Origin: Candidatus Aminicenantales bacterium
GTDB lineage: Bacteria; Acidobacteriota; Aminicenantia; Aminicenantales; UBA8522
DNA: 64,000 bases
Reading direction: 5' to 3'
Assembly: GCA_049682755.1 (NCBI GenBank)
Contig: JBAUIH010000022.1
Coordinates: 4,377 to 68,376, forward strand
In this document: positions 1 to 64,000 of the stretch, piece after piece
How positions within the stretch are numbered: position 1 is the first letter of the stretch
Layout of the letters: every line of letters starts with the position of its first letter
Translations under genes and position numbers: made by a program
The notes under the pieces: generated by a model
What the model was told of the DNA's origin: nothing
Seen by the model: only the letters and a program-made list of their open reading frames with translations
Databases searched by the model: none

Positions 1-1902
1 TTCGCGCTGGGTATCAACTTCATCAATCAGCACCTCTCCTATATGACCATCATGGGTGCCCGGAAGCGCGATCACCCACAGTCCTTTTCTTATCACGAAC
101 CCTGGTGGCCTGCTTACAGGATCATGGGCGATTACCTGGGGCGACTGTCCGTGGCCATGAGCAAGGGCGGACAGATGAACAAGATCCTGGTCCTTGAGCC
201 GACGACGACCGCCTGGATGCATTATTCCCCGGGGACCTCGTCAGAGAGACTGACAGCCGTCGGCGAGGGCTTCACGGATTTCATCAACCGGCTGGAGGCA
301 ACCCAGGTCGAATACGACTTAGGGAGTGAAGACATCCTCCGGAATCACGGCCGGGCCGAAAACCAGAAACTAGTGGTCGGAGAACGAAGCTACGATGTCG
401 TCGTCCTCCCGGCGGAAATCGAAAATCTCAACGAACCGACGCTGGATCTTCTTTCCCGTTATCTCGAAGCAGGGGGGCGCGTGCTCTGCCTGTCAGAGAG
501 GATCAGTTTTATCGACGGTAGGCCCTCCGACAGACCGGACAAGCTGGCTTCCGCCCATCCGGCGGACTGGGTATCTAAAACGTCCGACGAAGCGGTCGAG
601 GACCTCACTGAAGCCTGCGTGCCGGATATCCATTTCTCCAATATAGAGGGCGACCCGAGTATGTTTTTCCATCATCGGCGGGTACTGTCGGACGCCGAGG
701 TGGTCTTCCTGGCGAACATCAATTCCACTGAAGGAATGAGCGGGCAGTTCGAGGCCCGGGGCCAAGCGGTCGAGACTTGGGATCCGTTCACGGGGAAGGT
801 CTCTCCTTATCCGGGCGTGCCGCAGGAAGGGCGTGTCGCGGTGAAGTTCGAGATTCCGCCCGGCGGAAGCCGGCTGTTCTGCCTCCGGCCGAAAAAGGGA
901 TCCCGCCTCGAGGAGAGTGAATCCCAGTGGGGAGAACACGTCCCCGATGGTGAACTCAGCATCCGGGCCGAATCCCCCAATATCCTGACCATTGATTACT
1001 GTGACCTGAAGATCGGAGACCGTGAAGTGAACGGCCTCTATTTCTACGAAGCCCAACTGAGGGCATTCCAGCACTACGGCCTCGACCGCAACCCGTGGGA
1101 CAGCGCCGTGCAGTATAGGACGAACATCCTCGATCTCGATGACTTCGCGCCAAACTCGGGTTTTGAAGCCGCCTATTGGTTCGAGGTCGGGCCCGGGCTC
1201 GATTTTTCATCGTTCGAACTTGTGGTCGAACGGCCGGCGCTTTATCAGGTCTATGTCAACGAACAGAAGGTCGAGCCGCTCCCGGACCGCTGGTGGCTCG
1301 ACCGGGCCAACGGAGTTTTCGAGATAGGGAGCCAGTGCCGGCCCGGACGAAACCGGGTCGCTTTGAAAGCCTCTCCCTTCACCATCCACACCGAACTCGA
1401 GCCCATCTTCATATTGGGTGACTTTGGCCTGGAGAGTACAGACAAAGGATTCCTTTTGGTACCGGCAGCTGCTTTGAAGCCCGGCCCCTGGTCGGAGCAG
1501 GGGCGGCCGTTCTATCCGGGCGGTGTGATCTACTCCAAGACCTACACGCTGGGTCCTCCCGATCCCCGGAGAGAGCGCGTTGTTGTCAGCGTGGGCGAAT
1601 GGCGGGGGTCTGTGGCCGAGGTCAGAGTCAACGGGAAGAGCGCGGGATATGTCGTCTGCGCTCCTTTTGAACTGGACATCACGGACTCCCTGAGCGCCGG
1701 CAGGAATACGGTCGAAACCATTGTCTTCGGCACGCTCAAGAATACCCTTGGACCTCACCACAACAGCCCGGCGTTGGGCACGGCCTGGCCGGGGATGTTC
1801 CAGAAAGGCGCCGAAGGCGGATATCCCCCGGGGTCTGCTTACAGCCTCGTCGGCTACGGCCTGTTCGAGGACTTCAAAGTCCTGTCCAGGGCTGTAAAAT
1901 AA
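1..1902 (+). CDS. C-terminal part of a larger protein that continues upstream of the window; glycoside-hydrolase-like hypothetical
   Basis: The reading frame is open from base 1, so the ATG listed at 43 is internal. The stretch KILVLEPTTTAWMHY...VVVLP weakly resembles the trimerisation domain of beta-galactosidase-type enzymes. The family call is tentative. Confidence 0.3.
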   Translation, partial: FALGINFINQHLSYMTIMGARKRDHPQSFSYHEPWWPAYRIMGDYLGRLSVAMSKGGQMNKILVLEPTTTAWMHYSPGTSSERLTAVGEGFTDFINRLEATQVEYDLGSEDILRNHGRAENQKLVVGERSYDVVVLPAEIENLNEPTLDLLSRYLEAGGRVLCLSERISFIDGRPSDRPDKLASAHPADWVSKTSDEAVEDLTEACVPDIHFSNIEGDPSMFFHHRRVLSDAEVVFLANINSTEGMSGQFEARGQAVETWDPFTGKVSPYPGVPQEGRVAVKFEIPPGGSRLFCLRPKKGSRLEESESQWGEHVPDGELSIRAESPNILTIDYCDLKIGDREVNGLYFYEAQLRAFQHYGLDRNPWDSAVQYRTNILDLDDFAPNSGFEAAYWFEVGPGLDFSSFELVVERPALYQVYVNEQKVEPLPDRWWLDRANGVFEIGSQCRPGRNRVALKASPFTIHTELEPIFILGDFGLESTDKGFLLVPAAALKPGPWSEQGRPFYPGGVIYSKTYTLGPPDPRRERVVVSVGEWRGSVAEVRVNGKSAGYVVCAPFELDITDSLSAGRNTVETIVFGTLKNTLGPHHNSPALGTAWPGMFQKGAEGGYPPGSAYSLVGYGLFEDFKVLSRAVK

Positions 1903-1959
1903 CCGTTCCTGGTGAACCGGGGCATTTTTCCGGCTCTGATCAGGTCAGGAGAAAAAACA

Positions 1960-2595
1960 GTGAGTTTGGACCTGTGGCTGGCCGTGCTGGTGATCTCTAT
2001 CTCGGCCGCCTTCGCCATCTCGGGAAAATACCGGAAAACGCGCTTCATCCATTACGCTTTCAAGCCCCTGACCATGATCCTGATCATCTCTCTGGCCTGG
2101 GAGCGGGTGACGGCTTGGCCCTCGGTCTATGGATACTTCATCCTTTCCGGCCTCTGCGTGTCGCTTCTCGGTGACATCTTCCTGATGCTGCCGCCGAGAT
2201 ACTTCCGGCCGGGGCTCCTCGCTTTTCTCGCGGCCCAGGTGCTCTATATTTGCGCTTTCAGTCGGGATCTCCGGTCGCTCTCCATTTTGCCTATGTTAAT
2301 TGTTCTTGGCTACGGCGCCTTGGTCTACCTGTTTCTGTTCCGCTCCCTCGGCAAGTACCGCTGGCCCGTGCTGGCCTATATCCTGGCCATATCGGCCATG
2401 GCCTGGCTGGCTTTCAACAGGCATCAGACCCTGTTTGAGAAGGAAAGCCTTCTGGCTATGGTCGGCGCCGGGTTGTTCCTGTTGTCGGACTCGTTGAATG
2501 CCGTCAACCGCTTCAAGAAGCCCTTCAAACCGGCGCAGGCGTTGATCCTGGGGACGTATTTCGCCGCTCAGCTCTTATTCGCCCTATCGGTCTAG
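1960..2595 (+). CDS. YhhN-family (lysoplasmalogenase-like) polytopic membrane protein
   Basis: Multiple TM helices. YhhN-type motifs LGDIFLMLPP and FLAAQVLYICAF. The likely start is the GTG at 1960, preceded by CAGGAGAAAAAACA. The ORF listed from 1912 also opens with GTG. Confidence 0.55.
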   Translation: MSLDLWLAVLVISISAAFAISGKYRKTRFIHYAFKPLTMILIISLAWERVTAWPSVYGYFILSGLCVSLLGDIFLMLPPRYFRPGLLAFLAAQVLYICAFSRDLRSLSILPMLIVLGYGALVYLFLFRSLGKYRWPVLAYILAISAMAWLAFNRHQTLFEKESLLAMVGAGLFLLSDSLNAVNRFKKPFKPAQALILGTYFAAQLLFALSV

Positions 2596-2634
2596 ACCTC
2601 CGTGAATGCGGAGTGATCCTCCCCCCGCCGGATT

Positions 2635-3363
2635 TCAGGTCTGGACACGAGGCGGATGGGGGGCGGACCTGCTCAGCAGGGCAACGCACCAGAGGTGGAG
2701 AGGGCCCACGGGTTTGAGTTTTTCGAGACAATAATCCACCAGTTTCGGCGAGAACAGTTCTTCTGGAATGCTCGTTTCCTGCCAGGCATGGAGGCCGTTG
2801 TGGAGCAGTAGGCTCGCGTTGGGATGGGAGGCGTCGTAACCCGCAGGCACTCGCTTGTAGTGTTTGCCAGCGATCTGAAAATGCGTTCCTTCGACGATTG
2901 TCTTGAGGATCGCGGCCAGCTCCTTCCCGTATTTGGGATGGACGACCGCCCTGCGGTAGGGCCCGATAAGCCAGTCCGGAAAAACATGATAGCCGGCGGC
3001 GAGAAGGAACGCCGGCGGCTCGAGGTGAACATAGATACCCGGGCTTTCCATCCGGGAAAGCGGTCCCTCCCAAAAATAAATTCCCAGGTTGGGTTTGTAA
3101 GGAGACTTGTCCAAGCTGAAGCGGGTGTCTCTGTTGAGGCGAAAGATGGATTTATTGACCTTGGGAGCGGCCACGATGTTCGGGGAGATGCTCTTCAACC
3201 GGGGACCCATTGCGGAGACGAATGCCTTGGCCGGGGCCAGGACATGTTTGTCGTAGATGTGCCGGTTCGCTTCGAACCAGTCCCTGCTGTTGTTTTTCTT
3301 GAGCTTTCGAAAGAAAGAGACCGTCTCTTTCGTAAAACCAGAGAACGTGCTTGCTCCATCCAT
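2635..3363 (-). CDS. DUF2461 (TIGR02453-like) conserved hypothetical protein
   Basis: The N-terminus FSGFTKETVSFFRKLKKNNSRDWFEANRHIYDKHV matches the characteristic DUF2461 start. Confidence 0.5.
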   Translation of the reverse strand: MDGASTFSGFTKETVSFFRKLKKNNSRDWFEANRHIYDKHVLAPAKAFVSAMGPRLKSISPNIVAAPKVNKSIFRLNRDTRFSLDKSPYKPNLGIYFWEGPLSRMESPGIYVHLEPPAFLLAAGYHVFPDWLIGPYRRAVVHPKYGKELAAILKTIVEGTHFQIAGKHYKRVPAGYDASHPNASLLLHNGLHAWQETSIPEELFSPKLVDYCLEKLKPVGPLHLWCVALLSRSAPHPPRVQT

Positions 3364-3484
3364 TCGCTTCCACTCCTCTCTCTGTCATCATACATGTTCT
3401 CTGTGTCCATTGCATCCATGCCGTTTTGAGTTGACAGAAGCGGTATCATTGGATATAAGATTTTTTACACCCAAAGAAGCTCTT

Positions 3485-5002
3485 ATGAACGCAAAGACCG
3501 GTTTTGACAACGAGCGTTACCTGGCCCTGCAGACCGAAGCCATCCTGAAGAGAGTGGAAAGGTTCCACAACAAACTCTACCTCGAGTTCGGAGGGAAACT
3601 GCTCTACGACTACCACGCCGCCCGGGTTCTGCCCGGCTTCGATCCCAACGTTAAGATGAGGCTCCTTCAGCAGCTCAGGGACCAGGCCGATGTTCTCCTC
3701 TGCATCTATGCCGGGGATATCGAGAAACGGAAATTGAGGGCGGATTTCGGAATCACCTATGACGTCGATGCCCTCAAGCTCATCGACGACCTGGGCGATT
3801 GGGGCGTCGCTGTGACCGGGGTGGTGATCACCCGCTATGACAACCAGGCCTCGGCGAAAGTCTTCAAGAACAAGCTGGAGCGGCGCGGCGTCCGCGTCTA
3901 CACCCACCGCTTCACCCGGGGCTATCCCACCGATGTGGACCTGATTGTCAGCGACGAAGGGTACGGAGCGAACGAGCACATCGAAACCGATCGCCCCCTG
4001 GTCATCGTCACGGGTCCCGGGCCCGGCAGCGGGAAGCTGGCCACCTGCCTTTCGCAATTGTATCATGACCATAAAAAGGGCAGCCGGTCCGGCTATTCCA
4101 AATTTGAAACCTTTCCGATCTGGAACCTGCCGCTCAAGCACCCGGTCAATATCGCCTATGAAGCGGCGACGGCCGATATCGGCGATTTCAACCTGGTCGA
4201 TCCTTTCCATCTCGAATCCTACGGCCGATCGGCGGTCAACTACAACCGCGATGTCGAGGTTTTCCCCGTCCTCAGACGGATCCTCGAGAAGATCACCCAT
4301 GAACAAGCGCGCTACCTTTCCCCGACGGACATGGGAGTCAACTGCGCCGGCCTAGCGATCACCGACGACGCGGTCATCCAAGATGCCGCCAAGCAGGAAT
4401 TGATCCGGCGGTACTTCCGCTACCGCTGCGAATATGCGCTCGGCGTCGTTGACAAGGAAACCGTCGAGAGGGCGGAGCTACTGATGAAAGAGCTCGGTCT
4501 CGAACCTCAAGACCGGATCGTTGTCTTGCCGGCCAGGAGGGCGGCCGAGGAAGCCCGGGAAAACGGGAAGGGGAACAACGGAGTCTTCTGCGGAGCGGCC
4601 ATCGCGCTTCCGGATGGCACGATCATCAGCGGCAAGAACTCGCCGCTCATGCACGCAGCCTCGAGCCTTCTCTTGAACGCCATCAAAAAGCTGGGCGGGA
4701 TTCCGGATCAGATTCATCTCCTCTCTCCGGCCATCATCGATTCCATCCGACACCTCAAGCAGAACATCCTGGGTGCGCGGGCGGTGAGCCTGGACGTCGA
4801 GGAGGTGTTGATCAGCCTGAGCATCAACGCTTCCGCCAACCCGACGGCCCAGGTCGCTCTGGAAAAGCTGCCTGAGTTGAGAGGTTGTGAAGTCCATCTC
4901 ACCCACATCCCGACTCCCGGCGACGAGGCGGGACTGAGGCGCCTCGGAGTCAACCTGACGAGCGACCCGACGTTCTCGAGCAAGAATCTTTTTGCCCATT
5001 GA
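3485..5002 (+). CDS. DUF1846 / UPF0371 family protein
   Basis: The listed ORF begins at 3257, but the conserved protein begins at the ATG at 3485 (MNAKTGFDNERYLALQ...LYLEFGGKLLYDYHAARVLPGFDPNVK). It runs 505 aa, in line with the UPF0371 family. Confidence 0.5.
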   Translation: MNAKTGFDNERYLALQTEAILKRVERFHNKLYLEFGGKLLYDYHAARVLPGFDPNVKMRLLQQLRDQADVLLCIYAGDIEKRKLRADFGITYDVDALKLIDDLGDWGVAVTGVVITRYDNQASAKVFKNKLERRGVRVYTHRFTRGYPTDVDLIVSDEGYGANEHIETDRPLVIVTGPGPGSGKLATCLSQLYHDHKKGSRSGYSKFETFPIWNLPLKHPVNIAYEAATADIGDFNLVDPFHLESYGRSAVNYNRDVEVFPVLRRILEKITHEQARYLSPTDMGVNCAGLAITDDAVIQDAAKQELIRRYFRYRCEYALGVVDKETVERAELLMKELGLEPQDRIVVLPARRAAEEARENGKGNNGVFCGAAIALPDGTIISGKNSPLMHAASSLLLNAIKKLGGIPDQIHLLSPAIIDSIRHLKQNILGARAVSLDVEEVLISLSINASANPTAQVALEKLPELRGCEVHLTHIPTPGDEAGLRRLGVNLTSDPTFSSKNLFAH

Positions 5003-5030
5003 GGTCTGTAATTTTTGACAAGGAGAGATC

Positions 5031-6782
5031 ATGAGAAAGTGGAGACATCGGAATCTTTTTATGGTGTTGGCTGTCCTTGTGATCGTCATCGGCTCGTGCC
5101 GGACGGCGGTCCAAAGCGACGAATGCCGGCTCCGTTTCGGCGTGGCCTTCCCAGGGGAGAAATCGGCGGAGCCTCTCGACGGCCGGATGCTCCTGCTCAT
5201 CTCCGCGGACGATTCGGCCGAGCCGCGCTTCCAGATCAGCGACGGCGCGGGGACCCAGTTGGCTTTCGGCCTTGACGTCGACGGGCTCAAGCCCGGAGAA
5301 ACGGCTGTCTTCGACGGGACTGTTTTCGGCCATCCGTTAAAGAGCCTGGCTGAGCTTCCAGCCGGCGAGTATTGGGTGCAGGCTTTTCTCAACCGCTACG
5401 AGACCTTTCATCTGGCCAGCGGCCAGTCGGTCCAGCTGCCGCCCGATAAAGGGGAAGGCCAGAGCTGGAGTCGGAAACCGGGAAATCTCTACAGCCTGCC
5501 CGCCAAGATGACGCTTGATCCCAGGAAGGACGAGCTGATCAGGGTCGTCATCGACCAGGAGATTCCCCCCATCCCTGACCCGCCGGAGACGAAATATATC
5601 CGACATATCAAGATCCAGAGCAAACTCCTGACCGAGTTCTGGGGGAGGCCGATGTATCTGGGCGCCTGGGTCCTGGTTCCTGAAGGTTTCGATGAGCACC
5701 CCGAAGCCCGTTATCCGCTGATCATCAACCACGGCCATTTCCCCTACACGTTCGGCGGCTTTAGCGAGACTCCTCCCGACCCGGAACTCGAGCCGGATTA
5801 CAGTCCTCGCTTCCGGCTCGAAGGATACAACCGGATTCAGCAGGAATATGCTTACGAGCTCTATAAGTACTGGATCGCCAAGGACACGCCGCGTTTCTTG
5901 ATCGCCGAGATCCAGCATGCCAACCCGTACTACGACGATTCCTACGCGGTGAACTCCGCCAACCTGGGACCCTATGGCGACGCGATCACCTACGAGCTCA
6001 TCCCGGCGCTCGAGGAGACATTCCGCGGCATCGGGCAGGGCTGGGCGCGCTTTCTATACGGGGGCTCGACAGGAGGATGGGAAGCGCTGGGCGTCCAGAT
6101 CTTCTATCCCGACGAGTACAACGGCTGCTGGGCTGCCTGCCCGGACCCGATCGATTTCCGGGCTTACACGATCGTCAACATCTACGAGCATAAAAACGCT
6201 TACCATGTCGACAGCCGGTGGAAGAGGACGCCGCGGCCGGGACAACGGAATTGTCTGGGCGAGGTCAGCTGCACTCTCGAGGAATCAAACCACCGCGAGC
6301 TGGTCATAGGAACGAAGTCGCGTTCGGGAGATCAATATGACATCTGGGAGGCCGTCTATTCACCGGCCGGCGAGGACGGGTATCCCCAGAGGATCTGGGA
6401 CAAACGGTCGGGCGAGATCAATCCCTCGGTCGCTCAATACTGGAAAGAGCATTATGATCTCCGCTATATCCTCGAGCGTGACTGGCCAAAGATCGGCCCT
6501 AAGCTCAAAGGCAAGATTCATATCTACTGCGGCGACATGGACAACTACTACCTGAATAACGCTGTCTATCTCATGGAGGAGTTCTTGGAAAGCACCAAAG
6601 ATCCGTACTACGATGGCGAGGTCGATTACGGCGACCGGGCCGAGCACTGCTGGAACGGCGATCATACCCGGCCGAACGCCATCTCGCGGCTGCGCTACCA
6701 TCAGATGCATATTCCCAAGATCATGGAGCGCATCAAGATGTCGGCGCCCCCGGGAGCGGACCTGACCAGCTGGAGGTATTGA
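5031..6782 (+). CDS. Lipoprotein, alpha/beta-hydrolase (esterase/peptidase)-like
   Basis: Signal peptide with a lipobox (VIGSC). A GGSTGG nucleophile-elbow-like motif follows at FLYGGSTGGWEA. No specific family was recognised. Confidence 0.35.
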   Translation: MRKWRHRNLFMVLAVLVIVIGSCRTAVQSDECRLRFGVAFPGEKSAEPLDGRMLLLISADDSAEPRFQISDGAGTQLAFGLDVDGLKPGETAVFDGTVFGHPLKSLAELPAGEYWVQAFLNRYETFHLASGQSVQLPPDKGEGQSWSRKPGNLYSLPAKMTLDPRKDELIRVVIDQEIPPIPDPPETKYIRHIKIQSKLLTEFWGRPMYLGAWVLVPEGFDEHPEARYPLIINHGHFPYTFGGFSETPPDPELEPDYSPRFRLEGYNRIQQEYAYELYKYWIAKDTPRFLIAEIQHANPYYDDSYAVNSANLGPYGDAITYELIPALEETFRGIGQGWARFLYGGSTGGWEALGVQIFYPDEYNGCWAACPDPIDFRAYTIVNIYEHKNAYHVDSRWKRTPRPGQRNCLGEVSCTLEESNHRELVIGTKSRSGDQYDIWEAVYSPAGEDGYPQRIWDKRSGEINPSVAQYWKEHYDLRYILERDWPKIGPKLKGKIHIYCGDMDNYYLNNAVYLMEEFLESTKDPYYDGEVDYGDRAEHCWNGDHTRPNAISRLRYHQMHIPKIMERIKMSAPPGADLTSWRY

Positions 6783-6787
6783 CGGAC

Positions 6788-7252
6788 ATGTCCCCACATC
6801 GCGCTTATTATCATTCTCCTATCGGGACGATCGAAATTATCGGGACTGAACAGGGCATCAGGGCGCTCCGTTTCACCGGCCGGAAACCCGGTCGTCAAGA
6901 TCGGCCTCATCCCGTTTTGAGGGATGCCGTTTCGCAGATCGATGAATATTTTCGAGGTCATAGGAAAGTCTTTCGACTGAAACTTGATCTTGAGGGAACA
7001 GCCTTTCAAAAGAAAGTCTGGCGACGTCTCCTCAGAATTCCTTTCGGTCTGACGGCTTCCTATGGGGAGGTGGCCGTAGCGCTTGGAATGCCCGGGGCGG
7101 CCCGGGCAGTCGGGCAGGCCAACCATCACAACCCTGTCGCCGTCGTCATACCTTGTCACCGCATTATCGGCGCTGAGGGCCGGATGGTCGGTTATGGGGG
7201 AGGCCTCTGGAGGAAGGAGTGGCTTCTGGCCCATGAAAAGGAGCTTTCCTAG
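6788..7252 (+). CDS. ogt: Methylated-DNA-protein-cysteine methyltransferase
   Basis: PCHR active-site motif (VIPCHRIIGAEG) and an HTH region (SYGEVAVALGMPGAARAVG). The ATG at 6788 sits 11 nt after TGGAGG. The listed TTG at 6779 overlaps the upstream stop. Confidence 0.85.
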   Translation: MSPHRAYYHSPIGTIEIIGTEQGIRALRFTGRKPGRQDRPHPVLRDAVSQIDEYFRGHRKVFRLKLDLEGTAFQKKVWRRLLRIPFGLTASYGEVAVALGMPGAARAVGQANHHNPVAVVIPCHRIIGAEGRMVGYGGGLWRKEWLLAHEKELS

Positions 7253-7276
7253 AGCCTGCAAAAGGAGGTCGAGATC

Positions 7277-7798
7277 ATGAGGTCGAGATACGAGTGGGTG
7301 GCCGCGATCGTCCTCCTGGCGGGACTGATCGCATCGTGTTCGAGACCGGACGCCAAAGACCTCGTCCTGGCTAAATTTTCTTGTGATAGCCAGGACGGGC
7401 TTATCTCTCAGGTGGGCGTCACGATCGACAGCCGGATAAAGAAAGAAGGCCAGGGGGCCCTGAAGATCGTCGTCGCCGAGCCCGCCGTCGTCCGCTTGTT
7501 CGAGACCGGCGATATCGACATCGAAGACTCCTTCCTTGTTTATCAGGCCAAGCTGCGAACGGAGGAGTTTCAGGGCCGTGTCTATCTTGAGATGTGGTGT
7601 CATTTCGAGGATAAAGGAGAATTCTTCTCCCGCGGGTTCGATGCGACTCTGAGCGGAACGATGAAATGGACCCAGCTGGAGATTCCGTTTTTGCTGAAAA
7701 GCGGCGAGAACCCGGACAACGTGAAGTTGAACCTCGTCTGCGAAGGATCCGGCACCGTCTGGGTGGATGATATCCGGATGCTCAAGAGAACGAGGTGA
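7277..7798 (+). CDS. Lipoprotein, hypothetical
   Basis: Signal peptide with a lipobox (LIASC). No recognisable domain. Confidence 0.35.
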   Translation: MRSRYEWVAAIVLLAGLIASCSRPDAKDLVLAKFSCDSQDGLISQVGVTIDSRIKKEGQGALKIVVAEPAVVRLFETGDIDIEDSFLVYQAKLRTEEFQGRVYLEMWCHFEDKGEFFSRGFDATLSGTMKWTQLEIPFLLKSGENPDNVKLNLVCEGSGTVWVDDIRMLKRTR

Positions 7799-8751
7799 GG
7801 AGAGCGCCGGACGAATTGTTACCGCCCATCATGAGGCGCGTCCACGACCTCTGTCTGGCTTGGAACTGGGAATACGACGCCGACTTCGTCGGTCTGCTCG
7901 AGGCCGCATGTTCTTCCCGCGGCCTCAGCCTCTGGCAGGTGCCGCCCGGGGCGCTTTCCGATGGTCTTGAGTGCCTGCACCAAGGGAAGACAACATTCAA
8001 GACATTTTTGGATAGAGCGTCGGATGCGGACGCCCGTTTTTTGTCCCTTGTGGAATGGTCCGAGGCGCACTCCATCCGCCAGATCAATCCCCATGACAGA
8101 GCCGTTCATGCGATGAACAAAGCCTCGATGCATCTGGAGTTCATCACGGCTGGAATCCAGACGCCCTATACCATCATTCTGCCGCCATATGACGAACATC
8201 CTCAGATCGATTCTCCCGATACCAGCCCGCTCGGTGACAACTTCATCATCAAGCCCGCGCACGGCGGGGGAGGAGAAGGGGTTGTCTTCAAGGTCTCGTC
8301 TGTCGACCAGGTTTTTGGCGCCAGACGGGCGTTTTCCGGCGACCATTATCTGCTTCAGGCACACATCGCGCCAGCGGAACTGGCCGGCCGGCGGGCATGG
8401 TTCCGAGTCCTTTATTGCAGCGGCAAGGCCTATTGCTTCTGGTGGGACATGACCAAACCCGTTTATATCCAGGTCGAAGAGGATGAGGAAAGGGAGTTGG
8501 GACTTTCTCCCCTCGCGGAGATCACCATGACCATTGCTGGGATTTGCGGCCTGGACCTTTTCTCGACTGAAATCGCGCTGACCGCGGCCGGCGTTTTCGT
8601 GGTCGTAGATTACGTCAACAACCCGATCGACCTGCGTCTCCAGTCGGCGGCCTCCGATGGTGTGCCCGACGAGACCGTCCGGGATATCGCCGCAAGGCTG
8701 GCCGACCTCGTCCTCGAAAACGTCAATCCGGTCGAGCGAGGTCCCGGCTGA
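7795..8751 (+). CDS. ATP-grasp-like hypothetical protein
   Basis: The stretch NFIIKPAHGGGGEGVVFKV resembles the ATP-grasp glycine-rich loop of RimK-like enzymes. A GTGA overlap joins it to the upstream lipoprotein gene. An alternative ATG start lies at 7831. Confidence 0.35.
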   Translation: MRRAPDELLPPIMRRVHDLCLAWNWEYDADFVGLLEAACSSRGLSLWQVPPGALSDGLECLHQGKTTFKTFLDRASDADARFLSLVEWSEAHSIRQINPHDRAVHAMNKASMHLEFITAGIQTPYTIILPPYDEHPQIDSPDTSPLGDNFIIKPAHGGGGEGVVFKVSSVDQVFGARRAFSGDHYLLQAHIAPAELAGRRAWFRVLYCSGKAYCFWWDMTKPVYIQVEEDEERELGLSPLAEITMTIAGICGLDLFSTEIALTAAGVFVVVDYVNNPIDLRLQSAASDGVPDETVRDIAARLADLVLENVNPVERGPG

Positions 8752-9790
8752 ACATCATCAGGCACTCGACGATATCCTGATGGCGAAGAGCCGTCCCGTC
8801 CTGCGGCGAGTCGATAATCCGATAGTTGAAGAAGGGGCAGTTCCCTTCGTACCAGCGATGGGTGAGGCCTTGGCCGGCTGCCAGCCTGATCTGTTCCTCT
8901 CTTTGGTTGAGCAATCGCCCGAGACCACGGAGATGAACTTCTCTCGCAGGATCGACGCCGAGGATGGTTCTCTGGCCGCCGAAGCTTGTGACCAACAGCG
9001 AGAAACCATTTGCCAGCGATGAATGATTCCGGTCGCGGCGGGCCCATTCCTTGAGAAGAAAGCTCGTCGGGTTGCGGACGATGAGGCCATCGACGCGGCG
9101 GCTGCCCGCCGACCCGGTCGCCAGGGGAAGGTTCAGGACGACCTTTTCCGACCGCTGCAGGTCGTCAAGATAATGAAAGTGGTCATTCTCCACTTTGCGC
9201 ATGGCCCTTTGGTAGCGGTCGATCCCGGAGAAAAGCGGGCGGTTTTCCTCGATCTCGTAGCCTTCATCCGCCTTGGAGTGAAGGAAGTGCATGAACTTCA
9301 AGCCTTCGGCCAGCCGCGTTCGGTTGATCTCCTCTTCCTCTCTCCTGGCCCCGGCGAAGAGGGCCCGCAGAATGGAATAGGGGGTCGCCGACAGATCGAT
9401 TTCTCCGGGAAGGGAGGCGGAATCGACCAGGCGGGTATAGCGGGCGATTGTGTGCATCGAAGAATCGACCGTCCCTTTTTCTAGGAGCCTCAGGGTCAGG
9501 AAAATCGAGGCCAAAGAATCGAAATCGGGCAACCGGTGAGTGATGACCCGGAGCGGAGGAAGTCCGGGGCCCCGAGGAGCGCCTAAAAACGGGCGCAGGT
9601 GATCGAGCACCAGGCCGGGATACTTGACGATGAGAGAAGCCGTGCACTCCGGCTCGGCGTCCGGATGATGATGGTCGATGACGCCCGGGACGGTCCGCAT
9701 CCCGACATCCAGGACGATTGTCGCCGGCCGGGGATCGAAACGCTCGCCGTAGGGGACGAACTCATAGATGATCTCCATCGCTAGAATCAA
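8723..9790 (-). CDS. Hypothetical protein (VIDHHHPD motif, no confident family)
   Basis: Long ORF with plausible spacing to its neighbours. A DHH-like tripeptide is present, but the other DHH/DHHA1 motifs are not. Confidence 0.3.
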   Translation of the reverse strand: MILAMEIIYEFVPYGERFDPRPATIVLDVGMRTVPGVIDHHHPDAEPECTASLIVKYPGLVLDHLRPFLGAPRGPGLPPLRVITHRLPDFDSLASIFLTLRLLEKGTVDSSMHTIARYTRLVDSASLPGEIDLSATPYSILRALFAGARREEEEINRTRLAEGLKFMHFLHSKADEGYEIEENRPLFSGIDRYQRAMRKVENDHFHYLDDLQRSEKVVLNLPLATGSAGSRRVDGLIVRNPTSFLLKEWARRDRNHSSLANGFSLLVTSFGGQRTILGVDPAREVHLRGLGRLLNQREEQIRLAAGQGLTHRWYEGNCPFFNYRIIDSPQDGTALRHQDIVECLMMFSRDLARPD

Positions 9791-10881
9791 CCTAAGTTAT
9801 GTTTTCGTTTTTTGGAGTCCAGGTCTTCGAGGAAGCGGACGATCTTGGCGTTTCCGGAAGGGAACGGAAAGCGTTTCAAGGCGCGGAGGCTCACCCAGCG
9901 GTGGACCGAACTCCTCAACCTGGGAGGGTCGTCAAGTTCGCATTCGAAGGCGAACAGGCTGACCTGGAAAAGGCTGTAGGCATGCCGGACCTTGAGGATC
10001 AGCTTCGCGCGCCGCGCCTCGACTCCAAGTTCCTCTCTGAGTTCACGGCGGAGCGCTTCGCGGAGCGTCTCTCCCTTTTCCCTCTTTCCGCCCGGAAATT
10101 CCCAAAGGCCGGCGAGGAGGCCTTCCGGAGGTCTTTTCTGGATAAGATACCTCCCCTGATCGGTGATGATGCCGACTACGCTTTCGATGCTTTGATAGGA
10201 CCTTTTCTGGGGCGGAGGGATGACCTCCTGTTCCCCCTTTTGGTAGGCAAGGCAGAACCTCTGGACCGGGCAGAGAAGACATCTCGGGTTCTGGGGACGG
10301 CAGACGAGCGCTCCGAGTTCCATCAGAGCCTGATTGAATTCGCCCCCGTTTTCGGCGGGGAAAATGTCCCGGATCCTCTTCCGCAGGATATGATCAGTCC
10401 GAGTGCCGGCCTTCCTATGGATTGCGCAAAGCCTCATTCCCACCCGTCTGACATTGGCGTCCAGGACGGGATAGGGTTTGCTGTAGGCGATGCTGAGGAC
10501 GGCCGCCGCGATATATGGGCCGACACCGGGAAGGGCGATGAGATCCGTGTATTCGCCCGGGACAGAACCGCCGTATCTCCGACAGATCGTCCGGGCCGCC
10601 CGGTGGAGATTCCTGGCCCGCTGGTAATATCCCAGACCTTCCCAGGCCTTGAGGACCTTGCGGGGGGATGCCCGGGCCAGGGCATGGATATCCGGGAAGA
10701 GTCTGAACCATCGTGAATAATAGGGAAGAACGGCGGGAACGGTGGTCTGCTGGAGCATGACCTCGGAAACCCAGATCCTGTAGGGGTCCTTGGTCTCTCT
10801 CCACGGGAGCTTGCGGTGATGGCTCCTATACCATCGCTGGATCTCTCGGGCCAGGGTGTGGTTCGCCTTCTTTGCGGCCAT
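9787..10881 (-). CDS. mutY: A/G-specific adenine DNA glycosylase with C-terminal NUDIX-like domain
   Basis: HhH-GPD region LPGVGPYIAAAVLSIAY. 4Fe-4S loop CRPQNPRCLLCPVQRFC. MutT-like C-terminus GLWEFPGGKREKGE. The ATG at 10881 is the likely start; the listed TTG at 10911 would overlap the DUF4340 gene. Confidence 0.85.
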   Translation of the reverse strand: MAAKKANHTLAREIQRWYRSHHRKLPWRETKDPYRIWVSEVMLQQTTVPAVLPYYSRWFRLFPDIHALARASPRKVLKAWEGLGYYQRARNLHRAARTICRRYGGSVPGEYTDLIALPGVGPYIAAAVLSIAYSKPYPVLDANVRRVGMRLCAIHRKAGTRTDHILRKRIRDIFPAENGGEFNQALMELGALVCRPQNPRCLLCPVQRFCLAYQKGEQEVIPPPQKRSYQSIESVVGIITDQGRYLIQKRPPEGLLAGLWEFPGGKREKGETLREALRRELREELGVEARRAKLILKVRHAYSLFQVSLFAFECELDDPPRLRSSVHRWVSLRALKRFPFPSGNAKIVRFLEDLDSKKRKHNLG

Positions 10882-10907
10882 ACGTTCCGCCTGTCCTGGG
10901 TCGCCGG

Positions 10908-12311
10908 TCAACCCTCTTTCTCAGTGTCTTCGGCCTTTTCTTTCCCTTTCACGGGCTTTTCGGGGGGAAGGATATTCCAGTCATCGGCTGCCTTAGGCCA
11001 ATCATCCAGGAATGCAGCATCCACCCGGAAGAGGTATTCGAGTTCCGGATTCCTGACGATAACCTGATTTTTATCCGGGTCTGTGTTGCCGACCTGGACT
11101 CTGTATTCTTTGTCTTTGTCGTCCTCCTTGACCCGGACCATCACCTCTACCTGGGGTTCGGCGAGGCCGTAGTCCTTCAGATCGGACGGGGAGTCGACGA
11201 ACTCAACGGCCTCCAGGCTTTCCACTTTCCGGATGAAACTCTCGACCTTGGCCCCGTCCGCTTCTTCCTTCTCCGCATCCTCAAACCGCCATTTCCCCTC
11301 CCCGTCTTTGACGACGCTCAATTCGAGATCCCCCCGTTTGATGTGCAGTCGGGAAGCCTCCCAGCTGTTGAAAACGACGACCTGCTTCTCCCTCAGGTCC
11401 TCGACTTTTTTTTCGATGTCGGTGAGGACCCTGTCTTCGACGGTGACGACCTTGGTCGAGAGCGAGGTCGTCGCGTAGACCTTATCGTCCTGCTTGTGGA
11501 GGGAGAAAACGACCTCCTGGTTGGCCGCAGGGAGATTGAGCGAGACGACGTATGCGGCGTCCTTGAGACCGAACCGCGAGAGGTCCGCTTCCTGCTTCTC
11601 TTCAGCGACGAATTCCTTGGCTCGAAGACCCGAAAGCGTCCGGAGCACGTCCTCGACCCCGCTTTTCTTGGCCAGAGCCTTGACCGGGCTCTCCAGATAC
11701 CATTCTCCTTCCTTCTTCAGCGCCTTCCAGGCGATATCCTCGGACTCAAGCTTTACGGCGACTACATCGGCGGACTCGAACTTGAAGATGTCTTTCTGGC
11801 GAAAATCGAAGATCTTTTTGTCCAAAGCGCTCTTGAGGGTACTGGAAAGCAGGACGATCCGGGGATCGTCCTCCCGTTTGGCGAAGAGTGTATTGTCGAG
11901 GGGATTCTCCATGCCGATGAAAATCTTGACCGGTTGTTCTTTGCCCTTGATCCAGAGGGTGAGTTCGCTTCGGGGGATCTCATACTTGGCCGGGTCGCCC
12001 TCGGTTTCAACCACCCGGTCGAACTTGAGCGTGGAGAAATCGTCGACCAGGCGGTTGACCTCATAGGCATCGGCCCTGGCTTCAAGCGGTTCCGAGATCA
12101 GCCAATCCCCCTTGTCGTCCCTGGCAAAAGTGATGGTCTCATCCTCTTTTTTCAGGGTGAGCTTTTCGATATCCGCTGCGGCCAGGTCGACGAGCGTTTT
12201 TTCCTTTTCTTTTTCCTCCTGGCGGGCCTTGCTTTTCGAATCAAAAAACAGTATGGCCGCGAGCAGAACAAGAAAAATCAAAAGGAGGATGAGTGTAGTC
12301 TTCGGTTTCAT
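10908..12311 (-). CDS. DUF4340-family protein (GldG-associated), N-terminal membrane anchor
   Basis: N-terminal TM segment followed by K/E-rich segments. It is stop/start-coupled to the GldG-like gene through an ATGA overlap. Confidence 0.55.
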   Translation of the reverse strand: MKPKTTLILLLIFLVLLAAILFFDSKSKARQEEKEKEKTLVDLAAADIEKLTLKKEDETITFARDDKGDWLISEPLEARADAYEVNRLVDDFSTLKFDRVVETEGDPAKYEIPRSELTLWIKGKEQPVKIFIGMENPLDNTLFAKREDDPRIVLLSSTLKSALDKKIFDFRQKDIFKFESADVVAVKLESEDIAWKALKKEGEWYLESPVKALAKKSGVEDVLRTLSGLRAKEFVAEEKQEADLSRFGLKDAAYVVSLNLPAANQEVVFSLHKQDDKVYATTSLSTKVVTVEDRVLTDIEKKVEDLREKQVVVFNSWEASRLHIKRGDLELSVVKDGEGKWRFEDAEKEEADGAKVESFIRKVESLEAVEFVDSPSDLKDYGLAEPQVEVMVRVKEDDKDKEYRVQVGNTDPDKNQVIVRNPELEYLFRVDAAFLDDWPKAADDWNILPPEKPVKGKEKAEDTEKEG

Positions 12312-13906
12312 AGCGACCTTCTCCTGACCCAGACAGAAATTCCCAGAATGAGGATAATGAGGGGAAGGATGATGACCGAAACGAAGAAGATCATCCGCCC
12401 CTGGGAAGGAGTGAATTGGACGGTCCGGGGAGAAGACGTCTTTGGCTGAATGGAGATCAGGTCCGACTCCTCGGTCAGCCAGTTGACCGTGTTGAGGAAG
12501 AGGTTCCCGTTGCCGGAGAGGTTGTAATAGCGGTTGCTGGCGAAATCGGAATCCCCGAAGACGGCCAACCGGCCTTCTTGCTTGGAATTGGCGGCCGGAG
12601 GCTCTTCCACCTTCTGCGCCTCCATATTTTCTTCGGACGGTTCTTGAGAGGATTCTTTCTTCTCCGGCGGCTTCACCTCGAGAGTGGCCACGACGGCCAG
12701 CGAGACGGGCCCTTGCGTGTCCTTGTCTTTGTCGAAGGTCACCTGCTTCTGGTCCAGCTGCCTTTCAGACCAGGAGTTTGGGCTGGTCTTTCCGAGGGCC
12801 GATAGGGTGATCCCTACGGGCTTCGGGTCGGCCGGCTCAACCGATCGGGCATACGGAAAAAAGGTCGCATAACGGAAGTTGCGCGTGATCTCGTGGATCT
12901 CGTATTCAGTGATCACCGGCATGAAATAATCCCCCCCGAAGAGCCGAGAGATCGTATCGACGACGACGTCATCCTCGAGCGTTACGCCGAATTGAAGGAG
13001 GTAGGGGATCAGGCCGGGAGCGGTCTCCGGGTCGACCATGAAGAAGACGCGTCCGCCGTCTCTGAGATAGTTGCCGATCGTCTCGAGTTCATTCGGCAGG
13101 AGGTCCTTTTGAGGTCCCGGGACGACGAGGAGCGAGCAGTCCTGAGGGAAGGTCTCGGAGAGCGCCAGAGTCAGTTTGTTGGCCTCATAGCCCAGCTTCT
13201 GAAGCTCGTCCTTGGCGAAAGAATAGCCGAGATCCTCGGCCTGCTCGATGCTGTGCTCCCCATGGCCCTCGAGAAAATAGATGGTCTTCTTGCTCTCCCG
13301 GGTCACTTTGATCAGGGCGTTGGTGAGGTCCTCTTCCGTCGTGGTCGTGATCCGGTTTTCGTTGGCGCCCGCTTCCAGGACGGTCGTGCCGTCCTGGGTG
13401 ATGTTGTAACCCTTGACCAACCCCGGGTTCTTGTCCGGGTCGATGAATTCGTACTTGATCTTCCTGGAGTAGTGGACATAGTTCTTGAGCAGGTCCTCCA
13501 TCTTGGAGCGGCCGTAATTTCCGTCCCGAAAGAATCCCTTGACCTGGACGTCTTGCTTCAGGTTCTTGAGGACCTGGATGGACTGGTCGGAGAGGCTGTG
13601 GAGCTTGGACTCCGTGAAATCGAGACGGTAGTTGTGGCGGGACAGGAAGGAGTTCAGGAGGACGAGGATGGCCAGGACGATGACGACGATGAGGACGAGA
13701 TTCGACGAATAGAGAAAGGACTTGCGGCTGAGAGTGTTCTTAAGAGTCGGGATGTTGAGAGCGATGTAAACCCCGATGGCAATGATGCCGAGACCGAGCA
13801 CGACCAGGGCGGCGGATTTCCGGTGCGGCCAGATGCGCATGGCCATCAGGGCCAGAAGCACCATCATCAGCCCGATGGAGTTGAGGTTTTTCTTGAGGGT
13901 TTCCAC
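12308..13906 (-). CDS. GldG-like ABC-transporter auxiliary component
   Basis: TM helices at the N- and C-termini flank a large extracytoplasmic domain. It sits between the ABC-2 permease and DUF4340 genes. GTG start. Confidence 0.6.
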   Translation of the reverse strand: METLKKNLNSIGLMMVLLALMAMRIWPHRKSAALVVLGLGIIAIGVYIALNIPTLKNTLSRKSFLYSSNLVLIVVIVLAILVLLNSFLSRHNYRLDFTESKLHSLSDQSIQVLKNLKQDVQVKGFFRDGNYGRSKMEDLLKNYVHYSRKIKYEFIDPDKNPGLVKGYNITQDGTTVLEAGANENRITTTTEEDLTNALIKVTRESKKTIYFLEGHGEHSIEQAEDLGYSFAKDELQKLGYEANKLTLALSETFPQDCSLLVVPGPQKDLLPNELETIGNYLRDGGRVFFMVDPETAPGLIPYLLQFGVTLEDDVVVDTISRLFGGDYFMPVITEYEIHEITRNFRYATFFPYARSVEPADPKPVGITLSALGKTSPNSWSERQLDQKQVTFDKDKDTQGPVSLAVVATLEVKPPEKKESSQEPSEENMEAQKVEEPPAANSKQEGRLAVFGDSDFASNRYYNLSGNGNLFLNTVNWLTEESDLISIQPKTSSPRTVQFTPSQGRMIFFVSVIILPLIILILGISVWVRRRSL

Positions 13907-13909
13907 GGC

Positions 13910-14677
13910 TTATCTCCAACGGCGGGACAGGATCACGGAGTGAGTCAGAAAGATACCGAAAAAGGCGAAGCTGAGGTAATACACCAAATCCTTGGTGTCC
14001 AGGATGCCGCGCGTCATGTCGTCGAAATGCTGGAAGATGGAGAGGTAGTTGAGAACGCCTTTCCAGATCCCCGAGGTGGAATAGGAAGCCCAGTTCAGGA
14101 TCCAGAAAAGAAGCAGCGCGCCGAATGTCAAAATCGCTGAAACGACCTGATTTTTGGTCAGCGAGGAGAAAAAGAGACCCGCGGCAATAAAGGCGGCTCC
14201 CATAAGGAAAAGCCCCAAATAGCCGTTCAGGATCTGGGGAAGTTCAGGATTTCCGAAGGCGAAGGCGAATACGGAAAGGGAACCGGACAACCCCAGCATG
14301 GCGGCCAGCACGAGGAGCGCCGCCAGGTACTTGCCCAGGACGATCTGGCTGACGCTCAACGGCGAGGTGTAAAGCAGCTCGTCCGTTCCGCTCTTCATCT
14401 CCTCGGAAAAGAGACGCATAGTCAAGAGGGGCAGCATGAGCAAGAGGATGATGCTGATGTTGTGAAAGAGAGGCGTGAAAACCATCTGGTTGATGTTCAT
14501 CTGCTGAGCGTAGTAGGGGTTTTGGGCCATCTGAATGGCCTGAGAGTTGAACCACCAGAGCGCGCTGTAAAAGAAAAAGCCGGTGAGGACCAGGAATACG
14601 GCGATGACCACGTAGGCGATGGGCGAGGAGAAGTAGGTCTTGATTTCTTTTTTGGCAATCGACCAGATATTTCTCAT
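13910..14677 (-). CDS. ABC-2 family transporter permease (GldF-like)
   Basis: Six-TM ABC-2 architecture. The start MRNIWSIAKKEIK at 14677 directly abuts the ATPase stop. The listed ORF extends to 14758. Confidence 0.65.
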   Translation of the reverse strand: MRNIWSIAKKEIKTYFSSPIAYVVIAVFLVLTGFFFYSALWWFNSQAIQMAQNPYYAQQMNINQMVFTPLFHNISIILLLMLPLLTMRLFSEEMKSGTDELLYTSPLSVSQIVLGKYLAALLVLAAMLGLSGSLSVFAFAFGNPELPQILNGYLGLFLMGAAFIAAGLFFSSLTKNQVVSAILTFGALLLFWILNWASYSTSGIWKGVLNYLSIFQHFDDMTRGILDTKDLVYYLSFAFFGIFLTHSVILSRRWR

Positions 14678-15600
14678 TGTTCGATCCCTCCTGAAACGAT
14701 TTGGCGGTAGAGATCTTCGATATTCAAAGATTCGGTCCGCATCTCCAGGAGTCCCCATCCTTTTTCCACGACCAGTTTGGCCACGGACTCACGCAGGTCT
14801 TTGTCCGGACTCCACTCGACGGCCAACTCACCGTTATGGCGGGCGGCCGACTCTACGCCGGGAAGCTCTCTCAAGGCCGCCAGCGCCTCCTCGTGGGCTT
14901 TCCGGAGCCTCAGGATGACGCCCGTTTTTTTGCGGAAGGACGCGGTCAGTTCCTCGAGAGACCCCGAGGCCATCAACCGGCCTTCGTTGATGATGGCCAC
15001 CCCGTCGCAAGTCTGGGTGACCTCCGGCAGGATGTGGGTCGAGAGGATGATGGTATGGTCCCCCTTGAGAGACTTGATCAGCCCGCGGATCTCGATGATC
15101 TGGGCGGGATCGAGCCCGATGGTCGGCTCGTCCAGGACGAGGACAGCGGGGTTGTGAATCAAGGCCTGGGCGATGCCGACGCGCTGCTTGTAGCCCCGGG
15201 AGATGTTTTGGATGAGCCTTTTGCGGACATCCTTGAGGCCGCTGATCTCGATGGTGCGCTCCAGGGCCGCCTTGCGTTTGCCGGAAGGAACCTGTTTGAT
15301 GGCGGCAACGAAATGCAGATAATCGGTGACCGTCATCTCAGGGTAAAGCGGAACAACCTCGGGCAAGTAGCCGATGACTTTTTTAGCCTCGTTCGGCTGC
15401 TCGAAGACGTCGAACCCGGCGACGGCCGCTTTTCCCTCGGTAGCGGGAAGGTAGCCCGTCAGGATCCTCATCGTCGTTGTCTTGCCGGCGGCGTTGGGGC
15501 CGAGCAGTCCCCAGATCTTGCCTTGGTCGACCTTGAAACTGAGGTCCCGGACAGCCACAAGATCGCCGTATTTCTTGGTAAGTTGCTCGACTTCAATCAT
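14674..15600 (-). CDS. ABC transporter ATP-binding protein (GldA-like)
   Basis: Walker A (GPNAAGKTT), ABC signature (ISRGYKQR), Walker B (LVLDEPT). Confidence 0.85.
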   Translation of the reverse strand: MIEVEQLTKKYGDLVAVRDLSFKVDQGKIWGLLGPNAAGKTTTMRILTGYLPATEGKAAVAGFDVFEQPNEAKKVIGYLPEVVPLYPEMTVTDYLHFVAAIKQVPSGKRKAALERTIEISGLKDVRKRLIQNISRGYKQRVGIAQALIHNPAVLVLDEPTIGLDPAQIIEIRGLIKSLKGDHTIILSTHILPEVTQTCDGVAIINEGRLMASGSLEELTASFRKKTGVILRLRKAHEEALAALRELPGVESAARHNGELAVEWSPDKDLRESVAKLVVEKGWGLLEMRTESLNIEDLYRQIVSGGIEQ

Positions 15601-15661
15601 GCTCTGACCTCCTTTCTCTTTTTAAAACGACCCGTCAAGCCCTCCGGGTTCCCGGCGCCGG

Positions 15662-17611
15662 CTACATTTTCTCGGGCAGGGGGATGCCCATCAGGGAAAG
15701 CGCCTTTCTGAGGATCTTGCGGATGGTGTCAATCGTCAAAATCCGGATATTCCGGAGCTCCGGATCGGCCTCGCCAAGGATCGAGTAGAGATGATAGTAA
15801 GCATTGGTCTTCTGGCAGAGATTGAAGGTGAACTTGGCGAGATGCGAAAATTCAAGGGAATAGACGGCGTGGAGGATGATCTCTTCGAGTTGCGCAGCAT
15901 ACAGCATGAGGTCCCAGAAATTGCCGGCCTCGCTTTCTTGAAGCCGCGACACCGGGATGTCCACCCGGTTGCGCAGTGCTTCAAGCTCGGACGGCCCGAG
16001 GCCGGCTCGATCCTCGAGCTTCTTGAAAATGCTGTTCAAACGCACATAGGTGTATTGCAGATAGGGGCCGCTTTCTCCTTCAAAACTGAGAGCTTCCTCA
16101 AAATCGAAGACGACCACGGAATTGCGGGCGAACTTGAGCATGAAATAGCGGAGCGCCCCGCAGGCGATCTGCCGGGAGATGGCGTCTCTCTGTCCGGCAG
16201 GAAGGTCCGGATTTCGTTTTTCGACCTCGACCAGAGCCTTGTCCGCCAGCCGGTCGAGGAGGTCGTCCGCTTTGACACCCAGGCCTTTCCGTCCCGAGAC
16301 CTCGAGGAAGCTGCGGTCCTTCTCGTTTTCCGAGACTTCGTAGCCGAGCTCTTGCAGGCTCTTGGGCGAAAGGGCGACCATCTCGTAGGAGTAATGAATG
16401 GATTTGCCGGCCTGCTCAAGGTAGCCGAGCGAGCGGAGGCCCTGGACGACGATTTTTTGGAGGTAGGATTGGCGGACGTCGATGACGTTGTAAACCTGGC
16501 CGGCACGGCCGAAGGCTAAGACATGGTCATTCGGCGTCGTCGTCGTTATCCAGATCGTCCTGCCGTTTTCCTGGAGGAAGGGCTCGTAATAGAAATCTTG
16601 ACCAAGAAGACCGAATTTCCAAAGCTGATAGGCGATGTCTTTGCCGACATAGGTGACCGTCCCGTCCGAGCGGACAATGATCTTTTCCCGTTCAGCCTCC
16701 TCTTCCAACCGCATCACCCAGCAGCCGGCGTTTTCTCCCTGAGAAGACAGGTAAACAGCCTTTTTTTCTTTGAGCTGGCGGAAGGCTTTTTCCCAAAACT
16801 TGAGCCCGAGGATGCTGCTTTCGCAGGGGAGGAGGTCATAGTTGACACCGATCCGCCTCATTGTTTCCAGATGGGCTGTGATGATCCGCCGCGAGACGGC
16901 CTGACTCATGGCCGCTTCCGGCGATTCACCCTGCTCGATCTTTTGCAGGATTTCGGCCCTTCTGGGTTGGGCTCCGGGGTGGACTTCGAGATAGGAAACG
17001 GTCCGGGCATAGAGGTCCCAGCAGAAATAATCGAACTTGCCGGGGATGTGTTCGAGGTCAGCCGGGCTCATTTTCTCCAAATCCATCAATCCGAAGACGA
17101 CGTCCACCACCTGGACGCCGGTGTCGTCAATGTAGTTCTGGACCTCGACCGTCTCTCCCTTATATCTCAGGCAACGGGCCAGGGTGTCGCCCAAGCAGGC
17201 GTTTCGAAGATGGCCGATGTGAGCGGCCTTGTTCGGGTTGATGTTGGTGTGCTCGATAATGACCTTGGAGTGTTCGGAGGAAAGGGAAGATGCGTCGATC
17301 GAATCGAGTGAATTGCGGAAGAACGCTTTTCGGTCCAGGTATAGATTGATAAAGCCAGGCCCGGCGACCTCGACTTTCTCGACTCCTTGGAGGTCGGACA
17401 GCAAAGGGAGCAGGTCCTGGGCCAGCTTCCGGGGATCGGCCTTCAGCTTTTTGGCCAGTTTGAACGGAAAGGTCAGGCTGAGATCTCCGTAGATCTGCCG
17501 AGGTGTGGAGGCGATCTCGATCTCGGCGTCGTCCAGGGCCATGGTCCCTTTGACCCTGGCCAGGATATCTTTTTTCAGCCGGTCTTTGAGCTTGATCATC
17601 GGAGTCCACAA
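15662..17611 (-). CDS. argS: Arginine-tRNA ligase
   Basis: HIGH motif (AHIGHLRN). Class I ArgS architecture of about 650 aa with a C-terminal DALR-like region. Confidence 0.9.
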   Translation of the reverse strand: MWTPMIKLKDRLKKDILARVKGTMALDDAEIEIASTPRQIYGDLSLTFPFKLAKKLKADPRKLAQDLLPLLSDLQGVEKVEVAGPGFINLYLDRKAFFRNSLDSIDASSLSSEHSKVIIEHTNINPNKAAHIGHLRNACLGDTLARCLRYKGETVEVQNYIDDTGVQVVDVVFGLMDLEKMSPADLEHIPGKFDYFCWDLYARTVSYLEVHPGAQPRRAEILQKIEQGESPEAAMSQAVSRRIITAHLETMRRIGVNYDLLPCESSILGLKFWEKAFRQLKEKKAVYLSSQGENAGCWVMRLEEEAEREKIIVRSDGTVTYVGKDIAYQLWKFGLLGQDFYYEPFLQENGRTIWITTTTPNDHVLAFGRAGQVYNVIDVRQSYLQKIVVQGLRSLGYLEQAGKSIHYSYEMVALSPKSLQELGYEVSENEKDRSFLEVSGRKGLGVKADDLLDRLADKALVEVEKRNPDLPAGQRDAISRQIACGALRYFMLKFARNSVVVFDFEEALSFEGESGPYLQYTYVRLNSIFKKLEDRAGLGPSELEALRNRVDIPVSRLQESEAGNFWDLMLYAAQLEEIILHAVYSLEFSHLAKFTFNLCQKTNAYYHLYSILGEADPELRNIRILTIDTIRKILRKALSLMGIPLPEKM

Positions 17612-17795
17612 TTATAGCAAAATTTTGTGCCTGGACAAGGGACTGAGGAGTGATAACGATTCCGGAATGATGGGCACAGGGGGCTGCCCATCAAGAATTT
17701 CAAATAATACAGGAATTTTGCTTGGTCGAGACTCCGCTTGCGCCGGGGCGGTTTCTGTGATAAAAAAGAAGATTCTTCCGGAGAGGAGAAAAGCC

Positions 17796-18890
17796 ATGAA
17801 AAAAACGCGTCTGCATGATTCCCACAGAAAGCTCAACGGCCGGATGATCGAGTTCTTCGGCTGGGAGATGCCGGTCGAATACAGTGGGATTATTGCGGAG
17901 CATCTGGCGGTTCGCGCGTCCGCCGGGCTTTTCGATGTTGGTCACATGGGTGAATTCCTGATTCGCGGAAAAGACGCCCTGCCCCTGGTCCAGTACCTGA
18001 CTCCGAACGACGCGGCCCGGCTGGCCCCTTATCAAGCCCAATACTCGGCCCTGACAACGCCGCAGGGGACGTTCGTCGATGACCTCTTGGTCTATTGTCT
18101 TGGGCCCGAGGAATATTTGCTGGTCCCCAATGCCGCCAATACGGACAAGGACTATGCCTGGATCGTTGCCCATAAGGCCGGGTTTGATGCGGTGGTTGAG
18201 AACGCCAGCGACCGCTATTCACAAATCGCCCTCCAAGGGCCCAAGGCCCGGGAGATTCTTCAGACCTTGACTGATGTCGACCTGCTCGGACTCAAGCGTT
18301 TTTGGGCGCGACCCGGGAAGGTCGCCGGGCTTGACTCCCTCATCTCGAGAACCGGCTACACGGGAGAAGACGGCTTCGAGATCTACATGACCGCGCCGGA
18401 GCCGGGTTTCGTCTGGGAAGAAATCATCAGGACGGGGAGTCCCCACGGTCTTCTTCCCGTCGGGCTCGGCGCCAGGGACACCTTGCGGCTCGAAGCCAAC
18501 TTGATGCTTTACGGAAACGACATCGATGAGACGACCACCGTGCTGGAAGCCGATCTCAAATGGATCGTCAAGTTCAAGAAAGGGGATTTCCTTGGACGGG
18601 ACGCTCTGGAGAAGCAGTTGGCGGAGGGGATCAAAAGGAAGATTGTCGGATTCGAACTCAGGGAGAAGGGTATCCCCAGGCCGCACTATCCGGTTTTTGT
18701 CAAAGGGCAGAAAGCCGGGGAAGTCACCTCCGGGACATATTCCCCGTATCTGAAAAAAAGCATCGGTTTGGTTTATCTACCGGTCGAGCAAGCTGTGAAC
18801 GGAGTCGAGATAGAAATCGGGATCAGGGATAAAAGGATTGCGGGTGTGGTCGTTCCGACACCCTTTTACAGGCGGGAGACGAACCCTTGA
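17796..18890 (+). CDS. gcvT: Glycine cleavage system aminomethyltransferase (T protein)
   Basis: The true start ATG is at 17796 (MKKTRLHDSHRKL...), preceded by GGAGAGGAGAAAAGCC. The listed ORF starts at 17505. Sequence is typical GcvT (GWEMPVEYSG...FDVGHMGEF). Confidence 0.9.
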   Translation: MKKTRLHDSHRKLNGRMIEFFGWEMPVEYSGIIAEHLAVRASAGLFDVGHMGEFLIRGKDALPLVQYLTPNDAARLAPYQAQYSALTTPQGTFVDDLLVYCLGPEEYLLVPNAANTDKDYAWIVAHKAGFDAVVENASDRYSQIALQGPKAREILQTLTDVDLLGLKRFWARPGKVAGLDSLISRTGYTGEDGFEIYMTAPEPGFVWEEIIRTGSPHGLLPVGLGARDTLRLEANLMLYGNDIDETTTVLEADLKWIVKFKKGDFLGRDALEKQLAEGIKRKIVGFELREKGIPRPHYPVFVKGQKAGEVTSGTYSPYLKKSIGLVYLPVEQAVNGVEIEIGIRDKRIAGVVVPTPFYRRETNP

Positions 18891-19010
18891 CAGCCCCATT
18901 GCCGGTTACCACAACCAGGCGGTTTATTATAAAATGGAGGTCCTCAGGTGATCTGTTGAGAAAGAGGACCGCCAGCGGCTTTTCCAGCCGGATTCTCTGA
19001 GAGGAGGCAG

Positions 19011-19400
19011 ATGATGTATCCTAAAGAATTCTATTTCACCAAGGACCACGAATGGGTCAAGATCGAAGGGGATGAGGCCACCGTCGGAATCACGGATTTC
19101 GCCCAAAAACAGTTGGGCGATGTCGTCTATGTTGAGCTTCCCGCCGTCGGAGCGCCGCTCGATGTCCATCAGACGATCGGAGTGGTCGAATCGGTGAAGG
19201 CCGTTTCCGACATCTACTCTCCGGTCTCCGGAGAAGTCGTCGCCGTCAACGAAGGCCTCAATGATTCTCCCGAAACGCTCAACCAGGACCCGCACGGCCA
19301 GGGCTGGATCATCCGGCTGCGGCTCAAGAACAAAGGGGACCTGGAGAAACTGCTGACGGCCGGAGACTACGAAAAATTCCTGGAGGGCTTGGCCCCATGA
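19011..19400 (+). CDS. gcvH: Glycine cleavage system H protein (lipoyl carrier)
   Basis: The lipoyl-lysine region VESVKAVSDIYSPVSG is typical of GcvH. Confidence 0.9.
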   Translation: MMYPKEFYFTKDHEWVKIEGDEATVGITDFAQKQLGDVVYVELPAVGAPLDVHQTIGVVESVKAVSDIYSPVSGEVVAVNEGLNDSPETLNQDPHGQGWIIRLRLKNKGDLEKLLTAGDYEKFLEGLAP

Positions 19401-20743
19401 GCTTCATCTCGCTCAGCGATCCTGACAAGAAGGAGATGTTGGCCCGGATCGGCGTCTCCTCGCCGGACGACTTCTTCCGCTGTATTCCCGAGAGCATCCG
19501 GCTGAAGAAAGAGTTGCGTCTTCCTCAGTCCTTGTCCGAACCCGAGCTCGTTGGTCGCTTCGAGGCCCTGGGCCGGAAGAACAAGGCCGGCGACTATCTC
19601 TCCTTTCTTGGGGCGGGCGCCTACCGCCATCACATCCCCGCCGTCGTGGATTATCTGAGCGCAAGGGGGGAATTCATCAGTCCCTACACGCCCTATCAGC
19701 CTGAGGTCAGCCAGGGGACGCTCCAGGTCATCTTTGAGTACCAGACGCTCATTTGCCAATTGACCGGGATGGAGATCGCCAATGCCTCTCTCTACGAGGG
19801 CGCTTCTGCGGCCGCCGAGGCCGTCCTGATGGCCGAGCGCGTCAAGGGCCGGCCGAAGATTCTTATCGCGGGCTCCCTTCATCCCCAATACCGGGAGGTC
19901 ATCCGCACCTATGTCAAGAATTTGCCCATCCGCATCGAGGAAATCGCCGCCGATAGCCATGGGCAGGTCGACAGCGATGCCCTGAGCCGGGAGATTGATG
20001 ACCAGACGAGCGCCGTGGTCTGCCAATCGCCCAACTTTTTCGGCGTGGTCGAGGATCTCGACCGGGTGGCCGAGATCGCCCGGCAGCGCCAGGCGCTCTC
20101 CGTCGCCATCGTCGCTGAGGCGGTCTCGCTGGGACTTCTCAAAGAGCCCGGCGCAAGCGGAGCGGATATCGTTGCCGGGGAAGGCCAATCGCTCGGACTT
20201 CCCCTGAGCTTCGGTGGCCCCTATCTCGGCTTCATGGCCTGTCGCCGGGACCTCATCCGGCAGTTCCCCGGGCGCATTGCCGGAGAAACCAGGGATGCGG
20301 AAGGAAAAAGAGGTTTTGTCCTGACTCTGTCGACCCGGGAGCAACACATCCGCCGGGAGAAAGCCACCTCCAACATTTGCACCAACCAGGCCTGGTGCGC
20401 GCTGCGGGCGACGATTTTCCTGGAAACCCTCGGCCGGGAGGGAATGCGGGAGTTGGCCTACCAGAATATTCAGAAAGCCAATTATGCCCTCGATAAGCTA
20501 TGTGCCATTAAGGGGGTCAGCCGGAAGTTCAGCGGGCCGATCTTCAACGAGTTCGTCCTGAAGTTTGAGGGAGGCTATGCCAAGATCGCGGACCACCTCC
20601 TCCGTAACGGAGTCATCGGCGGACAGGAACTGGGGCCGGACTATCCGGAACTCGACTCCTGCGCGCTCTTCTGCGTGACTGAAGTCCACGGCAAGGAAGA
20701 TATTGACCGGCTGGCCGGACTGGTCGAGGAGGCCGTCCGATGA
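19397..20743 (+). CDS. gcvPA: Glycine dehydrogenase (decarboxylating) subunit 1
   Basis: N-terminal P-protein half. ATGA overlap with gcvH. Confidence 0.9.
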   Translation: MSFISLSDPDKKEMLARIGVSSPDDFFRCIPESIRLKKELRLPQSLSEPELVGRFEALGRKNKAGDYLSFLGAGAYRHHIPAVVDYLSARGEFISPYTPYQPEVSQGTLQVIFEYQTLICQLTGMEIANASLYEGASAAAEAVLMAERVKGRPKILIAGSLHPQYREVIRTYVKNLPIRIEEIAADSHGQVDSDALSREIDDQTSAVVCQSPNFFGVVEDLDRVAEIARQRQALSVAIVAEAVSLGLLKEPGASGADIVAGEGQSLGLPLSFGGPYLGFMACRRDLIRQFPGRIAGETRDAEGKRGFVLTLSTREQHIRREKATSNICTNQAWCALRATIFLETLGREGMRELAYQNIQKANYALDKLCAIKGVSRKFSGPIFNEFVLKFEGGYAKIADHLLRNGVIGGQELGPDYPELDSCALFCVTEVHGKEDIDRLAGLVEEAVR

Positions 20744-22191
20744 ACCGTGAACCTTTGATTTTCGAGATCAGTTCGCCGACCAAGAAGGGCTTTGCTCTCC
20801 CCAAACTCGATGTGCCCGAAAATAAGGACGCTTTGTCACGTCTTCCCCTGAGAAAGGAGATCCGCGGGTTTCCCCAGGTTTCCGAGATCGAGGCGGTCCG
20901 CCATTTCACCCGGCTGTCCCAGGCGAACTTCTGCATCGACACGACCTTCTATCCCCTCGGCTCCTGCACCATGAAATACAATCCCAAGGTGAACGAAAAA
21001 ATCGCCGGGCTGCCGGATTTTCAGAACTGCCATCCCCAGTCCCCGCCGGGACTCGTCCAGGGGAATCTTGAGGTTTTGAAGACTCTCGAGGATCTCTTGA
21101 GCGAGATCACCGGCATGGATGCGCTGACACTTCAACCCAGCGCCGGCGCCCAGGGAGAGCTCTTGGGCATGATGCTCATCCGGGCCTGCCACGAGGACCG
21201 CGGCCATCCCCGCAAAATCGTCCTGATCCCCGATTCAGCCCATGGGACCAATCCCTCGAGCGCCCATATCTGCGGCTACCGCGTCCAAGAGGTCAAATCC
21301 AACGAGCAGGGGACGATTGACCTGGTTTCGTTGCGTCAGGCGATGACCGAGGACGTGGCTGCCTTGATGGTCACCAATCCGAACACCTTGGGCGTGTTTG
21401 AGTGGGACATCCTGGAAATCACCGAGATCGTCCATGCCAAGGGAGGGCTCGTCTATATGGATGGCGCCAATATGAACGCCCTGGTGGGCAAGTTCCGGCC
21501 GGGCGATATGGGAATCGACGTCATCCACCTCAACCTGCACAAGACATTTTCCACTCCCCACGGGGGAGGGGGCCCCGGCGCCGGTCCGGTCGGCGTCAAG
21601 ACGCATCTCGAGCCCTACCTGCCCGTTCCAATCGTGGATAAAAGTCCCTCCGGATTCACCCTGAACTATGAGCGTCCCAAGAGTGTCGGACGGGTACGGA
21701 GTTTCTTCGGCAATTTCCTAGTGATGCTCAAGGCCTTGGCCTACATCCAATCATTGGGAGCATCCGGGCTGAAGGAGGTCGCCGAAATCGCCGTCCTCAA
21801 CTCCAACTACATCCGCAAGAGTCTGGAAGATATTTATCATCTCAAATACACTGCCCCGACGCTCCATGAATGCGTCCTCTCAGACAAGGTTCAGAAGGAA
21901 CGCGGCATCCAAAATATCGACATCGCCAAGCGGCTGATCGATTACGGCCTCCATCCGCCGACCATGTCTTTTCCTTTGATCGTTCCGGGCGCCTTGATGA
22001 TTGAACCCACCGAGACCGAGAGCCGCCGGGACCTCGATCAGTTCATTGAAGCAATGAAAGCGATCGCCCGGGAAGCGATTGAAAAACCGGAAATCCTCAA
22101 GTCCGCTCCCCATGTCTCTTATGTGCGGCGGCTGGACGAGACCGTCGCGGCCCGCAACCCCGTGCTGAGATGGGAGGAGTCGAGCGAATAG
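20740..22191 (+). CDS. gcvPB: Glycine dehydrogenase (decarboxylating) subunit 2
   Basis: C-terminal P-protein half carrying the PLP-lysine region (NLHKTFSTPHGGGGPG). ATGA overlap with gcvPA. Confidence 0.9.
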   Translation: MNREPLIFEISSPTKKGFALPKLDVPENKDALSRLPLRKEIRGFPQVSEIEAVRHFTRLSQANFCIDTTFYPLGSCTMKYNPKVNEKIAGLPDFQNCHPQSPPGLVQGNLEVLKTLEDLLSEITGMDALTLQPSAGAQGELLGMMLIRACHEDRGHPRKIVLIPDSAHGTNPSSAHICGYRVQEVKSNEQGTIDLVSLRQAMTEDVAALMVTNPNTLGVFEWDILEITEIVHAKGGLVYMDGANMNALVGKFRPGDMGIDVIHLNLHKTFSTPHGGGGPGAGPVGVKTHLEPYLPVPIVDKSPSGFTLNYERPKSVGRVRSFFGNFLVMLKALAYIQSLGASGLKEVAEIAVLNSNYIRKSLEDIYHLKYTAPTLHECVLSDKVQKERGIQNIDIAKRLIDYGLHPPTMSFPLIVPGALMIEPTETESRRDLDQFIEAMKAIAREAIEKPEILKSAPHVSYVRRLDETVAARNPVLRWEESSE

Positions 22192-22195
22192 CCCG

Positions 22196-23044
22196 ATGTC
22201 TCTCCAGAACCTCGTCATGAACCTTCAGAGATATTGGGCCGATCAAGGCTGTTACCTGGCGCAGCCCTATGATCTCGAAGTCGGCGCCGGCACCATGACC
22301 CCGGATACATTTTTTCGCGTCCTCGATCGGAGGCCCTGGAGGGTTGCCTATGTCCAGCCGTCCCGCAGGCCGGCGGACGGACGCTATGGGGAAAACCCGC
22401 ACCGCGTCCAGAAGCACTATCAGTATCAAGTCATCGTGAAACCATCCCCCCCCGACATTCAAGCTCTTTATATCAACAGTCTCACCAGCCTGGGAATTGA
22501 TCTCGCCGTGCATGACCTGAGGTTCGATGAGGACGATTGGGAATCGCCGACCATCGGTGCCTGGGGAGTCGGCTGGCAGGTCGTTCTCGACGGACTGGAG
22601 ATCACCCAGTTCACCTATTTTCAGCAGGCCGGCGGGATCGAACTCTTTCCCGTCCCCGTGGAGATCACCTACGGACTGGAACGCCTGGAGATGTTTCTCG
22701 AGGAGAAGGACAATCTCTATGACCTCGACTGGTCCGGAGATGTTACCTACAGGGAACTGAGGCTCCGGGAGGAAAGGGAATTCTCCGAGTACAATTTCAG
22801 CCTGGCGGACATCGAGAGTCTCCGGAAATCGTTCGCCCTGGCGGAAGGGGAGGCGGCCAGGCTCATTGACAGCGGGCTTCTTCTTCCCGCCTATGACATG
22901 TGTCTCAAATGTTCTCACCTTTTCAACCTTCTGGACGCCCGCGGGGCGGTCAGCGTTACCGAGAGGGTCAAGATGATCGGCCAGATCCGGACGCTGGTGA
23001 ACCGGATCGCCCGGAGATTTTGCGGCCAAGAGGGCGTGTCCTGA
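22196..23044 (+). CDS. glyQ: Glycine-tRNA ligase alpha subunit
   Basis: Begins MSLQNLVMNLQRYWADQGC, typical of GlyQ. It starts 5 nt after the gcvPB stop. Confidence 0.9.
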   Translation: MSLQNLVMNLQRYWADQGCYLAQPYDLEVGAGTMTPDTFFRVLDRRPWRVAYVQPSRRPADGRYGENPHRVQKHYQYQVIVKPSPPDIQALYINSLTSLGIDLAVHDLRFDEDDWESPTIGAWGVGWQVVLDGLEITQFTYFQQAGGIELFPVPVEITYGLERLEMFLEEKDNLYDLDWSGDVTYRELRLREEREFSEYNFSLADIESLRKSFALAEGEAARLIDSGLLLPAYDMCLKCSHLFNLLDARGAVSVTERVKMIGQIRTLVNRIARRFCGQEGVS

Positions 23045-25128
23045 TGGAATTCCTCCTTGAGATCTTCACCGAGGAGATGCCGTCCTCGCATATCAAGACG
23101 GGCTTGGCTCAGCTCAAAGATAGGCTCGGCAAGACGCTCCAAGAGTGCCGGATTGATTGTCCGTCGCTCGAAACCTTCGGGACCTGCCGCAGGCTGGTCG
23201 TCGTCGGGGATTTCGCTTCCCGGCAAGACGACAGCGAGGAGGTCGTGATCGGTCCGCCGAAGGATGTGGCCTTCGCCCCCGATGGGTCTCCCACTCCCGC
23301 CGCCAGGGGGTTTGCCAGGTCCCAGAACGCTTCGCTCGAAAGCCTTGAAGTCATCAAAACCCCGAAGGGCGAGTATGTCGGCTTGAAAAAGACCACTCCA
23401 GGCCGGTCCACGGGGGAGATCCTGGCCGAGGCGCTCCCCGGCATGATCACCTCTCTTTCGTTTCCTAAAATGATGAGGTGGGGAGACGTCAATCTCCGTT
23501 TCTCTCGCCCGATAAGAAATATTTTGGCGCTCTGGGATGGACACGTCCTTTCCTTTTCCATCCAGGGGATAGAGTCCAATGACATTGTGTCCGGACATAA
23601 ACTCCGCTCGCCTCGGCGTTTCCGGGTAAAATCAATCCGGGAATATCGGGCCGGCTTGAAAAGGAACAAGGTCGTTCTAGCGGCCGAGGACAGAAAACGT
23701 CTTATCCTCCGTCAGATCGGCAAACGCCTGGGCACGCTCAAGGCCCAGATTTTTCCGGATGACGCGCTCCTCGAAAAGCTGGCTTACGACGTCGAATTTC
23801 CCTATGTCTTCCGGGGAGATTTCCCCCGGGAATATCTCCGCCTCCCTCTGGAAGTGCTCAGTGCGGCCATGAGGGAAGGGCAAAGTCTTTTTTCCGTCGT
23901 CCGGGAAAGCCGGCAGCTCCCTTTGTTTCTTGGGGTCGCCGACACACTCAAGGACCCGAAGCGGCTGATCCGCCGGGGAAATGAGCGGGTCCTCAAAGCC
24001 AGGCTTGAGGACGCCCGGTTTTTCTGGGAGCAGGACCTCAAGGTTCCCCTGGTTCAAAGGGCAGCCGCGCTGAACCAGGTCGTTTTCCAGGAAAAACTGG
24101 GGAGTTATGAAGACAAGCGTGTCCGTCTGAAGCTCATGGTGGCCTATCTCTGTGACAGGCTCGATGAGAAAAAGATCAAAAAAGAGGCCGTCCAGGCGGG
24201 CGATCTCTGCAAAGTCGACCTTCTGACCGAGATGGTCCGGGAATTTCCCAGTCTTCAAGGAATGGTCGGCGGATTGTACGCCAAAGAGGAGGGATATCCG
24301 GCGGCGGTCTGTCAGGCCATCTATGAGCACTATCGGCCCGTCGGCTTCGAGGACTCTCCCCCGTCCTCTATTGCCGGATCGCTCCTTTCCCTGTCCGACA
24401 AGCTCGATTCGATCGTCGGTGCAGTGGGCATCGGAATCCGGGCCACCGGGTCGAGCGACTCCTTCGGGCTGCGGCGGCAGGCTAACGGCATTTGCCGGAT
24501 TATCCTGGACGGGAAGCTCAATCTTGCTCTGGGTCCTCTCCTGGAGAGGGCCGTATCCGCCTACGGAGATATTCTGGAAAGGCCAAAACATGAGATCGTC
24601 GAATATGTCAGATCCCTGTTCGAGCAACGGCTCCGCTTCATCTATGAAAGCCAGGGATACCGTTATGACCTGGTCGGCGCTGTTCTCGGGGCCGGTTTTG
24701 ACAACGTCTCTCACTCCCTGCTTCGCCTCCAGGCCCTCGACGCGCTAAAGAAAAGCCCGCACTTCGAGCCCTTCATCCTGATGGCCAAGCGGGTCAACAA
24801 CATCCTCCGCGACAGCCCCTCCTATCCGGTGAATGAGGAGCTCTTGGCAGACAGAGAGGAGAAAGAGCTCTGGTCGACATTGTCCATTGTCAGAAACAAT
24901 GCGCTTCCTTTGATCGAAGCGGGGGATTTTGCCAGGGCGCAGAACATGATTTTCAGGCTGCAGTCGCCCCTAAACGCGTTCTTTGACAAGGTCCTGGTCA
25001 TGTCCGAGGACAGAACACTCCGGCGGAACCGACTCGGCCTTCTGGGCCGGATCAGCAGGCTCCTCCTCTCCATCGCGGATTGGTCCCAAATTGTCGTTGA
25101 AGGGGAGAGGAAAGAGACGCCGGTTTAG
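23044..25128 (+). CDS. glyS: Glycine-tRNA ligase beta subunit
   Basis: The start MEFLLEIFTEEMP overlaps the glyQ stop (TGATG). The protein is about 695 aa. The listed ORF starts earlier, at 22900. Confidence 0.85.
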   Translation: MEFLLEIFTEEMPSSHIKTGLAQLKDRLGKTLQECRIDCPSLETFGTCRRLVVVGDFASRQDDSEEVVIGPPKDVAFAPDGSPTPAARGFARSQNASLESLEVIKTPKGEYVGLKKTTPGRSTGEILAEALPGMITSLSFPKMMRWGDVNLRFSRPIRNILALWDGHVLSFSIQGIESNDIVSGHKLRSPRRFRVKSIREYRAGLKRNKVVLAAEDRKRLILRQIGKRLGTLKAQIFPDDALLEKLAYDVEFPYVFRGDFPREYLRLPLEVLSAAMREGQSLFSVVRESRQLPLFLGVADTLKDPKRLIRRGNERVLKARLEDARFFWEQDLKVPLVQRAAALNQVVFQEKLGSYEDKRVRLKLMVAYLCDRLDEKKIKKEAVQAGDLCKVDLLTEMVREFPSLQGMVGGLYAKEEGYPAAVCQAIYEHYRPVGFEDSPPSSIAGSLLSLSDKLDSIVGAVGIGIRATGSSDSFGLRRQANGICRIILDGKLNLALGPLLERAVSAYGDILERPKHEIVEYVRSLFEQRLRFIYESQGYRYDLVGAVLGAGFDNVSHSLLRLQALDALKKSPHFEPFILMAKRVNNILRDSPSYPVNEELLADREEKELWSTLSIVRNNALPLIEAGDFARAQNMIFRLQSPLNAFFDKVLVMSEDRTLRRNRLGLLGRISRLLLSIADWSQIVVEGERKETPV

Positions 25129-25556
25129 ATCTCGAACTCGTCCTTTTCGGGATCGGAAAGCTCTTTTTCTTTATCGGCGAACTTCTGTTCCAGAGCCATG
25201 ATCTTCACCATGTTCTGGGGCAGGTTTTGGTCCTTGTCCATCCCATAGGGATTGAACTGGACACCCACCTGGAACGCGTAGCTTTTCCCCTCGCCGGGGG
25301 ACGACCATTTGACGATCCCCTTCATCGTGAACGGGATACGCTCGCCGGGCACGGAAATCCGCAGCGCGACCTCGGACTCGGGCTTGAGCATTTTCTGGGT
25401 CAGGAAGCGGACGCCGCCGCGGCTGATGTCCAGGATAGGGCAGAACTCCTCGATGAACGCGGGAAGGGGAAAGAGTGATTTCCGCTGATAGTTGAGCGTG
25501 GCGCCCGGGATCTTGAAACGGATGCATGACCGTCTTTCGATCTCGTTTTCGTCCAT
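25125..25556 (-). CDS. PilZ-domain protein (c-di-GMP receptor-like)
   Basis: RxxxR (RRSCIRF) and DxSxxG (DISRGGVRF) motifs. The likely start is MDENEIERR at 25556. The listed ORF reaches 25616 and would swallow the promoter. Confidence 0.6.
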   Translation of the reverse strand: MDENEIERRSCIRFKIPGATLNYQRKSLFPLPAFIEEFCPILDISRGGVRFLTQKMLKPESEVALRISVPGERIPFTMKGIVKWSSPGEGKSYAFQVGVQFNPYGMDKDQNLPQNMVKIMALEQKFADKEKELSDPEKDEFEI

Positions 25557-25588
25557 TGCGGCCCTCTTTTTTTCGAACCGTCCTATTT

Positions 25589-25616
25589 TATATAACAATC
25601 CTTGGACAAAAGTCAA
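25589..25616 (-). promoter_or_regulatory. Sigma70-like promoter for the PilZ gene (TTGACT-16-TATATA)
   Basis: Reading the minus strand, TTGACT is followed by a 16-nt spacer and TATATA, about 30 nt upstream of the 25556 ATG. An AAGAGGG RBS follows. Confidence 0.35.
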
Positions 25617-25713
25617 AACATGATATTTTAAGGGAGGTCTCCTGCGCCCGGCAGAAAGAATATAGATTTGGCGATGCCTCCTCCTTGAAAGCCGCGGAGG
25701 GTTCAGTTTTCGG

Positions 25714-25742
25714 TTGACAGAGACACCCGTTTTCTTTAGAAT
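25714..25742 (+). promoter_or_regulatory. Sigma70-like promoter for the BNR protein gene (TTGACA-17-TAGAAT)
   Basis: A perfect -35 hexamer and a 5/6 -10 hexamer with a 17-nt spacer. They sit about 75 nt upstream of the ATG at 25823, which has a GGAAAGGAGGAAC RBS. Confidence 0.45.
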
Positions 25743-25822
25743 CGAGCCTTGTGTCGGAGATTCGACAAGTCAAACCCAACAGTTTCCCTGGCCTTTCGCC
25801 AGGATCCCCGGAAAGGAGGAAC

Positions 25823-28234
25823 ATGCGCTCTCACAATAATCTCCATCCTTTAGCCGTTATCGGATTATTGGCCTGTGTCAGTCTCGGGTTGACGGGAAGG
25901 GCAGCCGGGCAGAAGGCCGTCAGGCCGGCCCAGGTGCGGGCCACCGACCCGGCCATCAGGCTTCAAGGCTTTGCCGCTCATCTGGAGATGATTAAGAACT
26001 CTCCCTTGCAGTCATTGGTCTGGAGTCATATCGGGCCGACCAACGTCAGCGGTCGGGCGACCGATATTGCCGTCGTGGGGCCTCGCGGAAAGAGTTATAC
26101 GATCTATGCGGCGACGGCCTCAGGCGGTGTCTGGAAGACGGTCAATGAAGGGATAACCTGGGAGCCTATCTTCGAGAGGGCTGCCTCGACGGCGATCGGG
26201 GACGTGGCCATTGCTCCATCCAACCCTGAGATCGTCTGGGTGGGGACGGGTGAAGCCAACATTTTCCGAAGCTCCCAGGCCGGCTGCGGAATCTACAAAT
26301 CAACGGACGGAGGGAAGACCTGGGCCGACATGGGGCTCGCAGATACTTATACCATCGCCCGGATTGTCCTTCATCCTCAGAATCCGGATATCGTTTATGT
26401 GGCCGCCTCCGGGCACGAATGGACAGAAAACGCCGAGCGGGGCGTCTTCAAGACGACGGACGGTGGAAAAAACTGGGAAAAGGCCCTCTACATCAGCCCG
26501 AAGACGGGGGTTATCGATCTGGTGATGGACCCGGCGGACAGCGATACTCTATATGCGGCTACCTGGCAGAGGACCAGGCTCAAATGGAACGATCCACGGA
26601 ATTTCCCGGGATATTCGGAGAGCGGCATCTATAAGACATCCGATGCGGGAAAGACCTGGAAGACTAGCCATGCAGGTCTTCCCGAGGCGCAATTCAGGGG
26701 CCGGATCGGGCTGGATATCTGCCTGAAGAAGCCCAACGTGCTCTATGCCCTGGTTGATAACTATGAAAAAGCCGCCCAGGCGGCTCCGGCGGAGGCGACC
26801 GATTCTTACGGCCGTCCCTCCAGCGGGAGAATCAAAGGTGCGACATTGTATCGATCTGATGACCGGGGGGAAACCTGGACATTGGTCGCTCCGACAACAC
26901 CGGAAACAAAGACGTTGATGGAGCGTCATTCCGGGACCTATGGCTGGGTCTTCGGGCAAGTCCGAGTAGATCCTAATGACGAAAACACCGTCTATATCAT
27001 GGGCGTCCCGTTGAGCGTCTCCAAGGACGGCGGCAAGACCTTCACGACACTCCGGGGCATGCATGCGGACCATCACGGCCTGTGGATCGACCCGCAGAAT
27101 TCGGACTACCTGGTGAACGCCAACGACGGGGGCATCGTCATCTCCTATGACGGGGGAAAGAACTGGCGGCAGTTTCGGGATAATCTTCCCGTCTGCCAGT
27201 TCTTCAATATCGCCTATGATATGGCAACCTCGTTCAGGGTCTATGGGTCGATGCAGGACCACGGGAGTTATCGGGGACAAGTCCTCAGAAAAAGCGAGCG
27301 ATTCACGGGGAAAGTTCTTGAGGGTTTTCAGGCCGTCGCCTTCGAGTCGGCGCCGGGAGGCGAGGGCTCGAGCCACGCCATCGATCCGACCAACCCCGAA
27401 ATCGTCTATTCGGCCGGCTTCTACGGCCGCGTCTCGCGCTCGGATATGAGGCTGCCGGAGCGGGAACGGACCAAGAGTTTGCTCCCGGCCACCTACCCGG
27501 ATGAACCGCCCCTCCGGGGCCAGTGGGTGGCGCCATTCATCATCTCGCCGCTTAACAATGAGACGATTTACCATGGGATGCAGCACCTCTTCCGGTCATA
27601 TAACCGGGGTGATATCTGGGAGCGGATCAGCCCCGACCTGACGTACAACGCGGCAGCGGAGATGGGAGACATTCCGTATCACACTCTTTTCTCCATCTCT
27701 GAATCCCCCCTCCGGGCCGGCCTTGTCTATGTCGGAACGGATGACGGGAAAGTCCAGGTCACCCGGGATGGCGGAAAAACGTGGTCGGAGATCATGTCCG
27801 GCCTCCCGTATCAGAAATGGGTCTCCCGGATCGTCGCTTCGAAGTTTGACCTAGGGACGGTCTATATGACTCAAAACGGAAAGCGTGACGACGATTTCAT
27901 CCCTTATGTCTGGAAATCAACCGATTTTGGGAAAACCTGGGTCAGCATCGCCGGCAACATCCCCTTCGGTCCGGTGAATGTCATCCGCGAGGATCCGGTT
28001 GACAAGAACATCCTTTATGTGGGGACCGACGGAGGCGTCTATGCGACCAAAGACGGCGGGAAGAGCTGGAACGTGCTGGGCGGGAACCTGCCGATGGTCT
28101 ATGTCCTTGACCTGATCATCCACCCCCGCGACAACGTCATCGTCATCGCCACGCATGGACGCGGCATGTGGGCCGTCGACGCCGATCCGATCAATGAGAA
28201 GTCCAAGCGCCGGCCCCGCTGGTGGGAGGACTGA
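25823..28234 (+). CDS. Secreted BNR/Asp-box repeat protein (sortilin/Vps10- or GH74-like beta-propeller)
   Basis: Signal peptide. Nine S/TxDxGxTW Asp-box motifs (STDGGKTW, TTDGGKNW, TSDAGKTW, SDDRGETW, SKDGGKTF, SYDGGKNW, TRDGGKTW, STDFGKTW, TKDGGKSW). The true ATG is at 25823, not the 25751 listed. Confidence 0.6.
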   Translation: MRSHNNLHPLAVIGLLACVSLGLTGRAAGQKAVRPAQVRATDPAIRLQGFAAHLEMIKNSPLQSLVWSHIGPTNVSGRATDIAVVGPRGKSYTIYAATASGGVWKTVNEGITWEPIFERAASTAIGDVAIAPSNPEIVWVGTGEANIFRSSQAGCGIYKSTDGGKTWADMGLADTYTIARIVLHPQNPDIVYVAASGHEWTENAERGVFKTTDGGKNWEKALYISPKTGVIDLVMDPADSDTLYAATWQRTRLKWNDPRNFPGYSESGIYKTSDAGKTWKTSHAGLPEAQFRGRIGLDICLKKPNVLYALVDNYEKAAQAAPAEATDSYGRPSSGRIKGATLYRSDDRGETWTLVAPTTPETKTLMERHSGTYGWVFGQVRVDPNDENTVYIMGVPLSVSKDGGKTFTTLRGMHADHHGLWIDPQNSDYLVNANDGGIVISYDGGKNWRQFRDNLPVCQFFNIAYDMATSFRVYGSMQDHGSYRGQVLRKSERFTGKVLEGFQAVAFESAPGGEGSSHAIDPTNPEIVYSAGFYGRVSRSDMRLPERERTKSLLPATYPDEPPLRGQWVAPFIISPLNNETIYHGMQHLFRSYNRGDIWERISPDLTYNAAAEMGDIPYHTLFSISESPLRAGLVYVGTDDGKVQVTRDGGKTWSEIMSGLPYQKWVSRIVASKFDLGTVYMTQNGKRDDDFIPYVWKSTDFGKTWVSIAGNIPFGPVNVIREDPVDKNILYVGTDGGVYATKDGGKSWNVLGGNLPMVYVLDLIIHPRDNVIVIATHGRGMWAVDADPINEKSKRRPRWWED

Positions 28235-28285
28235 ACCGGCTGTCTCGCGACATCTTTTGCTTGAACGGGAAGCGGCGGGAATCCG

Positions 28286-28314
28286 TTGACTTATTCTCGC
28301 TTGAGTTCTATGCT
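28286..28314 (+). promoter_or_regulatory. Candidate sigma70 promoter for the kinase gene (TTGACT-17-TATGCT)
   Basis: The hexamers and spacing were read directly from the sequence. They lie about 30 nt upstream of the kinase start. Confidence 0.3.
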
Positions 28315-28340
28315 GGAATCACTGCGCTTCTACCGAGGAC

Positions 28341-30857
28341 ATGGTCATGAAATGCAGCCGCTGTTCTTATGACAACCCGCCCGGACAGACCGCCTGTAGA
28401 AGCTGCGGCTCTTCCCTGATTGCGACTTCGGTCCCTCCGCCGTCCTCGACCATAACTCTCCAGATCCAGCGTGGCGATCTTCCCCGGGGTACCCAATTCG
28501 CCGGCCGGTTCGAGGTTGTGGAAAAACTAGGGGATGGCGGCATGGGCGCCGTCTACCGCGTTATGGATACGAAGATTCAAGAAGAGATCGCGCTCAAGCT
28601 CTTCAAGCCCGGTGTCGTTCCCGACCCATCGGCCATCGAACGCTTCAAGAACGAGCTGAAGCTGGCCCGCCGGATTATCCACAAAAATATCTGCTGCGTG
28701 TATGACCTGAACGAAGAGGAGGGGTTGCCCTACATTACGATGGAGTATGTCCCCGGCGAGGACTTGCGCAGCCTTCTCAGACGGGCGGGACGGCTCTCGG
28801 TCGAGAAAATCCTGTCGGTCGCCCGGCAAGCCTGTGACGGTCTCGCCGAGGCCCACCGCCTCGGTGTCGTCCACCGCGACCTGAAGCCGGCCAACATCAT
28901 GATCGACAGAGAAGGAAACGTCCACATCATGGATTTCGGCATTGCCCGGCCCCTGAGTGGTTCGGAATTGACTGAAGCCGGAACGATGATCGGAACCCCA
29001 GATTATATGTCTCCAGAACAAGCGGCTGGACGGCCGACCGACCGCCGCTCGGATATCTATTCTTTCGGCATCATCCTATACGAGATGGTCACCGGCCGGG
29101 TCCCCTTTGTCGGAGAGACGGCCCTGAGTGTTGCCTTGAAGCATAAAACCGACATCCCGGCGCCGCCCGGAGACCTAAACATCCAATCCCCGCCCGGCCT
29201 GAATCGCCTGGTTCTGAAATGCCTGGAGAAAAGGCCGGAAGACCGTTACCAGCACGCTGCCGAGATCCTCTCCGAGTTGCTGGAGGTCGAGGCGGAGCAT
29301 ATGGGGAAGCGAATACCTCCGGCGGAAAAAAAGACCACCCTCGGCTTGGCTGAAGAGCCCACTGCGACGCCAGAGCCCGGGCAGTCCATTGCGGTCCTGC
29401 CCTTCAAGGACATGAGCCCTCAACACGACCAGGATTATTTTTGCGAAGGCCTGGCTGAGGAGATTATCAACGCCCTGGCCCAGGTCAAAGGCCTCCGCGT
29501 GGCCGCCCGGACATCGTCTTTTTCCTTCAAGGGCAAGGAATCCGACATTCGCGACATCGGCCGCCTCCTGAGCGTCGCTTCCGTTCTGGAAGGGAGCGTC
29601 CAGAAAGCGGGAAACCGGCTCCGGGTCACTGTTCAGCTCATCAACATCGCCGACGGGTTTCACCTCTGGTCGGAACGGTTCGACAGGGACATCAAAGACA
29701 TCTTCGCCGTCCAGGATGAGATCTCCATGGCCGTTGTGGACAAGCTGAAAGTCGACTTGCGGGAGGGCGAGAAAGAGAAGATCACCAAGCGGCACACGCA
29801 GAATCAAGCCGCCCACCAACTCTATTTAAAAGGTCGTTACTACTTCAACCGCCGTTATCAAGGCGATATGATCAAGGCGGTCGCCTTCTACCAGAAGGCC
29901 ATAAAAAAGGACCCCGATTACGCTCTTCCCTATGTCGGAATCGGGGATGTCTTTCATATCTTCGGTCTGTGGTCTTTTATGCCGCCCGAAATTTGCTACG
30001 TAAACACCAAGGCCGCGTTGGAGAAGGCCCTGGAGATCGACAACACGATCGGCGAGCTCTACACCTCGCTGGCGGCCTTGGCCCAGTATTGTGAAGGAGA
30101 CATGGCGAAGGCGGAGCAGTATTACCTTCGCAGTATCGACCTGAGTCCGGATTACACCTACGCTCACGGTTGGTATGCCATTATGCTGGGCGCGCTGGGG
30201 CGGGCAGAGGAGGCTCTCCGGGAGGCTGACCGGGCAATCGCTTCGGACCCCCTCTTTTCACTCGCGTACGCCTTTAAGGGCATTGCCTTGTTCGGCCTCG
30301 GCCGGGCCGAAGAGGCCAGGGAGCAGATCGCCAAAGCCATTGCTATGAACCCCGAACAACCGATGCCTTACCTCTTCCTGGGAATGGCGTATCTGTTGAA
30401 AGATGCCGTGCCGGGAAAAGCCGTCGAATCCCTTAAGAAAGCCGCTGAGGCCGGCATTCCCTCCGGTTTAGGATGGTTGGGTCTGGCCTACGCCGTTGCC
30501 GGCCAAAGAGACGAAGCTTTGAAAGTCCTGGCCCGGATGGAGGCCATGGAAAAAGAACCTTATATGCCTTTTTTAAAAAAGATGGCTGTCCGTATTCTCC
30601 CAAGCCTGCGGCGCTTCCGCCGGCTGGACAAGAAATATGTTGCTCCCTTGCTAAAAGCCTTCGTTTATTTCGGCCTGAACCAACCCGAGAAAGCTCTGGA
30701 CTGGTTTGAAGAGTCTCGTCGGCGGGGGGATTATTATTTCTTAGGATATTTGAAGTTTCCCACTCTTTTCCCGGATACTCCCTGGTCCCAGAGTTTCCGA
30801 TCTCACCCCCGCTTCAAGGCTCTGACGGAGAGAATGAACGTCAGGGGGGAGGAGTGA
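28341..30857 (+). CDS. Ser/Thr protein kinase with N-terminal zinc ribbon and C-terminal TPR repeats
   Basis: CSRCSYDNPPGQTACRSCG zinc ribbon. Kinase motifs GDGGMGAVY, HRDLKPANIM, DFGIA, GTPDYMSPE. The C-terminal half is TPR-like. Confidence 0.8.
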   Translation: MVMKCSRCSYDNPPGQTACRSCGSSLIATSVPPPSSTITLQIQRGDLPRGTQFAGRFEVVEKLGDGGMGAVYRVMDTKIQEEIALKLFKPGVVPDPSAIERFKNELKLARRIIHKNICCVYDLNEEEGLPYITMEYVPGEDLRSLLRRAGRLSVEKILSVARQACDGLAEAHRLGVVHRDLKPANIMIDREGNVHIMDFGIARPLSGSELTEAGTMIGTPDYMSPEQAAGRPTDRRSDIYSFGIILYEMVTGRVPFVGETALSVALKHKTDIPAPPGDLNIQSPPGLNRLVLKCLEKRPEDRYQHAAEILSELLEVEAEHMGKRIPPAEKKTTLGLAEEPTATPEPGQSIAVLPFKDMSPQHDQDYFCEGLAEEIINALAQVKGLRVAARTSSFSFKGKESDIRDIGRLLSVASVLEGSVQKAGNRLRVTVQLINIADGFHLWSERFDRDIKDIFAVQDEISMAVVDKLKVDLREGEKEKITKRHTQNQAAHQLYLKGRYYFNRRYQGDMIKAVAFYQKAIKKDPDYALPYVGIGDVFHIFGLWSFMPPEICYVNTKAALEKALEIDNTIGELYTSLAALAQYCEGDMAKAEQYYLRSIDLSPDYTYAHGWYAIMLGALGRAEEALREADRAIASDPLFSLAYAFKGIALFGLGRAEEAREQIAKAIAMNPEQPMPYLFLGMAYLLKDAVPGKAVESLKKAAEAGIPSGLGWLGLAYAVAGQRDEALKVLARMEAMEKEPYMPFLKKMAVRILPSLRRFRRLDKKYVAPLLKAFVYFGLNQPEKALDWFEESRRRGDYYFLGYLKFPTLFPDTPWSQSFRSHPRFKALTERMNVRGEE

Positions 30858-32362
30858 TGCCGGATAAATCCCTGATTATTATTGGCGCCGGCATAGCCGG
30901 GCTGTCGGCCGGATGCTACGGCCGGATGAACGGTTACCGGGTGCAAATCCTTGAGCAGGACACGCGGCCGGGCGGCCTGTGCACCTCCTGGGAACGGAAA
31001 GGCTACACCATCCACGGGAACATGGCCTTTCTCGCCGGTTCCGGTCCCGGCATCGCCTATCATCGTATCTGGCAGGAGCTGGGCGTAGTGCCGGAGATCC
31101 GGATTGTCGATTGTGAACACATGATCATCTTTGAAGGTCGGGGCGGCCCTAATTTCTATCTCCATAACGACATCGAACGTCTCGAACGGCACATGAAGGA
31201 GCTGGCGCCGGAAGACGGCCGGCTGATTGACGAACTCATCCGTGGAATCAAGGTATTCGCCCGCTACGACCTTCCGATCGAGAAGGCCCCCGAGCTTCTC
31301 GGCCTGGGGGACAAGATCAAGCTTATGACGTCCAGTTTGCCCCTGATTTGGGCGATGAGAAAATGGGGGAAGACACCTCTCCAGGATATCGCCCGGCGGT
31401 TTCAAAGCCCTATCCTGCGGGAGGCCTTACAGGAATTCGCTCAGCTTTTTTCGGAGGACCTGCCGGCGGCCTTCTTTCTGCTGAGTGTGGCCTGGAACCA
31501 CAGGAAATCTTTCGGCTATCCTGTCGGGGGCGGGCTCAAGTTCGCCCGAGCGATCGAGCGCCGCTTTCTGGAGCTTGGGGGCGGAGTCCACTACAGGTCC
31601 CGCGTGGTCAAGATAGTGGTCAAAGACGACCGGGCTGTCGGCGTCCGGCTGGAAGACGGCCGGGAATTGCCGGCCGACGACGTCATCTCAGCGGCCGACG
31701 GCCGTTCGACCATCTTTGAATGGCTTGGGGGAAAATACACCGACGCCAATATCCGGACGATCTATAAAAACTGGTCGGTATCTTCGCCCGTGATTCTTGT
31801 CGCTCTGGGTGTCTCTCGCTCCTTCCCGGAGGTTTCCTGGAGCGCCGCCGGAACGGTCTATCCCCTGGAGCAGCCGGTCAACATCGGCGGAAAAGAATTC
31901 CAGAAGCTCCGGCCGATGATCTATAACTATGATTCCACGCTGGCTCCTCCTGGCAAGACTCTGATTCGGCTGCTGATTCCCGCCGCTTATGAATATTGGG
32001 ATGCTCTGCGCGGTGCGCCTGATGCCTACAAGGCCGAGAAGGAGAAGATCGCCGAGACGATTATCGGCCTGCTCGATAAAAGATTTCCTGGGCTCGCCTC
32101 CCAGGTGGAGATGAGTGACATCGCTAGCCCGCTCACCTTCGAGCGCTACACGGGGAACTGGAGAGCCGGGATGATGGGTTGGCAGCTGACCCCCCAAACG
32201 ATTTCCAAATCCATACCAAAAACGCTGCCCGGCCTACGCAATTTCCATATGGCCGGACAGTGGGTGGAAACATTCGGCGGCATTCCCGGTTCGGCCCTTT
32301 CCGGCCGCAACGTCATCCAGTTCCTCTGCCGACGGGATAAAAAGACCTTCGTCAGCGGCTAG
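30854..32362 (+). CDS. NAD(P)/FAD-dependent oxidoreductase (phytoene-desaturase/amine-oxidase superfamily)
   Basis: Dinucleotide-binding motif IIGAGIAGLSAG near the N-terminus. ATGATG overlap with the kinase stop. Confidence 0.55.
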   Translation: MMPDKSLIIIGAGIAGLSAGCYGRMNGYRVQILEQDTRPGGLCTSWERKGYTIHGNMAFLAGSGPGIAYHRIWQELGVVPEIRIVDCEHMIIFEGRGGPNFYLHNDIERLERHMKELAPEDGRLIDELIRGIKVFARYDLPIEKAPELLGLGDKIKLMTSSLPLIWAMRKWGKTPLQDIARRFQSPILREALQEFAQLFSEDLPAAFFLLSVAWNHRKSFGYPVGGGLKFARAIERRFLELGGGVHYRSRVVKIVVKDDRAVGVRLEDGRELPADDVISAADGRSTIFEWLGGKYTDANIRTIYKNWSVSSPVILVALGVSRSFPEVSWSAAGTVYPLEQPVNIGGKEFQKLRPMIYNYDSTLAPPGKTLIRLLIPAAYEYWDALRGAPDAYKAEKEKIAETIIGLLDKRFPGLASQVEMSDIASPLTFERYTGNWRAGMMGWQLTPQTISKSIPKTLPGLRNFHMAGQWVETFGGIPGSALSGRNVIQFLCRRDKKTFVSG

Positions 32363-34026
32363 CGCAGCGTGCCTTCGTAGTGGGCGGTGAGCTGGCGCTT
32401 CCGGACGACCTCAGGTGTATAGGAGGGGAGAAGCAGTGGAGCCATACGATCCGTCTTGATCCGGGCCTTCTTCAATTCATTCTCATAGGCCGTAATGTGC
32501 TCGAGCGTCAGTTTGCCGAGGGCGACATGTCGGCTATATTCCGCAGCGGACTTGCCGGCCCGCCGACCGAAGACGTTGTAATCGAGGACTGAATTCCCCA
32601 TCAGCCGGTTCCGGCCGTGGACTCCGCCCGATGCTTCGCCGGCAACAAACAGACCGGGGATATTGGTTTCGCATTTGGCGTTGATCTCGATTCCGCCGTT
32701 CTGGTAATGGAGCGAGGGGTAGACGAGCATCGGCTCTTTAGTGATGTCGATCTGGTAGCGGATGAATTGCCGGACCATGGCCGGGAAGTTCTTGTAAAGA
32801 TACCCGGCTCCCTGGATGATCTCGATGAGCGGGGAATCCAGCCAGATGCCCCACCGGCCGCTCGGGGTCTGGACCCCGTTGTGCCTCTCCAGGCATTCCC
32901 GGATGAAGGCTGCGCTCTCGACATCGCGCGGCTCCCGGGGAAAGACGAACAGCTCCCCGAACTTGTTGACCGGCTGGCCGCCGGCACCGCGGATTTTTTC
33001 AGTGATCAGGAAGCCGGCGATCTGCTCGGGGAAGCTGGCGCCCGTCGGATGGTACTGGACCGAGTCCATGTACAAGAGCTTGGCCCCGGCCCGGTAGGCC
33101 ACGACCAAACCGTCGGCGGTCGCCCCGTAATGATTGGTCGTATCAAACCCTCGGATATGGAGCCGTCCGTAGCCTCCGGTCGTGATGATCGTGGCCTTGG
33201 CCTTGACCGTGAAGTACTCCTCGGTCTCCAGGTTGTAGAGGATGCCGCCGGCGCAGCGGCCCTTATTGTCCAGGATGAGCTCCACTGTCGGCATGAACTC
33301 AAGGACCGTAACCTTGTCGGGATGATTGCGGACCTCGTCCATGAGCGTCCGCAGAATGATGGCCCCGGTATAATCCCGGCAGGAGTGCATCCGCTTCCGG
33401 GAAGTGCCTCCTCCGTGAAGGACATACATCGTATGATCAGGGTTCTTGTCCCAGACTACCCCCAGATCTTCCAGCCATTTGACTACCCCCGGTGCATCCT
33501 CGGTCAGGGCGCGGACGAGTTCCGGCTTGTTGTCGAAATGTCCGCCGCCGATAACATCCAGATAATGCCGGGTCGGGGGATCTTGGGGTGTCACCGCCGC
33601 CTGCATCCCTCCCTGCGACATCATCGAGTTGGCGTCGCCGATACGGAGCTTGGTGGAGATGATGCTCTTGGCGCCGTTCTGCATGGCGATGATGGCCGCG
33701 GCGCAGCCGGCTCCGCCGCCGCCGATGATCAGGATATCCGTTTCGTAGTCGGGTTTTTCAAGCTGAAAGAGTTCCGGCTTTATCCGGCTGTGCGACTCCA
33801 GGATATCGGCCACTTCCGTCGTGATCTCTTCGCCCTTGTTGGGTCCGATGTGGACGACACGGCGTGATCCTTTCCTGTAATCGGGATGGAACTTATTCAG
33901 CACATCTTCCCGCTCTTCAGCGGTCATCGACGGGAAGACAGGCTTCCCCGATTTTTGGATCTCCAGCCGTTTAGGCCTTGTCTGCTCAACAAGATTCAGG
34001 GATTCTTTCATGTATTCTGGGTACAT
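32359..34026 (-). CDS. Fumarate reductase / succinate dehydrogenase flavoprotein-family subunit (FrdA-like), with a roughly 100-aa N-terminal extension
   Basis: FAD motif IIGGGGAGCAAA. FrdA/SdhA active-site signatures HYQNGGI (cf. HYTMGGI) and QYHPTG (cf. QFHPT). Last gene of the 13-gene operon. Confidence 0.7.
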   Translation of the reverse strand: MYPEYMKESLNLVEQTRPKRLEIQKSGKPVFPSMTAEEREDVLNKFHPDYRKGSRRVVHIGPNKGEEITTEVADILESHSRIKPELFQLEKPDYETDILIIGGGGAGCAAAIIAMQNGAKSIISTKLRIGDANSMMSQGGMQAAVTPQDPPTRHYLDVIGGGHFDNKPELVRALTEDAPGVVKWLEDLGVVWDKNPDHTMYVLHGGGTSRKRMHSCRDYTGAIILRTLMDEVRNHPDKVTVLEFMPTVELILDNKGRCAGGILYNLETEEYFTVKAKATIITTGGYGRLHIRGFDTTNHYGATADGLVVAYRAGAKLLYMDSVQYHPTGASFPEQIAGFLITEKIRGAGGQPVNKFGELFVFPREPRDVESAAFIRECLERHNGVQTPSGRWGIWLDSPLIEIIQGAGYLYKNFPAMVRQFIRYQIDITKEPMLVYPSLHYQNGGIEINAKCETNIPGLFVAGEASGGVHGRNRLMGNSVLDYNVFGRRAGKSAAEYSRHVALGKLTLEHITAYENELKKARIKTDRMAPLLLPSYTPEVVRKRQLTAHYEGTLR

Positions 34027-34037
34027 CGGCAGCTCCT

Positions 34038-34793
34038 TTATTCCGTATCCCGGGCGTAATATCTCTTTTTCAGCTCATCCCGGTTCATGACCATCAGCTC
34101 TTTATATTCCTTGTCGAACTTCTTATCTTTCATATCCCGGAGCCTTTTCTCGAGCTCGGGGCTCTTGGGGGACAGGTAGCGCCCGTAGAGCCTCCGGCCC
34201 AGTATCCCGACGTTGTAGTGGACGATCTCGGCCGGGCAGCGGATGGCACAGAGGCCGCAGCTCAGACAGTCGAAGCTCAGGTCCATGACCTTCTCGATAT
34301 CGCCCCGGATGGCCGCCTGGATATAGTCCATGACCTCAAGGCTCTGGGGACAGGCCTTGGTGCAGGTATTGCAGGCGACACAGCGGAAAATCTCCGGGTA
34401 GAGAACCTGAAAGGCGGTGACGTCAGGCGGGAGTTTCTCGATATCATAGACGGGCTTTTGGGCGGGGATGACCGGCAGCTGCGACAGCCACATGCCCTCC
34501 TCGACGAGCGTCGTGCAGGCCAGGCCGGTGTATATTTTATATTCGCCGGGAAGGCGATAGACGGTTGCGCAGGCGCCGCAGAATCCTTCCCGGCAGCCGG
34601 CCCCCCGCTTGATCTGGTAGCCGGCGTATTCGATGGCCCCCATGATGGTGGCTTCGGCGGGGACCCTGTGGGCCTTGCCCATGATATAGACAGTGACCAT
34701 CTTTTCAGCCGCGGCTTTTTTTTCGGTCGCAGGCTTCCGTGGCTTTGCGCTCTTGGGTTTTTTTCTGGCTGGTACTTTCTTTCTTGGCGTCAT
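34038..34793 (-). CDS. SdhB/FrdB-like iron-sulfur subunit with Lys/Pro-rich N-terminal tail
   Basis: 2Fe-2S motif CREGFCGAC and two Cys clusters (CVACNTCTKACP, CLSCGLCAIRCP). The N-terminal tail PRKKVPARKKPKSAKPRKPATEKKAAAEK comes before the MVTVYIMGK core. The ATG at 34793 is preceded by AAGGAGA. Confidence 0.65.
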   Translation of the reverse strand: MTPRKKVPARKKPKSAKPRKPATEKKAAAEKMVTVYIMGKAHRVPAEATIMGAIEYAGYQIKRGAGCREGFCGACATVYRLPGEYKIYTGLACTTLVEEGMWLSQLPVIPAQKPVYDIEKLPPDVTAFQVLYPEIFRCVACNTCTKACPQSLEVMDYIQAAIRGDIEKVMDLSFDCLSCGLCAIRCPAEIVHYNVGILGRRLYGRYLSPKSPELEKRLRDMKDKKFDKEYKELMVMNRDELKKRYYARDTE

Positions 34794-34825
34794 CTCATCT
34801 CCTTCTCATTCAGACCGTTCGAGCC

Positions 34826-35650
34826 TCAATACTCCTGCGGCAGCGTCTTGAGCTCCGCCCAGGAGTAAACCGGGCCGTCCTTGCAGACGTAATGAAAACC
34901 GATATTGCAGCGGCCGCACTTGCCGATGCCGCACTTCATCTTGTTCTCGACCGTGGTGTAGATCTGTTCGTCCTCGAACTTGAGATCTTTGAGGTTCTTG
35001 ATGACGAACTTGATCATGATCGGCGGCCCGCAAGTAATGGCGATCGTGCCGGCGGGGGAGGGTTTCTTGTCCATGACATTGGTCGGCACGAATCCGATAA
35101 ACTCTTTCCAATCCGGCTCGGCCACGTCGATGGACAGATGGACGGGCATCTGACTCTTCAGTTCCCGCAGCTCGTCCTTGAAGACGATGTCCGCCGAGGT
35201 CCGGGCTCCGTAGATCAGGCTCAGGTCGCCGAATTCTTTGCGGCGAAGTAGCGCTGTCTGGACGATCGACCAGAGCGGCGCCAGCCCGATGCCGCCGCCG
35301 ATGAACACCAGGTTTTTCCCCTTCCAATCGTCGATCGGAAACCCATTCCCGTAGGGGCCGCGGATGCCGATGAGGTCTCCGGCCTCCATATCGTGGAGGG
35401 CGGCCGTGACCCGGCCCGAACGGAGGATACTGAACTGCATGAAGTCCTTGGCCAGCGGCGAGGAGGAGATGGAGATCATCGCTTCCCCCTTGCCGAAAAC
35501 GGACAGCATGGCGCATTGCCCGCAGCGATAGTCGAAGCGGCCGCCGTTGACCAGCTCGGTGCGAAACGTCTTGACCGCCCGGGCGCCGCCGACCTCTTCT
35601 TTGACCTGGATGATCTTGGCCAGTCTGGGGAGATAGACGTTAGGCTCCAT
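34826..35650 (-). CDS. FAD/NAD(P)-binding oxidoreductase with C-terminal 2Fe-2S (PyrK/HydG/AsrB/FlxA-like)
   Basis: Ferredoxin-reductase-type fold, about 270 aa, with a C-terminal cysteine cluster CGIGKCGRC...C. Confidence 0.6.
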   Translation of the reverse strand: MEPNVYLPRLAKIIQVKEEVGGARAVKTFRTELVNGGRFDYRCGQCAMLSVFGKGEAMISISSSPLAKDFMQFSILRSGRVTAALHDMEAGDLIGIRGPYGNGFPIDDWKGKNLVFIGGGIGLAPLWSIVQTALLRRKEFGDLSLIYGARTSADIVFKDELRELKSQMPVHLSIDVAEPDWKEFIGFVPTNVMDKKPSPAGTIAITCGPPIMIKFVIKNLKDLKFEDEQIYTTVENKMKCGIGKCGRCNIGFHYVCKDGPVYSWAELKTLPQEY

Positions 35651-36722
35651 GGTCCCTCACCTTGTCTAGGACTTTGATGATATCGATCCCCACGGGACAC
35701 ATGGTGATGCAGCGGCCGCAGCCCACGCACATGAACTTGTCGTAGACCTGGACGAAATACTGGAACTTGTGGAGCAGCCGTTGCCGCAGCCTCGAGGCCT
35801 TGTCGGGCCGGGGGTTGTGTCCCGAAGAGTGCATGGTGAAATCGGGGAATTGACAGGTGTCCCAGGTGCGAACCCTTTTTCCCCGGAGGGGAGTGGTGTC
35901 GATGATCTCATCGTTGATATCGAAACAGTGGCAGGATGGGCAGAGGTAGGTGCAAATGCCGCAGCGCAGGCAGCTCATCGCTTCCTCATCCCAGAAAGGG
36001 GAGTCGAACATGGTCTTGAGTTTCTCCGAGACCGCCCTGGCCCCTTTCAATTCGCGTTTGATCTTTTTCTCCGACTCGGTATGGATGACCTTTACTTTCT
36101 TCCTATCCTCCGGCTTCGCTTCCTCGAAGAGGCCCTTGGCGGCGTTGATAAGCGCTTCTCCCTTCGCGGTCAATGAGCGGACATAGTACTTGTCGCCGAG
36201 GTCCGTCAGCAGAATGTCTGATCCCTCCTCGGCATGAGGAGAGCCTTCCACCGAGGTGCAAAAGCAATTGTCCGATGGGGGAGGGGTGCAGGCCAGAGAC
36301 ACGAGGGTCGTTTGGTCGCGGCGCTTCCAGTAGTAAACGTCCTTGGGCTCGCTGGCAAAGACTTCGTCGAGCAACCAGGCAGCCTTAGCTTCACAGGGCC
36401 GCACTCCGAAGACAACGATTGGCTCGGCCGAAGGGAGGACCTCTTTCAGCTCGAGGGTTTCCGTGTTTCCCTCGAGAGATTTGGAAAATTCAAGAAGGAC
36501 CTCATTCTGGGGAAAGAGGATCTTCTTCGGGGGAAGAGTGGTCTGGAGGGTATCCAAAACGATGCCGTCCCCGTCCGCTTCGGCGTAGTTCCAGCGGCCC
36601 TCAGTGTCGTTTTTGGGGAGGTAGATTTTCCAGGACGTCAGTTTCTTGACCCATTGGGGAAAGTCCTTCTTGGTAAGCGTTTTTTCCATTATTCTACCTG
36701 ATAAAATCTTGAGGATCGTCAT
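35640..36722 (-). CDS. 4Fe-4S dicluster protein (HydB/AsrA/FlxB-like)
   Basis: Two ferredoxin motifs, CLRCGICTYLCPSCHC and CVGCGRCITMCPVG. The real start may be the internal MEKTLTKK near 36689. Confidence 0.5.
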   Translation of the reverse strand: MTILKILSGRIMEKTLTKKDFPQWVKKLTSWKIYLPKNDTEGRWNYAEADGDGIVLDTLQTTLPPKKILFPQNEVLLEFSKSLEGNTETLELKEVLPSAEPIVVFGVRPCEAKAAWLLDEVFASEPKDVYYWKRRDQTTLVSLACTPPPSDNCFCTSVEGSPHAEEGSDILLTDLGDKYYVRSLTAKGEALINAAKGLFEEAKPEDRKKVKVIHTESEKKIKRELKGARAVSEKLKTMFDSPFWDEEAMSCLRCGICTYLCPSCHCFDINDEIIDTTPLRGKRVRTWDTCQFPDFTMHSSGHNPRPDKASRLRQRLLHKFQYFVQVYDKFMCVGCGRCITMCPVGIDIIKVLDKVRDHGA

Positions 36723-37725
36723 CCCGGAAGCTGGAGATCAGGGCCGGAAGGTCGGGGTCGAACCCGACTTCATAGTCAAAGAGCTCTTTGGCTTCCTTCT
36801 CCAATTTCTTATTGAGGAGCCGGAGGGGGATGTCGAGGGGGCAGACGCGTTCGCATTCGCCGCAATCGATGCAGCGGCCGCCGAGATGGATGGCCCGGAC
36901 GAGATGATAGATCATGTTTTCGGACGGGGCCGCCGACCGCTGGATCCATTTGATCCGCCGGGCCTTCTCATCGGCCGTGGTGTCGGCGCTGACGGCCAGT
37001 TGGATGCTGTCGACAACGCACTCGTCGCAGTAGCACATCGGGCAGGCCGACCGGCAGGCATAACAGCGGATGCACTTGTCGATCTGCTCTTTCCAGAAGG
37101 CCCACCGCTCCTCGACCGGGAGAGACTCGATCTTTTCGACTGAGCCGAACGGCTTGTCCACCGGCCGCTTCGTTTTTTCGCCGCTCAGAACATCGTAGAT
37201 AACGGGAAAATTGGCCCGGCATTCCAGGCATCTCTCGGCGAGCAGTTCTTCGACGGGGACCTCGATCTTCCCGCCAGCGGTCGTGATGACGAAGCGGTTT
37301 TCGTCGTTGACTTCGATTGTTTTCGCCTTCTTGCCCGCCAGCTTTTTGGCCAGCTTGGCATCGTCGACAACGCCGGCTTTCTCACAGGAGATGCCCAGGA
37401 TATAGACGTCGCCGCGCTCGATGAATTTTTCCTGGAGGAGGACGACGATGGCCCGGCTGTCGCATCCCTTGACGACGATTCCAACCGGCCTCTTGTCGGG
37501 CGGCTTTTCCTTTCCCTTCCGCCTTTTTTCATCGACCAGAAAACGGACAAGGTTATGGACGCAAGTGGGGTCCCAGATGAGCCTGTCCACGTCCTCCGGC
37601 TGCTTGATGAAGAGCGGAGCGGCCGGCCAGCCGTTGCTGCCCGCGCCATAGCCGATGATATATTTCACCTTGCCGTCCTGGAGAAGTTTCCTGGCTTCCT
37701 CTTTAAGGGTGTCGATCTTGGCCAT
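36694..37725 (-). CDS. FrhB/FdhB-like iron-sulfur flavoprotein-family protein (FlxC-like position)
   Basis: Cys clusters CLECRANFP and CIRCYACRSACPMCYC...CIDCGECERVCP. It lies between the mvhD and HydB-like genes. Confidence 0.45.
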   Translation of the reverse strand: MAKIDTLKEEARKLLQDGKVKYIIGYGAGSNGWPAAPLFIKQPEDVDRLIWDPTCVHNLVRFLVDEKRRKGKEKPPDKRPVGIVVKGCDSRAIVVLLQEKFIERGDVYILGISCEKAGVVDDAKLAKKLAGKKAKTIEVNDENRFVITTAGGKIEVPVEELLAERCLECRANFPVIYDVLSGEKTKRPVDKPFGSVEKIESLPVEERWAFWKEQIDKCIRCYACRSACPMCYCDECVVDSIQLAVSADTTADEKARRIKWIQRSAAPSENMIYHLVRAIHLGGRCIDCGECERVCPLDIPLRLLNKKLEKEAKELFDYEVGFDPDLPALISSFRDDDPQDFIR

Positions 37726-38147
37726 CAGGGATTTCTCCTCAGCTTGGACTGGGGGCCCAGGGGTTTCAGTTCCTTGACGAAGTCTTTGATGACCTGGGTG
37801 TACTTGGTTCCTTCCGCGGCCGAAATCCAGGACATCTGGAACCGCTCCGGTTCAAGGCCGATGTATTCCAGGAGTTTCTTGACGAGGTTCAATCTTCTCC
37901 GGGCGTAATAGTTGCCCTTGATATAATGGCAGTCGCCGGGATGGCAACCGGAGACGAGCACACCGTCGGCGCCCTTGTTGAAGGCCGAAAAAATATAGAG
38001 TGGAGAGACGCTCCCGGAGCACATTACCTGAATGGGGACGACGTTGGGCGGGTATTCCATCCGGGAGACGCCGGCCAGGTCGCTCCCGGCCGAGGAACAC
38101 CACTTGCAGAGAAAGGCGACAATCCGGGGTTCGAACTCCTCGGCCAT
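37725..38147 (-). CDS. mvhD: MvhD-like (methyl-viologen-reducing hydrogenase delta subunit) protein
   Basis: Begins MAEEFEPRIVAFLCKWCSSAG. The ATG at 38147 is preceded by GGAGGATAATC and sits 2 nt after the hdrA stop. The listed ORF extends to 38243. Confidence 0.75.
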   Translation of the reverse strand: MAEEFEPRIVAFLCKWCSSAGSDLAGVSRMEYPPNVVPIQVMCSGSVSPLYIFSAFNKGADGVLVSGCHPGDCHYIKGNYYARRRLNLVKKLLEYIGLEPERFQMSWISAAEGTKYTQVIKDFVKELKPLGPQSKLRRNP

Positions 38148-38149
38148 GA

Positions 38150-40099
38150 TTATCCTCCGAGACACGCGTTGATCATTTCGGCGACCTGATTCTGGGTGAG
38201 ATTCTTGACCTGGATGGCCGACCGCAGGCACGTGGCCGTGCAAGTGCCGCAGCCTTCGCAGAGGACCTCGTTGACCTCGACTTTTCCGTCTTTTAAGGAA
38301 AGAGCGTCATAGGGACAGACGGCGACACACATCCCGCAGCCCGTGCAGAGGTTGTTGGTGACGCTGGCCACGGTCGGCGCGTGGAACAATCTCTCCTGAG
38401 AAAGGATAACCACGGCTTTGACGGCGGCACCGCTGGCCTGGGCGACGGCCTCGGGGATATCCTTAGGAGCTTGGGCAGCTCCGGCTAGAAACATGCCGGA
38501 GGTGACGCTTTCCACCGGCCTCAACTTGGGATGGGCCTCGGCCAGAAATCCGTCCTTGTCCATGGCCAGCTTGAATTTCTTGGCCAGTTCCTGGGCGCCC
38601 TTAGAAGGGCGCATGGCCTGGGCCAAAACGACCATGTCGGCGTCGATCTCGATAGGCTTGCCGGTCAAAGTGTCCACCCCCCAAACGACGATCTTGCCCT
38701 TGTCTTCGAAGATCTTGGAGACCTTGCCGCGGAGATAGACAACGCCATCTTCCTCGACGGTCCGCTGGACGAATTCTTCATATCCTTTTCCGCCGGAGCG
38801 GATGTCGATATAAAAGACATAGGCCTGGCCGTCATGAACGTGGTGCTTGTAGAGCATGGCGTGTTTGGCCGTGTACATGCAACAGATCTTTGAGCAGTAA
38901 GCACAGTGATTCTCCGGATCTCGCGATCCGGAGCACTGGATGAAGACGACTTCTTTGGGTTCCTTGTGATCGGACGGCCGGAGGATCTTGCCCATGGTGG
39001 GACCGGAGGCCGAGAGGAGCCGTTCGAACTGGAGGCCGTCCAGGACATCGGCGTATCTGCCGAAGCCGTATTCGGCCATGTTTTCCTTCTCATAGAGGTC
39101 AAAGCCAGTGGCGACGATGATGGCCCCCACTTCTTCCTCGATGACCTCGGGCTTCTGGTCGTAATTGATGGCCTTGGGCTTGCAGACATCGGCGCACTTG
39201 CCGCAGGCGATGGTGGTGGAGATGTCTGGACAATTTTTGTCGTCGAGAGTATAGGACGCCGGAATAGCCTGGGGGAAGGGGATATAGATCGCCCGCCTTC
39301 CCGTCAGACCGAGGTCGAACTCGTTGGGCACGACGATCGGGCAGACCTTGGTGCATTCGTCGCAGAGCGTGCACTTGGCCGGATCGACATAGGTGGGTTT
39401 CTTCAAGATCTTGACCTTGAAGTTGCCGACATAGCCGGTGACGTCCTGAACCTCGCTATAGGTCATCAGCTTGATTTTGGGATGCTTGGACACCTCGACC
39501 ATTTTTGGTGTCAGAATACACTGAGAGCAGTCGAGGGTGGGGAAAGTCTCCGACAGCTGGATCATGTGGCCGCCGATGGAGGGGCTCCTCTCGACCAGGA
39601 TCACTTCGAAACCGCTGTTGGCCAGGTCGAGAGCGGCCTGAATGCCGGAAATCCCTCCGCCGACGACGAGGGCCCTCCGGGTCACAGGGACGCTCAGGGG
39701 TTCCAGCGATTCGTTCTGGCGGACCTTTTCGACCGCGGAATGAGCGATCTTGGTGGCCTTCCGGGTGGCCCGGGGCTTGTCCTTATGGACCCAGCTGCAC
39801 TGTTCGCGGATATTGGCGATCTCGCAACGGAAACTGTTGATGCCGGCGCGGTTGGCGGCGTTGCGGAAGGTCGTTTCATGGAGGTTAGGAGAGCAGCAGG
39901 CGACGACGACGCTGTCCAGTTTTTTCTCCTTGATAGCCTGCTCGATCAGGTTTTGGCCGGGGTCCGAGCACATATAAACATAGTCCTCGGAGTGGACCAC
40001 CCCCGGGTGTTTGGCCAGCTCCTCGGCGACCTTCTTCACATCCACCGTGCCGGCGATGTTGATGCCGCAGTGGCAGACAAAGACTCCGGTCCGTTTCAT
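38150..40099 (-). CDS. hdrA: Heterodisulfide reductase subunit A (FAD, multiple FeS)
   Basis: Begins VFVCHCGINIAG. Dinucleotide-binding motif VVGGGISGIQAA. Several CxxCxxCxxxC clusters. About 650 aa. Confidence 0.85.
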   Translation of the reverse strand: MKRTGVFVCHCGINIAGTVDVKKVAEELAKHPGVVHSEDYVYMCSDPGQNLIEQAIKEKKLDSVVVACCSPNLHETTFRNAANRAGINSFRCEIANIREQCSWVHKDKPRATRKATKIAHSAVEKVRQNESLEPLSVPVTRRALVVGGGISGIQAALDLANSGFEVILVERSPSIGGHMIQLSETFPTLDCSQCILTPKMVEVSKHPKIKLMTYSEVQDVTGYVGNFKVKILKKPTYVDPAKCTLCDECTKVCPIVVPNEFDLGLTGRRAIYIPFPQAIPASYTLDDKNCPDISTTIACGKCADVCKPKAINYDQKPEVIEEEVGAIIVATGFDLYEKENMAEYGFGRYADVLDGLQFERLLSASGPTMGKILRPSDHKEPKEVVFIQCSGSRDPENHCAYCSKICCMYTAKHAMLYKHHVHDGQAYVFYIDIRSGGKGYEEFVQRTVEEDGVVYLRGKVSKIFEDKGKIVVWGVDTLTGKPIEIDADMVVLAQAMRPSKGAQELAKKFKLAMDKDGFLAEAHPKLRPVESVTSGMFLAGAAQAPKDIPEAVAQASGAAVKAVVILSQERLFHAPTVASVTNNLCTGCGMCVAVCPYDALSLKDGKVEVNEVLCEGCGTCTATCLRSAIQVKNLTQNQVAEMINACLGG

Positions 40100-40728
40100 G
40101 ATTTTGCCTTTCGGGGAGCGCTCTTCTTGGGTTTGGAGACCGGCGGCTTTTCGTCCGGCTTGATCATTGTGGGAGGTTTTTCCTTTTCCTTGGCTAACAG
40201 CTCGATCCCATAGTCATAGCCCTTATCAAAAGCCCTGATATTGAGCTCAAGAAACCTCTTGGGGACGAGGCCGGGGAGGGCCTTTTTCATGGCCTCCGGG
40301 CTGACCAACTTGGTGATGGCGGTGAAGAATCCGAGCATGACCAGGTTGCCGAAGATGCGGTTGCCCATCTCCTCGGCGAAGCGGGTCGAAGGAACGCCAA
40401 AATACTTGATCTCGTCCCGCACGGGCTTGGGTTTCACCAGGTCGGTGTCATAGATGAGCGTTCCGTCGCCGCGGAGATCCGGCTCGTATTTCTCATAGGC
40501 ATCCTGAGACATGGAAACGAGAATTTCCGGCCGGGTGATGTAGGGATAAAGGACGCGCTCCTCCGAGATCACCAACTGGGAACTGCAGGCGCTTCCTCTC
40601 GCTTCCGGTCCGAAGCTCTGGGTCATGGTTCCGAACTTATTATCAAAGAGAGAAACGGCCTTGCCGGTGATCAAACCGCAGCGGATAATTCCCTGGCCGC
40701 CGTAACCCGAAAAACGGATCTCGCTCAT
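40096..40728 (-). CDS. 2-oxoacid:ferredoxin oxidoreductase gamma subunit with Lys/Pro-rich C-terminal tail
   Basis: Begins FSGYGGQGIIRCG, typical of POR/KOR gamma. The C-terminal tail is KEKEKPPTMIKPDEKPPVSKPKKSAPRKAKS. Confidence 0.75.
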   Translation of the reverse strand: MSEIRFSGYGGQGIIRCGLITGKAVSLFDNKFGTMTQSFGPEARGSACSSQLVISEERVLYPYITRPEILVSMSQDAYEKYEPDLRGDGTLIYDTDLVKPKPVRDEIKYFGVPSTRFAEEMGNRIFGNLVMLGFFTAITKLVSPEAMKKALPGLVPKRFLELNIRAFDKGYDYGIELLAKEKEKPPTMIKPDEKPPVSKPKKSAPRKAKS

Positions 40729-41594
40729 GGTTTCACTCCGTAGGGGACATATTTTTCGCCCAGGGCCTTCTGGAGATGGGCGTTCATGCAGTCAAGAAAT
40801 GTTGGCTTTTCCTTGTCCACGAACTTGCCGACGATGAGCTTGCCTTGATATTCGATGCCCACGGTACGTGTATCGGCGCCGTGCTGAATTTCAGATTGGT
40901 CATAATAGTACTTGAGCAGATTCAAGCCGTCGCCCAGCCGGTTCCGCCGGGCATACAGTGTGACACAAGGAGTGATGACCTCGATGAAAGAGAAGCCTCG
41001 CTTGGCCAGCGCCTCCTGGATGGATTTGGTGACCCTCCGGATATGGAGGGATGTCCAGCGCGCCACGTAGGTGGCGCCGCAGGTTTCGACTAAGTAGGGC
41101 AGGTTGAAGGGGTATTCGAAGTTCCCGTAGGGCGCCGTAGAAAGATTGGCACCGAGCGGAGATGTGGCGGCCACCTGTCCTCCTGTCATGGCGTAGTTGA
41201 AGTTGTTCACGCAGATGACCACGATGTCCATGTTCCGTCGGGCGGCGTGAATGAGATGGTTGCCGCCGATCCCGACGATGTCTCCGTCGCCGCTGAAGAC
41301 CACGACCTTGAGCTCCGGATTGGCCAACTTGAGCCCGGTGGCGAAGGGGATGGCCCGGCCGTGGGTGGTGTGGAAGGAGTCGAACTTGACATAGCCCGCC
41401 ACCCGCCCCGTGCAACCGATGCCGGAGACAACGGCGACCTTGTCGAGGTCGAGTTCACTTTTTTTAAGGGCATCGGCGAACGAAGTGACCACCGTGCCGA
41501 TGCCACAGCCCGGGCACCAGATGTGCGGAATCCGGTCCATTCGGAGGAAATCCTCCATCGGGTTTTTTTCTTCGGCGAGTTCCTCGCGGTTCAT
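40725..41594 (-). CDS. 2-oxoacid:ferredoxin oxidoreductase beta subunit (TPP-binding)
   Basis: WCPGCGIG region and TPP motif GDGD. Confidence 0.85.
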   Translation of the reverse strand: MNREELAEEKNPMEDFLRMDRIPHIWCPGCGIGTVVTSFADALKKSELDLDKVAVVSGIGCTGRVAGYVKFDSFHTTHGRAIPFATGLKLANPELKVVVFSGDGDIVGIGGNHLIHAARRNMDIVVICVNNFNYAMTGGQVAATSPLGANLSTAPYGNFEYPFNLPYLVETCGATYVARWTSLHIRRVTKSIQEALAKRGFSFIEVITPCVTLYARRNRLGDGLNLLKYYYDQSEIQHGADTRTVGIEYQGKLIVGKFVDKEKPTFLDCMNAHLQKALGEKYVPYGVKP

Positions 41595-42757
41595 CGGACG
41601 GCCTCCTTAATGGCTTTCAAGATATCTTCGGGATCGTGGACCCAACCCCCGCAATGAGTAACGCCGATAACCGGCGCTTGGCCGAAAGCGCAACGCTCGA
41701 CCTCGCGTCCGATCTGGCCGAGGTTGAGCTCGGGCACGACAAAAGCCTTGATTTTCCCGGCCAGCTCTTTGATTCTTTTTTCGGGGAACGGCCAGACCGT
41801 GATCAACCGTATCGTGCCGACCCTGATGCCGGCTTCGCGGGCGAGCCGGACCGCCCTGATAGCCACCCTGGAGGTGATTCCGTAGGAAATGACCACGACC
41901 TCGGCATTGTCGATCTGGTCTTCCTGCAACTCAATGATCTTATGGGCGTTCTTCCGGATCTTGTCAACGAGATGATGAACGCACCAGTCCTGGACCTCGG
42001 CATTGAGCACCGGATAGCCGCGTTCATCATGGGTGAGTCCGGTGGTGTGGAAGCGGTAGCCGTCTCCCGGCTTGACCATGAAGGGGACCAGGTCCTTGTC
42101 CGGCTTGTAGGGCAGGTACTTGTCCTTCGGCCCCTGATACCACTTCCGCTCGACCACTTCGATCTGGTCGGCCGGCGGAATGACCACTTTCTCGTGCATG
42201 TGGCCGACGCATTCGTCGGTCATGATAAACACCGGAACCCGATAAAGCTCCGCAAGATTGAAGGCCTTGATGGTCAGGTCGAAACACTCCTGAGGAGAAT
42301 CCGGGGAAAGGGCGATGATCTCGTAGTCGCCGTGAGAACCGAATTTCGCCTGCATCATGTCTCCTTGACCGGCCAGAGTGGGGAGACCGGTGGAGGGCCC
42401 GCCCCTCTGGACATTGGCGATCACGAGGGGGGTCTCCATCATCACGGCGAGGCCGATGTTTTCCATCATCAAGGAGAAGCCCGGGCCTGAGGTCACCGTC
42501 ATGGCTTTCTGACCTCCCCAGGAGGCGCCGATCAGAGCGGTTATCGAGGCGAGTTCGTCCTCCATCTGGATGAAAACCCCCCCGACCAAAGGGATCCTCT
42601 CAGAGAAGCGCTCAGCTGTTTCGGTAGAAGGGGTAATCGGGTATCCGCCAAAAAAGCGGCAGCCGGCAGCCAGCCCGCCCTCGGCGATGGCGAAGTCTCC
42701 ATCGAGATAATGGGACCCGGTCAGAACTCCTTTAGGGTCTGCTTTCACTTTTCTCAC
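41591..42757 (-). CDS. 2-oxoacid:ferredoxin oxidoreductase alpha subunit
   Basis: Region [24 protein letters not shown], typical of OFOR alpha. Confidence 0.85.
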
Positions 42758-43010
42758 CTTCTTCCTCCTCTTTTTTGAGAGTGACGAAAATCGCGAACTC
42801 CGGGCAGATGGCTTCGCAGAGCTGGCAGTAAATGCACTCGTTTTCTTTTACGACCCGGGGGGGGTGGTAACCCTTTTTGTTGAATTCCTCGGAGAGCTCG
42901 AGGACATCGCGAGGACAGTACTCGACGCAAAAGCCGCAGCCCTTGCACCTTTCCTTATGGATGTGGATATTGCCTTTTTTGGCTCTGAGATTGCCGAAAC
43001 GGATGGTCAT
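42732..43010 (-). CDS. 2-oxoacid:ferredoxin oxidoreductase delta subunit (2x[4Fe-4S] ferredoxin)
   Basis: Two ferredoxin motifs, [12 protein letters not shown] and [12 protein letters not shown]. 92 aa. Confidence 0.75.
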
Positions 43011-43017
43011 GGTTCCC

Positions 43018-43896
43018 TCAGATCAGGCCCTTTTCTTCAAGAAGCGGCCTGGGATTGACATAGTGGAGATCAAGACGAAGGTCTTTCTCTTCGCAGCCCA
43101 AGGCAATGGCCAGAAGCTGGGTGAAATAGAGGATCGGGAGACCCTTGAATCCGGAATACTTCTCGGCCGTTTGCTTTTGTCGGAAATCCAGGTTGAAAGC
43201 GCAGAGGGGGCAGCTGACCGAGACCACCTCGGCGCCGCGGTTCTGCGCGGACGTCAGAATACTGTAGGTCCGCTCAACGACATTCTCCGGTTTGTCGACC
43301 GTCTGATAGGCCCCGCAACATTCCGTCTTATAGGGAAAATCGACCGCTTCCGCCCCGAGGACGACCGCCAGGTCGTCGAGGACGGTCGGGTTCTCCATGT
43401 CGTCCAGGCCGATTTCTTTGGGGCGGACGAGGAGACAACCGTAATAACTGGCCACTTTGAGATTGCGAAGGGGCTTTTTGACTTTCTTGCCGATCGTCTC
43501 GAACGAGACATCCTCCCGGAGCAACTCCAGCAGGTGCCGGACCTTCACATCCCCCTGATAGGCGATCTTTTCCTCGTCCATGAATTTATGGATCTTCTCC
43601 AGGCTCTCCGGATCGGCCTTGATCCGTTCGTTGACCCGCTTGAGGGTGTTGTAGCACATCGCGCAGAGGGTTATGACCGAGTCCGCCTGTTCTTCCTTGA
43701 CCCGAATCAGGTTGCGGACGGAGGCGAGATGGCGCATCAGGTCGTCCGTGGTCAGAGAGTAGACGGTTCCGCAGCAGTTCCAGCGTGAGAGTTCCTTGAC
43801 GTCGACCCCCAGCTCGCGCAGCGCACAGAGAGCGGAGTCCTCAAAATTTTTGGCGTTGCTCTTAAGAGTGCACCCTGGATAATAGCTGACTTTCAT
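43018..43896 (-). CDS. hdrB: Heterodisulfide reductase subunit B (two CCG domains)
   Basis: Begins [13 protein letters not shown]. Cysteine patterns CCG...C repeated twice (NCCGTVY...CAMCY; ECCGAYQ...CPLCAFN). Confidence 0.8.
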
Positions 43897-43954
43897 GGGA
43901 ATCCCTTCTTCGGATGAGGTCGGATGATCGACGCATCATTTATGATCGAAATTA

Positions 43955-44362
43955 TCAAGACGTGAATTTCCGGAAATTGCTGATCAGGGCGATGGCCGGG
44001 ACGGAAGCCTTTTCCTCGTTGCTGAGTTTGGACACCTCGACATGGTCCTTTCTCTTGCGGAGCAGGACCTGGCGGACCGCTTCCATGACCTCGGCAATCT
44101 TGATCCCCTTGGGACAGCGCACGTTGCAGGTATAGCAGGACGCGCAGACCCAGACCGACTTGGATTCGAGGAGCTCGTCTTTGAGGCCGAGCTGGGCGTA
44201 GCGGATAACCTGGTTAGGGAGGATGTCCATGTCACCGACGGCCGGGCAGCCGGCCGAGCACTTGCCGCACTGGTAGCAGGCCGAGAGCTTCTGGCCGCTG
44301 ATCTCTTCGATCTTCTTCACAAAATCATCGCGGATTGTGTTCCTGGAGATGTTCGTTCTCAT
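43955..44362 (-). CDS. hdrC: Heterodisulfide reductase subunit C (2x[4Fe-4S])
   Basis: Motifs CYQCGKCSAGCP and CASCYTCNVRCP. First gene of the operon. Confidence 0.75.
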   Translation of the reverse strand: MRTNISRNTIRDDFVKKIEEISGQKLSACYQCGKCSAGCPAVGDMDILPNQVIRYAQLGLKDELLESKSVWVCASCYTCNVRCPKGIKIAEVMEAVRQVLLRKRKDHVEVSKLSNEEKASVPAIALISNFRKFTS

Positions 44363-44445
44363 TGTACCTTGTCTCTTTCAAGTTGGAGAGGATCGAGATG
44401 GGATGGAAATGGATTTCCGAACCCAAAAAGACCCTCCAGTAAAAC

Positions 44446-44467
44446 ATAATTTTCTTCACCTGTCAAG
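44446..44467. promoter_or_regulatory. 22-bp near-perfect palindrome TTTTCTTCAC-CT-GTCAAGAAAA upstream of hdrC, containing a TTGACA hexamer on the coding-orientation strand
   Basis: The inverted repeat (9 of 10 arm positions pair) was read directly. It lies 85-105 nt upstream of the hdrC start and overlaps the stop of the alpha/beta hydrolase gene. Confidence 0.3.
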
Positions 44468-45259
44468 AAAATGAGGCGACGGCTCGCCGTTGAAGAAAAG
44501 GATGATTTCCTGAATGTCTTCCTGGGGAAATCGGTTCCGGAAATAGTCCTCTGTTACCTCTAAAGGATAATGATCGATGCCGACGAGGACAACCTTCAAG
44601 CGCTCGACGTTCTCCTCAAAAAGCTTCAGCAGGGGGCCGTTCTTGACGGTCCTGTCCGAGTGGCTGAGGATCAGGACGTGGGGCCGCTTATGGAAGCGGC
44701 AGGTCCGGCGCTCGCTGAGGATGATCCGGGCGGTCTCGAAAAACGTTCGTCCTTCCATCTGGCTCAGCAGGGTATCGATCCGTTCCGCGGGATAATCACT
44801 GTACCAGTGAAAGACACGATGAAAAAAACGATGGTTCCAGACCTTCGTCGATAGATCAAAGACCAGCGCCAGGCGGACGAGAAAGGCGTAGGTCGATTTC
44901 TTGATCGGTCCCAGGTTGAGCCAACGTGAGCTGAGATAAGGTGTAATGGCGACAACCCCATGGCAGCGTTCATCGGGGGGGAGATGAGAGATAACGGCGA
45001 ACCCGAAGGATATGCCGCCCAGAAGGTAGCTCTCCAACCCGAGATCATCAATCCGGCGCCGGACATAGCCGGCGTAGTTTTCCAGGGAGACTTCGGTCAG
45101 AGGCGGGATATGATTGATGAAGCCGGGGAGGTCGACGAAATGGACCTGGAAAAAACGCCCCAAGTAGTCGATCAGCCCTCTCAAGACCAGGCTATTCGTC
45201 AAGAACGCGTTGACCAGAACAAGGTTGTCTTTATGGCATGGAGTTGAATGAGGCCTCAT
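44456..45259 (-). CDS. Alpha/beta-hydrolase fold protein
   Basis: The likely start is ATG 45259 (MRPHSTPCHKDNLVLVNAF...), with core LLGGISFGFA. The listed ORF runs on to 45535. Confidence 0.45.
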   Translation of the reverse strand: MRPHSTPCHKDNLVLVNAFLTNSLVLRGLIDYLGRFFQVHFVDLPGFINHIPPLTEVSLENYAGYVRRRIDDLGLESYLLGGISFGFAVISHLPPDERCHGVVAITPYLSSRWLNLGPIKKSTYAFLVRLALVFDLSTKVWNHRFFHRVFHWYSDYPAERIDTLLSQMEGRTFFETARIILSERRTCRFHKRPHVLILSHSDRTVKNGPLLKLFEENVERLKVVLVGIDHYPLEVTEDYFRNRFPQEDIQEIILFFNGEPSPHFLDR

Positions 45260-45297
45260 GAAAAGGCCCCATTTATTAACATAGCGGGCGGGCGAAG

Positions 45298-47442
45298 TCA
45301 ACTGGAATCGCGGGCGCATTTCGGCCGGGCCAGCAGAAAAAGGAGACAGATCGCGTTCAGGACGATCACCGATTCGAGGACATGGGCTTGGCCTGCCAAG
45401 GGAATGAGCAGGGAGGATGTCAGTAACGCGCCGGCGAAGGACCCGATGAGGTCGAAGCCGTAGCCGCGCCCGTAATCCGCTCTGGTCCGAAGAAAAATCA
45501 AATTGGAAACGACAAAAAGACGACCACCCAGGCAACCGAACAACAGCAGGAGAAGATAGGCAAGGAATTCCGGAGGATGAGTTGGGAGGAGAAGCCGGAA
45601 TGTGCCCAGCAGGGCCAGAAAGGAGGCTTGGACGGCAGCCAGCCGGCCGAAGGTTGTGTTTTCGGGCCGGGATTTGAACAAAGCTCCGAGGAAAAGGCCG
45701 AGCATGAAAGTGGAAAGCAGGAGCGCCACGCGTCCATAGAGATAGCCGTACAGGGACTGGAACCAGACGAGGAGGACGATCTCAGCGACGATCGTGGTCA
45801 GGCCCATCACGGCCAGAGGAATCAAGCTGAAACTCGTCTCTTTTTTTTTCGCCCAAAGAACCGCGAGGAAAAGAGAGAAAAGGAGGAGCGGACACCCGAG
45901 AAGCCAGACCGGCGGCAGCCCGGACAAGATCCGCATGATCGTGCCCTCCGGTCCCCGGAAATGTGTGCTCCAGAGGGATGCCTGAAGGAAAAAACTGATA
46001 GGAGTGAGATCCGTGTTGATCCGGCGGGGGCCTGAGGCGAGCATTTCATTCAGGTATTCGATCCGGAGCGGGTGAAGGCGGGATTCGAGGGATCTGGTTT
46101 CGAGGTGTCGGACGGACAGTCCGAAATCGGCGATCCGGCGGCTCAGTTCCGCGGGATCGATAGTCAGGCTGTTCGAGGAGGCCAAAAAAATGTTCCGGCT
46201 TCCCGGCACAACCTTGACCTCGCGGAAAACATGCGTCAGCGTGGAATATAAAGAAGAGAGCAGCTTTCTGAGTTCCGGACCGATGACGTTCTCAGAGGAG
46301 GTTGCCGAGAAGGAAAAAACGCCGTCGGAGCGAAGATGTCTCCTGGCCAGATCGAAGAATTCCCGGGTGTAGAACCTGTTGATCTGGGCCGTGGCCGGTT
46401 CCGGAAGGTTGAGGATGATGACCTCGTATTCATCGCTGGATCTTTTGAGAAAGGCTCTCCCGTCCTGGGAGAAGATCCGGACTCTTGCCGAGGTGAGAAT
46501 GTCCCGTCTTGTGTCGCCCAGGAATCGGCTGGACATCCGGATGATCTCGGGGTCGAGTTCGACGGCGTCAACCCGGACATCGGGATACTTCAAAACCTCC
46601 TCGAGCGCCTGGCTCTCGCTTCCTCCGATGAGAAGGACGTGGCGGGCTGTTGGATTCTGGAGCATGGCAAAATGCACGGATTCTTCGGCGGAGGCGATGT
46701 CGGGATAAGAGAAAACGGGTGAATTGTTGCTGTAGAGGCTGATCTGTTCCCGAGTCTTGACAACTTGGAGCCGGCCATAGAGGGAATCACGGCTGGCGAG
46801 GAGCCGGAAGGGCTGCCAGTGGAGTCTTTGAACCGGTAGGTCGGCCAGGCCGAATCCGGCCAGCGCAACGAATAAAGTTGCGGTCCAGATCAGGGAAGGC
46901 CGGCGCTCGCCCGAGCAATACACCAGGAGGAAGACCAGCCCACTGACCGCCGCTGCCGCGACCCACGAGGAGGCAAAAAGAATCAAGCCGATATAAACCG
47001 CCGGGCCTGCCGCCACGGCTCCCCAGGATTCCCATATATAAACACGTTTGATATCGCCGTTCTGATGGTTGACATTGACGACAAACAGGGCCCCGAGGGG
47101 AAAGCCGACCAGGGCACAAATCCCGAAGGATATCAGGATAACCGGAAGCAAGCCTACGAGTTCTCCGGGCAAGAGCCGAAAAAGCAAACGCGAGAGCCTG
47201 ACGGCCGTGAGCGCGAGGGGAAAGGCAAGGATAATAAAGAAATAGACCACGGTCAGGTCGGGTAACGACCGCATTCTTCCCGCCGTCAGGCTGCCCAGCC
47301 CGCTCCAGAGGAGCCAGGAGGCCAGCACGATGCCGAAGGTCAGTTCGTTGCCGTAAAAATAGGCGTTGAATTCGCGAAGGAGGAAGATCTGGAGAGAGGT
47401 GGCCAGAAGGCCAAGAGAAAAAGCGGGGAGGTTTTTTCTCAA
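45298..47442 (-). CDS. Polytopic membrane protein with embedded spermidine-synthase-like (aminopropyltransferase-fold) domain
   Basis: TM helices at both ends. Central domain VLLIGGSESQALEEVLKYPDVRVDAVELDPEIIRMSSRFL...YEVIILNLPEPATAQINRFYTREFF resembles SpeE. The likely start is a TTG/CTG near 47442-47448 overlapping the radical SAM stop (TTGA). The listed ORF extends to 47817. Confidence 0.55.
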   Translation of the reverse strand: MRKNLPAFSLGLLATSLQIFLLREFNAYFYGNELTFGIVLASWLLWSGLGSLTAGRMRSLPDLTVVYFFIILAFPLALTAVRLSRLLFRLLPGELVGLLPVILISFGICALVGFPLGALFVVNVNHQNGDIKRVYIWESWGAVAAGPAVYIGLILFASSWVAAAAVSGLVFLLVYCSGERRPSLIWTATLFVALAGFGLADLPVQRLHWQPFRLLASRDSLYGRLQVVKTREQISLYSNNSPVFSYPDIASAEESVHFAMLQNPTARHVLLIGGSESQALEEVLKYPDVRVDAVELDPEIIRMSSRFLGDTRRDILTSARVRIFSQDGRAFLKRSSDEYEVIILNLPEPATAQINRFYTREFFDLARRHLRSDGVFSFSATSSENVIGPELRKLLSSLYSTLTHVFREVKVVPGSRNIFLASSNSLTIDPAELSRRIADFGLSVRHLETRSLESRLHPLRIEYLNEMLASGPRRINTDLTPISFFLQASLWSTHFRGPEGTIMRILSGLPPVWLLGCPLLLFSLFLAVLWAKKKETSFSLIPLAVMGLTTIVAEIVLLVWFQSLYGYLYGRVALLLSTFMLGLFLGALFKSRPENTTFGRLAAVQASFLALLGTFRLLLPTHPPEFLAYLLLLLFGCLGGRLFVVSNLIFLRTRADYGRGYGFDLIGSFAGALLTSSLLIPLAGQAHVLESVIVLNAICLLFLLARPKCARDSS

Positions 47443-48560
47443 GCCCAGATTCCGGGTATGGGATTGCGGCAAAACCGGCAGGCCCCCTTTTCCAAATGGA
47501 CACTTTTGAGCTGGAGTCCGAACCGTTCGATGATCGTTTTCCCGCAGCGGGGGCACTCTGTGTTCTCCGCCTCGTGCCCGGGGACATTGCCGATATAGAC
47601 ATAGTGAAGCCCCTCCCGGATGGCGACGGCGCGGAGGGCCTCGAGCGTTGAAATAGGAGTGGGCGGAAGGTTTTTCATCAGGTACATGGGCTGAAAGCGG
47701 CTGAAGTGAAGGGGAACATCGGGGCCGATCTCCCGCCTCATCCAGCGGCACATGGCTTCGATATCCTTGACGCTGTCGTTGAGCGTCGGAATGACGAGAT
47801 AAACGATCTCCAGCCAAATCTTGCTGCTCTGCACTTCCCGGATGGCGTCGAGCACGGGCTGGAGCTCACCCCGGACGTAAGCGGTGTAAAAATCCTGGCG
47901 GAAGGCCTTGAGGTCGATCTTGACGGCATCGACGACCTTGAGGAGATCCCGGAGCGGCTCGGGCCGGATATGGCCGCCCGTCACCACGCAGTTCTTGATC
48001 CCTTTTTGGCGTGCCGCCAAAGAAGAATCATACATGTATTCGAAAAAGACGACAGGTTCGGTGTAGGTATAAGCGATCGAGGCGCAGCGGTATTTCAGAG
48101 CGGCCGCGGCCACGCCTTCGGGAGGAAGGTCGAAATGCGGAATCTGCTCGGGACGGGCCTGGGAAATCTGCCAGTTCTGGCAGAACTTGCAGTTCAGGTT
48201 GCAGCCGGCCGTGGCGATCGAAAAAGCGTCGCTGCCCGGCAAAACATGGAAGAACGGCTTCTTCTCGATCGGATCAACATTGGCCGAGCAGGCTTTGCCA
48301 TAGACAAGAGTGTAGTAGGTTCCGCCGTCGTTCTGCCGGACCCCGCAGTAGCCCCTCTCTTTGTCTCCGAGCTTGCAAAGCCGGGGGCAAAGGAAACACT
48401 CGATCTCCCGGTCGGGGAGTTTCCTGTAATACCGGGCTTCGACATGAGAGAGATTGGCGACATCCTGGAAGGACAGGAACCGTCCGAAAGCTCCCCTTCC
48501 GCCTGTTCCCAGGAGCAATCCCGTCCCCGCCAGAGATTGACAGAACATCCGTCGTTTCAT
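47439..48560 (-). CDS. AmmeMemoRadiSam-type (PflA-like) radical SAM enzyme with Tat-like N-terminal leader
   Basis: CX3CX2C motif (AGCNLNCKFCQNW). Family-typical N-terminal cluster CFLCPRLC...GYCGVRQN with DPIEKKPFFH. C-terminal CPRCG...CRFCRNPIPG. N-terminus MKRRMFCQSLAGTGLLLGTGGRGAFG. Confidence 0.65.
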   Translation of the reverse strand: MKRRMFCQSLAGTGLLLGTGGRGAFGRFLSFQDVANLSHVEARYYRKLPDREIECFLCPRLCKLGDKERGYCGVRQNDGGTYYTLVYGKACSANVDPIEKKPFFHVLPGSDAFSIATAGCNLNCKFCQNWQISQARPEQIPHFDLPPEGVAAAALKYRCASIAYTYTEPVVFFEYMYDSSLAARQKGIKNCVVTGGHIRPEPLRDLLKVVDAVKIDLKAFRQDFYTAYVRGELQPVLDAIREVQSSKIWLEIVYLVIPTLNDSVKDIEAMCRWMRREIGPDVPLHFSRFQPMYLMKNLPPTPISTLEALRAVAIREGLHYVYIGNVPGHEAENTECPRCGKTIIERFGLQLKSVHLEKGACRFCRNPIPGIWA

Positions 48561-48581
48561 GCCGAGCGCTTCTTCCTCAAA

Positions 48582-49547
48582 TTATATCTCATCCTCGGTG
48601 ATTTGGATGTTTTCAACGCCGGAGCGGCCGAGGCCGATCGCCTCGGCTGCTTTCAGGTAAGTCGGCTGGCGGCCTTCCTCCCGGAGCGAAGGAAGACCCC
48701 GGTTCGACCGCAGCTTTTCCACCAGACGCCAGCCCACCGCGTCGGCGGCCACCGGGTCCAGGCTGAAGATGAGCCGGCCGCAGGGCTCTGCCCAACGGGA
48801 ATGGTAGGACGGACCGCGATGGAACTGGACGAGTAGAGCGTCCAGGATGGAGAGCCGATGTTTCTGCTTCACCAGGGGAGCGTCAAAGAGCTCGGCGATA
48901 TATGGATCGCAGTGATCATCGTGATACTTATTGGGGTTATGGATGGCACCGAAATAGTTTTTCATCCCGGCGGTGATGCCGGCCAGGCCATGGTCCTTGA
49001 GGATCGCCAGGCTGATCGAGGCGGTCACGAAATTTGTCTGAATGGTCGAAAAGAGACTGCCGATATTCAGATGAGAGACAGGCTCGGTCTCGTACCCTGC
49101 TCCGGCGGTGTCGGTCGCGAAAACCTTGAGTCCGTTCGAGCTATCGGAAAGACGATACCCCGCTTCCCTCAGCTCGCGGTTTGTCCTGTCCCAGATGAGG
49201 ATGTTCCTTTCAGAGACGATGCTTCCGGAGAGAAGTCTGGCCAAAGCCAAAGAGAGCTCGGGGCGGGTCGAGATCATGCGCCCGCCGATGGTGCTGATCT
49301 TGATCCCGACGCGGTCCTTTCTGGAAAAAAGCCCGGCCAGGCCGTCCAGCGCCCGATCGGTACCGGTCAGATGCCGGATTCCCAGCTCAAGCATGGCGGC
49401 GATCCTGGTTCCGTCGATCTCTCCGCCCCGGCCGAGCACTCCCATCCCTCTGATCACGACGACCTTGGATCTGTCCATTCTTCTATCAAAGTACATGTCT
49501 CCTGATGAGCTGTCAACCGTGAATCCCCGTCGCCTGAAATTTGCCAA
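48582..49547 (-). CDS. DUF362-family protein
   Basis: Region LKDHGLAGITAGMKNYFGAIHNP resembles DUF362. The start may be an internal Met at about 49478-49496. Confidence 0.5.
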   Translation of the reverse strand: MANFRRRGFTVDSSSGDMYFDRRMDRSKVVVIRGMGVLGRGGEIDGTRIAAMLELGIRHLTGTDRALDGLAGLFSRKDRVGIKISTIGGRMISTRPELSLALARLLSGSIVSERNILIWDRTNRELREAGYRLSDSSNGLKVFATDTAGAGYETEPVSHLNIGSLFSTIQTNFVTASISLAILKDHGLAGITAGMKNYFGAIHNPNKYHDDHCDPYIAELFDAPLVKQKHRLSILDALLVQFHRGPSYHSRWAEPCGRLIFSLDPVAADAVGWRLVEKLRSNRGLPSLREEGRQPTYLKAAEAIGLGRSGVENIQITEDEI

Positions 49548-49568
49548 AGATCCGGCGTTATAGTACAG

Positions 49569-50501
49569 TTGAAACGAATAGAGAAAACGGAGGGCATCAT
49601 GAGCGCAAAGACAGCGAAGCGCGTCATTCTCCTGATCTGGACGCTTTTCTGGTTATGCTCCGCATTCGGGCAGGAGACTTCGCCGCCTTCTCTTCAAACC
49701 CTCCTGCCCAAACTGCCCGGATGGTCTCTTTCCGAGGATCCCCGTGTCTTTTCCCCCGGTTCCCTTTTTGAGTACATCAACGGGGCGGCGGAGAATTATC
49801 TCAGCTATGGTTTTCAAGAACTCTTGGTGGGGGATTACAAGAAGGATGAATCAGCGGCCACTCTGACGGTCGAGATTTATGATATGGGCGAAGGGACCCG
49901 CGCCTTCGGCATCTACAGTTCGGAGCGGTATCCGGAGAGCCGCTTTCTGGGCATCGGGAGCCAGGGGTATCTGGAAGAGGGATCGCTCAACTTTATCGTC
50001 GGCGGCTATTATGTCAAGCTCCTCTGTTTCGACTGCGGGGAAGAGTCCGAGCCCATTCTCAAGTCGGCTGCTGAACAGGTGGAAACTCAAGTTGCAGTCA
50101 AGGCCCAGCTGCCCCCTCTGCTCCGTCTTTTTCCGCGTGAAGGGTTGGTCATCAACAGTGAAAAGTTCATCCTCCAGAATGTCCTCGGGTTCGGATTCCT
50201 CCATCACGGCTACCTGGCCGATTACCGCACTCAGGACCAGGAATTCGGCCTGTTCATTATCCAGGGCACCAGTTCCCAGGAAGCTAAGGATATGCTCGGC
50301 CAATACTTGGAGAGCCAGCGAAAGGCGGGCCAGCCTCCCCAGACAATGTCCGATGGTTATTTGGTCAGAGACCGCTATTCCCACAATGTTTTCCTGGCGC
50401 TTTCAGGGAACTTGATTCTCGGGGTGATGAGAATCAAGGACGGACATGAGGAACTGGGCAAAAAATACCTTCAGCGGCTTGTTCAGGCTGTGACCAGCTG
50501 A
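49569..50501 (+). CDS. Secreted hypothetical protein
   Basis: Signal peptide (AKRVILLIWTLFWLCSAFGQ). No recognisable domain. Divergent from the DUF362 gene. Confidence 0.35.
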   Translation: MKRIEKTEGIMSAKTAKRVILLIWTLFWLCSAFGQETSPPSLQTLLPKLPGWSLSEDPRVFSPGSLFEYINGAAENYLSYGFQELLVGDYKKDESAATLTVEIYDMGEGTRAFGIYSSERYPESRFLGIGSQGYLEEGSLNFIVGGYYVKLLCFDCGEESEPILKSAAEQVETQVAVKAQLPPLLRLFPREGLVINSEKFILQNVLGFGFLHHGYLADYRTQDQEFGLFIIQGTSSQEAKDMLGQYLESQRKAGQPPQTMSDGYLVRDRYSHNVFLALSGNLILGVMRIKDGHEELGKKYLQRLVQAVTS

Positions 50502-50591
50502 GTCCGCCGTCGGGAGACTCCGAAGAGGCGGGACACGAGTGGTGCGTCTCGCCAATCACTTGGCTTTAAAACGATCCCTAAAGACGGGACA

Positions 50592-50966
50592 CTAGGCCTG
50601 CTTTCCCGGCGGGTGCATCTCCAGAAACGCCTTCAACCTCTGGAACTCAGGTCCCAGGGCGCCGATCGCTTCCCGGGCTCTATCCAAGTTTTTCTCCCCC
50701 CCGGCCGTTTCGATGGCCAGTCCGAGCTTTTGGAGCGGGATGAGGCTGAGGTTTGCCGAGGCCCCCTTGAGGCTGTGTCCAACTTCCTGAATCTGAGTGG
50801 AATCTCCCCGGGAGAGGGCCTTTTCAAGGAGTTCCTTTTTTTCATCGAATTCATGAAAATAGAGGTTGAGGAGGTCCTGGAGAAACGAGGTGTCCCCGCC
50901 GATTCTGTCAAGAACGGCTGAAAAATCAATGGGTTGATCGGCTTCAAGTTGGATGGTCTCAGACAT
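50592..50966 (-). CDS. Hpt (histidine phosphotransfer) domain protein
   Basis: The HSLKGASANL motif contains the phospho-accepting His. The start MSETIQLE at 50966 is preceded by AGGAG and overlaps the receiver-GGDEF stop. Confidence 0.6.
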   Translation of the reverse strand: MSETIQLEADQPIDFSAVLDRIGGDTSFLQDLLNLYFHEFDEKKELLEKALSRGDSTQIQEVGHSLKGASANLSLIPLQKLGLAIETAGGEKNLDRAREAIGALGPEFQRLKAFLEMHPPGKQA

Positions 50967-51900
50967 GGTTACGCTCCTGACTCCGACTGGATATGCCATT
51001 GGCCACGATATGGCAGTTGCGTCCCTGGCGTTTGGCCTTAAGCAACGCCTCATCGGCGACCTTGATGAATTTCTCGGCGCTGAGAATCCCGGCGACGTCC
51101 GTGGAGGCGCAGCCGGCGGAGATGGTCAGGAGGACCTTGTCCAGATCTTTTTTGATCCCCTTCTTAGCGACGGACTGGCGGAGCCGTTCGGCGACCTTGA
51201 TGATCTTCGAAGAACTGCAGCGAGGAAGGATGATCATGATCTCGTCCCCGCCGTAGCGCCCGATTTTGTCGGATTTCCTGATTTTCCTTTTGATTCTGGA
51301 AACCACCTGGAGGAGAGCCTGATCTCCGATATCGTGACCGTAAAAATCATTGATCCTTTTGAAATGGTCGATATCCAGCAGGATCACTCCCGTAGGCACC
51401 CCTTCTCTCTTGCCCCGGTCCAGTTCTTCTGTCAGGAACTTGGTGGTCTCGCTGCGGTTCCAGATTTTCGTCAGGCCGTCCCGGCTGGCGATATCTTTGA
51501 GCTGTCTCTGGACGGCAAGCAATTTGTCTTCGAGATCGATAATCCGTCTTCCTGTCTGGAGGCGGGCCCGCAGCTCCAGGAAGTCGACGGGTTTGGTCAT
51601 GTAATCATCTGCCCCGGAGGAAAGCCCGGTGATGATATCCTGCCTGCGGTCCTTGGCGCTGAGAATGATGATATATGTATACTTGTATTTCTTGCGGCGG
51701 CGGATCTTGCGGCAGACCTCGATCCCGTCTATTCCCGGCATCATCCAGTCCAGAAGCGCCATGCGGAGTTCTTGGTCCTGCAGCGCTTCCCAGGCTTCGG
51801 CTCCGCTACGCGCGGTGACGACGAGGTAGCCCCAGTTCAGCAGGTTTTTCTGCAGAATTTTCGAGCTGATAAGGTCGTCTTCGGCGATCAGGATTTTCAT
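50959..51900 (-). CDS. Response regulator with receiver and GGDEF (diguanylate cyclase) domains
   Basis: Receiver region KILIAEDD...[16 protein letters not shown] active site [13 protein letters not shown] overlap with the histidine kinase gene. Confidence 0.85.
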
Positions 51901-54900
51901 GGGCTTCCCCGCTCCGGTTTCTTTCTAAGCTCTTTTCCGGGCGTGGATTCCGCCGACGGACTCGCAGACGGCTCGCCGGGCACTGAGTACCGGCCCATCG
52001 TTAGAGAGATCGTCTCTGCAAGCTGCTTGGCGTTGAGCGGCTTGGTGATATATTCGTCCATCCCGACCTCCAGGCATCTTTCCCGGTCTCCTTTCATTGC
52101 GTGGGCGGTCATGGCGATGATCGGGATGTGGGTTCCGGCTGCTTTTTCCTTGACCCTGATTTCCTGGGTGGCCTTGAGCCCATCCATTTTCGGCATCTGC
52201 ACATCCATCAGGATGAGCTCGAAGTTCCCCTTCTCCAGGGCGTTCAGGGCTTCTTCTCCGTTCATCACCCCCGTCGCCTGATGACCCTGCTTTTCAAGCA
52301 TATAGAGGGCCACCTTCTGGTTGACCAGGTTGTCCTCGGCAATCAGGACGCGATAGGTTTGCCGGCTTGGAGCGGGCGTCGCCTCTGAGCCAGAGATCGT
52401 CTGCATCTCGGGCTTGGCTGACATCCCGAGGACAGAGAGCATGGCGCTCCTGAGCTCAGACGGCTTGATCGGTTTTCCCAGGTGTGAGGAGATGCCCACC
52501 TTGAGCCAGGGAGCGGCATCGATCCGGTTGCCGGTTTTGCTCATCATCATGATGATGGATTTGGAGATCTCTGGGTTGTCCTTGAGATAATCCAGCATGA
52601 TAAAACTGTCGTGCCCGGGGAGGTTGGCGTCGAGGAGAATGAGCTCGAAGGGCCTGTTTCTCTCTTTGGCAGCGTCCAGGATGATTGTGGCCTCGTCGGC
52701 GCTTTCCGCTTCTTTGACCGTGATCCCCCAGCGAGCGGCCCATTCGCCGAGAGTGCGCCGGGAACTCGCGTTGTCCTCAATCAGGAGCATGGGGAGGTTG
52801 CTGAACATGGCTTTGGACGCGGCGAGCGCCGCCCTGCTTTTTTCCTGGGGAGATGTGAACAGGGCGGTGAAATGGAATTGGCTGCCTTGCCCGACCTTGC
52901 TCTCGACCCAGATCCGACCGCCGAGCAATTCGACGAGCTGCAGGGAAATGGCCAGCCCGAGGCCGGAGCCGCCGTATTTTCTGGTCATCGAGCTGTCGGC
53001 CTGGGCAAAAACGTCGAAAATGAGCCTCCTTTTGTCTTCGGGAATACCAATCCCGGTGTCGGCGATAATGAAGTGAAACAGGAGGGCATCGTTCGATCTC
53101 GCTTCTTCTTGGACGGAGACGACCACCTCGCCTTTTTCAGTAAACTTGATGGCGTTGCTGACCAGGTTGATCAGGATCTGGCGAAGCCGGCCGGGATCGC
53201 CGAGGAGGTTCAATTCCAGGTGTGGAGGAATGGAGCAGACAAGATCGAGCCTGTTTCGGTGCGCCTGAATGGCCAGGGGAGCCAGGATTTCGTAGATGAG
53301 ATCTTCCAGGTTGAACGGCGTCGTCTCGATCTCCACCTTGCGGGCCTCGATCTTCGAGAAATCGAGGATATCATTGATCAGGGTCATCATGGATTCGGCC
53401 GAGGACTTGATTCCCCGGAGGTATTCCCGCTGTTCCGGTGTCAGCTCCGTATCGAGAGCCAGCTCGGTCATGCCCAGAATGCCGTTCATCGGTGTCCGGA
53501 TCTCATGACTGATATTGGCCAGGAAGTCGCTCTTGGCCTGGCTGGCCTCCAGCGCCTCTTTGCGGATCCTGACAAGCTCCGATACATCCACCAAGTTGAA
53601 GATCAGTCCGCGGTACCGGTCGTCTTTGTAAACGGGCTTGATGCGGAAGATAATCTCCTTGTTCTCCATCGTCTTCTGGATTTCGACCGGTGCCGCCGGC
53701 GGCGTCTGGCGAAATTTCTCAACAGAGGCCTTCAACTCAGGTTGGGCATCGCCGGGCAAGGCGTCCCACAGGGTTTGTCCCAGCAGCTGAGATTTCTCCT
53801 GCCCGAAGAAGCGGAGGAAATAATCATTGACCTCGATGATGCGGTCCTCGTCATCGGCGAAAATGACGCCTTCCTCGATGCCCGAGATGATGGCGGTCAG
53901 TTTATCGGATTCTTTTTTGATCGCCTCTTCCGCCCGTTTTCTGTTCAAAACCTCGACGAAGGCCGTGGCCAGGGCCTCAACGGCCTTCTGGTCGTCGCGA
54001 TCATATCCTCCATCCTTGTTGGCCAGGGCCATGACACCGAAAACCCTGCCCGAGTGCCTCAAGGGGACAACGAGAAGGTTCCGAATCTCGGGATGGCCGG
54101 CGGGAATCCCCACTTGGGCCGGATGGATTCTGGGGTTGTTGATCAGATGGGATCGTTCCTCCTTGAGGGCTTCCGCCCAGAGGCCCCGGATCTTCATGTT
54201 CTTGAGCAGAACAGGAGTCCGGGATTTGGGAATGGTGCAGGCATCCCATCCGGGATCGCTCAGCGAAAGAACGTCCAAGAGCCCAGAGTCGTTGAACTCC
54301 CCGATGAAACCGAACTGGCTGTCGGTGAGGTTTTCCGCGAGATGGAGGCACGAATCGGCGATTTTAGAATCGGGTTCGTCGCTGAAGGCCTTTTGAAGAA
54401 GTCTGTTGATGGCTTCCAGCAACATGTTCTGCTTCAGGATTTGTGTTTCGGCAAAGCGTCTTTCGGTGATATCCTTATCCATGCCTCGGTATCCGCGGAG
54501 CTGGTTCGCATCATCCAGGATGGGAAGAGCGTTCGTCTGGAGGCAGACGAGTTTTCCCTGCTTGCTCAAGTTCCAGTTCACCATGTCGACAAGGGGCTGT
54601 TTATCCAGGCAGAGCTGATGAAAGATCTGGCGGACCCGGGCGGCCTCGTTCTTGGGCATGAGGTCGAAAGGCGACTTACCGATGATCTCCTCGGCTTCAT
54701 AACCCAAGATCTGTTTGACCTGGCCCGAAGCAAAGGTATAGACTCCGTTATGGTTGACTTCCCAGATCCAGTCCGCGGAGCTCATGGCAATATCCTGAAA
54801 TCTTTTTTCGGAGGTCCTCAGGCTCTCCAGTATCCTTTTCTGGTCGGAAATATCGCGATAGATCCCGAAGATGGCTTCCACCTTGCCGTCCTCGACGATC

Positions 54901-55274
54901 GGTGAGGCAATGATCGAGACGGGCACGGCCCTCCCGTCCTTGCGGAGCCGGACGGATTCAAAAGCGGTTTTTTCTCCATTGACGACCCGGTGCGTGATCG
55001 AGGCGGCGGAACCGGCTTCTTCCGCGGGCACAATCAGGTTGTCGAGGACTTGACCGATGGTCTCATCAGGTTGGAAGCCGAAGATCCTGCAGAATTCGTC
55101 GTTCGCCCGGAGAATGCGCCCGTCCTTGTCGGCGATGATGATCCCCTCGGGCGCATTCTTGAAAAGGCTTTCGAAATAGGTCTTCTGGCGGAGAAACTGT
55201 TCCTGGAGCCCGTCTTCGTTCCCGGCGAATCCGGACTTGCCGGGCGTTTCCGGGTCGGTTTTCGGATGCGGCAT
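51897..55274 (-). CDS. Hybrid sensor histidine kinase (multiple PAS/GAF, HisKA, HATPase, two receiver domains)
   Basis: H-box [14 protein letters not shown]. ATPase G-box [10 protein letters not shown]. Two C-terminal receiver domains (LIEDN..., LIAEDN...DVQMPKMDG). 1125 aa. Confidence 0.85.
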
Positions 55275-55469
55275 CTATGGTCCTTGCGCTCAATGAAGCG
55301 GACACGCCGATTCTAGCTTTATCCCGGCTGCGGTCAATCGCCTTTCCCGGTGAAAGCCGGGGTGAATTTCCCGTCTTGTCCTTCACCTCTGGCGGTGGGG
55401 AGGCCCCCTCCTCACCGACGGGAAGAAGGCAGGAATCTCCCCTCTCCGGGGAAGACGCGGATGTCCCTG

Positions 55470-55496
55470 TTCACAATTGAGGAGACGAGGTATAAT
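55470..55496 (+). promoter_or_regulatory. Candidate promoter TTCACA-15-TATAAT ending about 12 nt before the AI-2E transporter ATG (possibly a near-leaderless mRNA)
   Basis: A consensus TATAAT at 55491-55496 was read directly. The -35 is weak and the spacer is 15 nt. Confidence 0.25.
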
Positions 55497-55507
55497 AAGA
55501 GAACTTT

Positions 55508-56527
55508 ATGGAAAACGGCAAGCTTGTCTCGGTGTCTTCAGGAGTTGTTCTCATCTTCCTGATCGGTCTCATCTTGCACCTTGCCAAGCCCGTTTTTTTC
55601 CCCTTTTTCCTGGCGGTTTTCTTCTACTTCATCCTCTCTCCGCCTCTGGAAATCTTGCTGCGCTTGAAGATCCCCAGACCCCTGGCCGTGTTCCTGATCG
55701 TGGTCACGTCCTTCGTGGTCCTGTACCTGCTCGGGATTCTTTTTTACAATAGCGGCAAGGCCTTCGCCGCGTCCGTTCCGGACTATGCTCAAAGGATCAG
55801 CGGCGTCCTTCACTCGCTCGGCGAGAGGCTCCGCATGTCCAGACTCAGCTGGGACCCGATGCTCTGGAGCAAAAGCCTGGACAGCGGCCGGATCACAACC
55901 CTGTTTCTCCAGGCTTTGAACCAGATTTTCTCTCTCTTTTCGCTGTTCATCCTGGTCTTTGTTTTCCTGGTTTTCATGCTGGCCGGACGGGGCAAGCTCC
56001 AGGCCAAGGTGGAGAAATCGCTCAGTCCCCGGCGGGCTCAAACGATCAACCGGATCATCGAGAGGATCGATCATGATGTCCAGAAATACCTGGGTATCAA
56101 GACCGGGATCAGCATTCTCTCCGGGATGATCACGATGGTCGTTCTCCTCATCTTCGGAGTCGAGTTCGCCGTCCTTTTCGGGATCCTGACGGCGATCTTG
56201 AATTTTATACCCAGCCTGGGTTCCATCGTCAGCATGGCCCTGATCACCATCATCGCTATCTTCCAGTTCGGGAGCATCTTTCCCGCCCTCTGGATCCTTT
56301 TGATACTGGGAGGCCTGGACATAGTCATTCCCAACCTTTTGGAGCCGAAACTGATGGGCCAGGGGCTCGGGTTAAGTCCCCTTGTCGTTCTCTTCTCTCT
56401 CTTCTTCTGGGGGTGGCTCTGGGGAATCCCGGGGATGATCCTGTCTGTGCCTCTCATGGCCGTCATCAAAATCATCTGCGGCAATATCCCGGCGCTCGAA
56501 AGCGTCGCTCAATTCATGAGCAAATAA
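55508..56527 (+). CDS. AI-2E family (UPF0118/PerM-like) transporter
   Basis: Eight predicted TM segments with a typical AI-2E layout and a C-terminal MILSVPLMAVIKI segment. Confidence 0.65.
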   Translation: MENGKLVSVSSGVVLIFLIGLILHLAKPVFFPFFLAVFFYFILSPPLEILLRLKIPRPLAVFLIVVTSFVVLYLLGILFYNSGKAFAASVPDYAQRISGVLHSLGERLRMSRLSWDPMLWSKSLDSGRITTLFLQALNQIFSLFSLFILVFVFLVFMLAGRGKLQAKVEKSLSPRRAQTINRIIERIDHDVQKYLGIKTGISILSGMITMVVLLIFGVEFAVLFGILTAILNFIPSLGSIVSMALITIIAIFQFGSIFPALWILLILGGLDIVIPNLLEPKLMGQGLGLSPLVVLFSLFFWGWLWGIPGMILSVPLMAVIKIICGNIPALESVAQFMSK

Positions 56528-56549
56528 AGGGAAGCACTTTTTAGATAAA

Positions 56550-57179
56550 TCAAGGGCGGGTGATGGAGATATTGGCGCCGGAGGATTCCTGAAGCCGGGC
56601 CAAGCGATGCCCGAGATCCTGGAGATAGGATCGTCCTTCGAGGTGCTCCCGGGCCAGGTGTTTGACCGCCAAGATCGTGTTGTCCAGACACTTGATCTTC
56701 TCTTCGTCTGTGTAGCTTTCCAGGCTCTGAGGCAAGATGATCTTCCTCTGGAACCGGCATTGGTTGAGACTCAGGAAGACGGCCTCTCCCGCCTCGTTCC
56801 GGGAGCGTCTGTCGTCCCCGGGCGTCAGGACGAGAGAGCAGCCTTTCTGCACCCGGCTCTTGGCGTATTCGAGCGCCAGGATGGCGTCTTTATCCGTGAA
56901 GCCGGGATTTTTTTCTCTAAAATCATGGAGCGGCGCCTCGATGTTCAAGATCAGCCAGGCCAGCCGCTCGTCGTCCAGGACGTCCTCGGAAAACGGTCTT
57001 GTTTTTTGGATCACCCTTTTTTCTTGGTAGGATTTATGAGGTCCAAGATGGGGGCAGCCGGGTGGGCAGCGAAGATCTTTCTCGCGGAGTTGTCCGCAGC
57101 AGAGAGAACAAAGGGATGAGCCCAGGGCGGGACAAAACCTTTTGGCCTTTCTCTGTTGACAGCGGGAACATTTGGCCAT
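56550..57179 (-). CDS. Cys-rich (zinc-ribbon-like) hypothetical protein
   Basis: N-terminus MAKCSRCQQRKAKRFCPALGSSLCSLCCGQLREKDLRCPPGCPH carries 10 Cys in 45 aa. The rest matches no known domain. Confidence 0.3.
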   Translation of the reverse strand: MAKCSRCQQRKAKRFCPALGSSLCSLCCGQLREKDLRCPPGCPHLGPHKSYQEKRVIQKTRPFSEDVLDDERLAWLILNIEAPLHDFREKNPGFTDKDAILALEYAKSRVQKGCSLVLTPGDDRRSRNEAGEAVFLSLNQCRFQRKIILPQSLESYTDEEKIKCLDNTILAVKHLAREHLEGRSYLQDLGHRLARLQESSGANISITRP

Positions 57180-57285
57180 GATCCGGATATTCCTCAAGAG
57201 GTCAGATGAAAGGTTCCGGCCGTATCTTTCGGGCCGGACAGACTGTTGAAGATCGGGGCCGCTGGCTTGATTTCACTTTCTTCGA

Positions 57286-58026
57286 TCATTTCTTGAGCAC
57301 AAAAGTCTCATCCGCCAGGGCCTTCATCCTGCGTCCGAGAAGGCTCTTGAGCGCATTCTGGGCGGCGCGTTGTTCGGCATTCTTTTTGGAAGTTCCTTTG
57401 GCCTTGGCCAGGGGACGGCGATCTACGGAGACCTCGACCAAAAACGTCTTGTTGTGATCGGGCCCGACCGAGGTGACGGTCCGATAGGCGGGTGCCGGCC
57501 AGTTGTTCTTCTGGAAGTATTCCTGCAAAGCGGATTTATAATTGTTGATCAATTGTTCACCGCGGCCGCTCTTTTTAAACGCCTTCCGGAGCATCGGGGA
57601 AAAGAGTCCCTTGGCCGCTTCATATCCTTGATCAAGATAGACCGCGCCCAGAAGGGCCTCGAAAGCGCCGGCCAGGATATTCCTTTTCTTTCTGCCGCCG
57701 CTTCTCTCTTCCCCTTTCCCCAGGAGGAGAAATTTGTGGAGGCCGATTTTCAGGGCAAAGCCGGAAAGGGATGTCGTGCTGGCCGCGACGGATTTGTATT
57801 TGGAAAGATCCCCTTCCTTGAGGTTCGGATACGTGGCGCAAAAGAAATCCGCGGTAACCAGCCCGACGACCGAATCCCCCAGGAATTCCAGAACCTCATT
57901 GTCCTCCACTCCCTCCTCGATGTGTTCATAAGCATAGGAAGAGTGGGTGAGGGCCCTGCGGAGAAAAGCCTTGTCACGGAAGGCGAGGCCAACGGCCTTT
58001 TCAACGTGGGCAAGGTTGGCGATCAT
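57286..58026 (-). CDS. rnc: Ribonuclease III
   Basis: RNase III signature NEVLEFLGDSV and a C-terminal dsRBD. ATGA overlap with pyrC. Confidence 0.9.
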   Translation of the reverse strand: MIANLAHVEKAVGLAFRDKAFLRRALTHSSYAYEHIEEGVEDNEVLEFLGDSVVGLVTADFFCATYPNLKEGDLSKYKSVAASTTSLSGFALKIGLHKFLLLGKGEERSGGRKKRNILAGAFEALLGAVYLDQGYEAAKGLFSPMLRKAFKKSGRGEQLINNYKSALQEYFQKNNWPAPAYRTVTSVGPDHNKTFLVEVSVDRRPLAKAKGTSKKNAEQRAAQNALKSLLGRRMKALADETFVLKK

Positions 58027-59318
58027 GGCACCGGGGAAGGGCTGAACGGGTAGACGACTTTCCCCCCGACAATCGTCATCTGAGGAGCGCCTCTGAGCTT
58101 CCAGCCGTGGAAGGGATTGTTCCGGCTCTTGGAGGCGAAGTCCCCGACATCGACGACGACCTCTTTATGAAGATTGAGGATCGTCAGATCGGCATCGGCG
58201 CCCGGCGAGATCCGGCCCTTTCCCGTGAGCCCCAATATCTGGGCCGGGCGGGTGGAGAACATCTCGATCAAGCGCGTCAGAGAAATGATCTGTTTCCTGA
58301 CCAATCTATCCAGAAGCACAGAAACCGCCGTCTCCAGGCCGGCGATTCCGAAGGGCGCCTGCTCGAAACCGAGCGCCTTTTGTTCGGGGGTATGGGGAGC
58401 GTGGTCGGTGGCAAAGACATCGATCACTCCGTCGGCAACAGCCTTCCGTAGAGCTTCGGCATCCCGGGCATCCCTGAGGGGGGGATTGACCTTGAGGTCG
58501 GGATGACCGCTCTTCAGGGCCGCATCGGTCAGGACCAAATGGTGGGGGGTGACTTCGGCGGTCACCGGAGATTTTTTCTCTTTGGCCCAGCGAACGAGCT
58601 CGACAGCTCCCCGGGTACTGAGGTGGGCAATGTGCACCCGGCTGCCGACCGCTGCGGCCAGGATGATATCCCGGGAGACCATGACGTCTTCGGCTGAGGC
58701 AGGAATTCCCCGAAGACCCATTCGGGCGGACATCAGGCCCTCATTGATGAGGCCTTCACCGCTCAGGCTGTCGTCTTCGCAATGCTCGATGATCAGAGCG
58801 TTCAGTCCCTTGGCGATTTCAAGGGCCTGTTTCATAATCCGGCTGTTCTGGATTCCGCGGCCGTCATCAGAAAAAGCGACGGCCCCGGCGGCCATCAGGT
58901 CGGCCATAGCGGTCAATTGATTCCCGGCCAGCCCTGTGGTGACTGCGGCGATCGGCATGATGGAGACGATGGCCCGTTTGTGCGCCTCGGCGATGATGTA
59001 TTTCGTCACGACGCGATGGTCATTGACGGGATTCGTGTTGGCCATGGCGCAAATCGAAGTGAAACCTCCCCTGGCCGCCGCCCGCGAAGCCGTGGCGATG
59101 TCCTCTTTTTCCTCCTGACCCGGTTCCCTGATATGGGAATGCAGGTCGATGAACCCCGGGGCCACCACGAGCCGGGAAGCGTCGATCATCGGAACATCCG
59201 CTGCCTCGAGCTTAGAGCCGAGCGCGCGGATCTTTCCGTTTTCGATCAGGATGTTCAGCGTTTCGTCGGTTCGGGTCGAAGGGTCGATGACCCTTCCGTT
59301 TTTAATCAGGAGTTTCAT
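58023..59318 (-). CDS. pyrC: Dihydroorotase (amidohydrolase superfamily, HxH present)
   Basis: Motifs DLHSHIREPG, DHAPH and VIDVFATDHAPHT. Directly downstream of pyrR. Confidence 0.75.
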   Translation of the reverse strand: MKLLIKNGRVIDPSTRTDETLNILIENGKIRALGSKLEAADVPMIDASRLVVAPGFIDLHSHIREPGQEEKEDIATASRAAARGGFTSICAMANTNPVNDHRVVTKYIIAEAHKRAIVSIMPIAAVTTGLAGNQLTAMADLMAAGAVAFSDDGRGIQNSRIMKQALEIAKGLNALIIEHCEDDSLSGEGLINEGLMSARMGLRGIPASAEDVMVSRDIILAAAVGSRVHIAHLSTRGAVELVRWAKEKKSPVTAEVTPHHLVLTDAALKSGHPDLKVNPPLRDARDAEALRKAVADGVIDVFATDHAPHTPEQKALGFEQAPFGIAGLETAVSVLLDRLVRKQIISLTRLIEMFSTRPAQILGLTGKGRISPGADADLTILNLHKEVVVDVGDFASKSRNNPFHGWKLRGAPQMTIVGGKVVYPFSPSPVP

Positions 59319-59896
59319 GGTTTCTCCCTCGCGGGGCTCTTTTTCCTGAGTCCAATGGGTTCACTGATCAGAACCTCATCCCTGCCGTCGACCTCGGCCA
59401 GCATGACCTGAACGAGTTCCCGCTTGGAGGTGGGCAGGACCTTGCCCACATAATCGGCCTGGATGGGAAGCTCTCGGTGCCCCCGATCGATCAGGACGAG
59501 CAACTGAATCGTCCGGGGCCTTCCCAGGTTGAAGAGTCCGTCCATGGCCGCGCGGGTGGTTCGGCCGGTGTTGAGGACATCGTCGACGAGGAGAACGTCC
59601 ATGTCGCCGATCGTGAAGGGGATCTCCGTCTTCTGAACGACCGGAGAGACATTGCGGTCCGAGACGTCATCCCGGTAAGGGCTGATGTCGAGCGCTCCGA
59701 CTGGGATGTCCACCCTCTCGAGCTCCCCGATCAATCGGGAGATGCGTTTGCCGAGGAAGATGCCCCTGGTCCTAATGCCGATGACCACTAGATTTTTCAG
59801 GTTGCGATTTCTTTCCAGGATCTCGGTCGTCATTCGGATGAGGGCTCTCTTGATCTTGCTCCCATCCATGACTTTAGCCTTGATCTTGACTTTCAT
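59315..59896 (-). CDS. pyrR: Bifunctional pyrimidine operon regulator / uracil phosphoribosyltransferase
   Basis: PRPP-binding motif VLLVDDVLNTGRTTRAAMD. The ATG at 59896 is preceded by CAGGAG. The listed ORF starts with a TTG at 59902. Confidence 0.85.
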   Translation of the reverse strand: MKVKIKAKVMDGSKIKRALIRMTTEILERNRNLKNLVVIGIRTRGIFLGKRISRLIGELERVDIPVGALDISPYRDDVSDRNVSPVVQKTEIPFTIGDMDVLLVDDVLNTGRTTRAAMDGLFNLGRPRTIQLLVLIDRGHRELPIQADYVGKVLPTSKRELVQVMLAEVDGRDEVLISEPIGLRKKSPAREKP

Positions 59897-59902
59897 AAAC
59901 AA

Positions 59903-59932
59903 TCTCCTGAGGCTGGCGCCCTCTCTTTGAAA
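59903..59932 (-). promoter_or_regulatory. Candidate PyrR-binding hairpin in the pyrR leader, overlapping the SD
   Basis: RNA UCAAAGAGAGGGCGCCAGCCUCAGGAG contains AGAGAGG and a GAGG/CCUC stem abutting the AGGAG SD. It resembles the PyrR box core CCAGAGAGGCU but is not an exact match. Confidence 0.25.
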
Positions 59933-59968
59933 ATGCCCGAAGAGCCGGAAAATGTCAACTGAGCCGAA

Positions 59969-60928
59969 TCATTGTCCCGGCAGGACCCGAATGTGCTCGA
60001 AGGATGATGCTATCTTTTCGAAATACAAACGGGAGGCGGCCACGTCATTATGGATCTGTCTGGTCAACGCGTCCGCTCCGGAAAATTGCTTTTCCTTTCT
60101 TAGCCGGCGGAAAAATTGAAGGCCGATTTTGTGCCGGTAGAGAGGGCCATCGAAATCAAAGACGTACGTTTCGATCTGCGCCGGGCCGCCCCCGAAGGTC
60201 GGCCGGCTTCCGCAGTTCGTCAATGAAGGAAAAAGCCGGCCCCGGATCCGAGCCCAGGTGAGGTGGACTCCAGGCGGCGCGATTTCATTTTCCGTCCGGA
60301 TATTGGCCGTCGGGAATCCCAGGTTTCGGCCAAGACCTCGGCCTCTGATCACCCGGCCTTCGATGAGATAGGGGTGACCTAAGAGCGCGTTGGCAGAGAG
60401 GATATCCCCTGCTTGAAGATAGCCCCGGATGCGGCTGCTACTGACGACCTGTCTTTTTCTGACGACGGGCGCCCGCGGATGCACGGAGAAACCCTTCTTG
60501 CCGCCAAGACGGCGCAGGTCATCGATGTTCCCCCGGCGGTTCCGGCCAAACCGAAAATTTTCACCGACAACGACTTCATGAGCGGCTAATGAATGAACGA
60601 TGACTTGACTGACGAACTCTTCAACGGTCAGATCGGCGAACCCCCTGGTGAAGTTCGCGACCAGAACGGCCTCGACACCGCTCCTCCGGAGTCCTCTGAG
60701 CCGTTGCTCCAGGGTCTGGATCATAGGCGTCCGGCCTCCGCCCAGGATTTTTTCCGGGTGGGGTGAGAACGTTAGGACAAGAGAGGTCAGTTGTGCGGCC
60801 CGTGCCTTATCGACCAGAAAGCGAAGAATTTCTTGATGTCCGAGGTGAAGCCCGTCGAAGTTGCCGATGGCCACCGCAGTGCCATCCTGAAAAGCAGCCC
60901 TGTTCTCGAATCCGTGGAAGACCTTCAT
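59969..60928 (-). CDS. ribF: Bifunctional riboflavin kinase / FMN adenylyltransferase
   Basis: N-terminal FAD-synthetase region (VAIGNFDGLHLGHQ) and C-terminal riboflavin kinase region (GFPTANI...ETYVFDFDGPLY). Confidence 0.9.
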   Translation of the reverse strand: MKVFHGFENRAAFQDGTAVAIGNFDGLHLGHQEILRFLVDKARAAQLTSLVLTFSPHPEKILGGGRTPMIQTLEQRLRGLRRSGVEAVLVANFTRGFADLTVEEFVSQVIVHSLAAHEVVVGENFRFGRNRRGNIDDLRRLGGKKGFSVHPRAPVVRKRQVVSSSRIRGYLQAGDILSANALLGHPYLIEGRVIRGRGLGRNLGFPTANIRTENEIAPPGVHLTWARIRGRLFPSLTNCGSRPTFGGGPAQIETYVFDFDGPLYRHKIGLQFFRRLRKEKQFSGADALTRQIHNDVAASRLYFEKIASSFEHIRVLPGQ

Positions 60929-60932
60929 GGGA

Positions 60933-61259
60933 TCAGAGGGCGATGATCTTGGCTTTTTCCAGATAGGCGGCCTTGAGCTGTTGGAGGCAGGACCCTAAAA
61001 ATTTCTCCTCCTCGGGAGCGAGGTTACCTTTGGTGCGATCCTTGAGGAGATCGAGAATATCGATCAGCCTCCGGGCCAACGCCAGATTCATTTCAGGCTC
61101 CGTTTTTTCCTGATCTGCCAGGAGTCCGAGCTTGAGCAACGCCTGAGTGAAAATGGGGAGAACGATCGTGCTGAAATCCAGCGGAGGCAAGAATTCCTGG
61201 CGGAATGACCCCTCAAGATCTTCCGGGCGCAGGGGATCATCGGATTTTTTTCCGGTCAT
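60933..61259 (-). CDS. DUF1844-family small protein
   Basis: Region FSTIVLPIFTQALLKLG...DRTKGNLAPEE matches the DUF1844 pattern. Confidence 0.5.
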   Translation of the reverse strand: MTGKKSDDPLRPEDLEGSFRQEFLPPLDFSTIVLPIFTQALLKLGLLADQEKTEPEMNLALARRLIDILDLLKDRTKGNLAPEEEKFLGSCLQQLKAAYLEKAKIIAL

Positions 61260-62435
61260 GGTCGTCCTCTTGTGGCCCCCTGCCTGCCGGAAAGGGGGAT
61301 GGATGTTTGCACCGCCTTCTTCCTCATCACCAAACCGGCCGTGACAAATGCGTCCAGGTCTCCGTCCAAAATGCTGTCGACATCACCGGTTTCAGTCCGT
61401 GTCCGCAGGTCCTTGATCATTCGGTAGGGGTGGAGAACATAAGACCGGATCTGGCTGCCCCAGGCGATTTCGGATTTGCTCTCTTCCATTTTCTCGAACT
61501 TCTCGAGCTGCTTTTTCTTCTCCATTTCGTAAAGACGGGCTTTCAATACTTTCATCGCCGAGGCTTTGTTTTTATGCTGCGACCTCTCGCTTTGGCATTG
61601 AACAACGATCCCGGTGGGGAGATGGGTGATCCGGACGGCCGAGTCAGTGACGTTGACGTGCTGGCCGCCGCGGCCCGAGGCCCGGTAGGTGTCGACGCGA
61701 AGGTCTTCCGGATTGATCGAGACGGCGATGTCCTCCTCGACCTCGGGAAAAACGAAGACGGCAGCGAAAGAGGTATGGCGCCGCTTGTTGGCGTCAAACG
61801 GAGAAATCCGGACCAGCCGGTGGACGCCCGATTCCTGGCCGAAACGGCCGAACGCGTAATCCCCTTCCACCCTCACGGTGACGCTTTTGATGCCGGCCTC
61901 CTCTCCAGGCATCACATCGAGGATCTCAGTTTTATAGCCCTTGCGTTCGGCATATCTGAGGTACATTCGCAGGAGCATCTGGGCCCAGTCCTGAGATTCG
62001 GTCCCACCCGCGCCGGGGTGGATGGTGAAGAGGGCGTTGCGGACATCATCTTCCTCGAAGAAGAGGGTTTGAAGCTCCACTTCCTCAAGGTTTTTGGTCA
62101 GGCCGGCGAGGGCCTGTTTCAACTCTCCGCCGACATCCTCTCCCTCGACTAGAAGCTCGGATAAAACCTCGACCTCGTCTTTCTTTTCTTCCAGACGGGA
62201 AAAGGCCCTGACCTCATATTCAAGCTTTTTTTTCTTTTGTTGCAGGGCCTGGGACCTTTTCTGGTTCTGCCAGACCGCAGGCAACGAGAGTTCCTCCGTG
62301 AGGGCGGCGAGCTGGGATCTTTTGCCTTCTAGGTCAAAGAAAACCTCGGAGCTCTTCAAACTTGAGCAAGTGCTCTCTGATCTGGGCGTGGAGATCAGAT
62401 GACGAGTTTACTGGGGTTGATTTTTCTGCGCTCAC
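61256..62435 (-). CDS. prfB: Peptide chain release factor 2, with programmed +1 frameshift at about 62336
   Basis: Main frame has SPF (SPFDANKRRH) and GGQ (RASGRGGQHVN). A short upstream frame (GTG about 62435, MSAEKSTPVNSSSDLHAQIREHLLKFEELRGFL) ends in CTT TGA C after a GAGG element. The listed ORF starts at the TTG at 62359. Confidence 0.85.
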
Positions 62436-62457
62436 CGGTCTTCTTGACAAGCGCAAG

Positions 62458-62484
62458 AATATAGAAGACACCCGTCCATGTCAA
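62458..62484 (-). promoter_or_regulatory. Candidate sigma70 promoter for prfB (TTGACA-15-TATATT)
   Basis: Read on the minus strand, about 20-45 nt upstream of the frame-0 start of prfB. Confidence 0.3.
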
Positions 62485-62534
62485 GCCCCGGAAGGAAAGA
62501 AATCTTTGTATATAGGTGCCTTTTTCGGCGTCCG

Positions 62535-63155
62535 TCAATCCCGGACGATAAAGTAATCGGTCTTTCTCCCCGCCGCGGCGGCGATCTTGCCCCGGACCAC
62601 TTCCGCCTCTTCCCTGGTCAAGAAGCCTCCGACTCTCACCCTGTAGACGGGAGTCCGGTCGGTCGGCTGCGGATTCATAACCACAACCGGATAGCCCATT
62701 CCTCTGAACCTCTGGGCAGTCGTTTGCGCGGCCGGCTCTTCAGCCAGGGCGGCGACCTGAACATAGTAGAGGTTTTTCTCAGGGGCAGGCTTCTGTTGTC
62801 CGGCTTTCTCTCTCACCTTGGGCTCCGTCCTTGGCGACGCGGGCTTGGATTGATCGGGAAGGATCTCTTTCTTTACCGGGGCTGACTCCGTTTCGGAGGC
62901 CGTTACTTTGCCGGACGGCTGACGAGCGGACTCCTGTTCCGGTTTCATCTCAGGCAGCATGGTGATCTTTTCCTGGACCGGCGCCGCTTCCTGATGAGCG
63001 ATGATGTTGGCCTTCTCGGCGACTTGAACGTGCTTCTTTCCGACCGAGACACCGAGCAAAAAGATGATCACACCGATGATCAAGATGCCCAGGAAGATGA
63101 TGGCCAACTGTGTGCTGGAGACCTGGATTTCCCGAAATTCTCTGTTTTTCATCAC
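62535..63155 (-). CDS. SPOR-domain (peptidoglycan-binding) membrane protein
   Basis: N-terminal TM helix, a Pro/Glu/Lys-rich linker, and a C-terminal SPOR-like domain (YYVQVAAL...YRVRVGGF). Confidence 0.55.
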
Positions 63156-63919
63156 GATTTATCGGTCCGCGGCTTTTCGGGCAGAAAAGGCCTCAGGAAC
63201 TCGATGGGCAGCGGGAAGATGATGGTCGAGTTTTTTTCAGTGGCGATCTCGGTCATGGTCTGCAGGAATCGAAGCTGCAAGGTTTGGGGGTTCCGGGAAA
63301 TGATGTCGGCCGCGTCGGTCAGTTTGGAGGCCGCCTGGTATTCCCCGTCGGCATGGATGACCTTGGCCCGCCGTTCCCGCTCTGCTTCGGCCTGCTTGGC
63401 GATCGCCCGGACCATCGTGTCGGGGAGGTCGACATGCTTCATCTCAACCAGCTGGACCTTGATCCCCCAGGGATCGGTATGTTTATCCAGGATCTCCTGG
63501 AGCTGGGCATTCAGTTTCTCCCGCTCGGAGAGGAGGTCGTCGAGTTCGACTTCCCCAAGCACGCTGCGGAGGGTCGTCTGCGATAGCTGCGACGTCGCGT
63601 AGAGAAAATCCTGAACCTCGATGATCGCTTTGAGCGGCTCCATAACCCGGAAATAGACAACCGCGTTGACCTTGACCGTGACGTTGTCCCTGGTGATGAC
63701 ATCCTGCGGCGGGATGTCCAAAGTGACGAGTCTCAGGCTGACCTTCAGCATGCGGTCAATGGGCGCGAAGACGAAGATCAGGCCGGGGCCTTTGGGTTGA
63801 GGAAGGACACGCCCCAAGCGGAAGATAACCCCGCGTTCGTATTCCCGCAAAACCTTGATGCAGTTCAAAAGATAAAGAACAATAATGCCGGCGATAATGA
63901 TCGGAACTGATAAAACCAT
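63152..63919 (-). CDS. SPFH/band-7 (stomatin/prohibitin-like) membrane protein
   Basis: Starts at ATG 63919 (MVLSVPIII..., RBS AAGGAGG). SPFH core GVIFRLGR...[18 protein letters not shown]. Confidence 0.75.
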
Positions 63920-64000
63920 CGAAGCCTCCTTCCTTTTCTCCGGGCAGCCGTCCACTCGGACCGACCGGTCGGGATTCTTGCTACAACTTCTCGACGCGGA

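Follow-up and report, generated by a model that had tools for sequence, protein, structure and literature searches.

The window analyzed here is a 64-kb stretch of DNA from a Candidatus Aminicenantes bacterium. On its minus strand, positions 32359-44362 hold 13 tightly packed ORFs in the order hdrC, hdrB, korDABG, hdrA, flxD/mvhD, flxC, flxB, flxA, a gene for an SdhB-like FeS protein, and a frdA/tfrA-like flavoprotein gene. An earlier note on this DNA described a 13-gene operon at this place. All of the ORFs are present, and their domain content, as assigned by Pfam and NCBIfam profile searches and by PDB sequence matches for selected subunits, agrees with the labels given there. All gene coordinates below refer to the minus strand unless otherwise indicated.

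The earlier note also reported several ATGA overlaps, and junctions that either overlap or are shorter than 35 nt. True ATGA overlaps occur at three junctions (korA/korB, korB/korG, and korG/hdrA), the mvhD/flxC junction reads TGATG, and other overlaps span 26, 29, and 11 nt. The gaps measure 7, 11, 32, and 58 nt, so the limit on spacing holds at every junction but one, that between hdrC and hdrB (58 nt). The mechanically called start of the mvhD ORF, a TTG at 38243, makes the ORF too long. The start is likely the ATG at 38147, which lies 2 nt past the hdrA stop and has GGAGGA ahead of it.

A scan of the region gave 4 promoter-like sites against 4.5 expected, which is no enrichment. Terminator-like sites exceeded expectation somewhat across the scanned region as a whole (23 versus 14.5 +/- 3.3); on the minus strand, none falls in an intergenic gap of the operon, and all matches within the operon are in coding regions. 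The 93-nt intergenic region upstream of hdrC (44363..44455) is the probable location of the operon promoter. A TTGACA-17 nt-TTTACT sequence approximately 100 nt upstream of the hdrC ATG is a weak match and is absent from the promoter-scan list. A terminator-like hairpin (44489-44475) occurs at the end of the gene upstream of the operon, and the 3' end of the operon abuts a convergent plus-strand gene (30854-32362). These sequence features support the view that the 13 genes are a real single operon.

The first two genes encode proteins related to heterodisulfide reductase (Hdr). The HdrC-like protein (43955..44362; 135 aa) has eight cysteines and two [4Fe-4S] motifs (Pfam Fer4_8/9/17). It matches NCBIfam HdrC (TIGR03290, 88 bits) and the QmoC N-terminus, both below cutoff, and covers positions 119-242 of the NCBIfam TfrB model. 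HdrB (43018..43896; 292 aa) carries two Pfam CCG domains, which hold the ligands of non-cubane [4Fe-4S] clusters. It scores 157 bits to HdrB 8RVU_b, 183 bits to NCBIfam HdrB, and 166 bits to the SdhE model of type-E fumarate reductase, and also covers TfrB model positions 262-465. With both CCG motifs, HdrB is compatible with thiol/disulfide chemistry. HdrA (38150..40099; 649 aa, 31 Cys) is a full-length flavin/FeS subunit of the methanogen type and presumably contains the bifurcating FAD site. It aligns end to end with the structurally characterized bifurcating HdrA 5ODC_A (726 bits) and scores 827 bits to NCBIfam HdrA2, below the equivalog cutoff.

The four genes after hdrA encode a Flx-like module. 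FlxD/MvhD (37725..38147; 140 aa from the ATG at 38147) is a [2Fe-2S] connector (Pfam FlpD, 180 bits). The FlxC-like FeS protein (36694..37725; 343 aa, 16 Cys) has only Fer4 motifs in Pfam and matched no NCBIfam family; its last 120 aa are similar to FdhB from Fdh-Hdr supercomplexes (7BKB_E, 77 bits), and its orthologues give a weak FrhB_FdhB_C match. The FlxB-like FeS protein (35640..36722) is of the sulfhydrogenase beta/AsrA type (Pfam Fer4_22, 117 bits; NCBIfam ShyB/HydB/AsrA, 150-206 bits, below cutoff; sulfhydrogenase I beta 9NEZ_B, 187 bits). The FlxA-like FAD/NAD(P)H-binding [2Fe-2S] protein (34826..35650), which has NAD_binding_1 and DHODB_Fe-S_bind domains and scores 156-237 bits to NCBIfam HydG/AsrB/PyrK, is the proposed point of electron entry.

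A four-subunit 2-oxoacid:ferredoxin oxidoreductase (Kor) is encoded between hdrB and hdrA. KorD (42732..43010), the delta subunit with two [4Fe-4S] clusters, matches Pfam Fer4 and scores 76.5 bits to NCBIfam OGOR_delta (cutoff 125). KorA (41591..42757), the alpha subunit, has POR_N and PFOR_II domains and starts at a GTG with GGAGG ahead. It exceeds the NCBIfam cutoff for PRK08659 (562 versus 411 bits), falls below that for the 2-oxoglutarate synthase alpha subunit (388 versus 579 bits), and matches 1YD7 (394 bits) and 8YS5 (295 bits) in the PDB. KorB (40725..41594), the beta (TPP) subunit, has a TPP_enzyme_C domain and scores 233 bits to NCBIfam OGOR beta, below cutoff. KorG (40096..40728), the gamma subunit, matches Pfam POR and NCBIfam PRK08537 (188 bits), has a Lys/Pro-rich C-terminal tail, and is flanked by ATGA overlaps on both sides. 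Because KorA, KorB, and KorD score below the NCBIfam cutoffs specific for 2-oxoglutarate, the choice of 2-oxoglutarate as the substrate is presumptive. The ferredoxin-like delta subunit would also suit an enzyme that uses free ferredoxin in the ordinary way, an observation that speaks against direct coupling.

The last two genes encode a pair resembling soluble fumarate reductase. The FrdB/TfrB-like FeS subunit (34038..34793; 251 aa) has an SdhB-type [2Fe-2S] motif (CxxGxCGxC), two 4Fe-4S motifs, and a Lys-rich tail. Pfam gives Fer4 only, and neither Pfam nor NCBIfam detects a CCG domain in it. It covers only positions 22-86 of the NCBIfam TfrB model and aligns weakly with SdhB over residues 66-188. 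In one homologue (P0122), it is naturally fused to the flavoprotein.

The FrdA/TfrA-like flavoprotein (32359..34026; 555 aa) consists of FAD and capping domains (FAD_binding_2 over residues 97-480) and lacks the Sdh C-terminal domain, such that it is truncated relative to the FrdA/TfrA type. The earlier note raised the question of whether this protein might be AprA or NadB; by score, it is neither. Its best NCBIfam match is TfrA (326 bits, cutoff 718), followed by SdhA/FrdA (270 bits) and NadB (212-248 bits), all below cutoffs. Residues H232, T244, E245, R248, R287, H355, and R390 of Escherichia coli FrdA align with H326, T342, E343, R346, R367, H440, and R474, respectively. The fumarate-site residues are intact in all 82 homologues, with H326 found in 82 of 83 rows (the exception is one truncated sequence). 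An AF2 model (pTM 0.79) has E. coli FrdA (1KF6_A) as its best Foldseek match. Two further features that the family conserves are a 93-aa N-terminal extension and, in 82 of 82 sequences, Asn at the position of the His that would bind FAD covalently. Non-covalent FAD enzymes of this family oxidize succinate poorly. From the behavior of FrdA H44 mutants and of soluble fumarate reductases, the Asn fits fumarate reduction and disfavors succinate oxidation. The conserved extension, the intact fumarate site, and this Asn are additions of the present analysis.

The flavoprotein family occurs in more than 15 phyla, archaea included. Among 34 loci with at least 8 kb of sequence on each side, the FeS subunit accompanies the flavoprotein in every case, and hdrB/C (27 loci), hdrA (25), and mvhD (21) are usual; kor (13) is recurrent, and flx was found in 12. 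The commonest core is hdrC-hdrB-frdB-frdA. Kor is missing from about 60% of these well-covered loci, and about 65% lack Flx, so the complete set of 13 genes represents one of several variants. In L012, L022, L048, and L054, Flx is replaced by the small and large subunits of a NiFe hydrogenase; known Hdr supercomplexes exchange input modules likewise. At least six distinct lineages have kor genes next to Hdr/Frd genes, and the gene order varies: kor lies between hdrB and hdrA in some loci, upstream of hdrC or downstream of frdA in others, and is split around the cluster in L054. Therefore, the association is not a chance rearrangement in one lineage, a possibility that the earlier note left standing. 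A korG-hdrA junction is found repeatedly, in Aminicenantes, Proteobacteria, Thermoplasmata, and Anaerolineae, and in many cases it is a 4-nt overlap. No Kor-Hdr fusion protein was seen among the loci inspected. In other lineages, the flavoprotein/FeS pair is flanked by genes for class I fumarase, a SucC-like subunit, the C4-dicarboxylate transporter DctM, and malic enzyme. The spread across phyla, the constant FeS pairing, the variable placement of kor, and the choice of Flx or NiFe hydrogenase as input module are also new observations, as is the lack of TfrB-type CCG domains in the FeS subunit.

The gene composition itself is not new, although the earlier note did not recognize it as a described system. 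Published work (Rubin-Blum et al. 2019, PMC6315080; Mitchell et al. 2024, PMC11636981) describes an rTCA-associated cluster of the same genes, likewise with korDABG between hdrB and hdrA, from Ca. Endoriftia, Thioflavicoccus mobilis, and a gammaproteobacterial MAG. Direct bifurcation was already proposed for the cluster of tubeworm symbionts and Thioflavicoccus (in the main text and in Note 3 of Text S1 of PMC6315080). In Endoriftia, the orthologous cluster is co-expressed, intergenic regions included, while tfrAB shows a differential-expression pattern unlike that of the rest (PMC11636981). A preprint (bioRxiv 10.1101/2023.11.26.568696) also mentions the cluster in Bipolaricaulia. The flavoproteins of Proteobacteria share 69-73% identity with that of the window and form a sister clade of the Aminicenantes sequences, and sequence comparison confirms that the two clusters are orthologous. 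Both comprise the same 13 gene families, with flxDCBA after hdrA. However, the proteobacterial clusters have tfrBA and then a rubrerythrin gene at the 5' end, whereas the window has frdBA at the 3' end and no rubrerythrin. In Proteobacteria, the cluster lies amid aclAB, acn, and further genes of the TCA cycle; in the 64-kb window, neither a TCA gene nor a citrate-lyase gene was found beside the operon, and ATP-citrate lyase is likewise absent.

The earlier note proposed a coupling, through bifurcation, of NAD(P)H and fumarate to a 2-oxoacid synthase that depends on ferredoxin. The comparison of loci across genomes strengthens this proposal, and we infer the following mechanism. On balance, we favor the view that the operon encodes a cytoplasmic flavin-based electron-bifurcating system, in which NAD(P)H drives both fumarate reduction and 2-oxoglutarate synthesis by Kor, possibly within one physical complex. 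Electrons from NAD(P)H would enter at FlxA and pass via FlxB, FlxC, and FlxD/MvhD to the FAD of HdrA, which would split each pair. The high-potential electron would travel via HdrC, the non-cubane clusters of HdrB, and the SdhB-like subunit to the non-covalent FAD of the flavoprotein, where fumarate would be reduced to succinate. The low-potential electron would leave via the ferredoxin domains of HdrA to ferredoxin, or directly to KorD, and KorDABG, so driven, would reductively carboxylate succinyl-CoA to 2-oxoglutarate. The succinyl-CoA + CO2/2-oxoglutarate couple has a potential of about -520 mV. With this value and potentials of -320 mV and +33 mV (as quoted in PMC5861303), the reaction of 2 NADH with fumarate, succinyl-CoA, and CO2 is calculated from standard potentials to yield about -30 kJ/mol.

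Several known systems resemble parts of this scheme. The NADH dehydrogenase/heterodisulfide reductase FlxABCD-HdrABC from Desulfovibrio vulgaris (Ramos et al. 2015), as far as PMC6315080, which cites it, describes it, has the same seven protein types as the window, with DsrC as the proposed high-potential acceptor and a link to alcohol dehydrogenase; the window has Kor and the fumarate-reductase pair inserted or attached. The logic is shared with methanogens, whose MvhAGD-HdrABC, TfrAB, and KorABGD use fumarate reduction ultimately to regenerate the Hdr acceptor, while bifurcation supplies reduced ferredoxin to 2-oxoglutarate synthase. HdrA, HdrB, and MvhD of methanogens are close homologues of the window proteins, the FeS subunit, HdrC, and HdrB of the window each cover a separate piece of the TfrB model, and Mvh-type hydrogenase subunits are present in some relatives of the operon. 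However, the methanogen enzymes are separate, with free CoM-SH/CoB-SH as the link between them, and their TfrB is a single fusion that includes the CCG domains. In the window, the pieces are split and encoded in one operon, and the organisms concerned are not known as producers of CoM or CoB. The five-subunit fumarate reductase of Hydrogenobacter thermophilus is reportedly a soluble, NADH-using enzyme of the reductive TCA cycle with Hdr-like FeS subunits; it is said to have a GltD-like subunit for NAD(P)H and to lack HdrA, MvhD, and Flx, a description that sets it apart. In type E SQR/methylmenaquinol:fumarate reductase (SdhABE), the CCG protein SdhE, which HdrB resembles, partners SdhAB. These enzymes are membrane-associated and quinone-linked and have a flavoprotein with the C-terminal domain, whereas the window system has no anchor, a truncated flavoprotein, and non-covalent FAD.

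A thiol shuttle, like that of Tfr and Hdr in methanogens, might operate instead. Flx-HdrABC would bifurcate electrons from NAD(P)H to ferredoxin and a disulfide (a small heterodisulfide or a DsrC-like protein), and a separate thiol:fumarate reductase would reoxidize the thiols. The top match of the flavoprotein to methanogen TfrA and the two CCG motifs kept in HdrB agree with this arrangement, which is among two options discussed in PMC6315080 Text S1 and PMC11636981. However, the CCG half of TfrB has no counterpart in the FeS subunit, which leaves FrdAB alone without a thiol-oxidizing site and makes HdrB, encoded once in the operon, the only CCG protein and sole possible thiol/disulfide site. 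This favors direct electron transfer to fumarate over a free thiol intermediate. Also, no DsrC-like gene was found in the operon, and the direct adjacency of hdrC-hdrB and frdB-frdA in most lineages reads as a split TfrAB, not as two enzymes. We consider the shuttle unlikely. That adjacency also speaks against the rather unlikely case of physically independent enzymes, in which an ordinary Flx-Hdr, an ordinary OFOR of four subunits, and a soluble fumarate reductase have a common promoter because they act in one pathway and are linked only via free ferredoxin and pyridine nucleotides. Such independence would agree with the retained delta subunit of Kor, the many loci without Kor or Flx, and the lack of Kor-Hdr fusions. 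It leaves the flavoprotein/FeS pair, which has neither an NAD(P)H domain nor a membrane anchor nor a CCG domain, without its own donor module, and sits poorly with the korG-hdrA junction of distant phyla and with the kor genes that bracket the entire cluster in L054.

The direction of flux could also be reversed, with electrons from 2-oxoglutarate oxidation by Kor (low-potential) and succinate oxidation (high-potential) merged by HdrA to reduce NAD(P)+. In principle, known bifurcating complexes can run in either direction, Aminicenantes and Cloacimonadota have been characterized as fermenters or syntrophs, and succinate oxidation is a known bottleneck in syntrophy; if the flux is indeed reversed, an oxidative TCA segment would be possible in a strict anaerobe. 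Against such confurcation, which we regard as distinctly improbable, stand the invariant Asn and the poor succinate oxidation associated with non-covalent FAD, a calculated cost of about 30 kJ/mol at standard potentials, and the ATP-citrate lyase genes that adjoin the proteobacterial orthologous cluster (PMC6315080). Finally, the flavoprotein might act on a compound other than fumarate, such as L-aspartate (as NadB does) or another enoate, and the operon might belong to a different pathway. Scores below every NCBIfam cutoff and active-site residues common to NadB leave some room for this idea. However, TfrA and SdhA/FrdA outscore NadB, the SdhB-like partner, which is not known for NadB, is always adjacent and once fused, and E. 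coli FrdA is the top structural match. Moreover, the neighbors in other lineages include malic enzyme, fumarase, a transporter for C4-dicarboxylates, and one subunit of succinyl-CoA synthetase. A different substrate seems very improbable.

Under the favored scheme of direct bifurcation to fumarate and Kor, a full reverse TCA cycle is not the expected context in Aminicenantes, because the 64-kb window has no ATP-citrate lyase. In these organisms, the system likely serves as a reductive branch to 2-oxoglutarate, as an energy-conserving fumarate reductase, or as both.

The 12-kb block described in the earlier note was confirmed: 13 minus-strand ORFs occupy positions 32359-44362, in the order hdrC, hdrB, korD, korA, korB, korG, hdrA, flxD (mvhD), flxC, flxB, flxA, frdB and frdA. 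Profile searches of all 13 ORFs against Pfam and NCBIfam upheld the gene labels proposed there. The encoded proteins are an HdrC-like protein with two 4Fe-4S clusters, an HdrB with two CCG domains, a four-subunit 2-oxoacid:ferredoxin oxidoreductase (KorD, KorA, KorB and KorG), a full-length HdrA, MvhD/FlxD, a cysteine-rich FeS protein (FlxC), an FeS protein resembling sulfhydrogenase beta and AsrA (FlxB), an FAD/NAD(P)H protein resembling HydG, AsrB and PyrK (FlxA), an SdhB-like FeS protein (FrdB) and an FAD_binding_2 flavoprotein (FrdA).

The spacing of neighboring genes varies between a 29-nt overlap and a 58-nt gap, with three ATGA overlaps and one TGATG. The claim that every junction overlaps or is shorter than 35 nt does not hold for hdrC-hdrB, where the 58-nt gap lies. 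The most likely start of mvhD is the ATG at 38147; an upstream TTG is less so. A crude consensus scan put no promoter-like or terminator-like site in any intergenic gap, which, with Aminicenantes promoters uncharacterized, counts only weakly against internal signals that would split the operon. The 3' end of the operon abuts a convergent gene, and the 93-nt region upstream of hdrC comes after a terminator-like hairpin.

The HdrABC-MvhD module is complete. Its Hdr proteins score under the NCBIfam methanogen equivalog cutoffs, as expected for bacterial homologues, and HdrA and HdrB match the solved structures 5ODC_A (726 bits) and 8RVU_b (157 bits). The likeness to FlxABCD is one of domain content, which fits: FlxA carries FAD/NAD(P)H and 2Fe-2S domains, FlxB and FlxC are FeS proteins, and FlxD is MvhD. 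FlxB matches sulfhydrogenase I beta of P. furiosus (187 bits), and the C-terminus of FlxC matches FdhB, the subunit docked on Hdr in 7BKB (77 bits). The Kor proteins have the architecture of a four-subunit enzyme, and PRK08659, a generic model of the alpha subunit, gives 562 bits, exceeding its cutoff of 411. OGOR-specific models are the best or near-best Kor matches, yet they stay below their cutoffs (alpha, 388 versus 579 bits; beta, 233 versus 364; delta, 76.5 versus 125). KorA scores 394 bits against 1YD7 and 295 bits against a 2-oxoglutarate synthase alpha subunit. The five-subunit NADH-dependent fumarate reductase of Hydrogenobacter is an FrdABCDE set with a GltD-like NADH subunit. Pfam and NCBIfam searches found no GltD-like gene among the 13 ORFs.

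The flavoprotein, of 555 amino acids, begins with a 93-residue N-terminal extension and, after its FAD and capping domains, ends in just a short tail; Pfam gives no match to Succ_DH_flav_C, the C-terminal domain of Sdh and Frd proteins. Its best NCBIfam model is methanogen TfrA (NF004900), at 326 bits against a cutoff of 718, with an alignment that spans model positions 5-427 of 546 and lacks the C-terminal part. SdhA/FrdA follows at 270 bits, all Sdh/Frd models are below cutoff, and the NadB model TIGR00551 reaches 248 bits against a cutoff of 453. NadB is a stand-alone enzyme. On scores, partner subunit and neighboring genes we reject the idea that the flavoprotein is AprA or NadB, an identity that would have undercut the original reading.

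Alignment with E. coli FrdA shows that the fumarate/succinate residues are present (FrdA H232, T244, E245, R248, R287, H355 and R390). We also aligned the protein with 81 full-length homologues from the fetched loci and one truncated fragment, the latter being the sole deviating or gapped row at any of the sites considered. The fumarate-site residues are kept in 82 of 82 sequences, and H326 in 82 of 83 rows, with the truncated sequence as the one exception. At the position of FrdA His44, which carries the covalent 8-alpha-N3-histidyl FAD, the window protein has Asn133, and all 82 sequences have Asn. An N-terminal "HPD" motif is invariant in the same alignment, and the extension as a whole is conserved (FHPDY...GPNxGE). 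An AF2 model reached a pTM of 0.79 with a 40-sequence alignment (pLDDT was 51.5 with a shallow one) and folds the N-terminal extension into two helices plus a small hairpin. The best Foldseek match is E. coli FrdA, which confirms the FrdA/SdhA fold and leaves the extension unexplained.

The FeS partner (251 amino acids) has the SdhB-type CxxGxCGxC motif and two 4Fe-4S motifs, and Pfam finds no CCG domain in it. In methanogen TfrB, part of an enzyme that draws electrons from CoM-SH/CoB-SH, an SdhB-like FeS half is fused to an HdrB-like CCG half; in the window these are split. Because the NCBIfam TfrB model is covered piecewise by separate proteins (FeS partner, positions 22-86; HdrC, 119-242; HdrB, 262-465), HdrC, HdrB, FrdB and FrdA resemble a split methanogen TfrAB. 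The operon encodes no membrane subunit or anchor. The gene for the FeS partner adjoins that for the flavoprotein in 78 of 80 homologous loci, the remaining two being truncated contigs. One 727-aa protein, P0122, is a natural fusion in which the SdhB-like subunit precedes the extended flavoprotein.

Lys/Pro-rich, low-complexity tails are found at the N-terminus of FrdB (residues 1-32; window 34698-34793) and over the C-terminal 30 or so residues of KorG (40096-40190). Most of the other Aminicenantes loci examined have comparable tails (L005, L007, L015 and, for FrdB, L002), whereas other phyla lack them. They may serve as tethers.

The earlier note did not recognize this gene composition as a described system; the same arrangement has, however, been published. 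Genes korABCD and tfrAB were reported "interspersed" with flxABCD-hdrABC in rTCA clusters of tubeworm symbionts, Thioflavicoccus mobilis and a groundwater gammaproteobacterium (Rubin-Blum 2019, PMC6315080). The position of kor between hdrB(C) and hdrA is stated in Extended Data Fig. 3 of Mitchell et al. (PMC11636981), in whose work the Endoriftia cluster is co-expressed and tfrAB is the exception, with a different pattern of differential expression. The cluster was also noted in Bipolaricaulia (2023 preprint, bioRxiv 10.1101/2023.11.26.568696). Our literature search found no biochemical characterization of this cluster, and no paper on Aminicenantes metabolism that mentions the operon. In sum, the observation is correct and its interpretation sensible, and the system is already noted in the literature; what is added here is a new, very abundant lineage, a wider known distribution and a sharper mechanistic hypothesis.

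Orthology with the published cluster rests on an acl-linked locus from a gammaproteobacterial metagenome-assembled genome (L083) and on a Thiodictyon locus, used in place of the Endoriftia and Thioflavicoccus sequences. By Pfam and NCBIfam comparison with these two loci, all the published families (tfrAB, hdrABC, flxABCD and korABCD) are in the window, and the window order hdrC-hdrB-korDABG-hdrA is the same in L008, L009, L082 and L083. Gene order in L083 is acn, aclAB, tfrB, tfrA, rubrerythrin, hdrC, hdrB, kor genes, hdrA, flxD, flxC, flxB, flxA; korD is not among its called genes, and an unannotated gap lies at its expected place. The Thiodictyon locus carries the same core. In L083, a Cas12f1-like TNB (TnpB-type) ORF (L083:1907-2545) separates the aconitase gene from those for ATP-citrate lyase, which would fit mobile-element activity close to a cluster believed to have been acquired horizontally.

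The window protein shares 69-73% identity with proteobacterial flavoproteins, and the Aminicenantes and proteobacterial sequences form sister clades in a neighbor-joining tree. For the proteobacterial locus L009, identity to the window is 72% for the flavoprotein, 68% for HdrA and 68% for KorA, and its flavoprotein is 73-76% identical to other Aminicenantes sequences.

The published cluster is embedded in rTCA genes (aclAB, acn, idh and mdh). In the window, no such genes, citrate lyase or other TCA genes were detected among the scanned ORFs, which cover most of the 64 kb but only a small part of 50.6-64 kb. The rest of the scanned sequence encodes unrelated functions: the glycine cleavage system, GlyS, ArgS, a Ser/Thr kinase, a BNR protein, an amine oxidase, a membrane spermidine-synthase-like protein and a PAS histidine kinase. 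The glycine cleavage genes gcvH, gcvPA and gcvPB (19011-22191) lie about 10 kb from the operon, are unlinked to it, and fit an amino-acid-using lifestyle. Across the interval 44456-47817, the AT skew switches to values of +0.11 to +0.17. A minus-strand ORF of 839 aa in this interval has a spermidine-synthase domain and probably encodes a polytopic membrane protein; an overlapping ORF (44456-45535) has no Pfam match.

To judge from a search of a representative library, the extended flavoprotein family comprises a handful of 50%-identity clusters, after which scores fall to ordinary Sdh/NadB relatives. A scan of one genome per species yielded 80 loci with flavoprotein identities of 53-85%. Their bacterial sources are Aminicenantes, Beta- and Gammaproteobacteria, Ignavibacteria, Cloacimonadota, Marinisomatota, Fibrobacterota, WOR-3, Chloroflexota, Desulfobacterota, Spirochaetota, Bacillota, Nitrospirales and Gemmatimonadota; archaeal sources are Thermoplasmatota, Theionarchaea and Bathyarchaeia. 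The module also occurs in gut Clostridia. It is very abundant in Aminicenantes: the window flavoprotein is 100% identical to a protein from an NCBI "Candidatus Aminicenantales" metagenome-assembled genome, and more than 120 sequence clusters, nearly all of them unnamed or labeled Aminicenantes, are 86-93% identical to it (86-100% in all).

Locus content was assessed by tblastn with the 13 window proteins, and counts were restricted to the 34 loci flanked on each side by at least 8 kb. Among these, frdB is present in 34, hdrB/C in 27, hdrA in 25, mvhD in 21, kor in 13, flx in 12 and all modules in 8. The position of kor varies. Aminicenantes and Proteobacteria have it between hdrB and hdrA. In L012 and L019 it lies upstream of hdrC, in L022 and L059 (Thermoplasmata) immediately upstream of hdrA, and in L030, L048, L052, L063-L067 and L077 downstream of frdA. 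In L062 (Thermoplasmata), a second kor-hdrA-flx unit follows frdA. An Anaerolineae locus (L054:2470-13922) has split kor genes that bracket the Hdr/Mvh/Frd genes, with korG directly upstream of hdrA (4-nt overlap) and korD-korA-korB downstream of frdA. The earlier note named chance rearrangement in one lineage as grounds for refutation; because kor recurs beside these genes in different orders and phyla, the association is no single accident, and we reject that alternative.

Inputs also vary. Small and large subunits of a NiFe hydrogenase, identified by Pfam, replace the missing Flx at L012:11689-14177, L022:5378-7874 and L048:408-2824, and at L054:6300-7829 a hydrogenase with a Pfam-confirmed large subunit only stands in the same place. 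These clusters imply H2-driven variants, and the exchangeable Flx/Mvh inputs fit the modular logic of known Hdr supercomplexes. Two related clusters contain HEAT-repeat proteins, of 618 aa (L048:3356-5212, directly before hdrC) and 651 aa (L052:3447-5402, upstream of the hdrC-hdrB region). Locus L070 (1-11644) is an Aminicenantes-type operon in which hdrB to flxA are 65-88% identical to the window, with a divergent frdB-frdA (55% and 53%); this sequence pattern suggests that the fumarate-reductase module was replaced.

Sequence and synteny are the basis of the mechanism in full, that is, of assembly, bifurcation, Kor substrate and direction of flux. In our preferred reading, electrons would enter as NAD(P)H at FlxA and travel via FlxB, FlxC and FlxD to the flavin of HdrA, where a putative bifurcation would split the pair. 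The high-potential branch would run from HdrC through HdrB and FrdB to the FAD of FrdA and on to fumarate, and the low-potential branch would reduce ferredoxin or KorD and so drive reductive carboxylation of succinyl-CoA. For Aminicenantes, given that no citrate-lyase gene was found in the scanned part of the window, the likeliest role is a reductive branch to 2-oxoglutarate and/or energy-conserving fumarate reduction. The 2-oxoglutarate couple lies at about -520 mV. PMC5861303 quotes -320 mV (NAD(P)H) and +33 mV (fumarate). Calculated from these three values, the overall reaction is exergonic by about 30 kJ/mol, and its reverse is correspondingly unfavorable. A confurcating, oxidative operation would have to run in that reverse sense, and the covalent-FAD histidine is invariably lost, which favors fumarate reduction; we regard oxidative operation as decidedly unlikely. 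Action of the flavoprotein on a different substrate is very improbable. A class I fumarase (L052:14527-16257), a SucC-like succinyl-CoA synthetase beta subunit with a DctM transporter (L032:11738-14925) and a malic enzyme (L014:11690-13144) lie immediately downstream of frd or kor genes in three different phyla, and these neighbors support fumarate/succinate as the substrate pair.

A free thiol/disulfide shuttle between two enzymes would recall methanogen TfrAB, but the FeS partner has no CCG domain and the operon encodes a single HdrB, which makes a shuttle less likely than direct transfer; we consider it unlikely. The genes might instead encode co-regulated but independent enzymes, which we consider quite unlikely. 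The argument for direct electron transfer and that for the fumarate-reducing direction both go beyond the published proposal.

A bolder version of the preferred reading joins three parts, and we hold the combination only tentatively, as doubtful. HdrA would deliver low-potential electrons straight into KorD/KorAB without soluble ferredoxin, and high-potential electrons via the HdrB clusters into FrdBA without a thiol, so that one hard-wired 13-protein particle, driven by NAD(P)H, would carry out fumarate reduction and CO2 fixation entirely by itself. The Hdr-Frd core, with interchangeable Flx/Mvh inputs, would be an ancient module found in more than 15 bacterial and archaeal phyla, and it would provide the main route to 2-oxoglutarate in many uncultured heterotrophs.

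Known high-potential acceptors in flavin-based electron bifurcation include crotonyl-CoA, heterodisulfide and the like. If the preferred reading is true, fumarate would be added to them, and the easiest step of the reductive TCA branch, fumarate reduction, would pay for the hardest, ferredoxin-dependent succinyl-CoA carboxylation, using only NAD(P)H or H2. Reverse-TCA carbon fixation and anaerobic synthesis of glutamate precursors would then be cheaper. The survey indicates that the module is no curiosity of tubeworm symbionts; given its wide occurrence, a biochemical answer would alter metabolic models for many uncultured anaerobes.

Follow-up and report, generated by a model that had tools for sequence, protein, structure and literature searches.

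A FrdA/FrdB-type gene pair without a membrane anchor in an Hdr-Flx-Kor gene cluster of a Candidatus Aminicenantales bacterium

What donates electrons to a FrdA/FrdB-like gene pair that comes without a membrane anchor? The question is raised by two adjacent genes in a 64-kb window (the whole stretch of DNA analysed, 64,000 nucleotides) from a Candidatus Aminicenantales MAG. A preliminary description took them for a soluble thiol- or NAD(P)H-linked fumarate reductase.

Gene content of the cluster

Both ORFs were verified on the minus strand, at 34038-34793 (Fe-S subunit) and 32359-34026 (flavoprotein). They close, at its 3′ end, a cluster of 13 co-directional minus-strand genes in the order hdrC-hdrB-korDABC-hdrA-flxDCBA-FeS-flavoprotein, in which neighbouring genes overlap or are separated by gaps of 58 bp or less:

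43955-44362, minus strand: hdrC-like subunit of 135 aa with two [4Fe-4S], opening the cluster (Pfam Fer4_8, Fer4_9, Fer4_17; NCBIfam HdrC TIGR03290 88 bits, under the 160-bit cut-off)
43018-43896, minus strand: hdrB-like subunit with two CCG domains, 292 aa (Pfam CCG twice, E 7e-20; NCBIfam HdrB 183 bits and SdhE 166 bits, both below cut-off)
42732-43010, minus strand: korD, OGOR delta-subunit ferredoxin, 92 aa (NCBIfam OGOR_delta 76.5 bits, OorD 62 bits)
41591-42757, minus strand: korA, 2-oxoacid:acceptor oxidoreductase alpha subunit, 388 aa (NCBIfam NF006412 562 bits, cut-off 411; Pfam POR_N, PFOR_II)
40725-41594, minus strand: korB, TPP-binding beta subunit, 289 aa (Pfam TPP_enzyme_C; top NCBIfam match 2-oxoglutarate:ferredoxin oxidoreductase beta, 233 bits)
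40096-40728, minus strand: korC, gamma subunit, 210 aa (Pfam POR, E 2e-31; Lys/Pro-rich C-terminal tail in the translation)
38150-40099, minus strand: hdrA, FAD/Fe-S subunit and presumed bifurcating flavoprotein, 649 aa (full-length matches to NCBIfam HdrA2, 827 bits, and HdrA, 655 bits, each under its equivalog cut-off)
37725-38147, minus strand: flxD/mvhD, about 140 aa (Pfam FlpD, E 1.7e-53, residues 41-163 of a longer ORF; VhuD 119 bits; probable start the ATG at MAEEFEP)
36694-37725, minus strand: flxC-like Fe-S protein, 343 aa (only Pfam 4Fe-4S dicluster families; same position as flxC in the published symbiont cluster)
35640-36722, minus strand: flxB-like, 360 aa, an AsrA/ShyB/HydB-type Fe-S protein (Pfam Fer4_22, E 1e-33; ShyB 206 bits and AsrA 153 bits in NCBIfam)
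34826-35650, minus strand: flxA-like NAD(P)H/FAD/[2Fe-2S] protein of the AsrB/ShyC/HydG type, 274 aa, putative electron-input module (Pfam NAD_binding_1, DHODB_Fe-S_bind, FAD_binding_6; NCBIfam PRK08345 237 bits)
34038-34793, minus strand: SdhB/FrdB-like Fe-S subunit, 251 aa (Cys ligands in register with E. coli SdhB/FrdB)
32359-34026, minus strand: FrdA/SdhA-fold flavoprotein, 555 aa (Pfam FAD_binding_2, E 7.7e-71)

The pair had been described as ending an Hdr operon together with HdrB/HdrC. These genes do belong to one co-directional cluster, but HdrB and HdrC sit at its opposite, 5′ end, some 9 kb upstream of the pair. The direct upstream neighbours of the pair are FlxA/B/C/D and HdrA, preceded by KorDABC; these had gone unmentioned. 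The reported lack of a FrdC/FrdD or SdhC/SdhD-type anchor gene was borne out: the gene beyond the flavoprotein is convergent (an FAD amine-oxidase-like ORF, 30854-32362, plus strand, overlapping the flavoprotein stop by 4 bp), and no Sdh/Frd anchor family was detected among the scanned flanking ORFs. No ACL, succinyl-CoA synthetase or fumarase gene was found within the 64-kb window.

The flavoprotein and its Fe-S partner

The existing annotation of the flavoprotein is only 'FAD-binding protein'. Its FAD and capping domains span residues 97-480, with a GGGGAG motif at positions 102-107. The signatures QYHPT and HYxxGG, both noted previously, were located at positions 324-328 and 440-445 (HYQNGG), respectively. 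The AF2 model is of high confidence (pLDDT 92, pTM 0.91), and among PDB folds the protein matches E. coli FrdA best (1kf6_A, E 3.8e-36, 31% identity). In the alignment no catalytic His or Arg is lost: H326, T328, T342, E343, R346, R367, H440 and R474 are all kept and identical to the E. coli residues, R367 being the proton-donor Arg, and both His/Arg carboxylate clamps are intact. Compared with E. coli FrdA, the covalent-FAD His is replaced by an Asn (N133), and the FAD is predicted to be non-covalently bound.

The flavoprotein departs from E. coli FrdA at both ends. Ahead of the FAD domain is an N-terminal extension (residues 1-95), previously estimated at roughly 100 residues; the model predicts a folded segment there (pLDDT 81-96), and relatives as distant as 37% identity retain it, sharing the motif HP(D/N)Y...G.N.GE. 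A short helical C-terminus stands in place of the canonical C-terminal domain, Pfam Succ_DH_flav_C giving no match. The same two differences hold against TfrA, the top NCBIfam match, with 326 bits against a cut-off of 718 and coverage of model positions 5-427 of 546. The SdhA and NadB models scored 270 and 248 bits. Falling below all curated SdhA/FrdA/TfrA cut-offs, the protein would not qualify as a bona fide TfrA, SdhA or FrdA.

L-aspartate oxidase was rejected as an identity for the flavoprotein. In an NJ tree, whose deep nodes are poorly supported, it forms its own clade outside the NadB clade (bootstrap 100%), so that the grouping with NadB, one of those which the preliminary description had named as fatal to its proposal, did not appear; a Gly, moreover, occupies the position of the NadB-specific Glu121. 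No APS reductase family was present among the best 25 NCBIfam matches listed.

For the Fe-S subunit, the 2Fe-2S CxxxxCxxC motif and two further Cys clusters reported before align ligand for ligand with E. coli SdhB and FrdB (C67-x4-C72-x2-C75...C93; C138xxC141xxC144xxxC148P; C176xxC179xxC182xxxC186P), and its family profile matches FrdB (1kf6_B, E 3.5e-8), 2Fe-2S domain included. One [2Fe-2S] and two [4Fe-4S] clusters are predicted, since the additional C179 converts the 3Fe-4S site of the E. coli enzyme to a 4Fe-4S site. The protein begins with a Lys/Pro-rich leader (residues 1-31) and ends in a charged helical tail. Neither Pfam nor the alignment revealed a CCG domain in it, and the pair alone would therefore be unable to oxidise thiols. 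A natural fusion of Fe-S protein and flavoprotein is present in P0122. The single attempt at modelling their interface reached a pLDDT of 59.7 and so gives no structural support for physical contact between Frd, Hdr and Kor.

A second [4Fe-4S] in place of [3Fe-4S] is also found in type E enzymes (succinate:quinone reductase/MFR SdhABE), where an SdhAB-type pair works with a CCG protein, SdhE; the HdrB of the window scores nearly as well on SdhE as on HdrB (166 and 183 bits). However, SdhE is the membrane anchor of the type E enzyme and its link to quinone, whereas the HdrA/Flx/Kor context here contains no quinone-related gene.

From alignment and fold, the two proteins are best described as a predicted module of the FrdA/FrdB type whose fumarate/succinate active site is intact, as had been proposed. 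Another C4-dicarboxylate may be the substrate, given the missed cut-offs, the lack of a canonical C-terminal domain and a Gly where Frd/Sdh carry a Phe beside the substrate site.

Relatives and published clusters

The gene order is common to essentially all 80 related Aminicenantes loci long enough to show the cluster. Kor, HdrA, MvhD, HdrC, HdrB, the Fe-S subunit and the flavoprotein all recur, in rearranged order, in an Asgard archaeon (49-63% identity, with HdrA at 63%) and on a Bathyarchaeia-type contig (42-58%); the link of the pair to Hdr, already pointed out, is kept across Aminicenantes and archaea. At the Asgard locus a [NiFe] MvhAG hydrogenase occupies the place of FlxABC, in eight Aminicenantes loci the input module is missing from the cluster, and in gammaproteobacterial MAGs a NuoF-like NADH module directly adjoins the pair. 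Input modules are swapped among relatives, whereas Hdr, Kor and Frd remain. Two contexts bear on the substrate: on a Bathyarchaeota chromosome the genes immediately preceding the pair encode malic enzyme and the two subunits of a class I fumarase, and at locus L084 a fumarase-beta-like fragment comes after the pair. Remoter family members stand alone, with no Hdr, Flx or Kor nearby, which indicates that the module does not depend on Hdr.

Judged by published gene content and order, the same 13 gene families form the rTCA 'cluster 1' of Ca. Endoriftia persephone, the Escarpia laminata symbiont (both from tubeworms) and Thioflavicoccus mobilis (PMC6315080; PMC11636981). The order given is frdB frdA hdrC hdrB korDABC hdrA flxDCBA, with every gene well expressed (Rubin-Blum 2019, PMC6315080) and operon-like co-expression (Mitchell 2024, PMC11636981). 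The core from hdrC to flxA (hdrC-hdrB-korD-korA-korB-korC-hdrA-flxD-flxC-flxB-flxA) is identical, but frdB-frdA stand at the 5′ end in the symbionts and at the 3′ end here. The symbiont cluster, from a sulfur-oxidising gammaproteobacterium rather than an Aminicenantes bacterium, runs on into aclBA and idh and belongs to an autotrophic rTCA setting; the 64-kb window has neither ACL nor another TCA gene. Alike by description is the 'succinate operon' of Pseudoclostridium thermosuccinogenes, with an anchor-less two-gene fumarate reductase, a seven-gene Flx-Hdr complex and fumarate hydratase (Koendjbiharie et al., PMC7282089; 2019 preprint cited there). As described, it includes fumarase and lacks OGOR, and its host, a succinate producer, is in culture and offers hints from physiology: H2, for example, abolishes succinate formation. 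A Mvh-Hdr-TFR-OGOR cluster is also known from the literature on Cloacimonadota.

Proposed electron path and alternatives

The presence of FlxABCD, HdrA and a four-subunit OGOR in the operon favours flavin-based electron bifurcation over a simple thiol- or NADH-dependent reductase. With moderate confidence, we propose that the pair forms a fumarate-reductase module located in the cytoplasm and lacking an anchor, which would serve an HdrA-centred bifurcating complex as its high-potential outlet; the complex would also feed ferredoxin/OGOR. The soluble, anchor-less FrdA/FrdB type suggested earlier stands; the thiol or direct NAD(P)H linkage does not fit as well, the Fe-S subunit having no CCG domain and its neighbours pointing to bifurcation.

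In the path that we infer, FlxA (NAD/FAD/[2Fe-2S]) would oxidise NADH, and FlxB, FlxC and FlxD (MvhD) would carry the electrons to the FAD of HdrA. The downhill electron of each pair would pass through HdrC, the CCG protein HdrB and the FrdB-like subunit to the FrdA-like FAD, where fumarate would be reduced to succinate; the uphill electron would go to ferredoxin, or straight to KorD and the four-subunit 2-oxoglutarate:ferredoxin oxidoreductase. The net reaction would be 2 NADH + fumarate + 2 Fd(ox) → 2 NAD+ + succinate + 2 Fd(red), at about -27 kJ/mol: NADH:fumarate yields -58.1 kJ/mol (PMC13147460, table), and by our own arithmetic about +31 kJ is needed to raise two electrons from the -320 mV of NADH to the -480 mV of ferredoxin.

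Homologues of HdrA, MvhD/FlxD, HdrB (CCG), HdrC and FlxA/B/C are all shared with MvhAGD-HdrABC/FlxABCD-HdrABC, as later work cites these complexes (Ramos et al. 2015). Here, however, korDABC splits the hdr genes, a Frd module is added, and neither a heterodisulfide nor a DsrC partner is apparent. The soluble five-subunit FrdABCDE of Hydrogenobacter thermophilus (Miura et al. 2008, via PMC13147460) is comparable by description, being NADH-dependent, with FrdA/FrdB-type catalytic subunits, and acting in the reductive TCA cycle, but the account in that source does not connect it with HdrA/Flx or ferredoxin reduction. The bifurcating reading agrees with the proposals for the tubeworm symbionts, where Flx-Hdr would bifurcate NADH electrons to OGOR and fumarate reductase, and for P. 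thermosuccinogenes, where succinate formation would be tied to ferredoxin reduction. Against it weigh the tfrAB genes of Endoriftia, the exception to the cluster's shared differential-expression pattern (Mitchell 2024, PMC11636981), the Hdr-free stand-alone pairs among remoter relatives, the low-confidence interface model, and the absence of ACL, succinyl-CoA synthetase and fumarase genes from the window.

Coupling might instead run through a thiol/disulfide pool, with no direct wire between Hdr and Frd. Flx-HdrABC would reduce a disulfide (a DsrC-like protein or a low-molecular-weight heterodisulfide), and the FrdAB-like pair, borrowing HdrB/HdrC as its CCG thiol-oxidising part, would re-oxidise the thiol with fumarate. 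The model is Methanothermobacter TfrAB, which in secondhand citation (Heim et al. 1998) has non-covalent FAD, one [2Fe-2S] and two [4Fe-4S], and no membrane anchor. The parallel drawn earlier between HdrB/HdrC and TfrB holds at the domain level, every TfrB domain being represented in the window: different segments of the NCBIfam TfrB model are matched by the Fe-S protein (22-86), HdrC (119-242) and HdrB (262-465). TfrA is the best curated match of the flavoprotein, and a thiol-mediated link is both the wording of Rubin-Blum 2019 (PMC6315080) and an option listed in Mitchell 2024 (PMC11636981). Nevertheless, we consider it rather unlikely. TfrB is, in the same secondhand account, a single polypeptide with CCG domains; in this operon the Fe-S subunit has none, its CCG and HdrC-like counterparts being encoded on their own 9 kb away beside kor. 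The TfrA and TfrB cut-offs are missed widely (326 against 718 and 29 against 385 bits). The operon has a single HdrB/HdrC pair, which as disulfide reductase and thiol oxidase at once would run a futile loop, and the cluster contains no thiol-carrier gene such as DsrC. To our knowledge, CoM/CoB biosynthesis is not expected in Aminicenantes.

That the flavoprotein is not a fumarate reductase but resembles L-aspartate oxidase, or acts on another dicarboxylate or enoate (e.g. mesaconate/methylsuccinate) in a different redox task beside Hdr, is improbable. The noncommittal annotation, the missed cut-offs with NadB close to SdhA, the separate clade, the altered termini and the Gly replacing Phe would all be compatible with it. 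The placement outside NadB, the Gly at Glu121 and the intact C4-dicarboxylate-binding residues speak against it, as do the adjoining fumarase in Bathyarchaeia and the missing APS reductase match among those listed; we also know of no obligate SdhB-like Fe-S partner for NadB.

Least probable by our estimate is a confurcating succinate dehydrogenase on an oxidative route from 2-oxoglutarate through succinyl-CoA and succinate to fumarate, in which low-potential electrons from OGOR/ferredoxin and high-potential ones from succinate would merge on HdrA and reduce NAD+ via Flx. The OGOR is encoded in the same operon, both Sdh/Frd flavoproteins and complexes of the HdrA type can in principle work in either direction, and Aminicenantes are usually described as fermentative heterotrophs, not autotrophs. 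However, non-covalent FAD (N133) is a usual trait of enzymes that reduce fumarate, not of those that oxidise succinate, the Asgard hydrogenase input and the Bathyarchaeia malic enzyme/fumarase context fit a reductive route to succinate, and the reaction would be uphill at standard conditions by about +27 to +33 kJ/mol (arithmetic from the PMC13147460 figure). If true, it would allow an anaerobe to oxidise succinate without quinone or a high-potential acceptor.

With the bifurcating reading preferred, the Aminicenantes cluster is a well-conserved new example of an arrangement already proposed in the literature for other organisms.

Gene Cluster and Its Published Counterparts

The open reading frames of the Fe-S subunit (34038-34793) and of the flavoprotein (32359-34026) were both found on the minus strand, where a preliminary description had placed them, with a spacing of 11 bp. 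The window belongs to a Candidatus Aminicenantales MAG, and an NCBI protein from this taxon matches the flavoprotein at 100% identity. The two ORFs close a run in which 13 genes share one direction and overlap or lie at most 58 bp apart. In order of transcription, the run reads as follows:

43955-44362, minus strand: hdrC-like gene, first transcribed, 2x4Fe-4S
43018-43896, minus strand: hdrB-like gene, two CCG domains
40096-43010, minus strand: korD, korA, korB and korC, four-subunit 2-oxoacid/2-oxoglutarate:ferredoxin oxidoreductase
38150-40099, minus strand: hdrA, 827 bits on the HdrA2 model
after hdrA, minus strand: flxD/mvhD, FlpD domain
after flxD/mvhD, minus strand: flxC, then flxB, Fe-S proteins
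34826-35650, minus strand: flxA, NAD(P)H, FAD and [2Fe-2S] domains
34038-34793, minus strand: Fe-S subunit, 251 aa
32359-34026, minus strand: flavoprotein, 555 aa, last gene

All seven FlxABCD-HdrABC subunit types were found in this single cluster, although the labels hold at the family level only, since every equivalog cut-off was missed. The preliminary description had overlooked this Flx, HdrA and Kor context. Its statement that a membrane anchor is missing stands: the Sdh/Frd anchor families are absent among the ORFs scanned over the 64-kb window.

An alpha/beta-hydrolase gene lies upstream of the run. At the other end, a convergent gene for a FAD amine-oxidase/phytoene-desaturase-like protein (30854-32362, plus strand, 502 aa) has a stop codon overlapping that of the flavoprotein gene by 4 bp. 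The gene is not kept at this position in other Aminicenantes; only one locus (L003) has a distant copy, 4 kb off. ORFs of 355-619 aa at 43-1902 (plus), 5031-6782 (plus), 8723-9790 (minus) and 50953-52281 (plus) matched no Pfam family at E <= 1e-8, and the last of these overlaps an ORF on the minus strand. A scan for promoters and terminators gave counts equal or close to the shuffle expectation.

The arrangement itself has already been published. Rubin-Blum et al. 2019 (PMC6315080) described the cluster in tubeworm symbionts, Thioflavicoccus mobilis and an aquifer MAG, with the order frdB, frdA, hdrC, hdrB, korD, korA, korB, korC, hdrA, flxD, flxC, flxB, flxA, aclB, aclA, idh (Table S1 therein), and put forward electron bifurcation by Flx-Hdr, with OGOR and a "thiol:fumarate reductase" as the recipients. 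Judged by gene order and domains, the symbiont/T. mobilis cluster has the same gene content as that of the window and an identical core order, with korDABC between hdrCB and hdrA-flxDCBA. The sole difference in order is frdBA, found at the opposite end. In addition, the symbiont cluster sits among rTCA genes (aclAB, idh, acn, mdh), whereas neither these nor any further TCA-cycle genes were found among the ORFs scanned over the 64-kb window. The Endoriftia cluster genes are co-expressed in an operon-like manner (Mitchell et al. 2024, PMC11636981), and a 2026 survey (PMC13147460) restates the bifurcation hypothesis. Koendjbiharie and co-workers (PMC7282089) proposed a ferredoxin-reducing fumarate reductase for the "succinate operon" (fumarase/Flx-Hdr/Frd) of P. 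thermosuccinogenes, and Cloacimonadota have an Mvh-Hdr-TFR-OGOR cluster according to Williams et al. 2021. Our literature search found no paper on the cluster in Aminicenantes or in Bathyarchaeota, and none with the phrase "bifurcating fumarate reductase".

Flavoprotein and Fe-S Subunit

The flavoprotein matches Pfam FAD_binding_2 (residues 97-480, E 7.7e-71), which covers the FAD-binding Rossmann and capping domains. No Pfam match to Succ_DH_flav_C, the canonical C-terminal helical domain, was obtained. Among the NCBIfam models, TfrA scored best (NF004900, 326 bits), followed by sdhA/frdA (TIGR01812, 270 bits against a cut-off of 567, with model positions 1-426 of 568 covered) and nadB (TIGR00551, 248 bits against a cut-off of 453). 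The alignment to all three curated models is limited to their first ~430 positions. A bona fide TfrA identity was rejected, as 718 bits are needed on NF004900; P0197, a bona fide TfrA from the same search space, reaches 765 bits. APS reductase was likewise dismissed, this family being absent from the best 25 NCBIfam matches listed.

The AlphaFold2 model of the flavoprotein, with an input of 46 sequences, is confident (pLDDT 92, pTM 0.91), and this includes the N-terminal extension signalled in the preliminary description. The extension is predicted to be folded (helix 4-26, helix 36-46, a hairpin and helix 70-76), with disorder limited to the final 20 residues of the protein, and its motif FHPDY...G.NKGE is recognisable in relatives down to 37% identity. 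The top solved-structure match of the model was E. coli FrdA (1kf6_A, E 3.8e-36, TM 0.69), with mycobacterial Sdh1, flavocytochrome c3 and NadB ranking below. The weakly matching A/B pair of PDB 9lay was considered as a nearer relative and rejected, as it is a membrane-bound Chloroflexus SQR.

An alignment was made of the flavoprotein, 39 relatives from the databases and three E. coli proteins (FrdA, SdhA and NadB). All of the fumarate/succinate-site residues are present, with no His or Arg lost: H326, T328, T342, E343, R346, R367, H440 and R474 correspond to H232, T234, T244, E245, R248, R287 (the proton donor), H355 and R390 of E. coli FrdA. This catalytic set is invariant throughout the N-extended clade. 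Covalent 8-alpha-histidyl FAD is typical of membrane-bound Sdh/Frd; the position of the His concerned (His44 in E. coli FrdA) is occupied by Asn in the flavoprotein (Asn133) and in the whole clade.

In a bootstrapped neighbour-joining tree, of which the deeper nodes are unresolved, the flavoprotein clusters with a small group of N-terminally extended proteins and lies outside the NadB clade; E. coli NadB is a member of that clade, whose bootstrap support is 100%. NadB uses a Glu (Glu121 in E. coli, in the motif TRE(G/A)(G/A)HS) to contact the amino group of the substrate. This residue is found in 7/7 sequences of the NadB clade; the position is mostly Phe in Frd/Sdh/TfrA and is Gly210 in the flavoprotein. 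An L-aspartate oxidase, already disfavoured by the nadB cut-off, was thus rejected. Neither of the two refuting tests set by the preliminary description, on NadB placement and on loss of catalytic His/Arg, went against the fumarate-reductase assignment. Because the tree excludes the flavoprotein from NadB and the NadB Glu is missing, sequence comparison places it in a separate, uncharacterised branch of the fumarate reductase superfamily, neither NadB nor bona fide TfrA.

For the Fe-S subunit, the [2Fe-2S] ligands (C67, C72, C75, C93) and the first CxxCxxCxxxCP motif (C138, C141, C144, C148-P) are in register with E. coli SdhB and FrdB. The second motif (C176, C179, C182, C186) contains an extra Cys relative to the [3Fe-4S] site in SdhB/FrdB, and two [4Fe-4S] clusters are therefore predicted. 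A family profile made without the E. coli sequences matched FrdB (1kf6_B, E 3.5e-8) with the 2Fe-2S domain included, a match that stood amid many generic ferredoxins. The dhsB score is below the cut-off (TIGR00384, 26 bits versus 88). Database names for this subunit conflict and include "HdrC", "ferredoxin" and "formate hydrogenlyase subunit 6". A pseudo-fusion of the Fe-S subunit and the flavoprotein gave a model of low quality (pLDDT 59.7, pTM 0.56).

In methanogens, TfrB combines the Fe-S domain and two thiol-oxidising CCG domains in one subunit, whereas Pfam detects no CCG domain in the 251-aa Fe-S protein of the window, and within the operon CCG domains are confined to the separate HdrB-like protein. 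The latter scores nearly equally on the HdrB (183 bits) and SdhE (166 bits) models, SdhE being the CCG partner in type E Sdh/MFR enzymes. Three window proteins tile the TfrB model (NF004898): the Fe-S subunit covers positions 22-86, HdrC 119-242 and HdrB 262-465. The preliminary reading of a "split" thiol:fumarate reductase is thus right at the domain level; it does not extend to family membership, as the TfrA cut-off was missed and the Fe-S subunit reaches 28.8 bits on TfrB versus a cut-off of 385.

Residues 1-31 of the Fe-S subunit (window 34701-34793) form a Lys/Pro/Ala-rich leader of low complexity. Its length varies from ~15 to 45 residues across Aminicenantes, always in frame, and it is missing in the archaeal, gammaproteobacterial and fused homologues. 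A similar Lys/Pro/Ala-rich, low-complexity stretch forms the C-terminal tail of KorC (window 40096-40200). The leader of the Fe-S subunit could be a tether or docking element; the other option is that translation may really begin at the internal Met32.

Conservation and Modular Partners

When one genome per GTDB species was scanned, 324 encoded a relative. The best 80 are all at least 78% identical, and they retain the order hdrB-korDABC-hdrA-flxDCBA-FeS-Flavo where the contig is long enough. Eight Aminicenantes loci lack flxC, flxB and flxA (L052, L058, L068, L070, L071, L076, L078 and L079) and retain hdrCB-korDABC-hdrA-mvhD-FeS-Flavo. The best 120 homologues were all from Aminicenantes in both the flavoprotein and the Fe-S searches. 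The cluster is also found, 80-90% identical, in many genomes labelled "uncultured Eubacteriales", "Clostridiales", "Bacteroidales", "Pseudomonadota" or "Desulfaltia" (L005-L013, L046, L050 and others), which are probably Aminicenantes under a wrong label. In the closed genome CP070750.1 (L055), a run of 100 N (7071-7170), either masked sequence or a scaffold gap, lies immediately upstream of flxB. Further upstream, hdr and kor genes were not found, and misassembly or truncation of the cluster at this point may be the reason.

The N-terminal extension was found in few of the listed full-length representatives of 50%-identity clusters. One of them, P0121 (58% identity), has the lineage labels Bathyarchaeota, Asgardarchaeia and Halobacteria and the contig order korDABC-hdrA-mvhD-hdrC-hdrB-FeS-Flavo; with P0121 as query, the best 120 homologues were from Bathyarchaeota and Asgard. 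An Asgard MAG (Asgardarchaeia, JBNGVH010000002.1, L097:42-11656) has the order korABC-hdrA-mvhD-MvhG-MvhA-HycI-hdrC-hdrB-FeS-Flavo, in which a [NiFe] hydrogenase (MvhG, MvhA and the HycI protease) between mvhD and hdrC stands in for FlxABC. The proteins that it has in common with the window are 49-63% identical. In the closed Bathyarchaeota chromosome CP070659.1 (L096:6440-11662), a co-directional run contains the genes for malic enzyme and a class I fumarase (alpha and beta subunits) and, directly after these, the FeS-Flavo pair. Encoded nearby are a 2-oxoacid:ferredoxin oxidoreductase of two subunits and a CCG protein.

More distant relatives have other partners or none. P0122 (49% identity; L093:5250-7433, 727 aa) is a natural fusion of an N-terminal Fe-S subunit to the flavoprotein, with the extension kept; it stands alone, with no hdr, flx or kor genes near it. 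P0123 (45% identity), from marine Gammaproteobacteria MAGs (L081-L083:9366-12891), belongs to a three-gene unit FeS-Flavo-NuoF-like, the last gene encoding an NADH/FMN/[4Fe-4S] protein of 418 aa; this resembles a pared-down, NADH-dependent form of the enzyme. P0126 and P0131 occur as isolated Flavo/FeS pairs. The P0126 pair (41% identity; L085:8001-10357) has the order Flavo-FeS and no partner genes. A member of its 90% cluster, P0285, is labelled Prochlorococcus sp. MIT 1201, a surprising label given that this is an oxygenic phototroph. The genes adjacent to P0143, P0140, P0136 and P0130 show no recognisable Fe-S partner.

Taken together, these gene contexts indicate that the Fe-S subunit and the flavoprotein are an obligate pair. 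They also indicate that the linkage with Hdr and Kor has outlasted gene reordering and transfer between bacteria and archaea, and that the input cassette is interchangeable: FlxABC (NADH), MvhAG (H2), a NuoF-like protein, or absent from the cluster.

Proposed Electron Path and Significance

The most economical reading of the gene contents is that the pair would form the high-potential terminal branch of an HdrA-type flavin-based bifurcating complex. Electrons from NADH would enter at FlxA and pass by FlxB and FlxC to FlxD and the FAD of HdrA. The first electron would then travel through HdrC, HdrB and the SdhB-like clusters to the FAD of the FrdA-like subunit and on to fumarate; the second would go to ferredoxin, or straight to KorD/OGOR. 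We infer complex formation, the electron path and bifurcation alike. Fumarate is the presumed substrate because of the intact active site and the adjacency of fumarase and malic enzyme in archaea. Reduction of fumarate by NADH releases 58.1 kJ/mol (table in PMC13147460), and by our own arithmetic, ~31 kJ is needed to move two electrons up from NADH to ferredoxin at -480 mV. The coupled reaction would thus be exergonic by ~27 kJ/mol, and the reverse, confurcating direction correspondingly unfavourable.

Alternatively, the link could be thiol-mediated, with Hdr reducing a disulfide and a "thiol:fumarate reductase" re-oxidising the thiol. This is less likely, since the Fe-S subunit has no CCG domain, the operon has a single HdrB/HdrC pair and the cluster encodes no thiol carrier. 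Of the soluble, thiol- or NAD(P)H-linked fumarate reductase of the preliminary description, the soluble Hdr-linked fumarate-reductase-like module is therefore retained and the thiol linkage is not. The modularity of the catalytic pair also suggests that "thiol:fumarate reductase", the name in the literature, is probably the wrong one for the bacterial enzymes.

The bifurcating reading can be carried further, to a tentative and rather unlikely version in which all of these proteins would form a single megacomplex, a bifurcating NADH:fumarate/ferredoxin oxidoreductase. Fumarate would replace the heterodisulfide as HdrA acceptor, the low-potential electron would reach OGOR by KorD with no free ferredoxin, input would come from Flx or Mvh, docking would rely on the extension and on the Lys-rich tails found in KorC and the Fe-S subunit, and the system would have been transferred horizontally among Aminicenantes, Bathyarchaeia and Asgard. 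If true, it would be a "fumarate-to-2-oxoglutarate" redox metabolon.

The electron-bifurcating fumarate reductase is a genome-based postulate with three cases: tubeworm symbionts, a succinate-producing Clostridium and Cloacimonadota. The cluster of the window is a very well conserved further case of this still hypothetical type of system. What the window adds is the definition of the catalytic pair as a clade of its own (N-terminal extension present, C-terminal and CCG domains absent), the modular partners, and the occurrence in Bathyarchaeia, in Asgard archaea and widely in Aminicenantes. The exchangeable input modules offer several natural variants for biochemical work. The cluster is nearly universal and very well conserved in Aminicenantes, with relatives in 324 GTDB species genomes, and its closest relatives elsewhere, among the matches listed, are in Bathyarchaeia and Asgard archaea, abundant subsurface lineages. 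If the system is real, reduced ferredoxin would recapture part of the ~58 kJ/mol that NADH-dependent reduction of fumarate would otherwise forfeit, which would make the step from C4 to C5 in the reductive branch of the TCA cycle far cheaper.

Follow-up and report, generated by a model that had tools for sequence, protein, structure and literature searches.

The closest described relative of the locus studied here is the AmmeMemoRadiSam system, which we take to consist of an AMMECR1-type protein A (TIGR04335), a Memo-type protein B (TIGR04336) and a radical SAM enzyme (TIGR04337). AMMECR1 and MEMO1 have counterparts from bacteria up to humans, and human disease has been linked to them; to our knowledge there is no agreed biochemical function for the eukaryotic proteins, nor an agreed chemistry for the bacterial three-gene system. 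The PFL-activating enzyme and other glycyl-radical activases have a protein as their substrate. In SpeE, the acidic residue of the GGG[DE]G motif selects dcSAM and the Asp of D-x-x-D-P is catalytic. Holo Fe-S proteins cannot be exported via Sec, and Tat-exported Fe-S proteins can have signal-less hitchhiker partners, as in the small and large subunits of hydrogenase and in DmsAB, while anaerobic sulfatase-maturing enzymes modify periplasmic sulfatases before export. We know of no radical SAM enzyme that is a Tat substrate or that works outside the cytoplasm, and of no SAM pool or low-potential reductant in the periplasm. Extended gene contexts of Memo, AMMECR1 and radical SAM genes were reportedly described by Burroughs et al. 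in 2019.

The window, that is, the whole 64-kb stretch of DNA that we analyzed, comes from a Candidatus Aminicenantales MAG, and all five open reading frames described in a previous sequence-only reading are present where it placed them. The central one (47439..48560, minus strand) encodes a 373-aa radical SAM enzyme, whose proposed membership in the AmrS family is borne out by TIGR04337, which covers residues 42-372 with 373.7 bits (cut-off 220), and by PF04055 (Pfam, E = 3e-17). The surroundings were also correctly described: a DUF362 gene upstream (PF04015, 64.1 bits against a gathering score of 24, E = 2e-17) has its stop at 48582, leaving a 21-nt gap to the radical SAM ATG, and downstream a TTG at 47442 overlaps the radical SAM TGA (47441-47439) and opens the gene of a membrane protein with an internal spermidine-synthase-like domain (PF01564, 88 bits, E = 8e-25; NF037959 'fused MFS/spermidine synthase' also above its cut-off of 40, at 44.7 bits). 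The divergent gene that had been read as encoding a secreted protein lies at 49599..50501 on the plus strand; its 300-aa product belongs to DUF6599 (PF20244, 167.5 bits against a gathering score of 27, E = 3e-49) and is predicted to be secreted, with a signal-like hydrophobic segment in its N-terminus, MSAKTAKRVILLIWTLFWLCSAFG, and GGAGGG before its ATG. The sequence-only reading overlooked the Tat signal of the radical SAM enzyme, the predicted periplasmic position of the spermidine-synthase-like domain, and the conservation of four genes as a unit.

The CX3CX2C motif of the radical SAM enzyme (C120/C124/C127) is invariant in orthologue alignments, and two further Cys groups are found, one N-terminal (C55/C58/C62/C72) and one C-terminal (C336/C339/C361/C364). 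The solved fold nearest to its AlphaFold2 model (pLDDT 78) is the PFL-activating enzyme 3c8f (E = 1e-12, TM-score on target 0.79), and a PFL-activating enzyme is also the nearest PDB sequence (E = 5e-7). The resemblance to glycyl-radical activases is one of fold only, with TIGR02493 at 61.8 against 231.75 and TIGR02494 at 46.1 against 174.35, and, unlike the PFL-activating enzyme, the window enzyme has the two extra four-Cys groups and a Tat-type signal. No glycyl-radical enzyme gene lies near the radical SAM gene in the window. By analogy with the PFL-activating enzyme, whose fold is the closest among solved structures, the target of the radical SAM enzyme is probably a protein or another macromolecular partner.

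We compared the window with nine other Aminicenantes loci (L001-L005 and L083-L086), fetched with flanks of 10 kb on each side, or less at contig ends. In all ten loci, the DUF6599 gene adjoins the DUF362 gene and is divergent from a row of DUF362, radical SAM and SpeM genes, SpeM being the name given here to the 14-TM spermidine-synthase-fold protein; the genes further downstream differ. Identities go down to 65% for the radical SAM enzyme and 50% for SpeM. DUF362 and the membrane spermidine-synthase-like gene are conserved, not incidental, neighbours of the radical SAM gene. The alpha/beta-hydrolase-like gene (likely extent 44456..45259, minus strand, 267 aa), which had been counted as a member of the locus, behaves otherwise: among the loci examined it is found only in the window and its closest relative L001, so that two of the ten Aminicenantes loci have it, and it is absent in L002, L083, L084, L085 and L086. 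Its Pfam matches fall below the gathering scores (Abhydrolase_6, 24.3 against 26.3; Abhydrolase_1, 22 against 25.8), and the L001 orthologue is listed with PF12697 among precomputed matches. The hydrolase and the Hdr/Kor genes vary between loci, are neighbours through local synteny alone and stand outside the conserved module.

The statement that AMMECR1 and Memo are missing here also stands. Pfam scans of 10 unassigned ORFs in the 64-kb window showed neither gene, tblastn with segments of Memo and AMMECR1 had no match there with an E-value under 0.06, and neither was found within the fetched flanks of the nine other Aminicenantes loci. These absences, the tight coupling of the DUF362, radical SAM and SpeM genes, and a sister Zixibacteria/L019 branch likewise without Memo-AMMECR1 nearby would fit the proposal that an orphan AmrS-type enzyme works, independently of AMMECR1 and Memo, in a new four-enzyme pathway with DUF362, a membrane aminopropyl- or methyltransferase and the hydrolase, acting on a membrane or exported substrate. 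We regard this proposal as improbable, however. Besides the scarcity of the hydrolase, the same partners adjoin Memo-AMMECR1 in other phyla: DUF362, SpeM and DUF6599 genes lie there beside homologous radical SAM genes (43-59% identity), and a Memo-AMMECR1 fusion, named 'AmmeMemoRadiSam system protein B/A' in the sources, is present in 37 of 83 related loci and accompanies SpeM in 24. The view of the locus as an orphan in an unrecognised combination is therefore not supported. In a neighbour-joining tree, the Aminicenantes clade is nested inside a Tat+DUF362 clade with fusion-carrying members, the catalytic Asp of aminopropyltransferases is missing in SpeM, and Memo and AMMECR1 could sit elsewhere in the genome. 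Because the same partners and the fusion occur together in other phyla, we read the window not as a new pathway but as a reduced form, without Memo and AMMECR1, of a more widespread AmmeMemoRadiSam neighbourhood with export tags. The window enzyme shares with the AmmeMemoRadiSam system its TIGR04337 match and relatives whose loci carry the fusion; unlike that system, the ten Aminicenantes loci lack AMMECR1 and Memo near the gene, the enzyme is Tat-tagged, and its partners are DUF362, SpeM and DUF6599.

With a profile HMM, SpeM was detected near the radical SAM gene in 47 of the 83 related loci, from 16 named phyla; some of the 36 loci without it are truncated contigs. The SpeM gene lies downstream on the same strand in 18 cases, upstream on the same strand in 8 and convergent in 21, and seven of the 18 downstream genes overlap the radical SAM gene by 3-4 nt. 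The adjacency of the two genes thus survives rearrangement. The DUF362 gene was found in 26 of the 83 loci, where it directly precedes the radical SAM gene in the same direction.

SpeM itself (45298..47442, minus strand) is 714 aa long when read from the TTG, which makes it 100% identical to the NCBI-annotated P0121 and gives it the commonest length among its homologues. According to its AlphaFold2 model (pLDDT 87.4, pTM 0.86), a spermidine-synthase fold (residues 213-470; 46033..46806) is inserted between two modules of seven membrane helices, the N-terminal one at residues 5-199 (46846..47430; helices 5-28, 33-56, 63-87, 98-126, 131-155, 159-177 and 184-199) and the C-terminal one at residues 511-704 (45331..45912; helices 511-532, 535-565, 568-588, 598-618, 625-653, 657-683 and 685-704), all on the minus strand. 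The two modules show weak similarity to each other (hhalign E = 0.03). Several homologues are named 'fused MFS/spermidine synthase' by NCBI, but NF037959 is an annotation family, and the 7+7 TM arrangement with an outward insert is unlike the classical 6+6 MFS topology. The soluble domain resembles T. thermophilus SpeE in both structure (Foldseek to 1uir, E = 1.4e-13, TM-score on target 0.74) and sequence (phmmer to 3anx/1uir, E = 2.5e-20 to 4.3e-20), and has the complete fold including the N-terminal beta-hairpin domain. Unlike SpeE, it is flanked by membrane modules, lacks the catalytic Asp and is predicted to be periplasmic. This placement follows from a strong positive-inside bias: K+R counts are 21.1 opposite the soluble domain and 3.1 on its side in 45 SpeM homologues, and 16.3 and 2.8 in 37 SpeM proteins from many phyla, with the bias in all 37.

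Could SpeM be an ordinary membrane-bound polyamine aminopropyltransferase that stays beside the radical SAM gene by inheritance of the gene order, with no functional meaning? It is indeed matched by PF01564 and by several SpeE models, and most of the closest homologues are from one lineage. Nevertheless, this explanation seems to us highly improbable, since the linkage persists through changes of gene order and orientation over the 16 named phyla, the start codon of SpeM overlaps the radical SAM stop, and the SpeE equivalog models score far below their cut-offs (TIGR00417, 75.5 against 249.55; NF002010, 98.8 against 260; NF002956, 126.3 against 472). The motifs point the same way. When 37 family members were aligned to T. 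thermophilus SpeE, D-x-x-D-P was mostly found as N-L-P-[DE]-P, with the catalytic Asp replaced by Asn across the family, which argues against the aminopropyl transfer suggested by the sequence-only reading, and GGG[DE]G mostly as GGGxGG (x = A, V, I or L), so that the dcSAM-selecting acidic residue is gone in most members. The VELDP and DGR motifs are kept. The window SpeM has ILNLPEP, with the Asp lost, and GGSES, whose Glu aligns with that of GGGEG.

The DUF362 gene (48582..49478, minus strand) most likely starts at the ATG at 49478, giving 298 aa, and the gene calls in L001 and L002 are 298 and 299 aa. Across 25 DUF362 copies adjacent to radical SAM genes, H163, N181-P182-N183-K184, H186, D213, D241 and D246 are invariant, and no conserved Cys was found in these copies. 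DUF362 and the LarA / DUF2088 nickel-pincer racemase superfamily belong to the same Pfam clan, CL0471 (PMC11770544). The adjacent copies are clan relatives of LarA with invariant His, Lys and Asp residues, and neither Lar_N nor LarA_C matched the window protein. At one related locus, L026, a true LarA homologue is located beside the radical SAM gene. In five loci beyond the Aminicenantes, the DUF6599 gene is beside DUF362 in the same direction (Acidobacteriota L007, L013, L016 and L024, and the unclassified L015). The divergent region of about 120 bp between the two genes in the window (49479..49598) presumably holds their promoters; one weak sigma-70-like match was seen on the plus strand at 49541-49569, not above shuffled expectation.

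The radical SAM enzyme begins with a Tat-type signal region, residues 1-34 (MKRRMFCQSLAGTGLLLGTGGRGAFG...; 48459..48560, minus strand), which is unstructured in the AlphaFold2 model (pLDDT < 50). Its N-terminus, MKRRMFCQSLAGTGLLLGTGG, has consecutive Arg-Arg followed by a moderately hydrophobic stretch, as expected of a Tat signal. All 39 aligned Aminicenantes orthologues have R3 and R4, as do 27 of 27 radical SAM sequences in a set preselected for a Tat-like N-terminus, and RR or KR Tat-like N-termini are found in 62 of the 83 related radical SAM proteins. Signals are also seen on the partners: signal-peptide-like N-termini on 27 of 28 complete Memo-AMMECR1 proteins, and RRxF Tat-type N-termini on most DUF362 copies outside Aminicenantes, with TIGR01409 scores of 12-15 bits (cut-off 16.7). 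The enzyme would resemble Tat-exported Fe-S proteins in being a cofactor-bearing protein with an RR signal, and DUF362, whose copies bear a Tat motif in some lineages but not in others, would resemble their hitchhiker partners. The window DUF362 has no signal peptide. Membrane electron conduits of the NosR/NapH and DsbD/CcdA types may also be involved in some lineages, as FMN_bind+Fer4_5 and DsbD_2 modules are fused to or lie beside radical SAM relatives, and NapH-like or DsbD_2 conduit genes are present in 21 related loci; such genes were not found in the window or the other Aminicenantes loci examined.

These features can alternatively be explained by a system in the cytoplasm or at the inner face of the membrane, in which the N-termini are membrane anchors or docking peptides and the radical SAM enzyme modifies Memo-AMMECR1 and DUF362 before their export, in the manner of the anaerobic sulfatase-maturing enzymes. 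SAM and reductants are established as cytoplasmic, the window N-terminus (KRRMFCQ) gave no match to TIGR01409, seven relatives have no N-terminal extension (in two of these, L048 and L074, a signal peptide is seen on the partner) and 14 of the 83 have a hydrophobic, Sec- or anchor-like N-terminus. We nonetheless consider such a system rather unlikely. The RR pair is invariant in the orthologues, of which two, P0078 and P0102, pass TIGR01409 together with the more distant homologue P0241 (18.5-18.8 bits); DUF362 partners carry a Tat motif of their own; the SAM-fold domain of SpeM is predicted outside in all 37 proteins; and some close homologues are fused behind a signal and an FMN_bind, CBM_11 or beta-propeller domain of extracytoplasmic type with no intervening TM helix, others being fused behind DsbD_2 membrane modules. 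Sequence rules and models thus suggest that the radical SAM system is localized outside the cytoplasm.

Taken together, and on purely computational grounds, we hold with slightly better than even confidence that the Aminicenantes locus encodes a module in which a Tat-signal radical SAM enzyme and SpeM would work at the outer face of the membrane, as a Memo/AMMECR1-less form of AmmeMemoRadiSam. In this module, a DUF6599 protein predicted to be secreted is encoded divergently from the operon of DUF362, radical SAM enzyme and SpeM. Against an outer-face system stand the absence of any known periplasmic SAM pool, low-potential reductant or extracytoplasmic radical SAM enzyme, the Sec-like N-termini of 14 relatives and the missing extension of seven, the lack of a TIGR01409 match for the window enzyme and of a signal on its DUF362, the missing conduit genes in the Aminicenantes loci, and the 36 of 83 loci without SpeM. 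The Fe-S clusters would be loaded in the cytoplasm and the enzyme then exported folded by Tat, perhaps carrying DUF362 with it, since copies of DUF362 in other phyla bear a Tat signal of their own and the window copy does not; this co-export is pure inference. The enzyme may dock on SpeM and be active at the outer face of the cytoplasmic membrane, where the periplasmic Rossmann domain of SpeM would bind SAM or a ligand derived from it, and delivery of this ligand or of a membrane-bound substrate would fall to the membrane modules of SpeM. The enzyme's target would be Memo-AMMECR1 in loci that have the fusion; in the Aminicenantes module it may be DUF362 or DUF6599. That this is the first radical SAM family working outside the cytoplasm, through a Tat-exported holo-enzyme, a NapH-, DsbD- or FMN-type electron supply in some lineages, and SpeM holding or supplying periplasmic SAM, is a more tentative idea, to which we give somewhat less than an even chance.

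The locus offers several leads on the AmmeMemoRadiSam system: a conserved fourth partner, SpeM; further partners in DUF362, DUF6599 and NapH-like or DsbD_2 conduits; export signals that form a coherent set; and a natural variant without Memo or AMMECR1 in the cluster. Should the proposed localization prove wrong, the locus would remain a well-defined and testable minimal version of an uncharacterized system. If the localization is true, it would overturn the working assumption that radical SAM enzymes are active only in the cytoplasm, and one would have to ask how the periplasm is supplied with SAM and electrons; the whole AmmeMemoRadiSam system would then act on a cell-envelope substrate in the bacteria concerned.

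The sequence-only reading had described a radical SAM gene of the AmmeMemoRadiSam type among four neighbours, and all five open reading frames are present where it placed them. At 47439-48560 on the minus strand, the radical SAM gene encodes a protein of 373 aa that matches PF04055 and scores 373.7 bits against TIGR04337, the AmmeMemoRadiSam radical SAM model (cut-off 220 bits), which supports the proposed AmrS-type family membership. Its ATG lies 21 nt 3' of the stop of the DUF362 gene (PF04015; 48582-49478, minus strand), and the gene of the membrane protein SpeM (45298-47442, minus strand) starts, as proposed, at a TTG at 47442 that overlaps the radical SAM TGA. Read from this TTG, SpeM has 714 aa, the length of most homologues; its identical counterpart in NCBI (P0121, likewise 714 aa) comes from a Candidatus Aminicenantales MAG. 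PF01564 matches SpeM at E = 8e-25, and with 44.7 bits the protein exceeds the cut-off (40) of NF037959, "fused MFS/spermidine synthase". The divergent gene (49599-50501, plus strand), read earlier as coding for a secreted protein, encodes a DUF6599 protein (PF20244, E = 3e-49) whose N-terminus resembles a signal, and the alpha/beta-hydrolase-like gene (44456-45259, minus strand) is a weak match that reaches at most 24.3 bits in Pfam, where 26.3 are required. PDB sequence searches with DUF362 and DUF6599 gave no useful match, and a promoter and terminator scan of the locus gave nothing above shuffled background. A small peptide gene within the operon was considered and rejected, because the genes either overlap or are separated by just 21 or 38 nt, which leaves too little space for it. 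Beyond DUF6599, an Hpt protein, a GGDEF response regulator and a 1125-aa multi-PAS/GAF hybrid histidine kinase are encoded at 50592-55274 (minus strand), and the same trio is found at the equivalent position in two other Aminicenantes loci, L001 and L083. Genes for a DUF1846 protein (3257-5002, E = 5e-166) and a YhhN-family membrane protein (1912-2595) are unrelated to the finding.

The linkage of DUF362, the radical SAM gene and SpeM, first noted in the window, is kept in all ten Aminicenantes loci compared (the window, L001-L005 and L083-L086), each with DUF6599 divergent from it, while identity falls to 65% for the radical SAM enzyme and 50% for SpeM. The region 3' of this module varies, being occupied by the hydrolase and an Hdr/Kor block, by the Hdr/Kor block directly, by an aminotransferase, by a GAF-HD protein or by a peptidase. 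The hydrolase had been taken for a member of the pathway; among the ten loci it is confined to the window and L001 and therefore falls outside the module. We also weighed the Hdr/Kor block itself (window 38150-44362, minus strand; HdrC-like, HdrB-like (CCG), KorD/A/B/G 2-oxoacid:ferredoxin oxidoreductase and HdrA-like genes) as a candidate member and reject it for now: it lies 3' of the module in five loci (the window, L001, L002, L085 and L086), a position we read as lineage synteny, and is missing there in L083 and L084. At L005:9703-13333, from an Aminicenantes-like MAG, SpeM is broken into three overlapping ORFs, reflecting either assembly-error frameshifts or a pseudogene.

AMMECR1 and Memo genes are indeed missing from the 64-kb window, as the sequence-only reading had said: Pfam scans of ten unassigned ORFs of the window found no match to either family, and tblastn queries taken from the Memo and AMMECR1 parts of fusion proteins matched nothing in the window below E = 0.06. 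When a Thermoanaerobaculia Memo-AMMECR1 fusion was used as the homology query, the best 120 matches were all Acidobacteriota-like and none was named Aminicenantes.

When GTDB species genomes were scanned with an alignment of nine radical SAM sequences, 80 loci came up whose enzymes share 43-68% identity with that of the window and which represent over 20 named phyla or candidate divisions. To these the window, L001 and L002 were added, and neighbours in the resulting 83 loci were counted by clustering all ORFs per locus and with a profile HMM of SpeM. SpeM in its full architecture (7 TM, SpeE, 7 TM) occurs in 47 of the 83 loci and in 16 named phyla; a fused Memo and AMMECR1 protein of ~500 aa (PF01875 + PF01871), named in the sources "AmmeMemoRadiSam system protein B/A", in 37; DUF362 immediately upstream of the radical SAM gene in 26; and a NapH-like polyferredoxin or DsbD_2 membrane protein in 21. 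DUF6599 is found in 9 loci by the length-filtered count of ORF clusters, and a less strict listing places it in all six Aminicenantes loci of the set, in four from Acidobacteriota (L007, L013, L016, L024) and in the unclassified L015. At least one of these partners is present in 32 of the 34 loci having at least 6 kb on both sides. SpeM is co-directional with the radical SAM gene, following it in 18 loci and preceding it in 8, or convergent with it, in 21; that the adjacency persists while order and orientation change argues for a functional link between the two. This comparison speaks against an unrelated pathway, as the same partners adjoin the radical SAM gene and the Memo-AMMECR1 fusion in other phyla. 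A rough neighbour-joining tree places the Aminicenantes clade within a group with Tat-type signals and DUF362 whose other members have the fusion; the sister branch of the clade (Zixibacteria and L019) is likewise without a fusion nearby. It is very probable that the window holds a reduced form of an extended, conserved AmmeMemoRadiSam module.

The radical SAM protein begins with MKRRMFCQSLAGTGLLLGTGG, a twin-arginine-type signal that the first reading had overlooked. Its best 120 homologues share 66-89% identity, nearly all over full-length alignments, and those named in the sources are almost throughout from Aminicenantes. The N-termini of ten full homologues were read (e.g. MKRRDFFK, MQRRDFFR, MNRRQFFK), and R3 and R4 are invariant in 39 of 39 orthologues. 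Two orthologues and one more distant homologue pass the Tat signal model TIGR01409 (18.5-18.8 bits, cut-off 16.7), which gave no match to the window's own, less typical N-terminus. In the AlphaFold2 model (pLDDT 78) residues 1-34 are unstructured, and the remainder resembles the PFL-activating enzyme (3c8f, E = 1e-12, TM-score 0.79).

Across the 83 loci, the radical SAM N-termini are Tat-like with RR or KR in 62, hydrophobic without RR in 14 and without any extension in 7. A signal-peptide-like hydrophobic start is present in 27 of 28 complete Memo-AMMECR1 fusions, and the radical SAM partner of the single exception also lacks an extension. We know of no Fe-S motif in Memo-AMMECR1. A Tat signal on the Fe-S enzyme combined with a Sec-type signal on Memo-AMMECR1 is the pattern expected of real export. 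Most DUF362 partners outside Aminicenantes start with an RRxF motif, which is absent from those of Aminicenantes, L006 (Zixibacteria) and L015. Among the best 150 cluster representatives, 33 carry a Tat-type signal and 13 a large N-terminal fusion, among them fusions to DsbD_2, to FMN_bind with or without Fer4_5 (NosR/NapH-like), to a signal plus beta-propeller and to a signal plus CBM_11 (seen among representatives P0245, P0247, P0248-P0250, P0258, P0259, P0274 and P0276); in several, no TM helix separates the extracytoplasmic-type domain from the radical SAM domain. P0276 is a Memo-AMMECR1-radical SAM triple fusion with a signal-like hydrophobic segment at its start. The same survey also holds points against export of the holo enzyme: 14 relatives have Sec-like N-termini, and Sec-type signals are unable to transport a holo Fe-S protein, while 7 are without a signal. 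The genes of these seven (L040, L048, L056, L066, L070, L074 and L077) have stop codons just 5', and in L048 and L074 the extension-less enzyme nevertheless stands beside a fusion with a signal peptide, a combination unaccounted for by export.

The spermidine-synthase-like domain ascribed to SpeM is borne out by its AlphaFold2 model (pLDDT 87.4, pTM 0.86), in which residues 213-470 form a complete spermidine-synthase fold flanked by seven helices on either side; the domain has the fold of Thermus thermophilus SpeE (Foldseek E = 1.4e-13; phmmer E = 2.5e-20 to 4.3e-20). Counted per protein in 45 homologues, K+R in the loops number 21.1 on the side of the termini and 3.1 on that of the soluble domain, and all 37 full-length proteins from many phyla show the bias (16.3 versus 2.8). 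Since K+R are concentrated on the opposite side, the SAM-fold domain is predicted by the positive-inside rule to face the periplasm; a cytoplasmic SpeE domain in an MFS central loop was rejected, as it conflicts with both the 7+7 helix count and the charge bias. The two helix modules (45331-45912 and 46846-47430) are weakly alike (hhalign E = 0.03, 27% identity over 136 columns), suggesting an internal duplication flanking the soluble domain. The nucleotide-binding motifs GxGxG, VELDP and DGR are retained, and in place of the acidic residue of GGG[DE]G most of the family has a small or hydrophobic one. Residues 273-278 of the window protein (46609-46626) read GGSESQ versus the consensus GGGAGG of 45 Aminicenantes homologues, a local deviation in the glycine-rich nucleotide-binding loop that puts a Glu at the position aligned with that acidic residue. 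Asn takes the place of the catalytic Asp in D-x-x-D-P, so that the motif becomes N-L-P-[DE]-P; the family-specific motif TAQxNRFYTxEFF comes after it, and every score against SpeE equivalog models is far below cut-off. SpeM is therefore not a canonical aminopropyltransferase, and the earlier suggestion of aminopropyl transfer is not supported.

The DUF362 proteins beside the radical SAM gene in the window and 24 other loci share invariant H163, N181-P182-N183-K184, H186, D213, D241, D246 and R257 and have no conserved Cys; judged from this alignment, the residues look like a cofactor or metal site, not an Fe-S site. DUF362 and the N-terminal domain of LarA belong to one Pfam clan (PMC11770544), and a true LarA homologue (Lar_N + LarA_C) is encoded at L026:11080-12399 in an Acidobacteriota locus, directly 3' of the radical SAM gene and next to DUF362.

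The family assignments, conserved linkage, signals, predicted topology and loss of the SpeE catalytic residue are computed results, beside which we set a possible mechanism. The radical SAM enzyme would receive its Fe-S clusters in the cytoplasm and then be exported by Tat, perhaps carrying the signal-less DUF362 protein with it, and would act at the outer face of the membrane, docked on SpeM; SpeM would bind SAM or a related ligand and deliver either this ligand or a membrane-bound substrate. We lean towards extracytoplasmic action of the enzyme, and regard SAM supply by SpeM as rather unlikely. To our knowledge the periplasm has no SAM pool or reductant, and the Aminicenantes loci hold no electron-conduit gene; both count against this mechanism. 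Our literature search found no report dealing with DUF6599, with the export of radical SAM enzymes or with AMMECR1 and spermidine synthase in combination; for AmmeMemoRadiSam it found the name in use and no account of function, the triad being a named, uncharacterised system. "Memo-Ammecr1 systems" were described by Burroughs et al. (2019), in the words of the citing article (PMC7159879). Part of this neighbourhood may already be in print. The 2019 work is reported to extend the gene contexts of these systems. An exported radical SAM enzyme, if true, would be new in kind.
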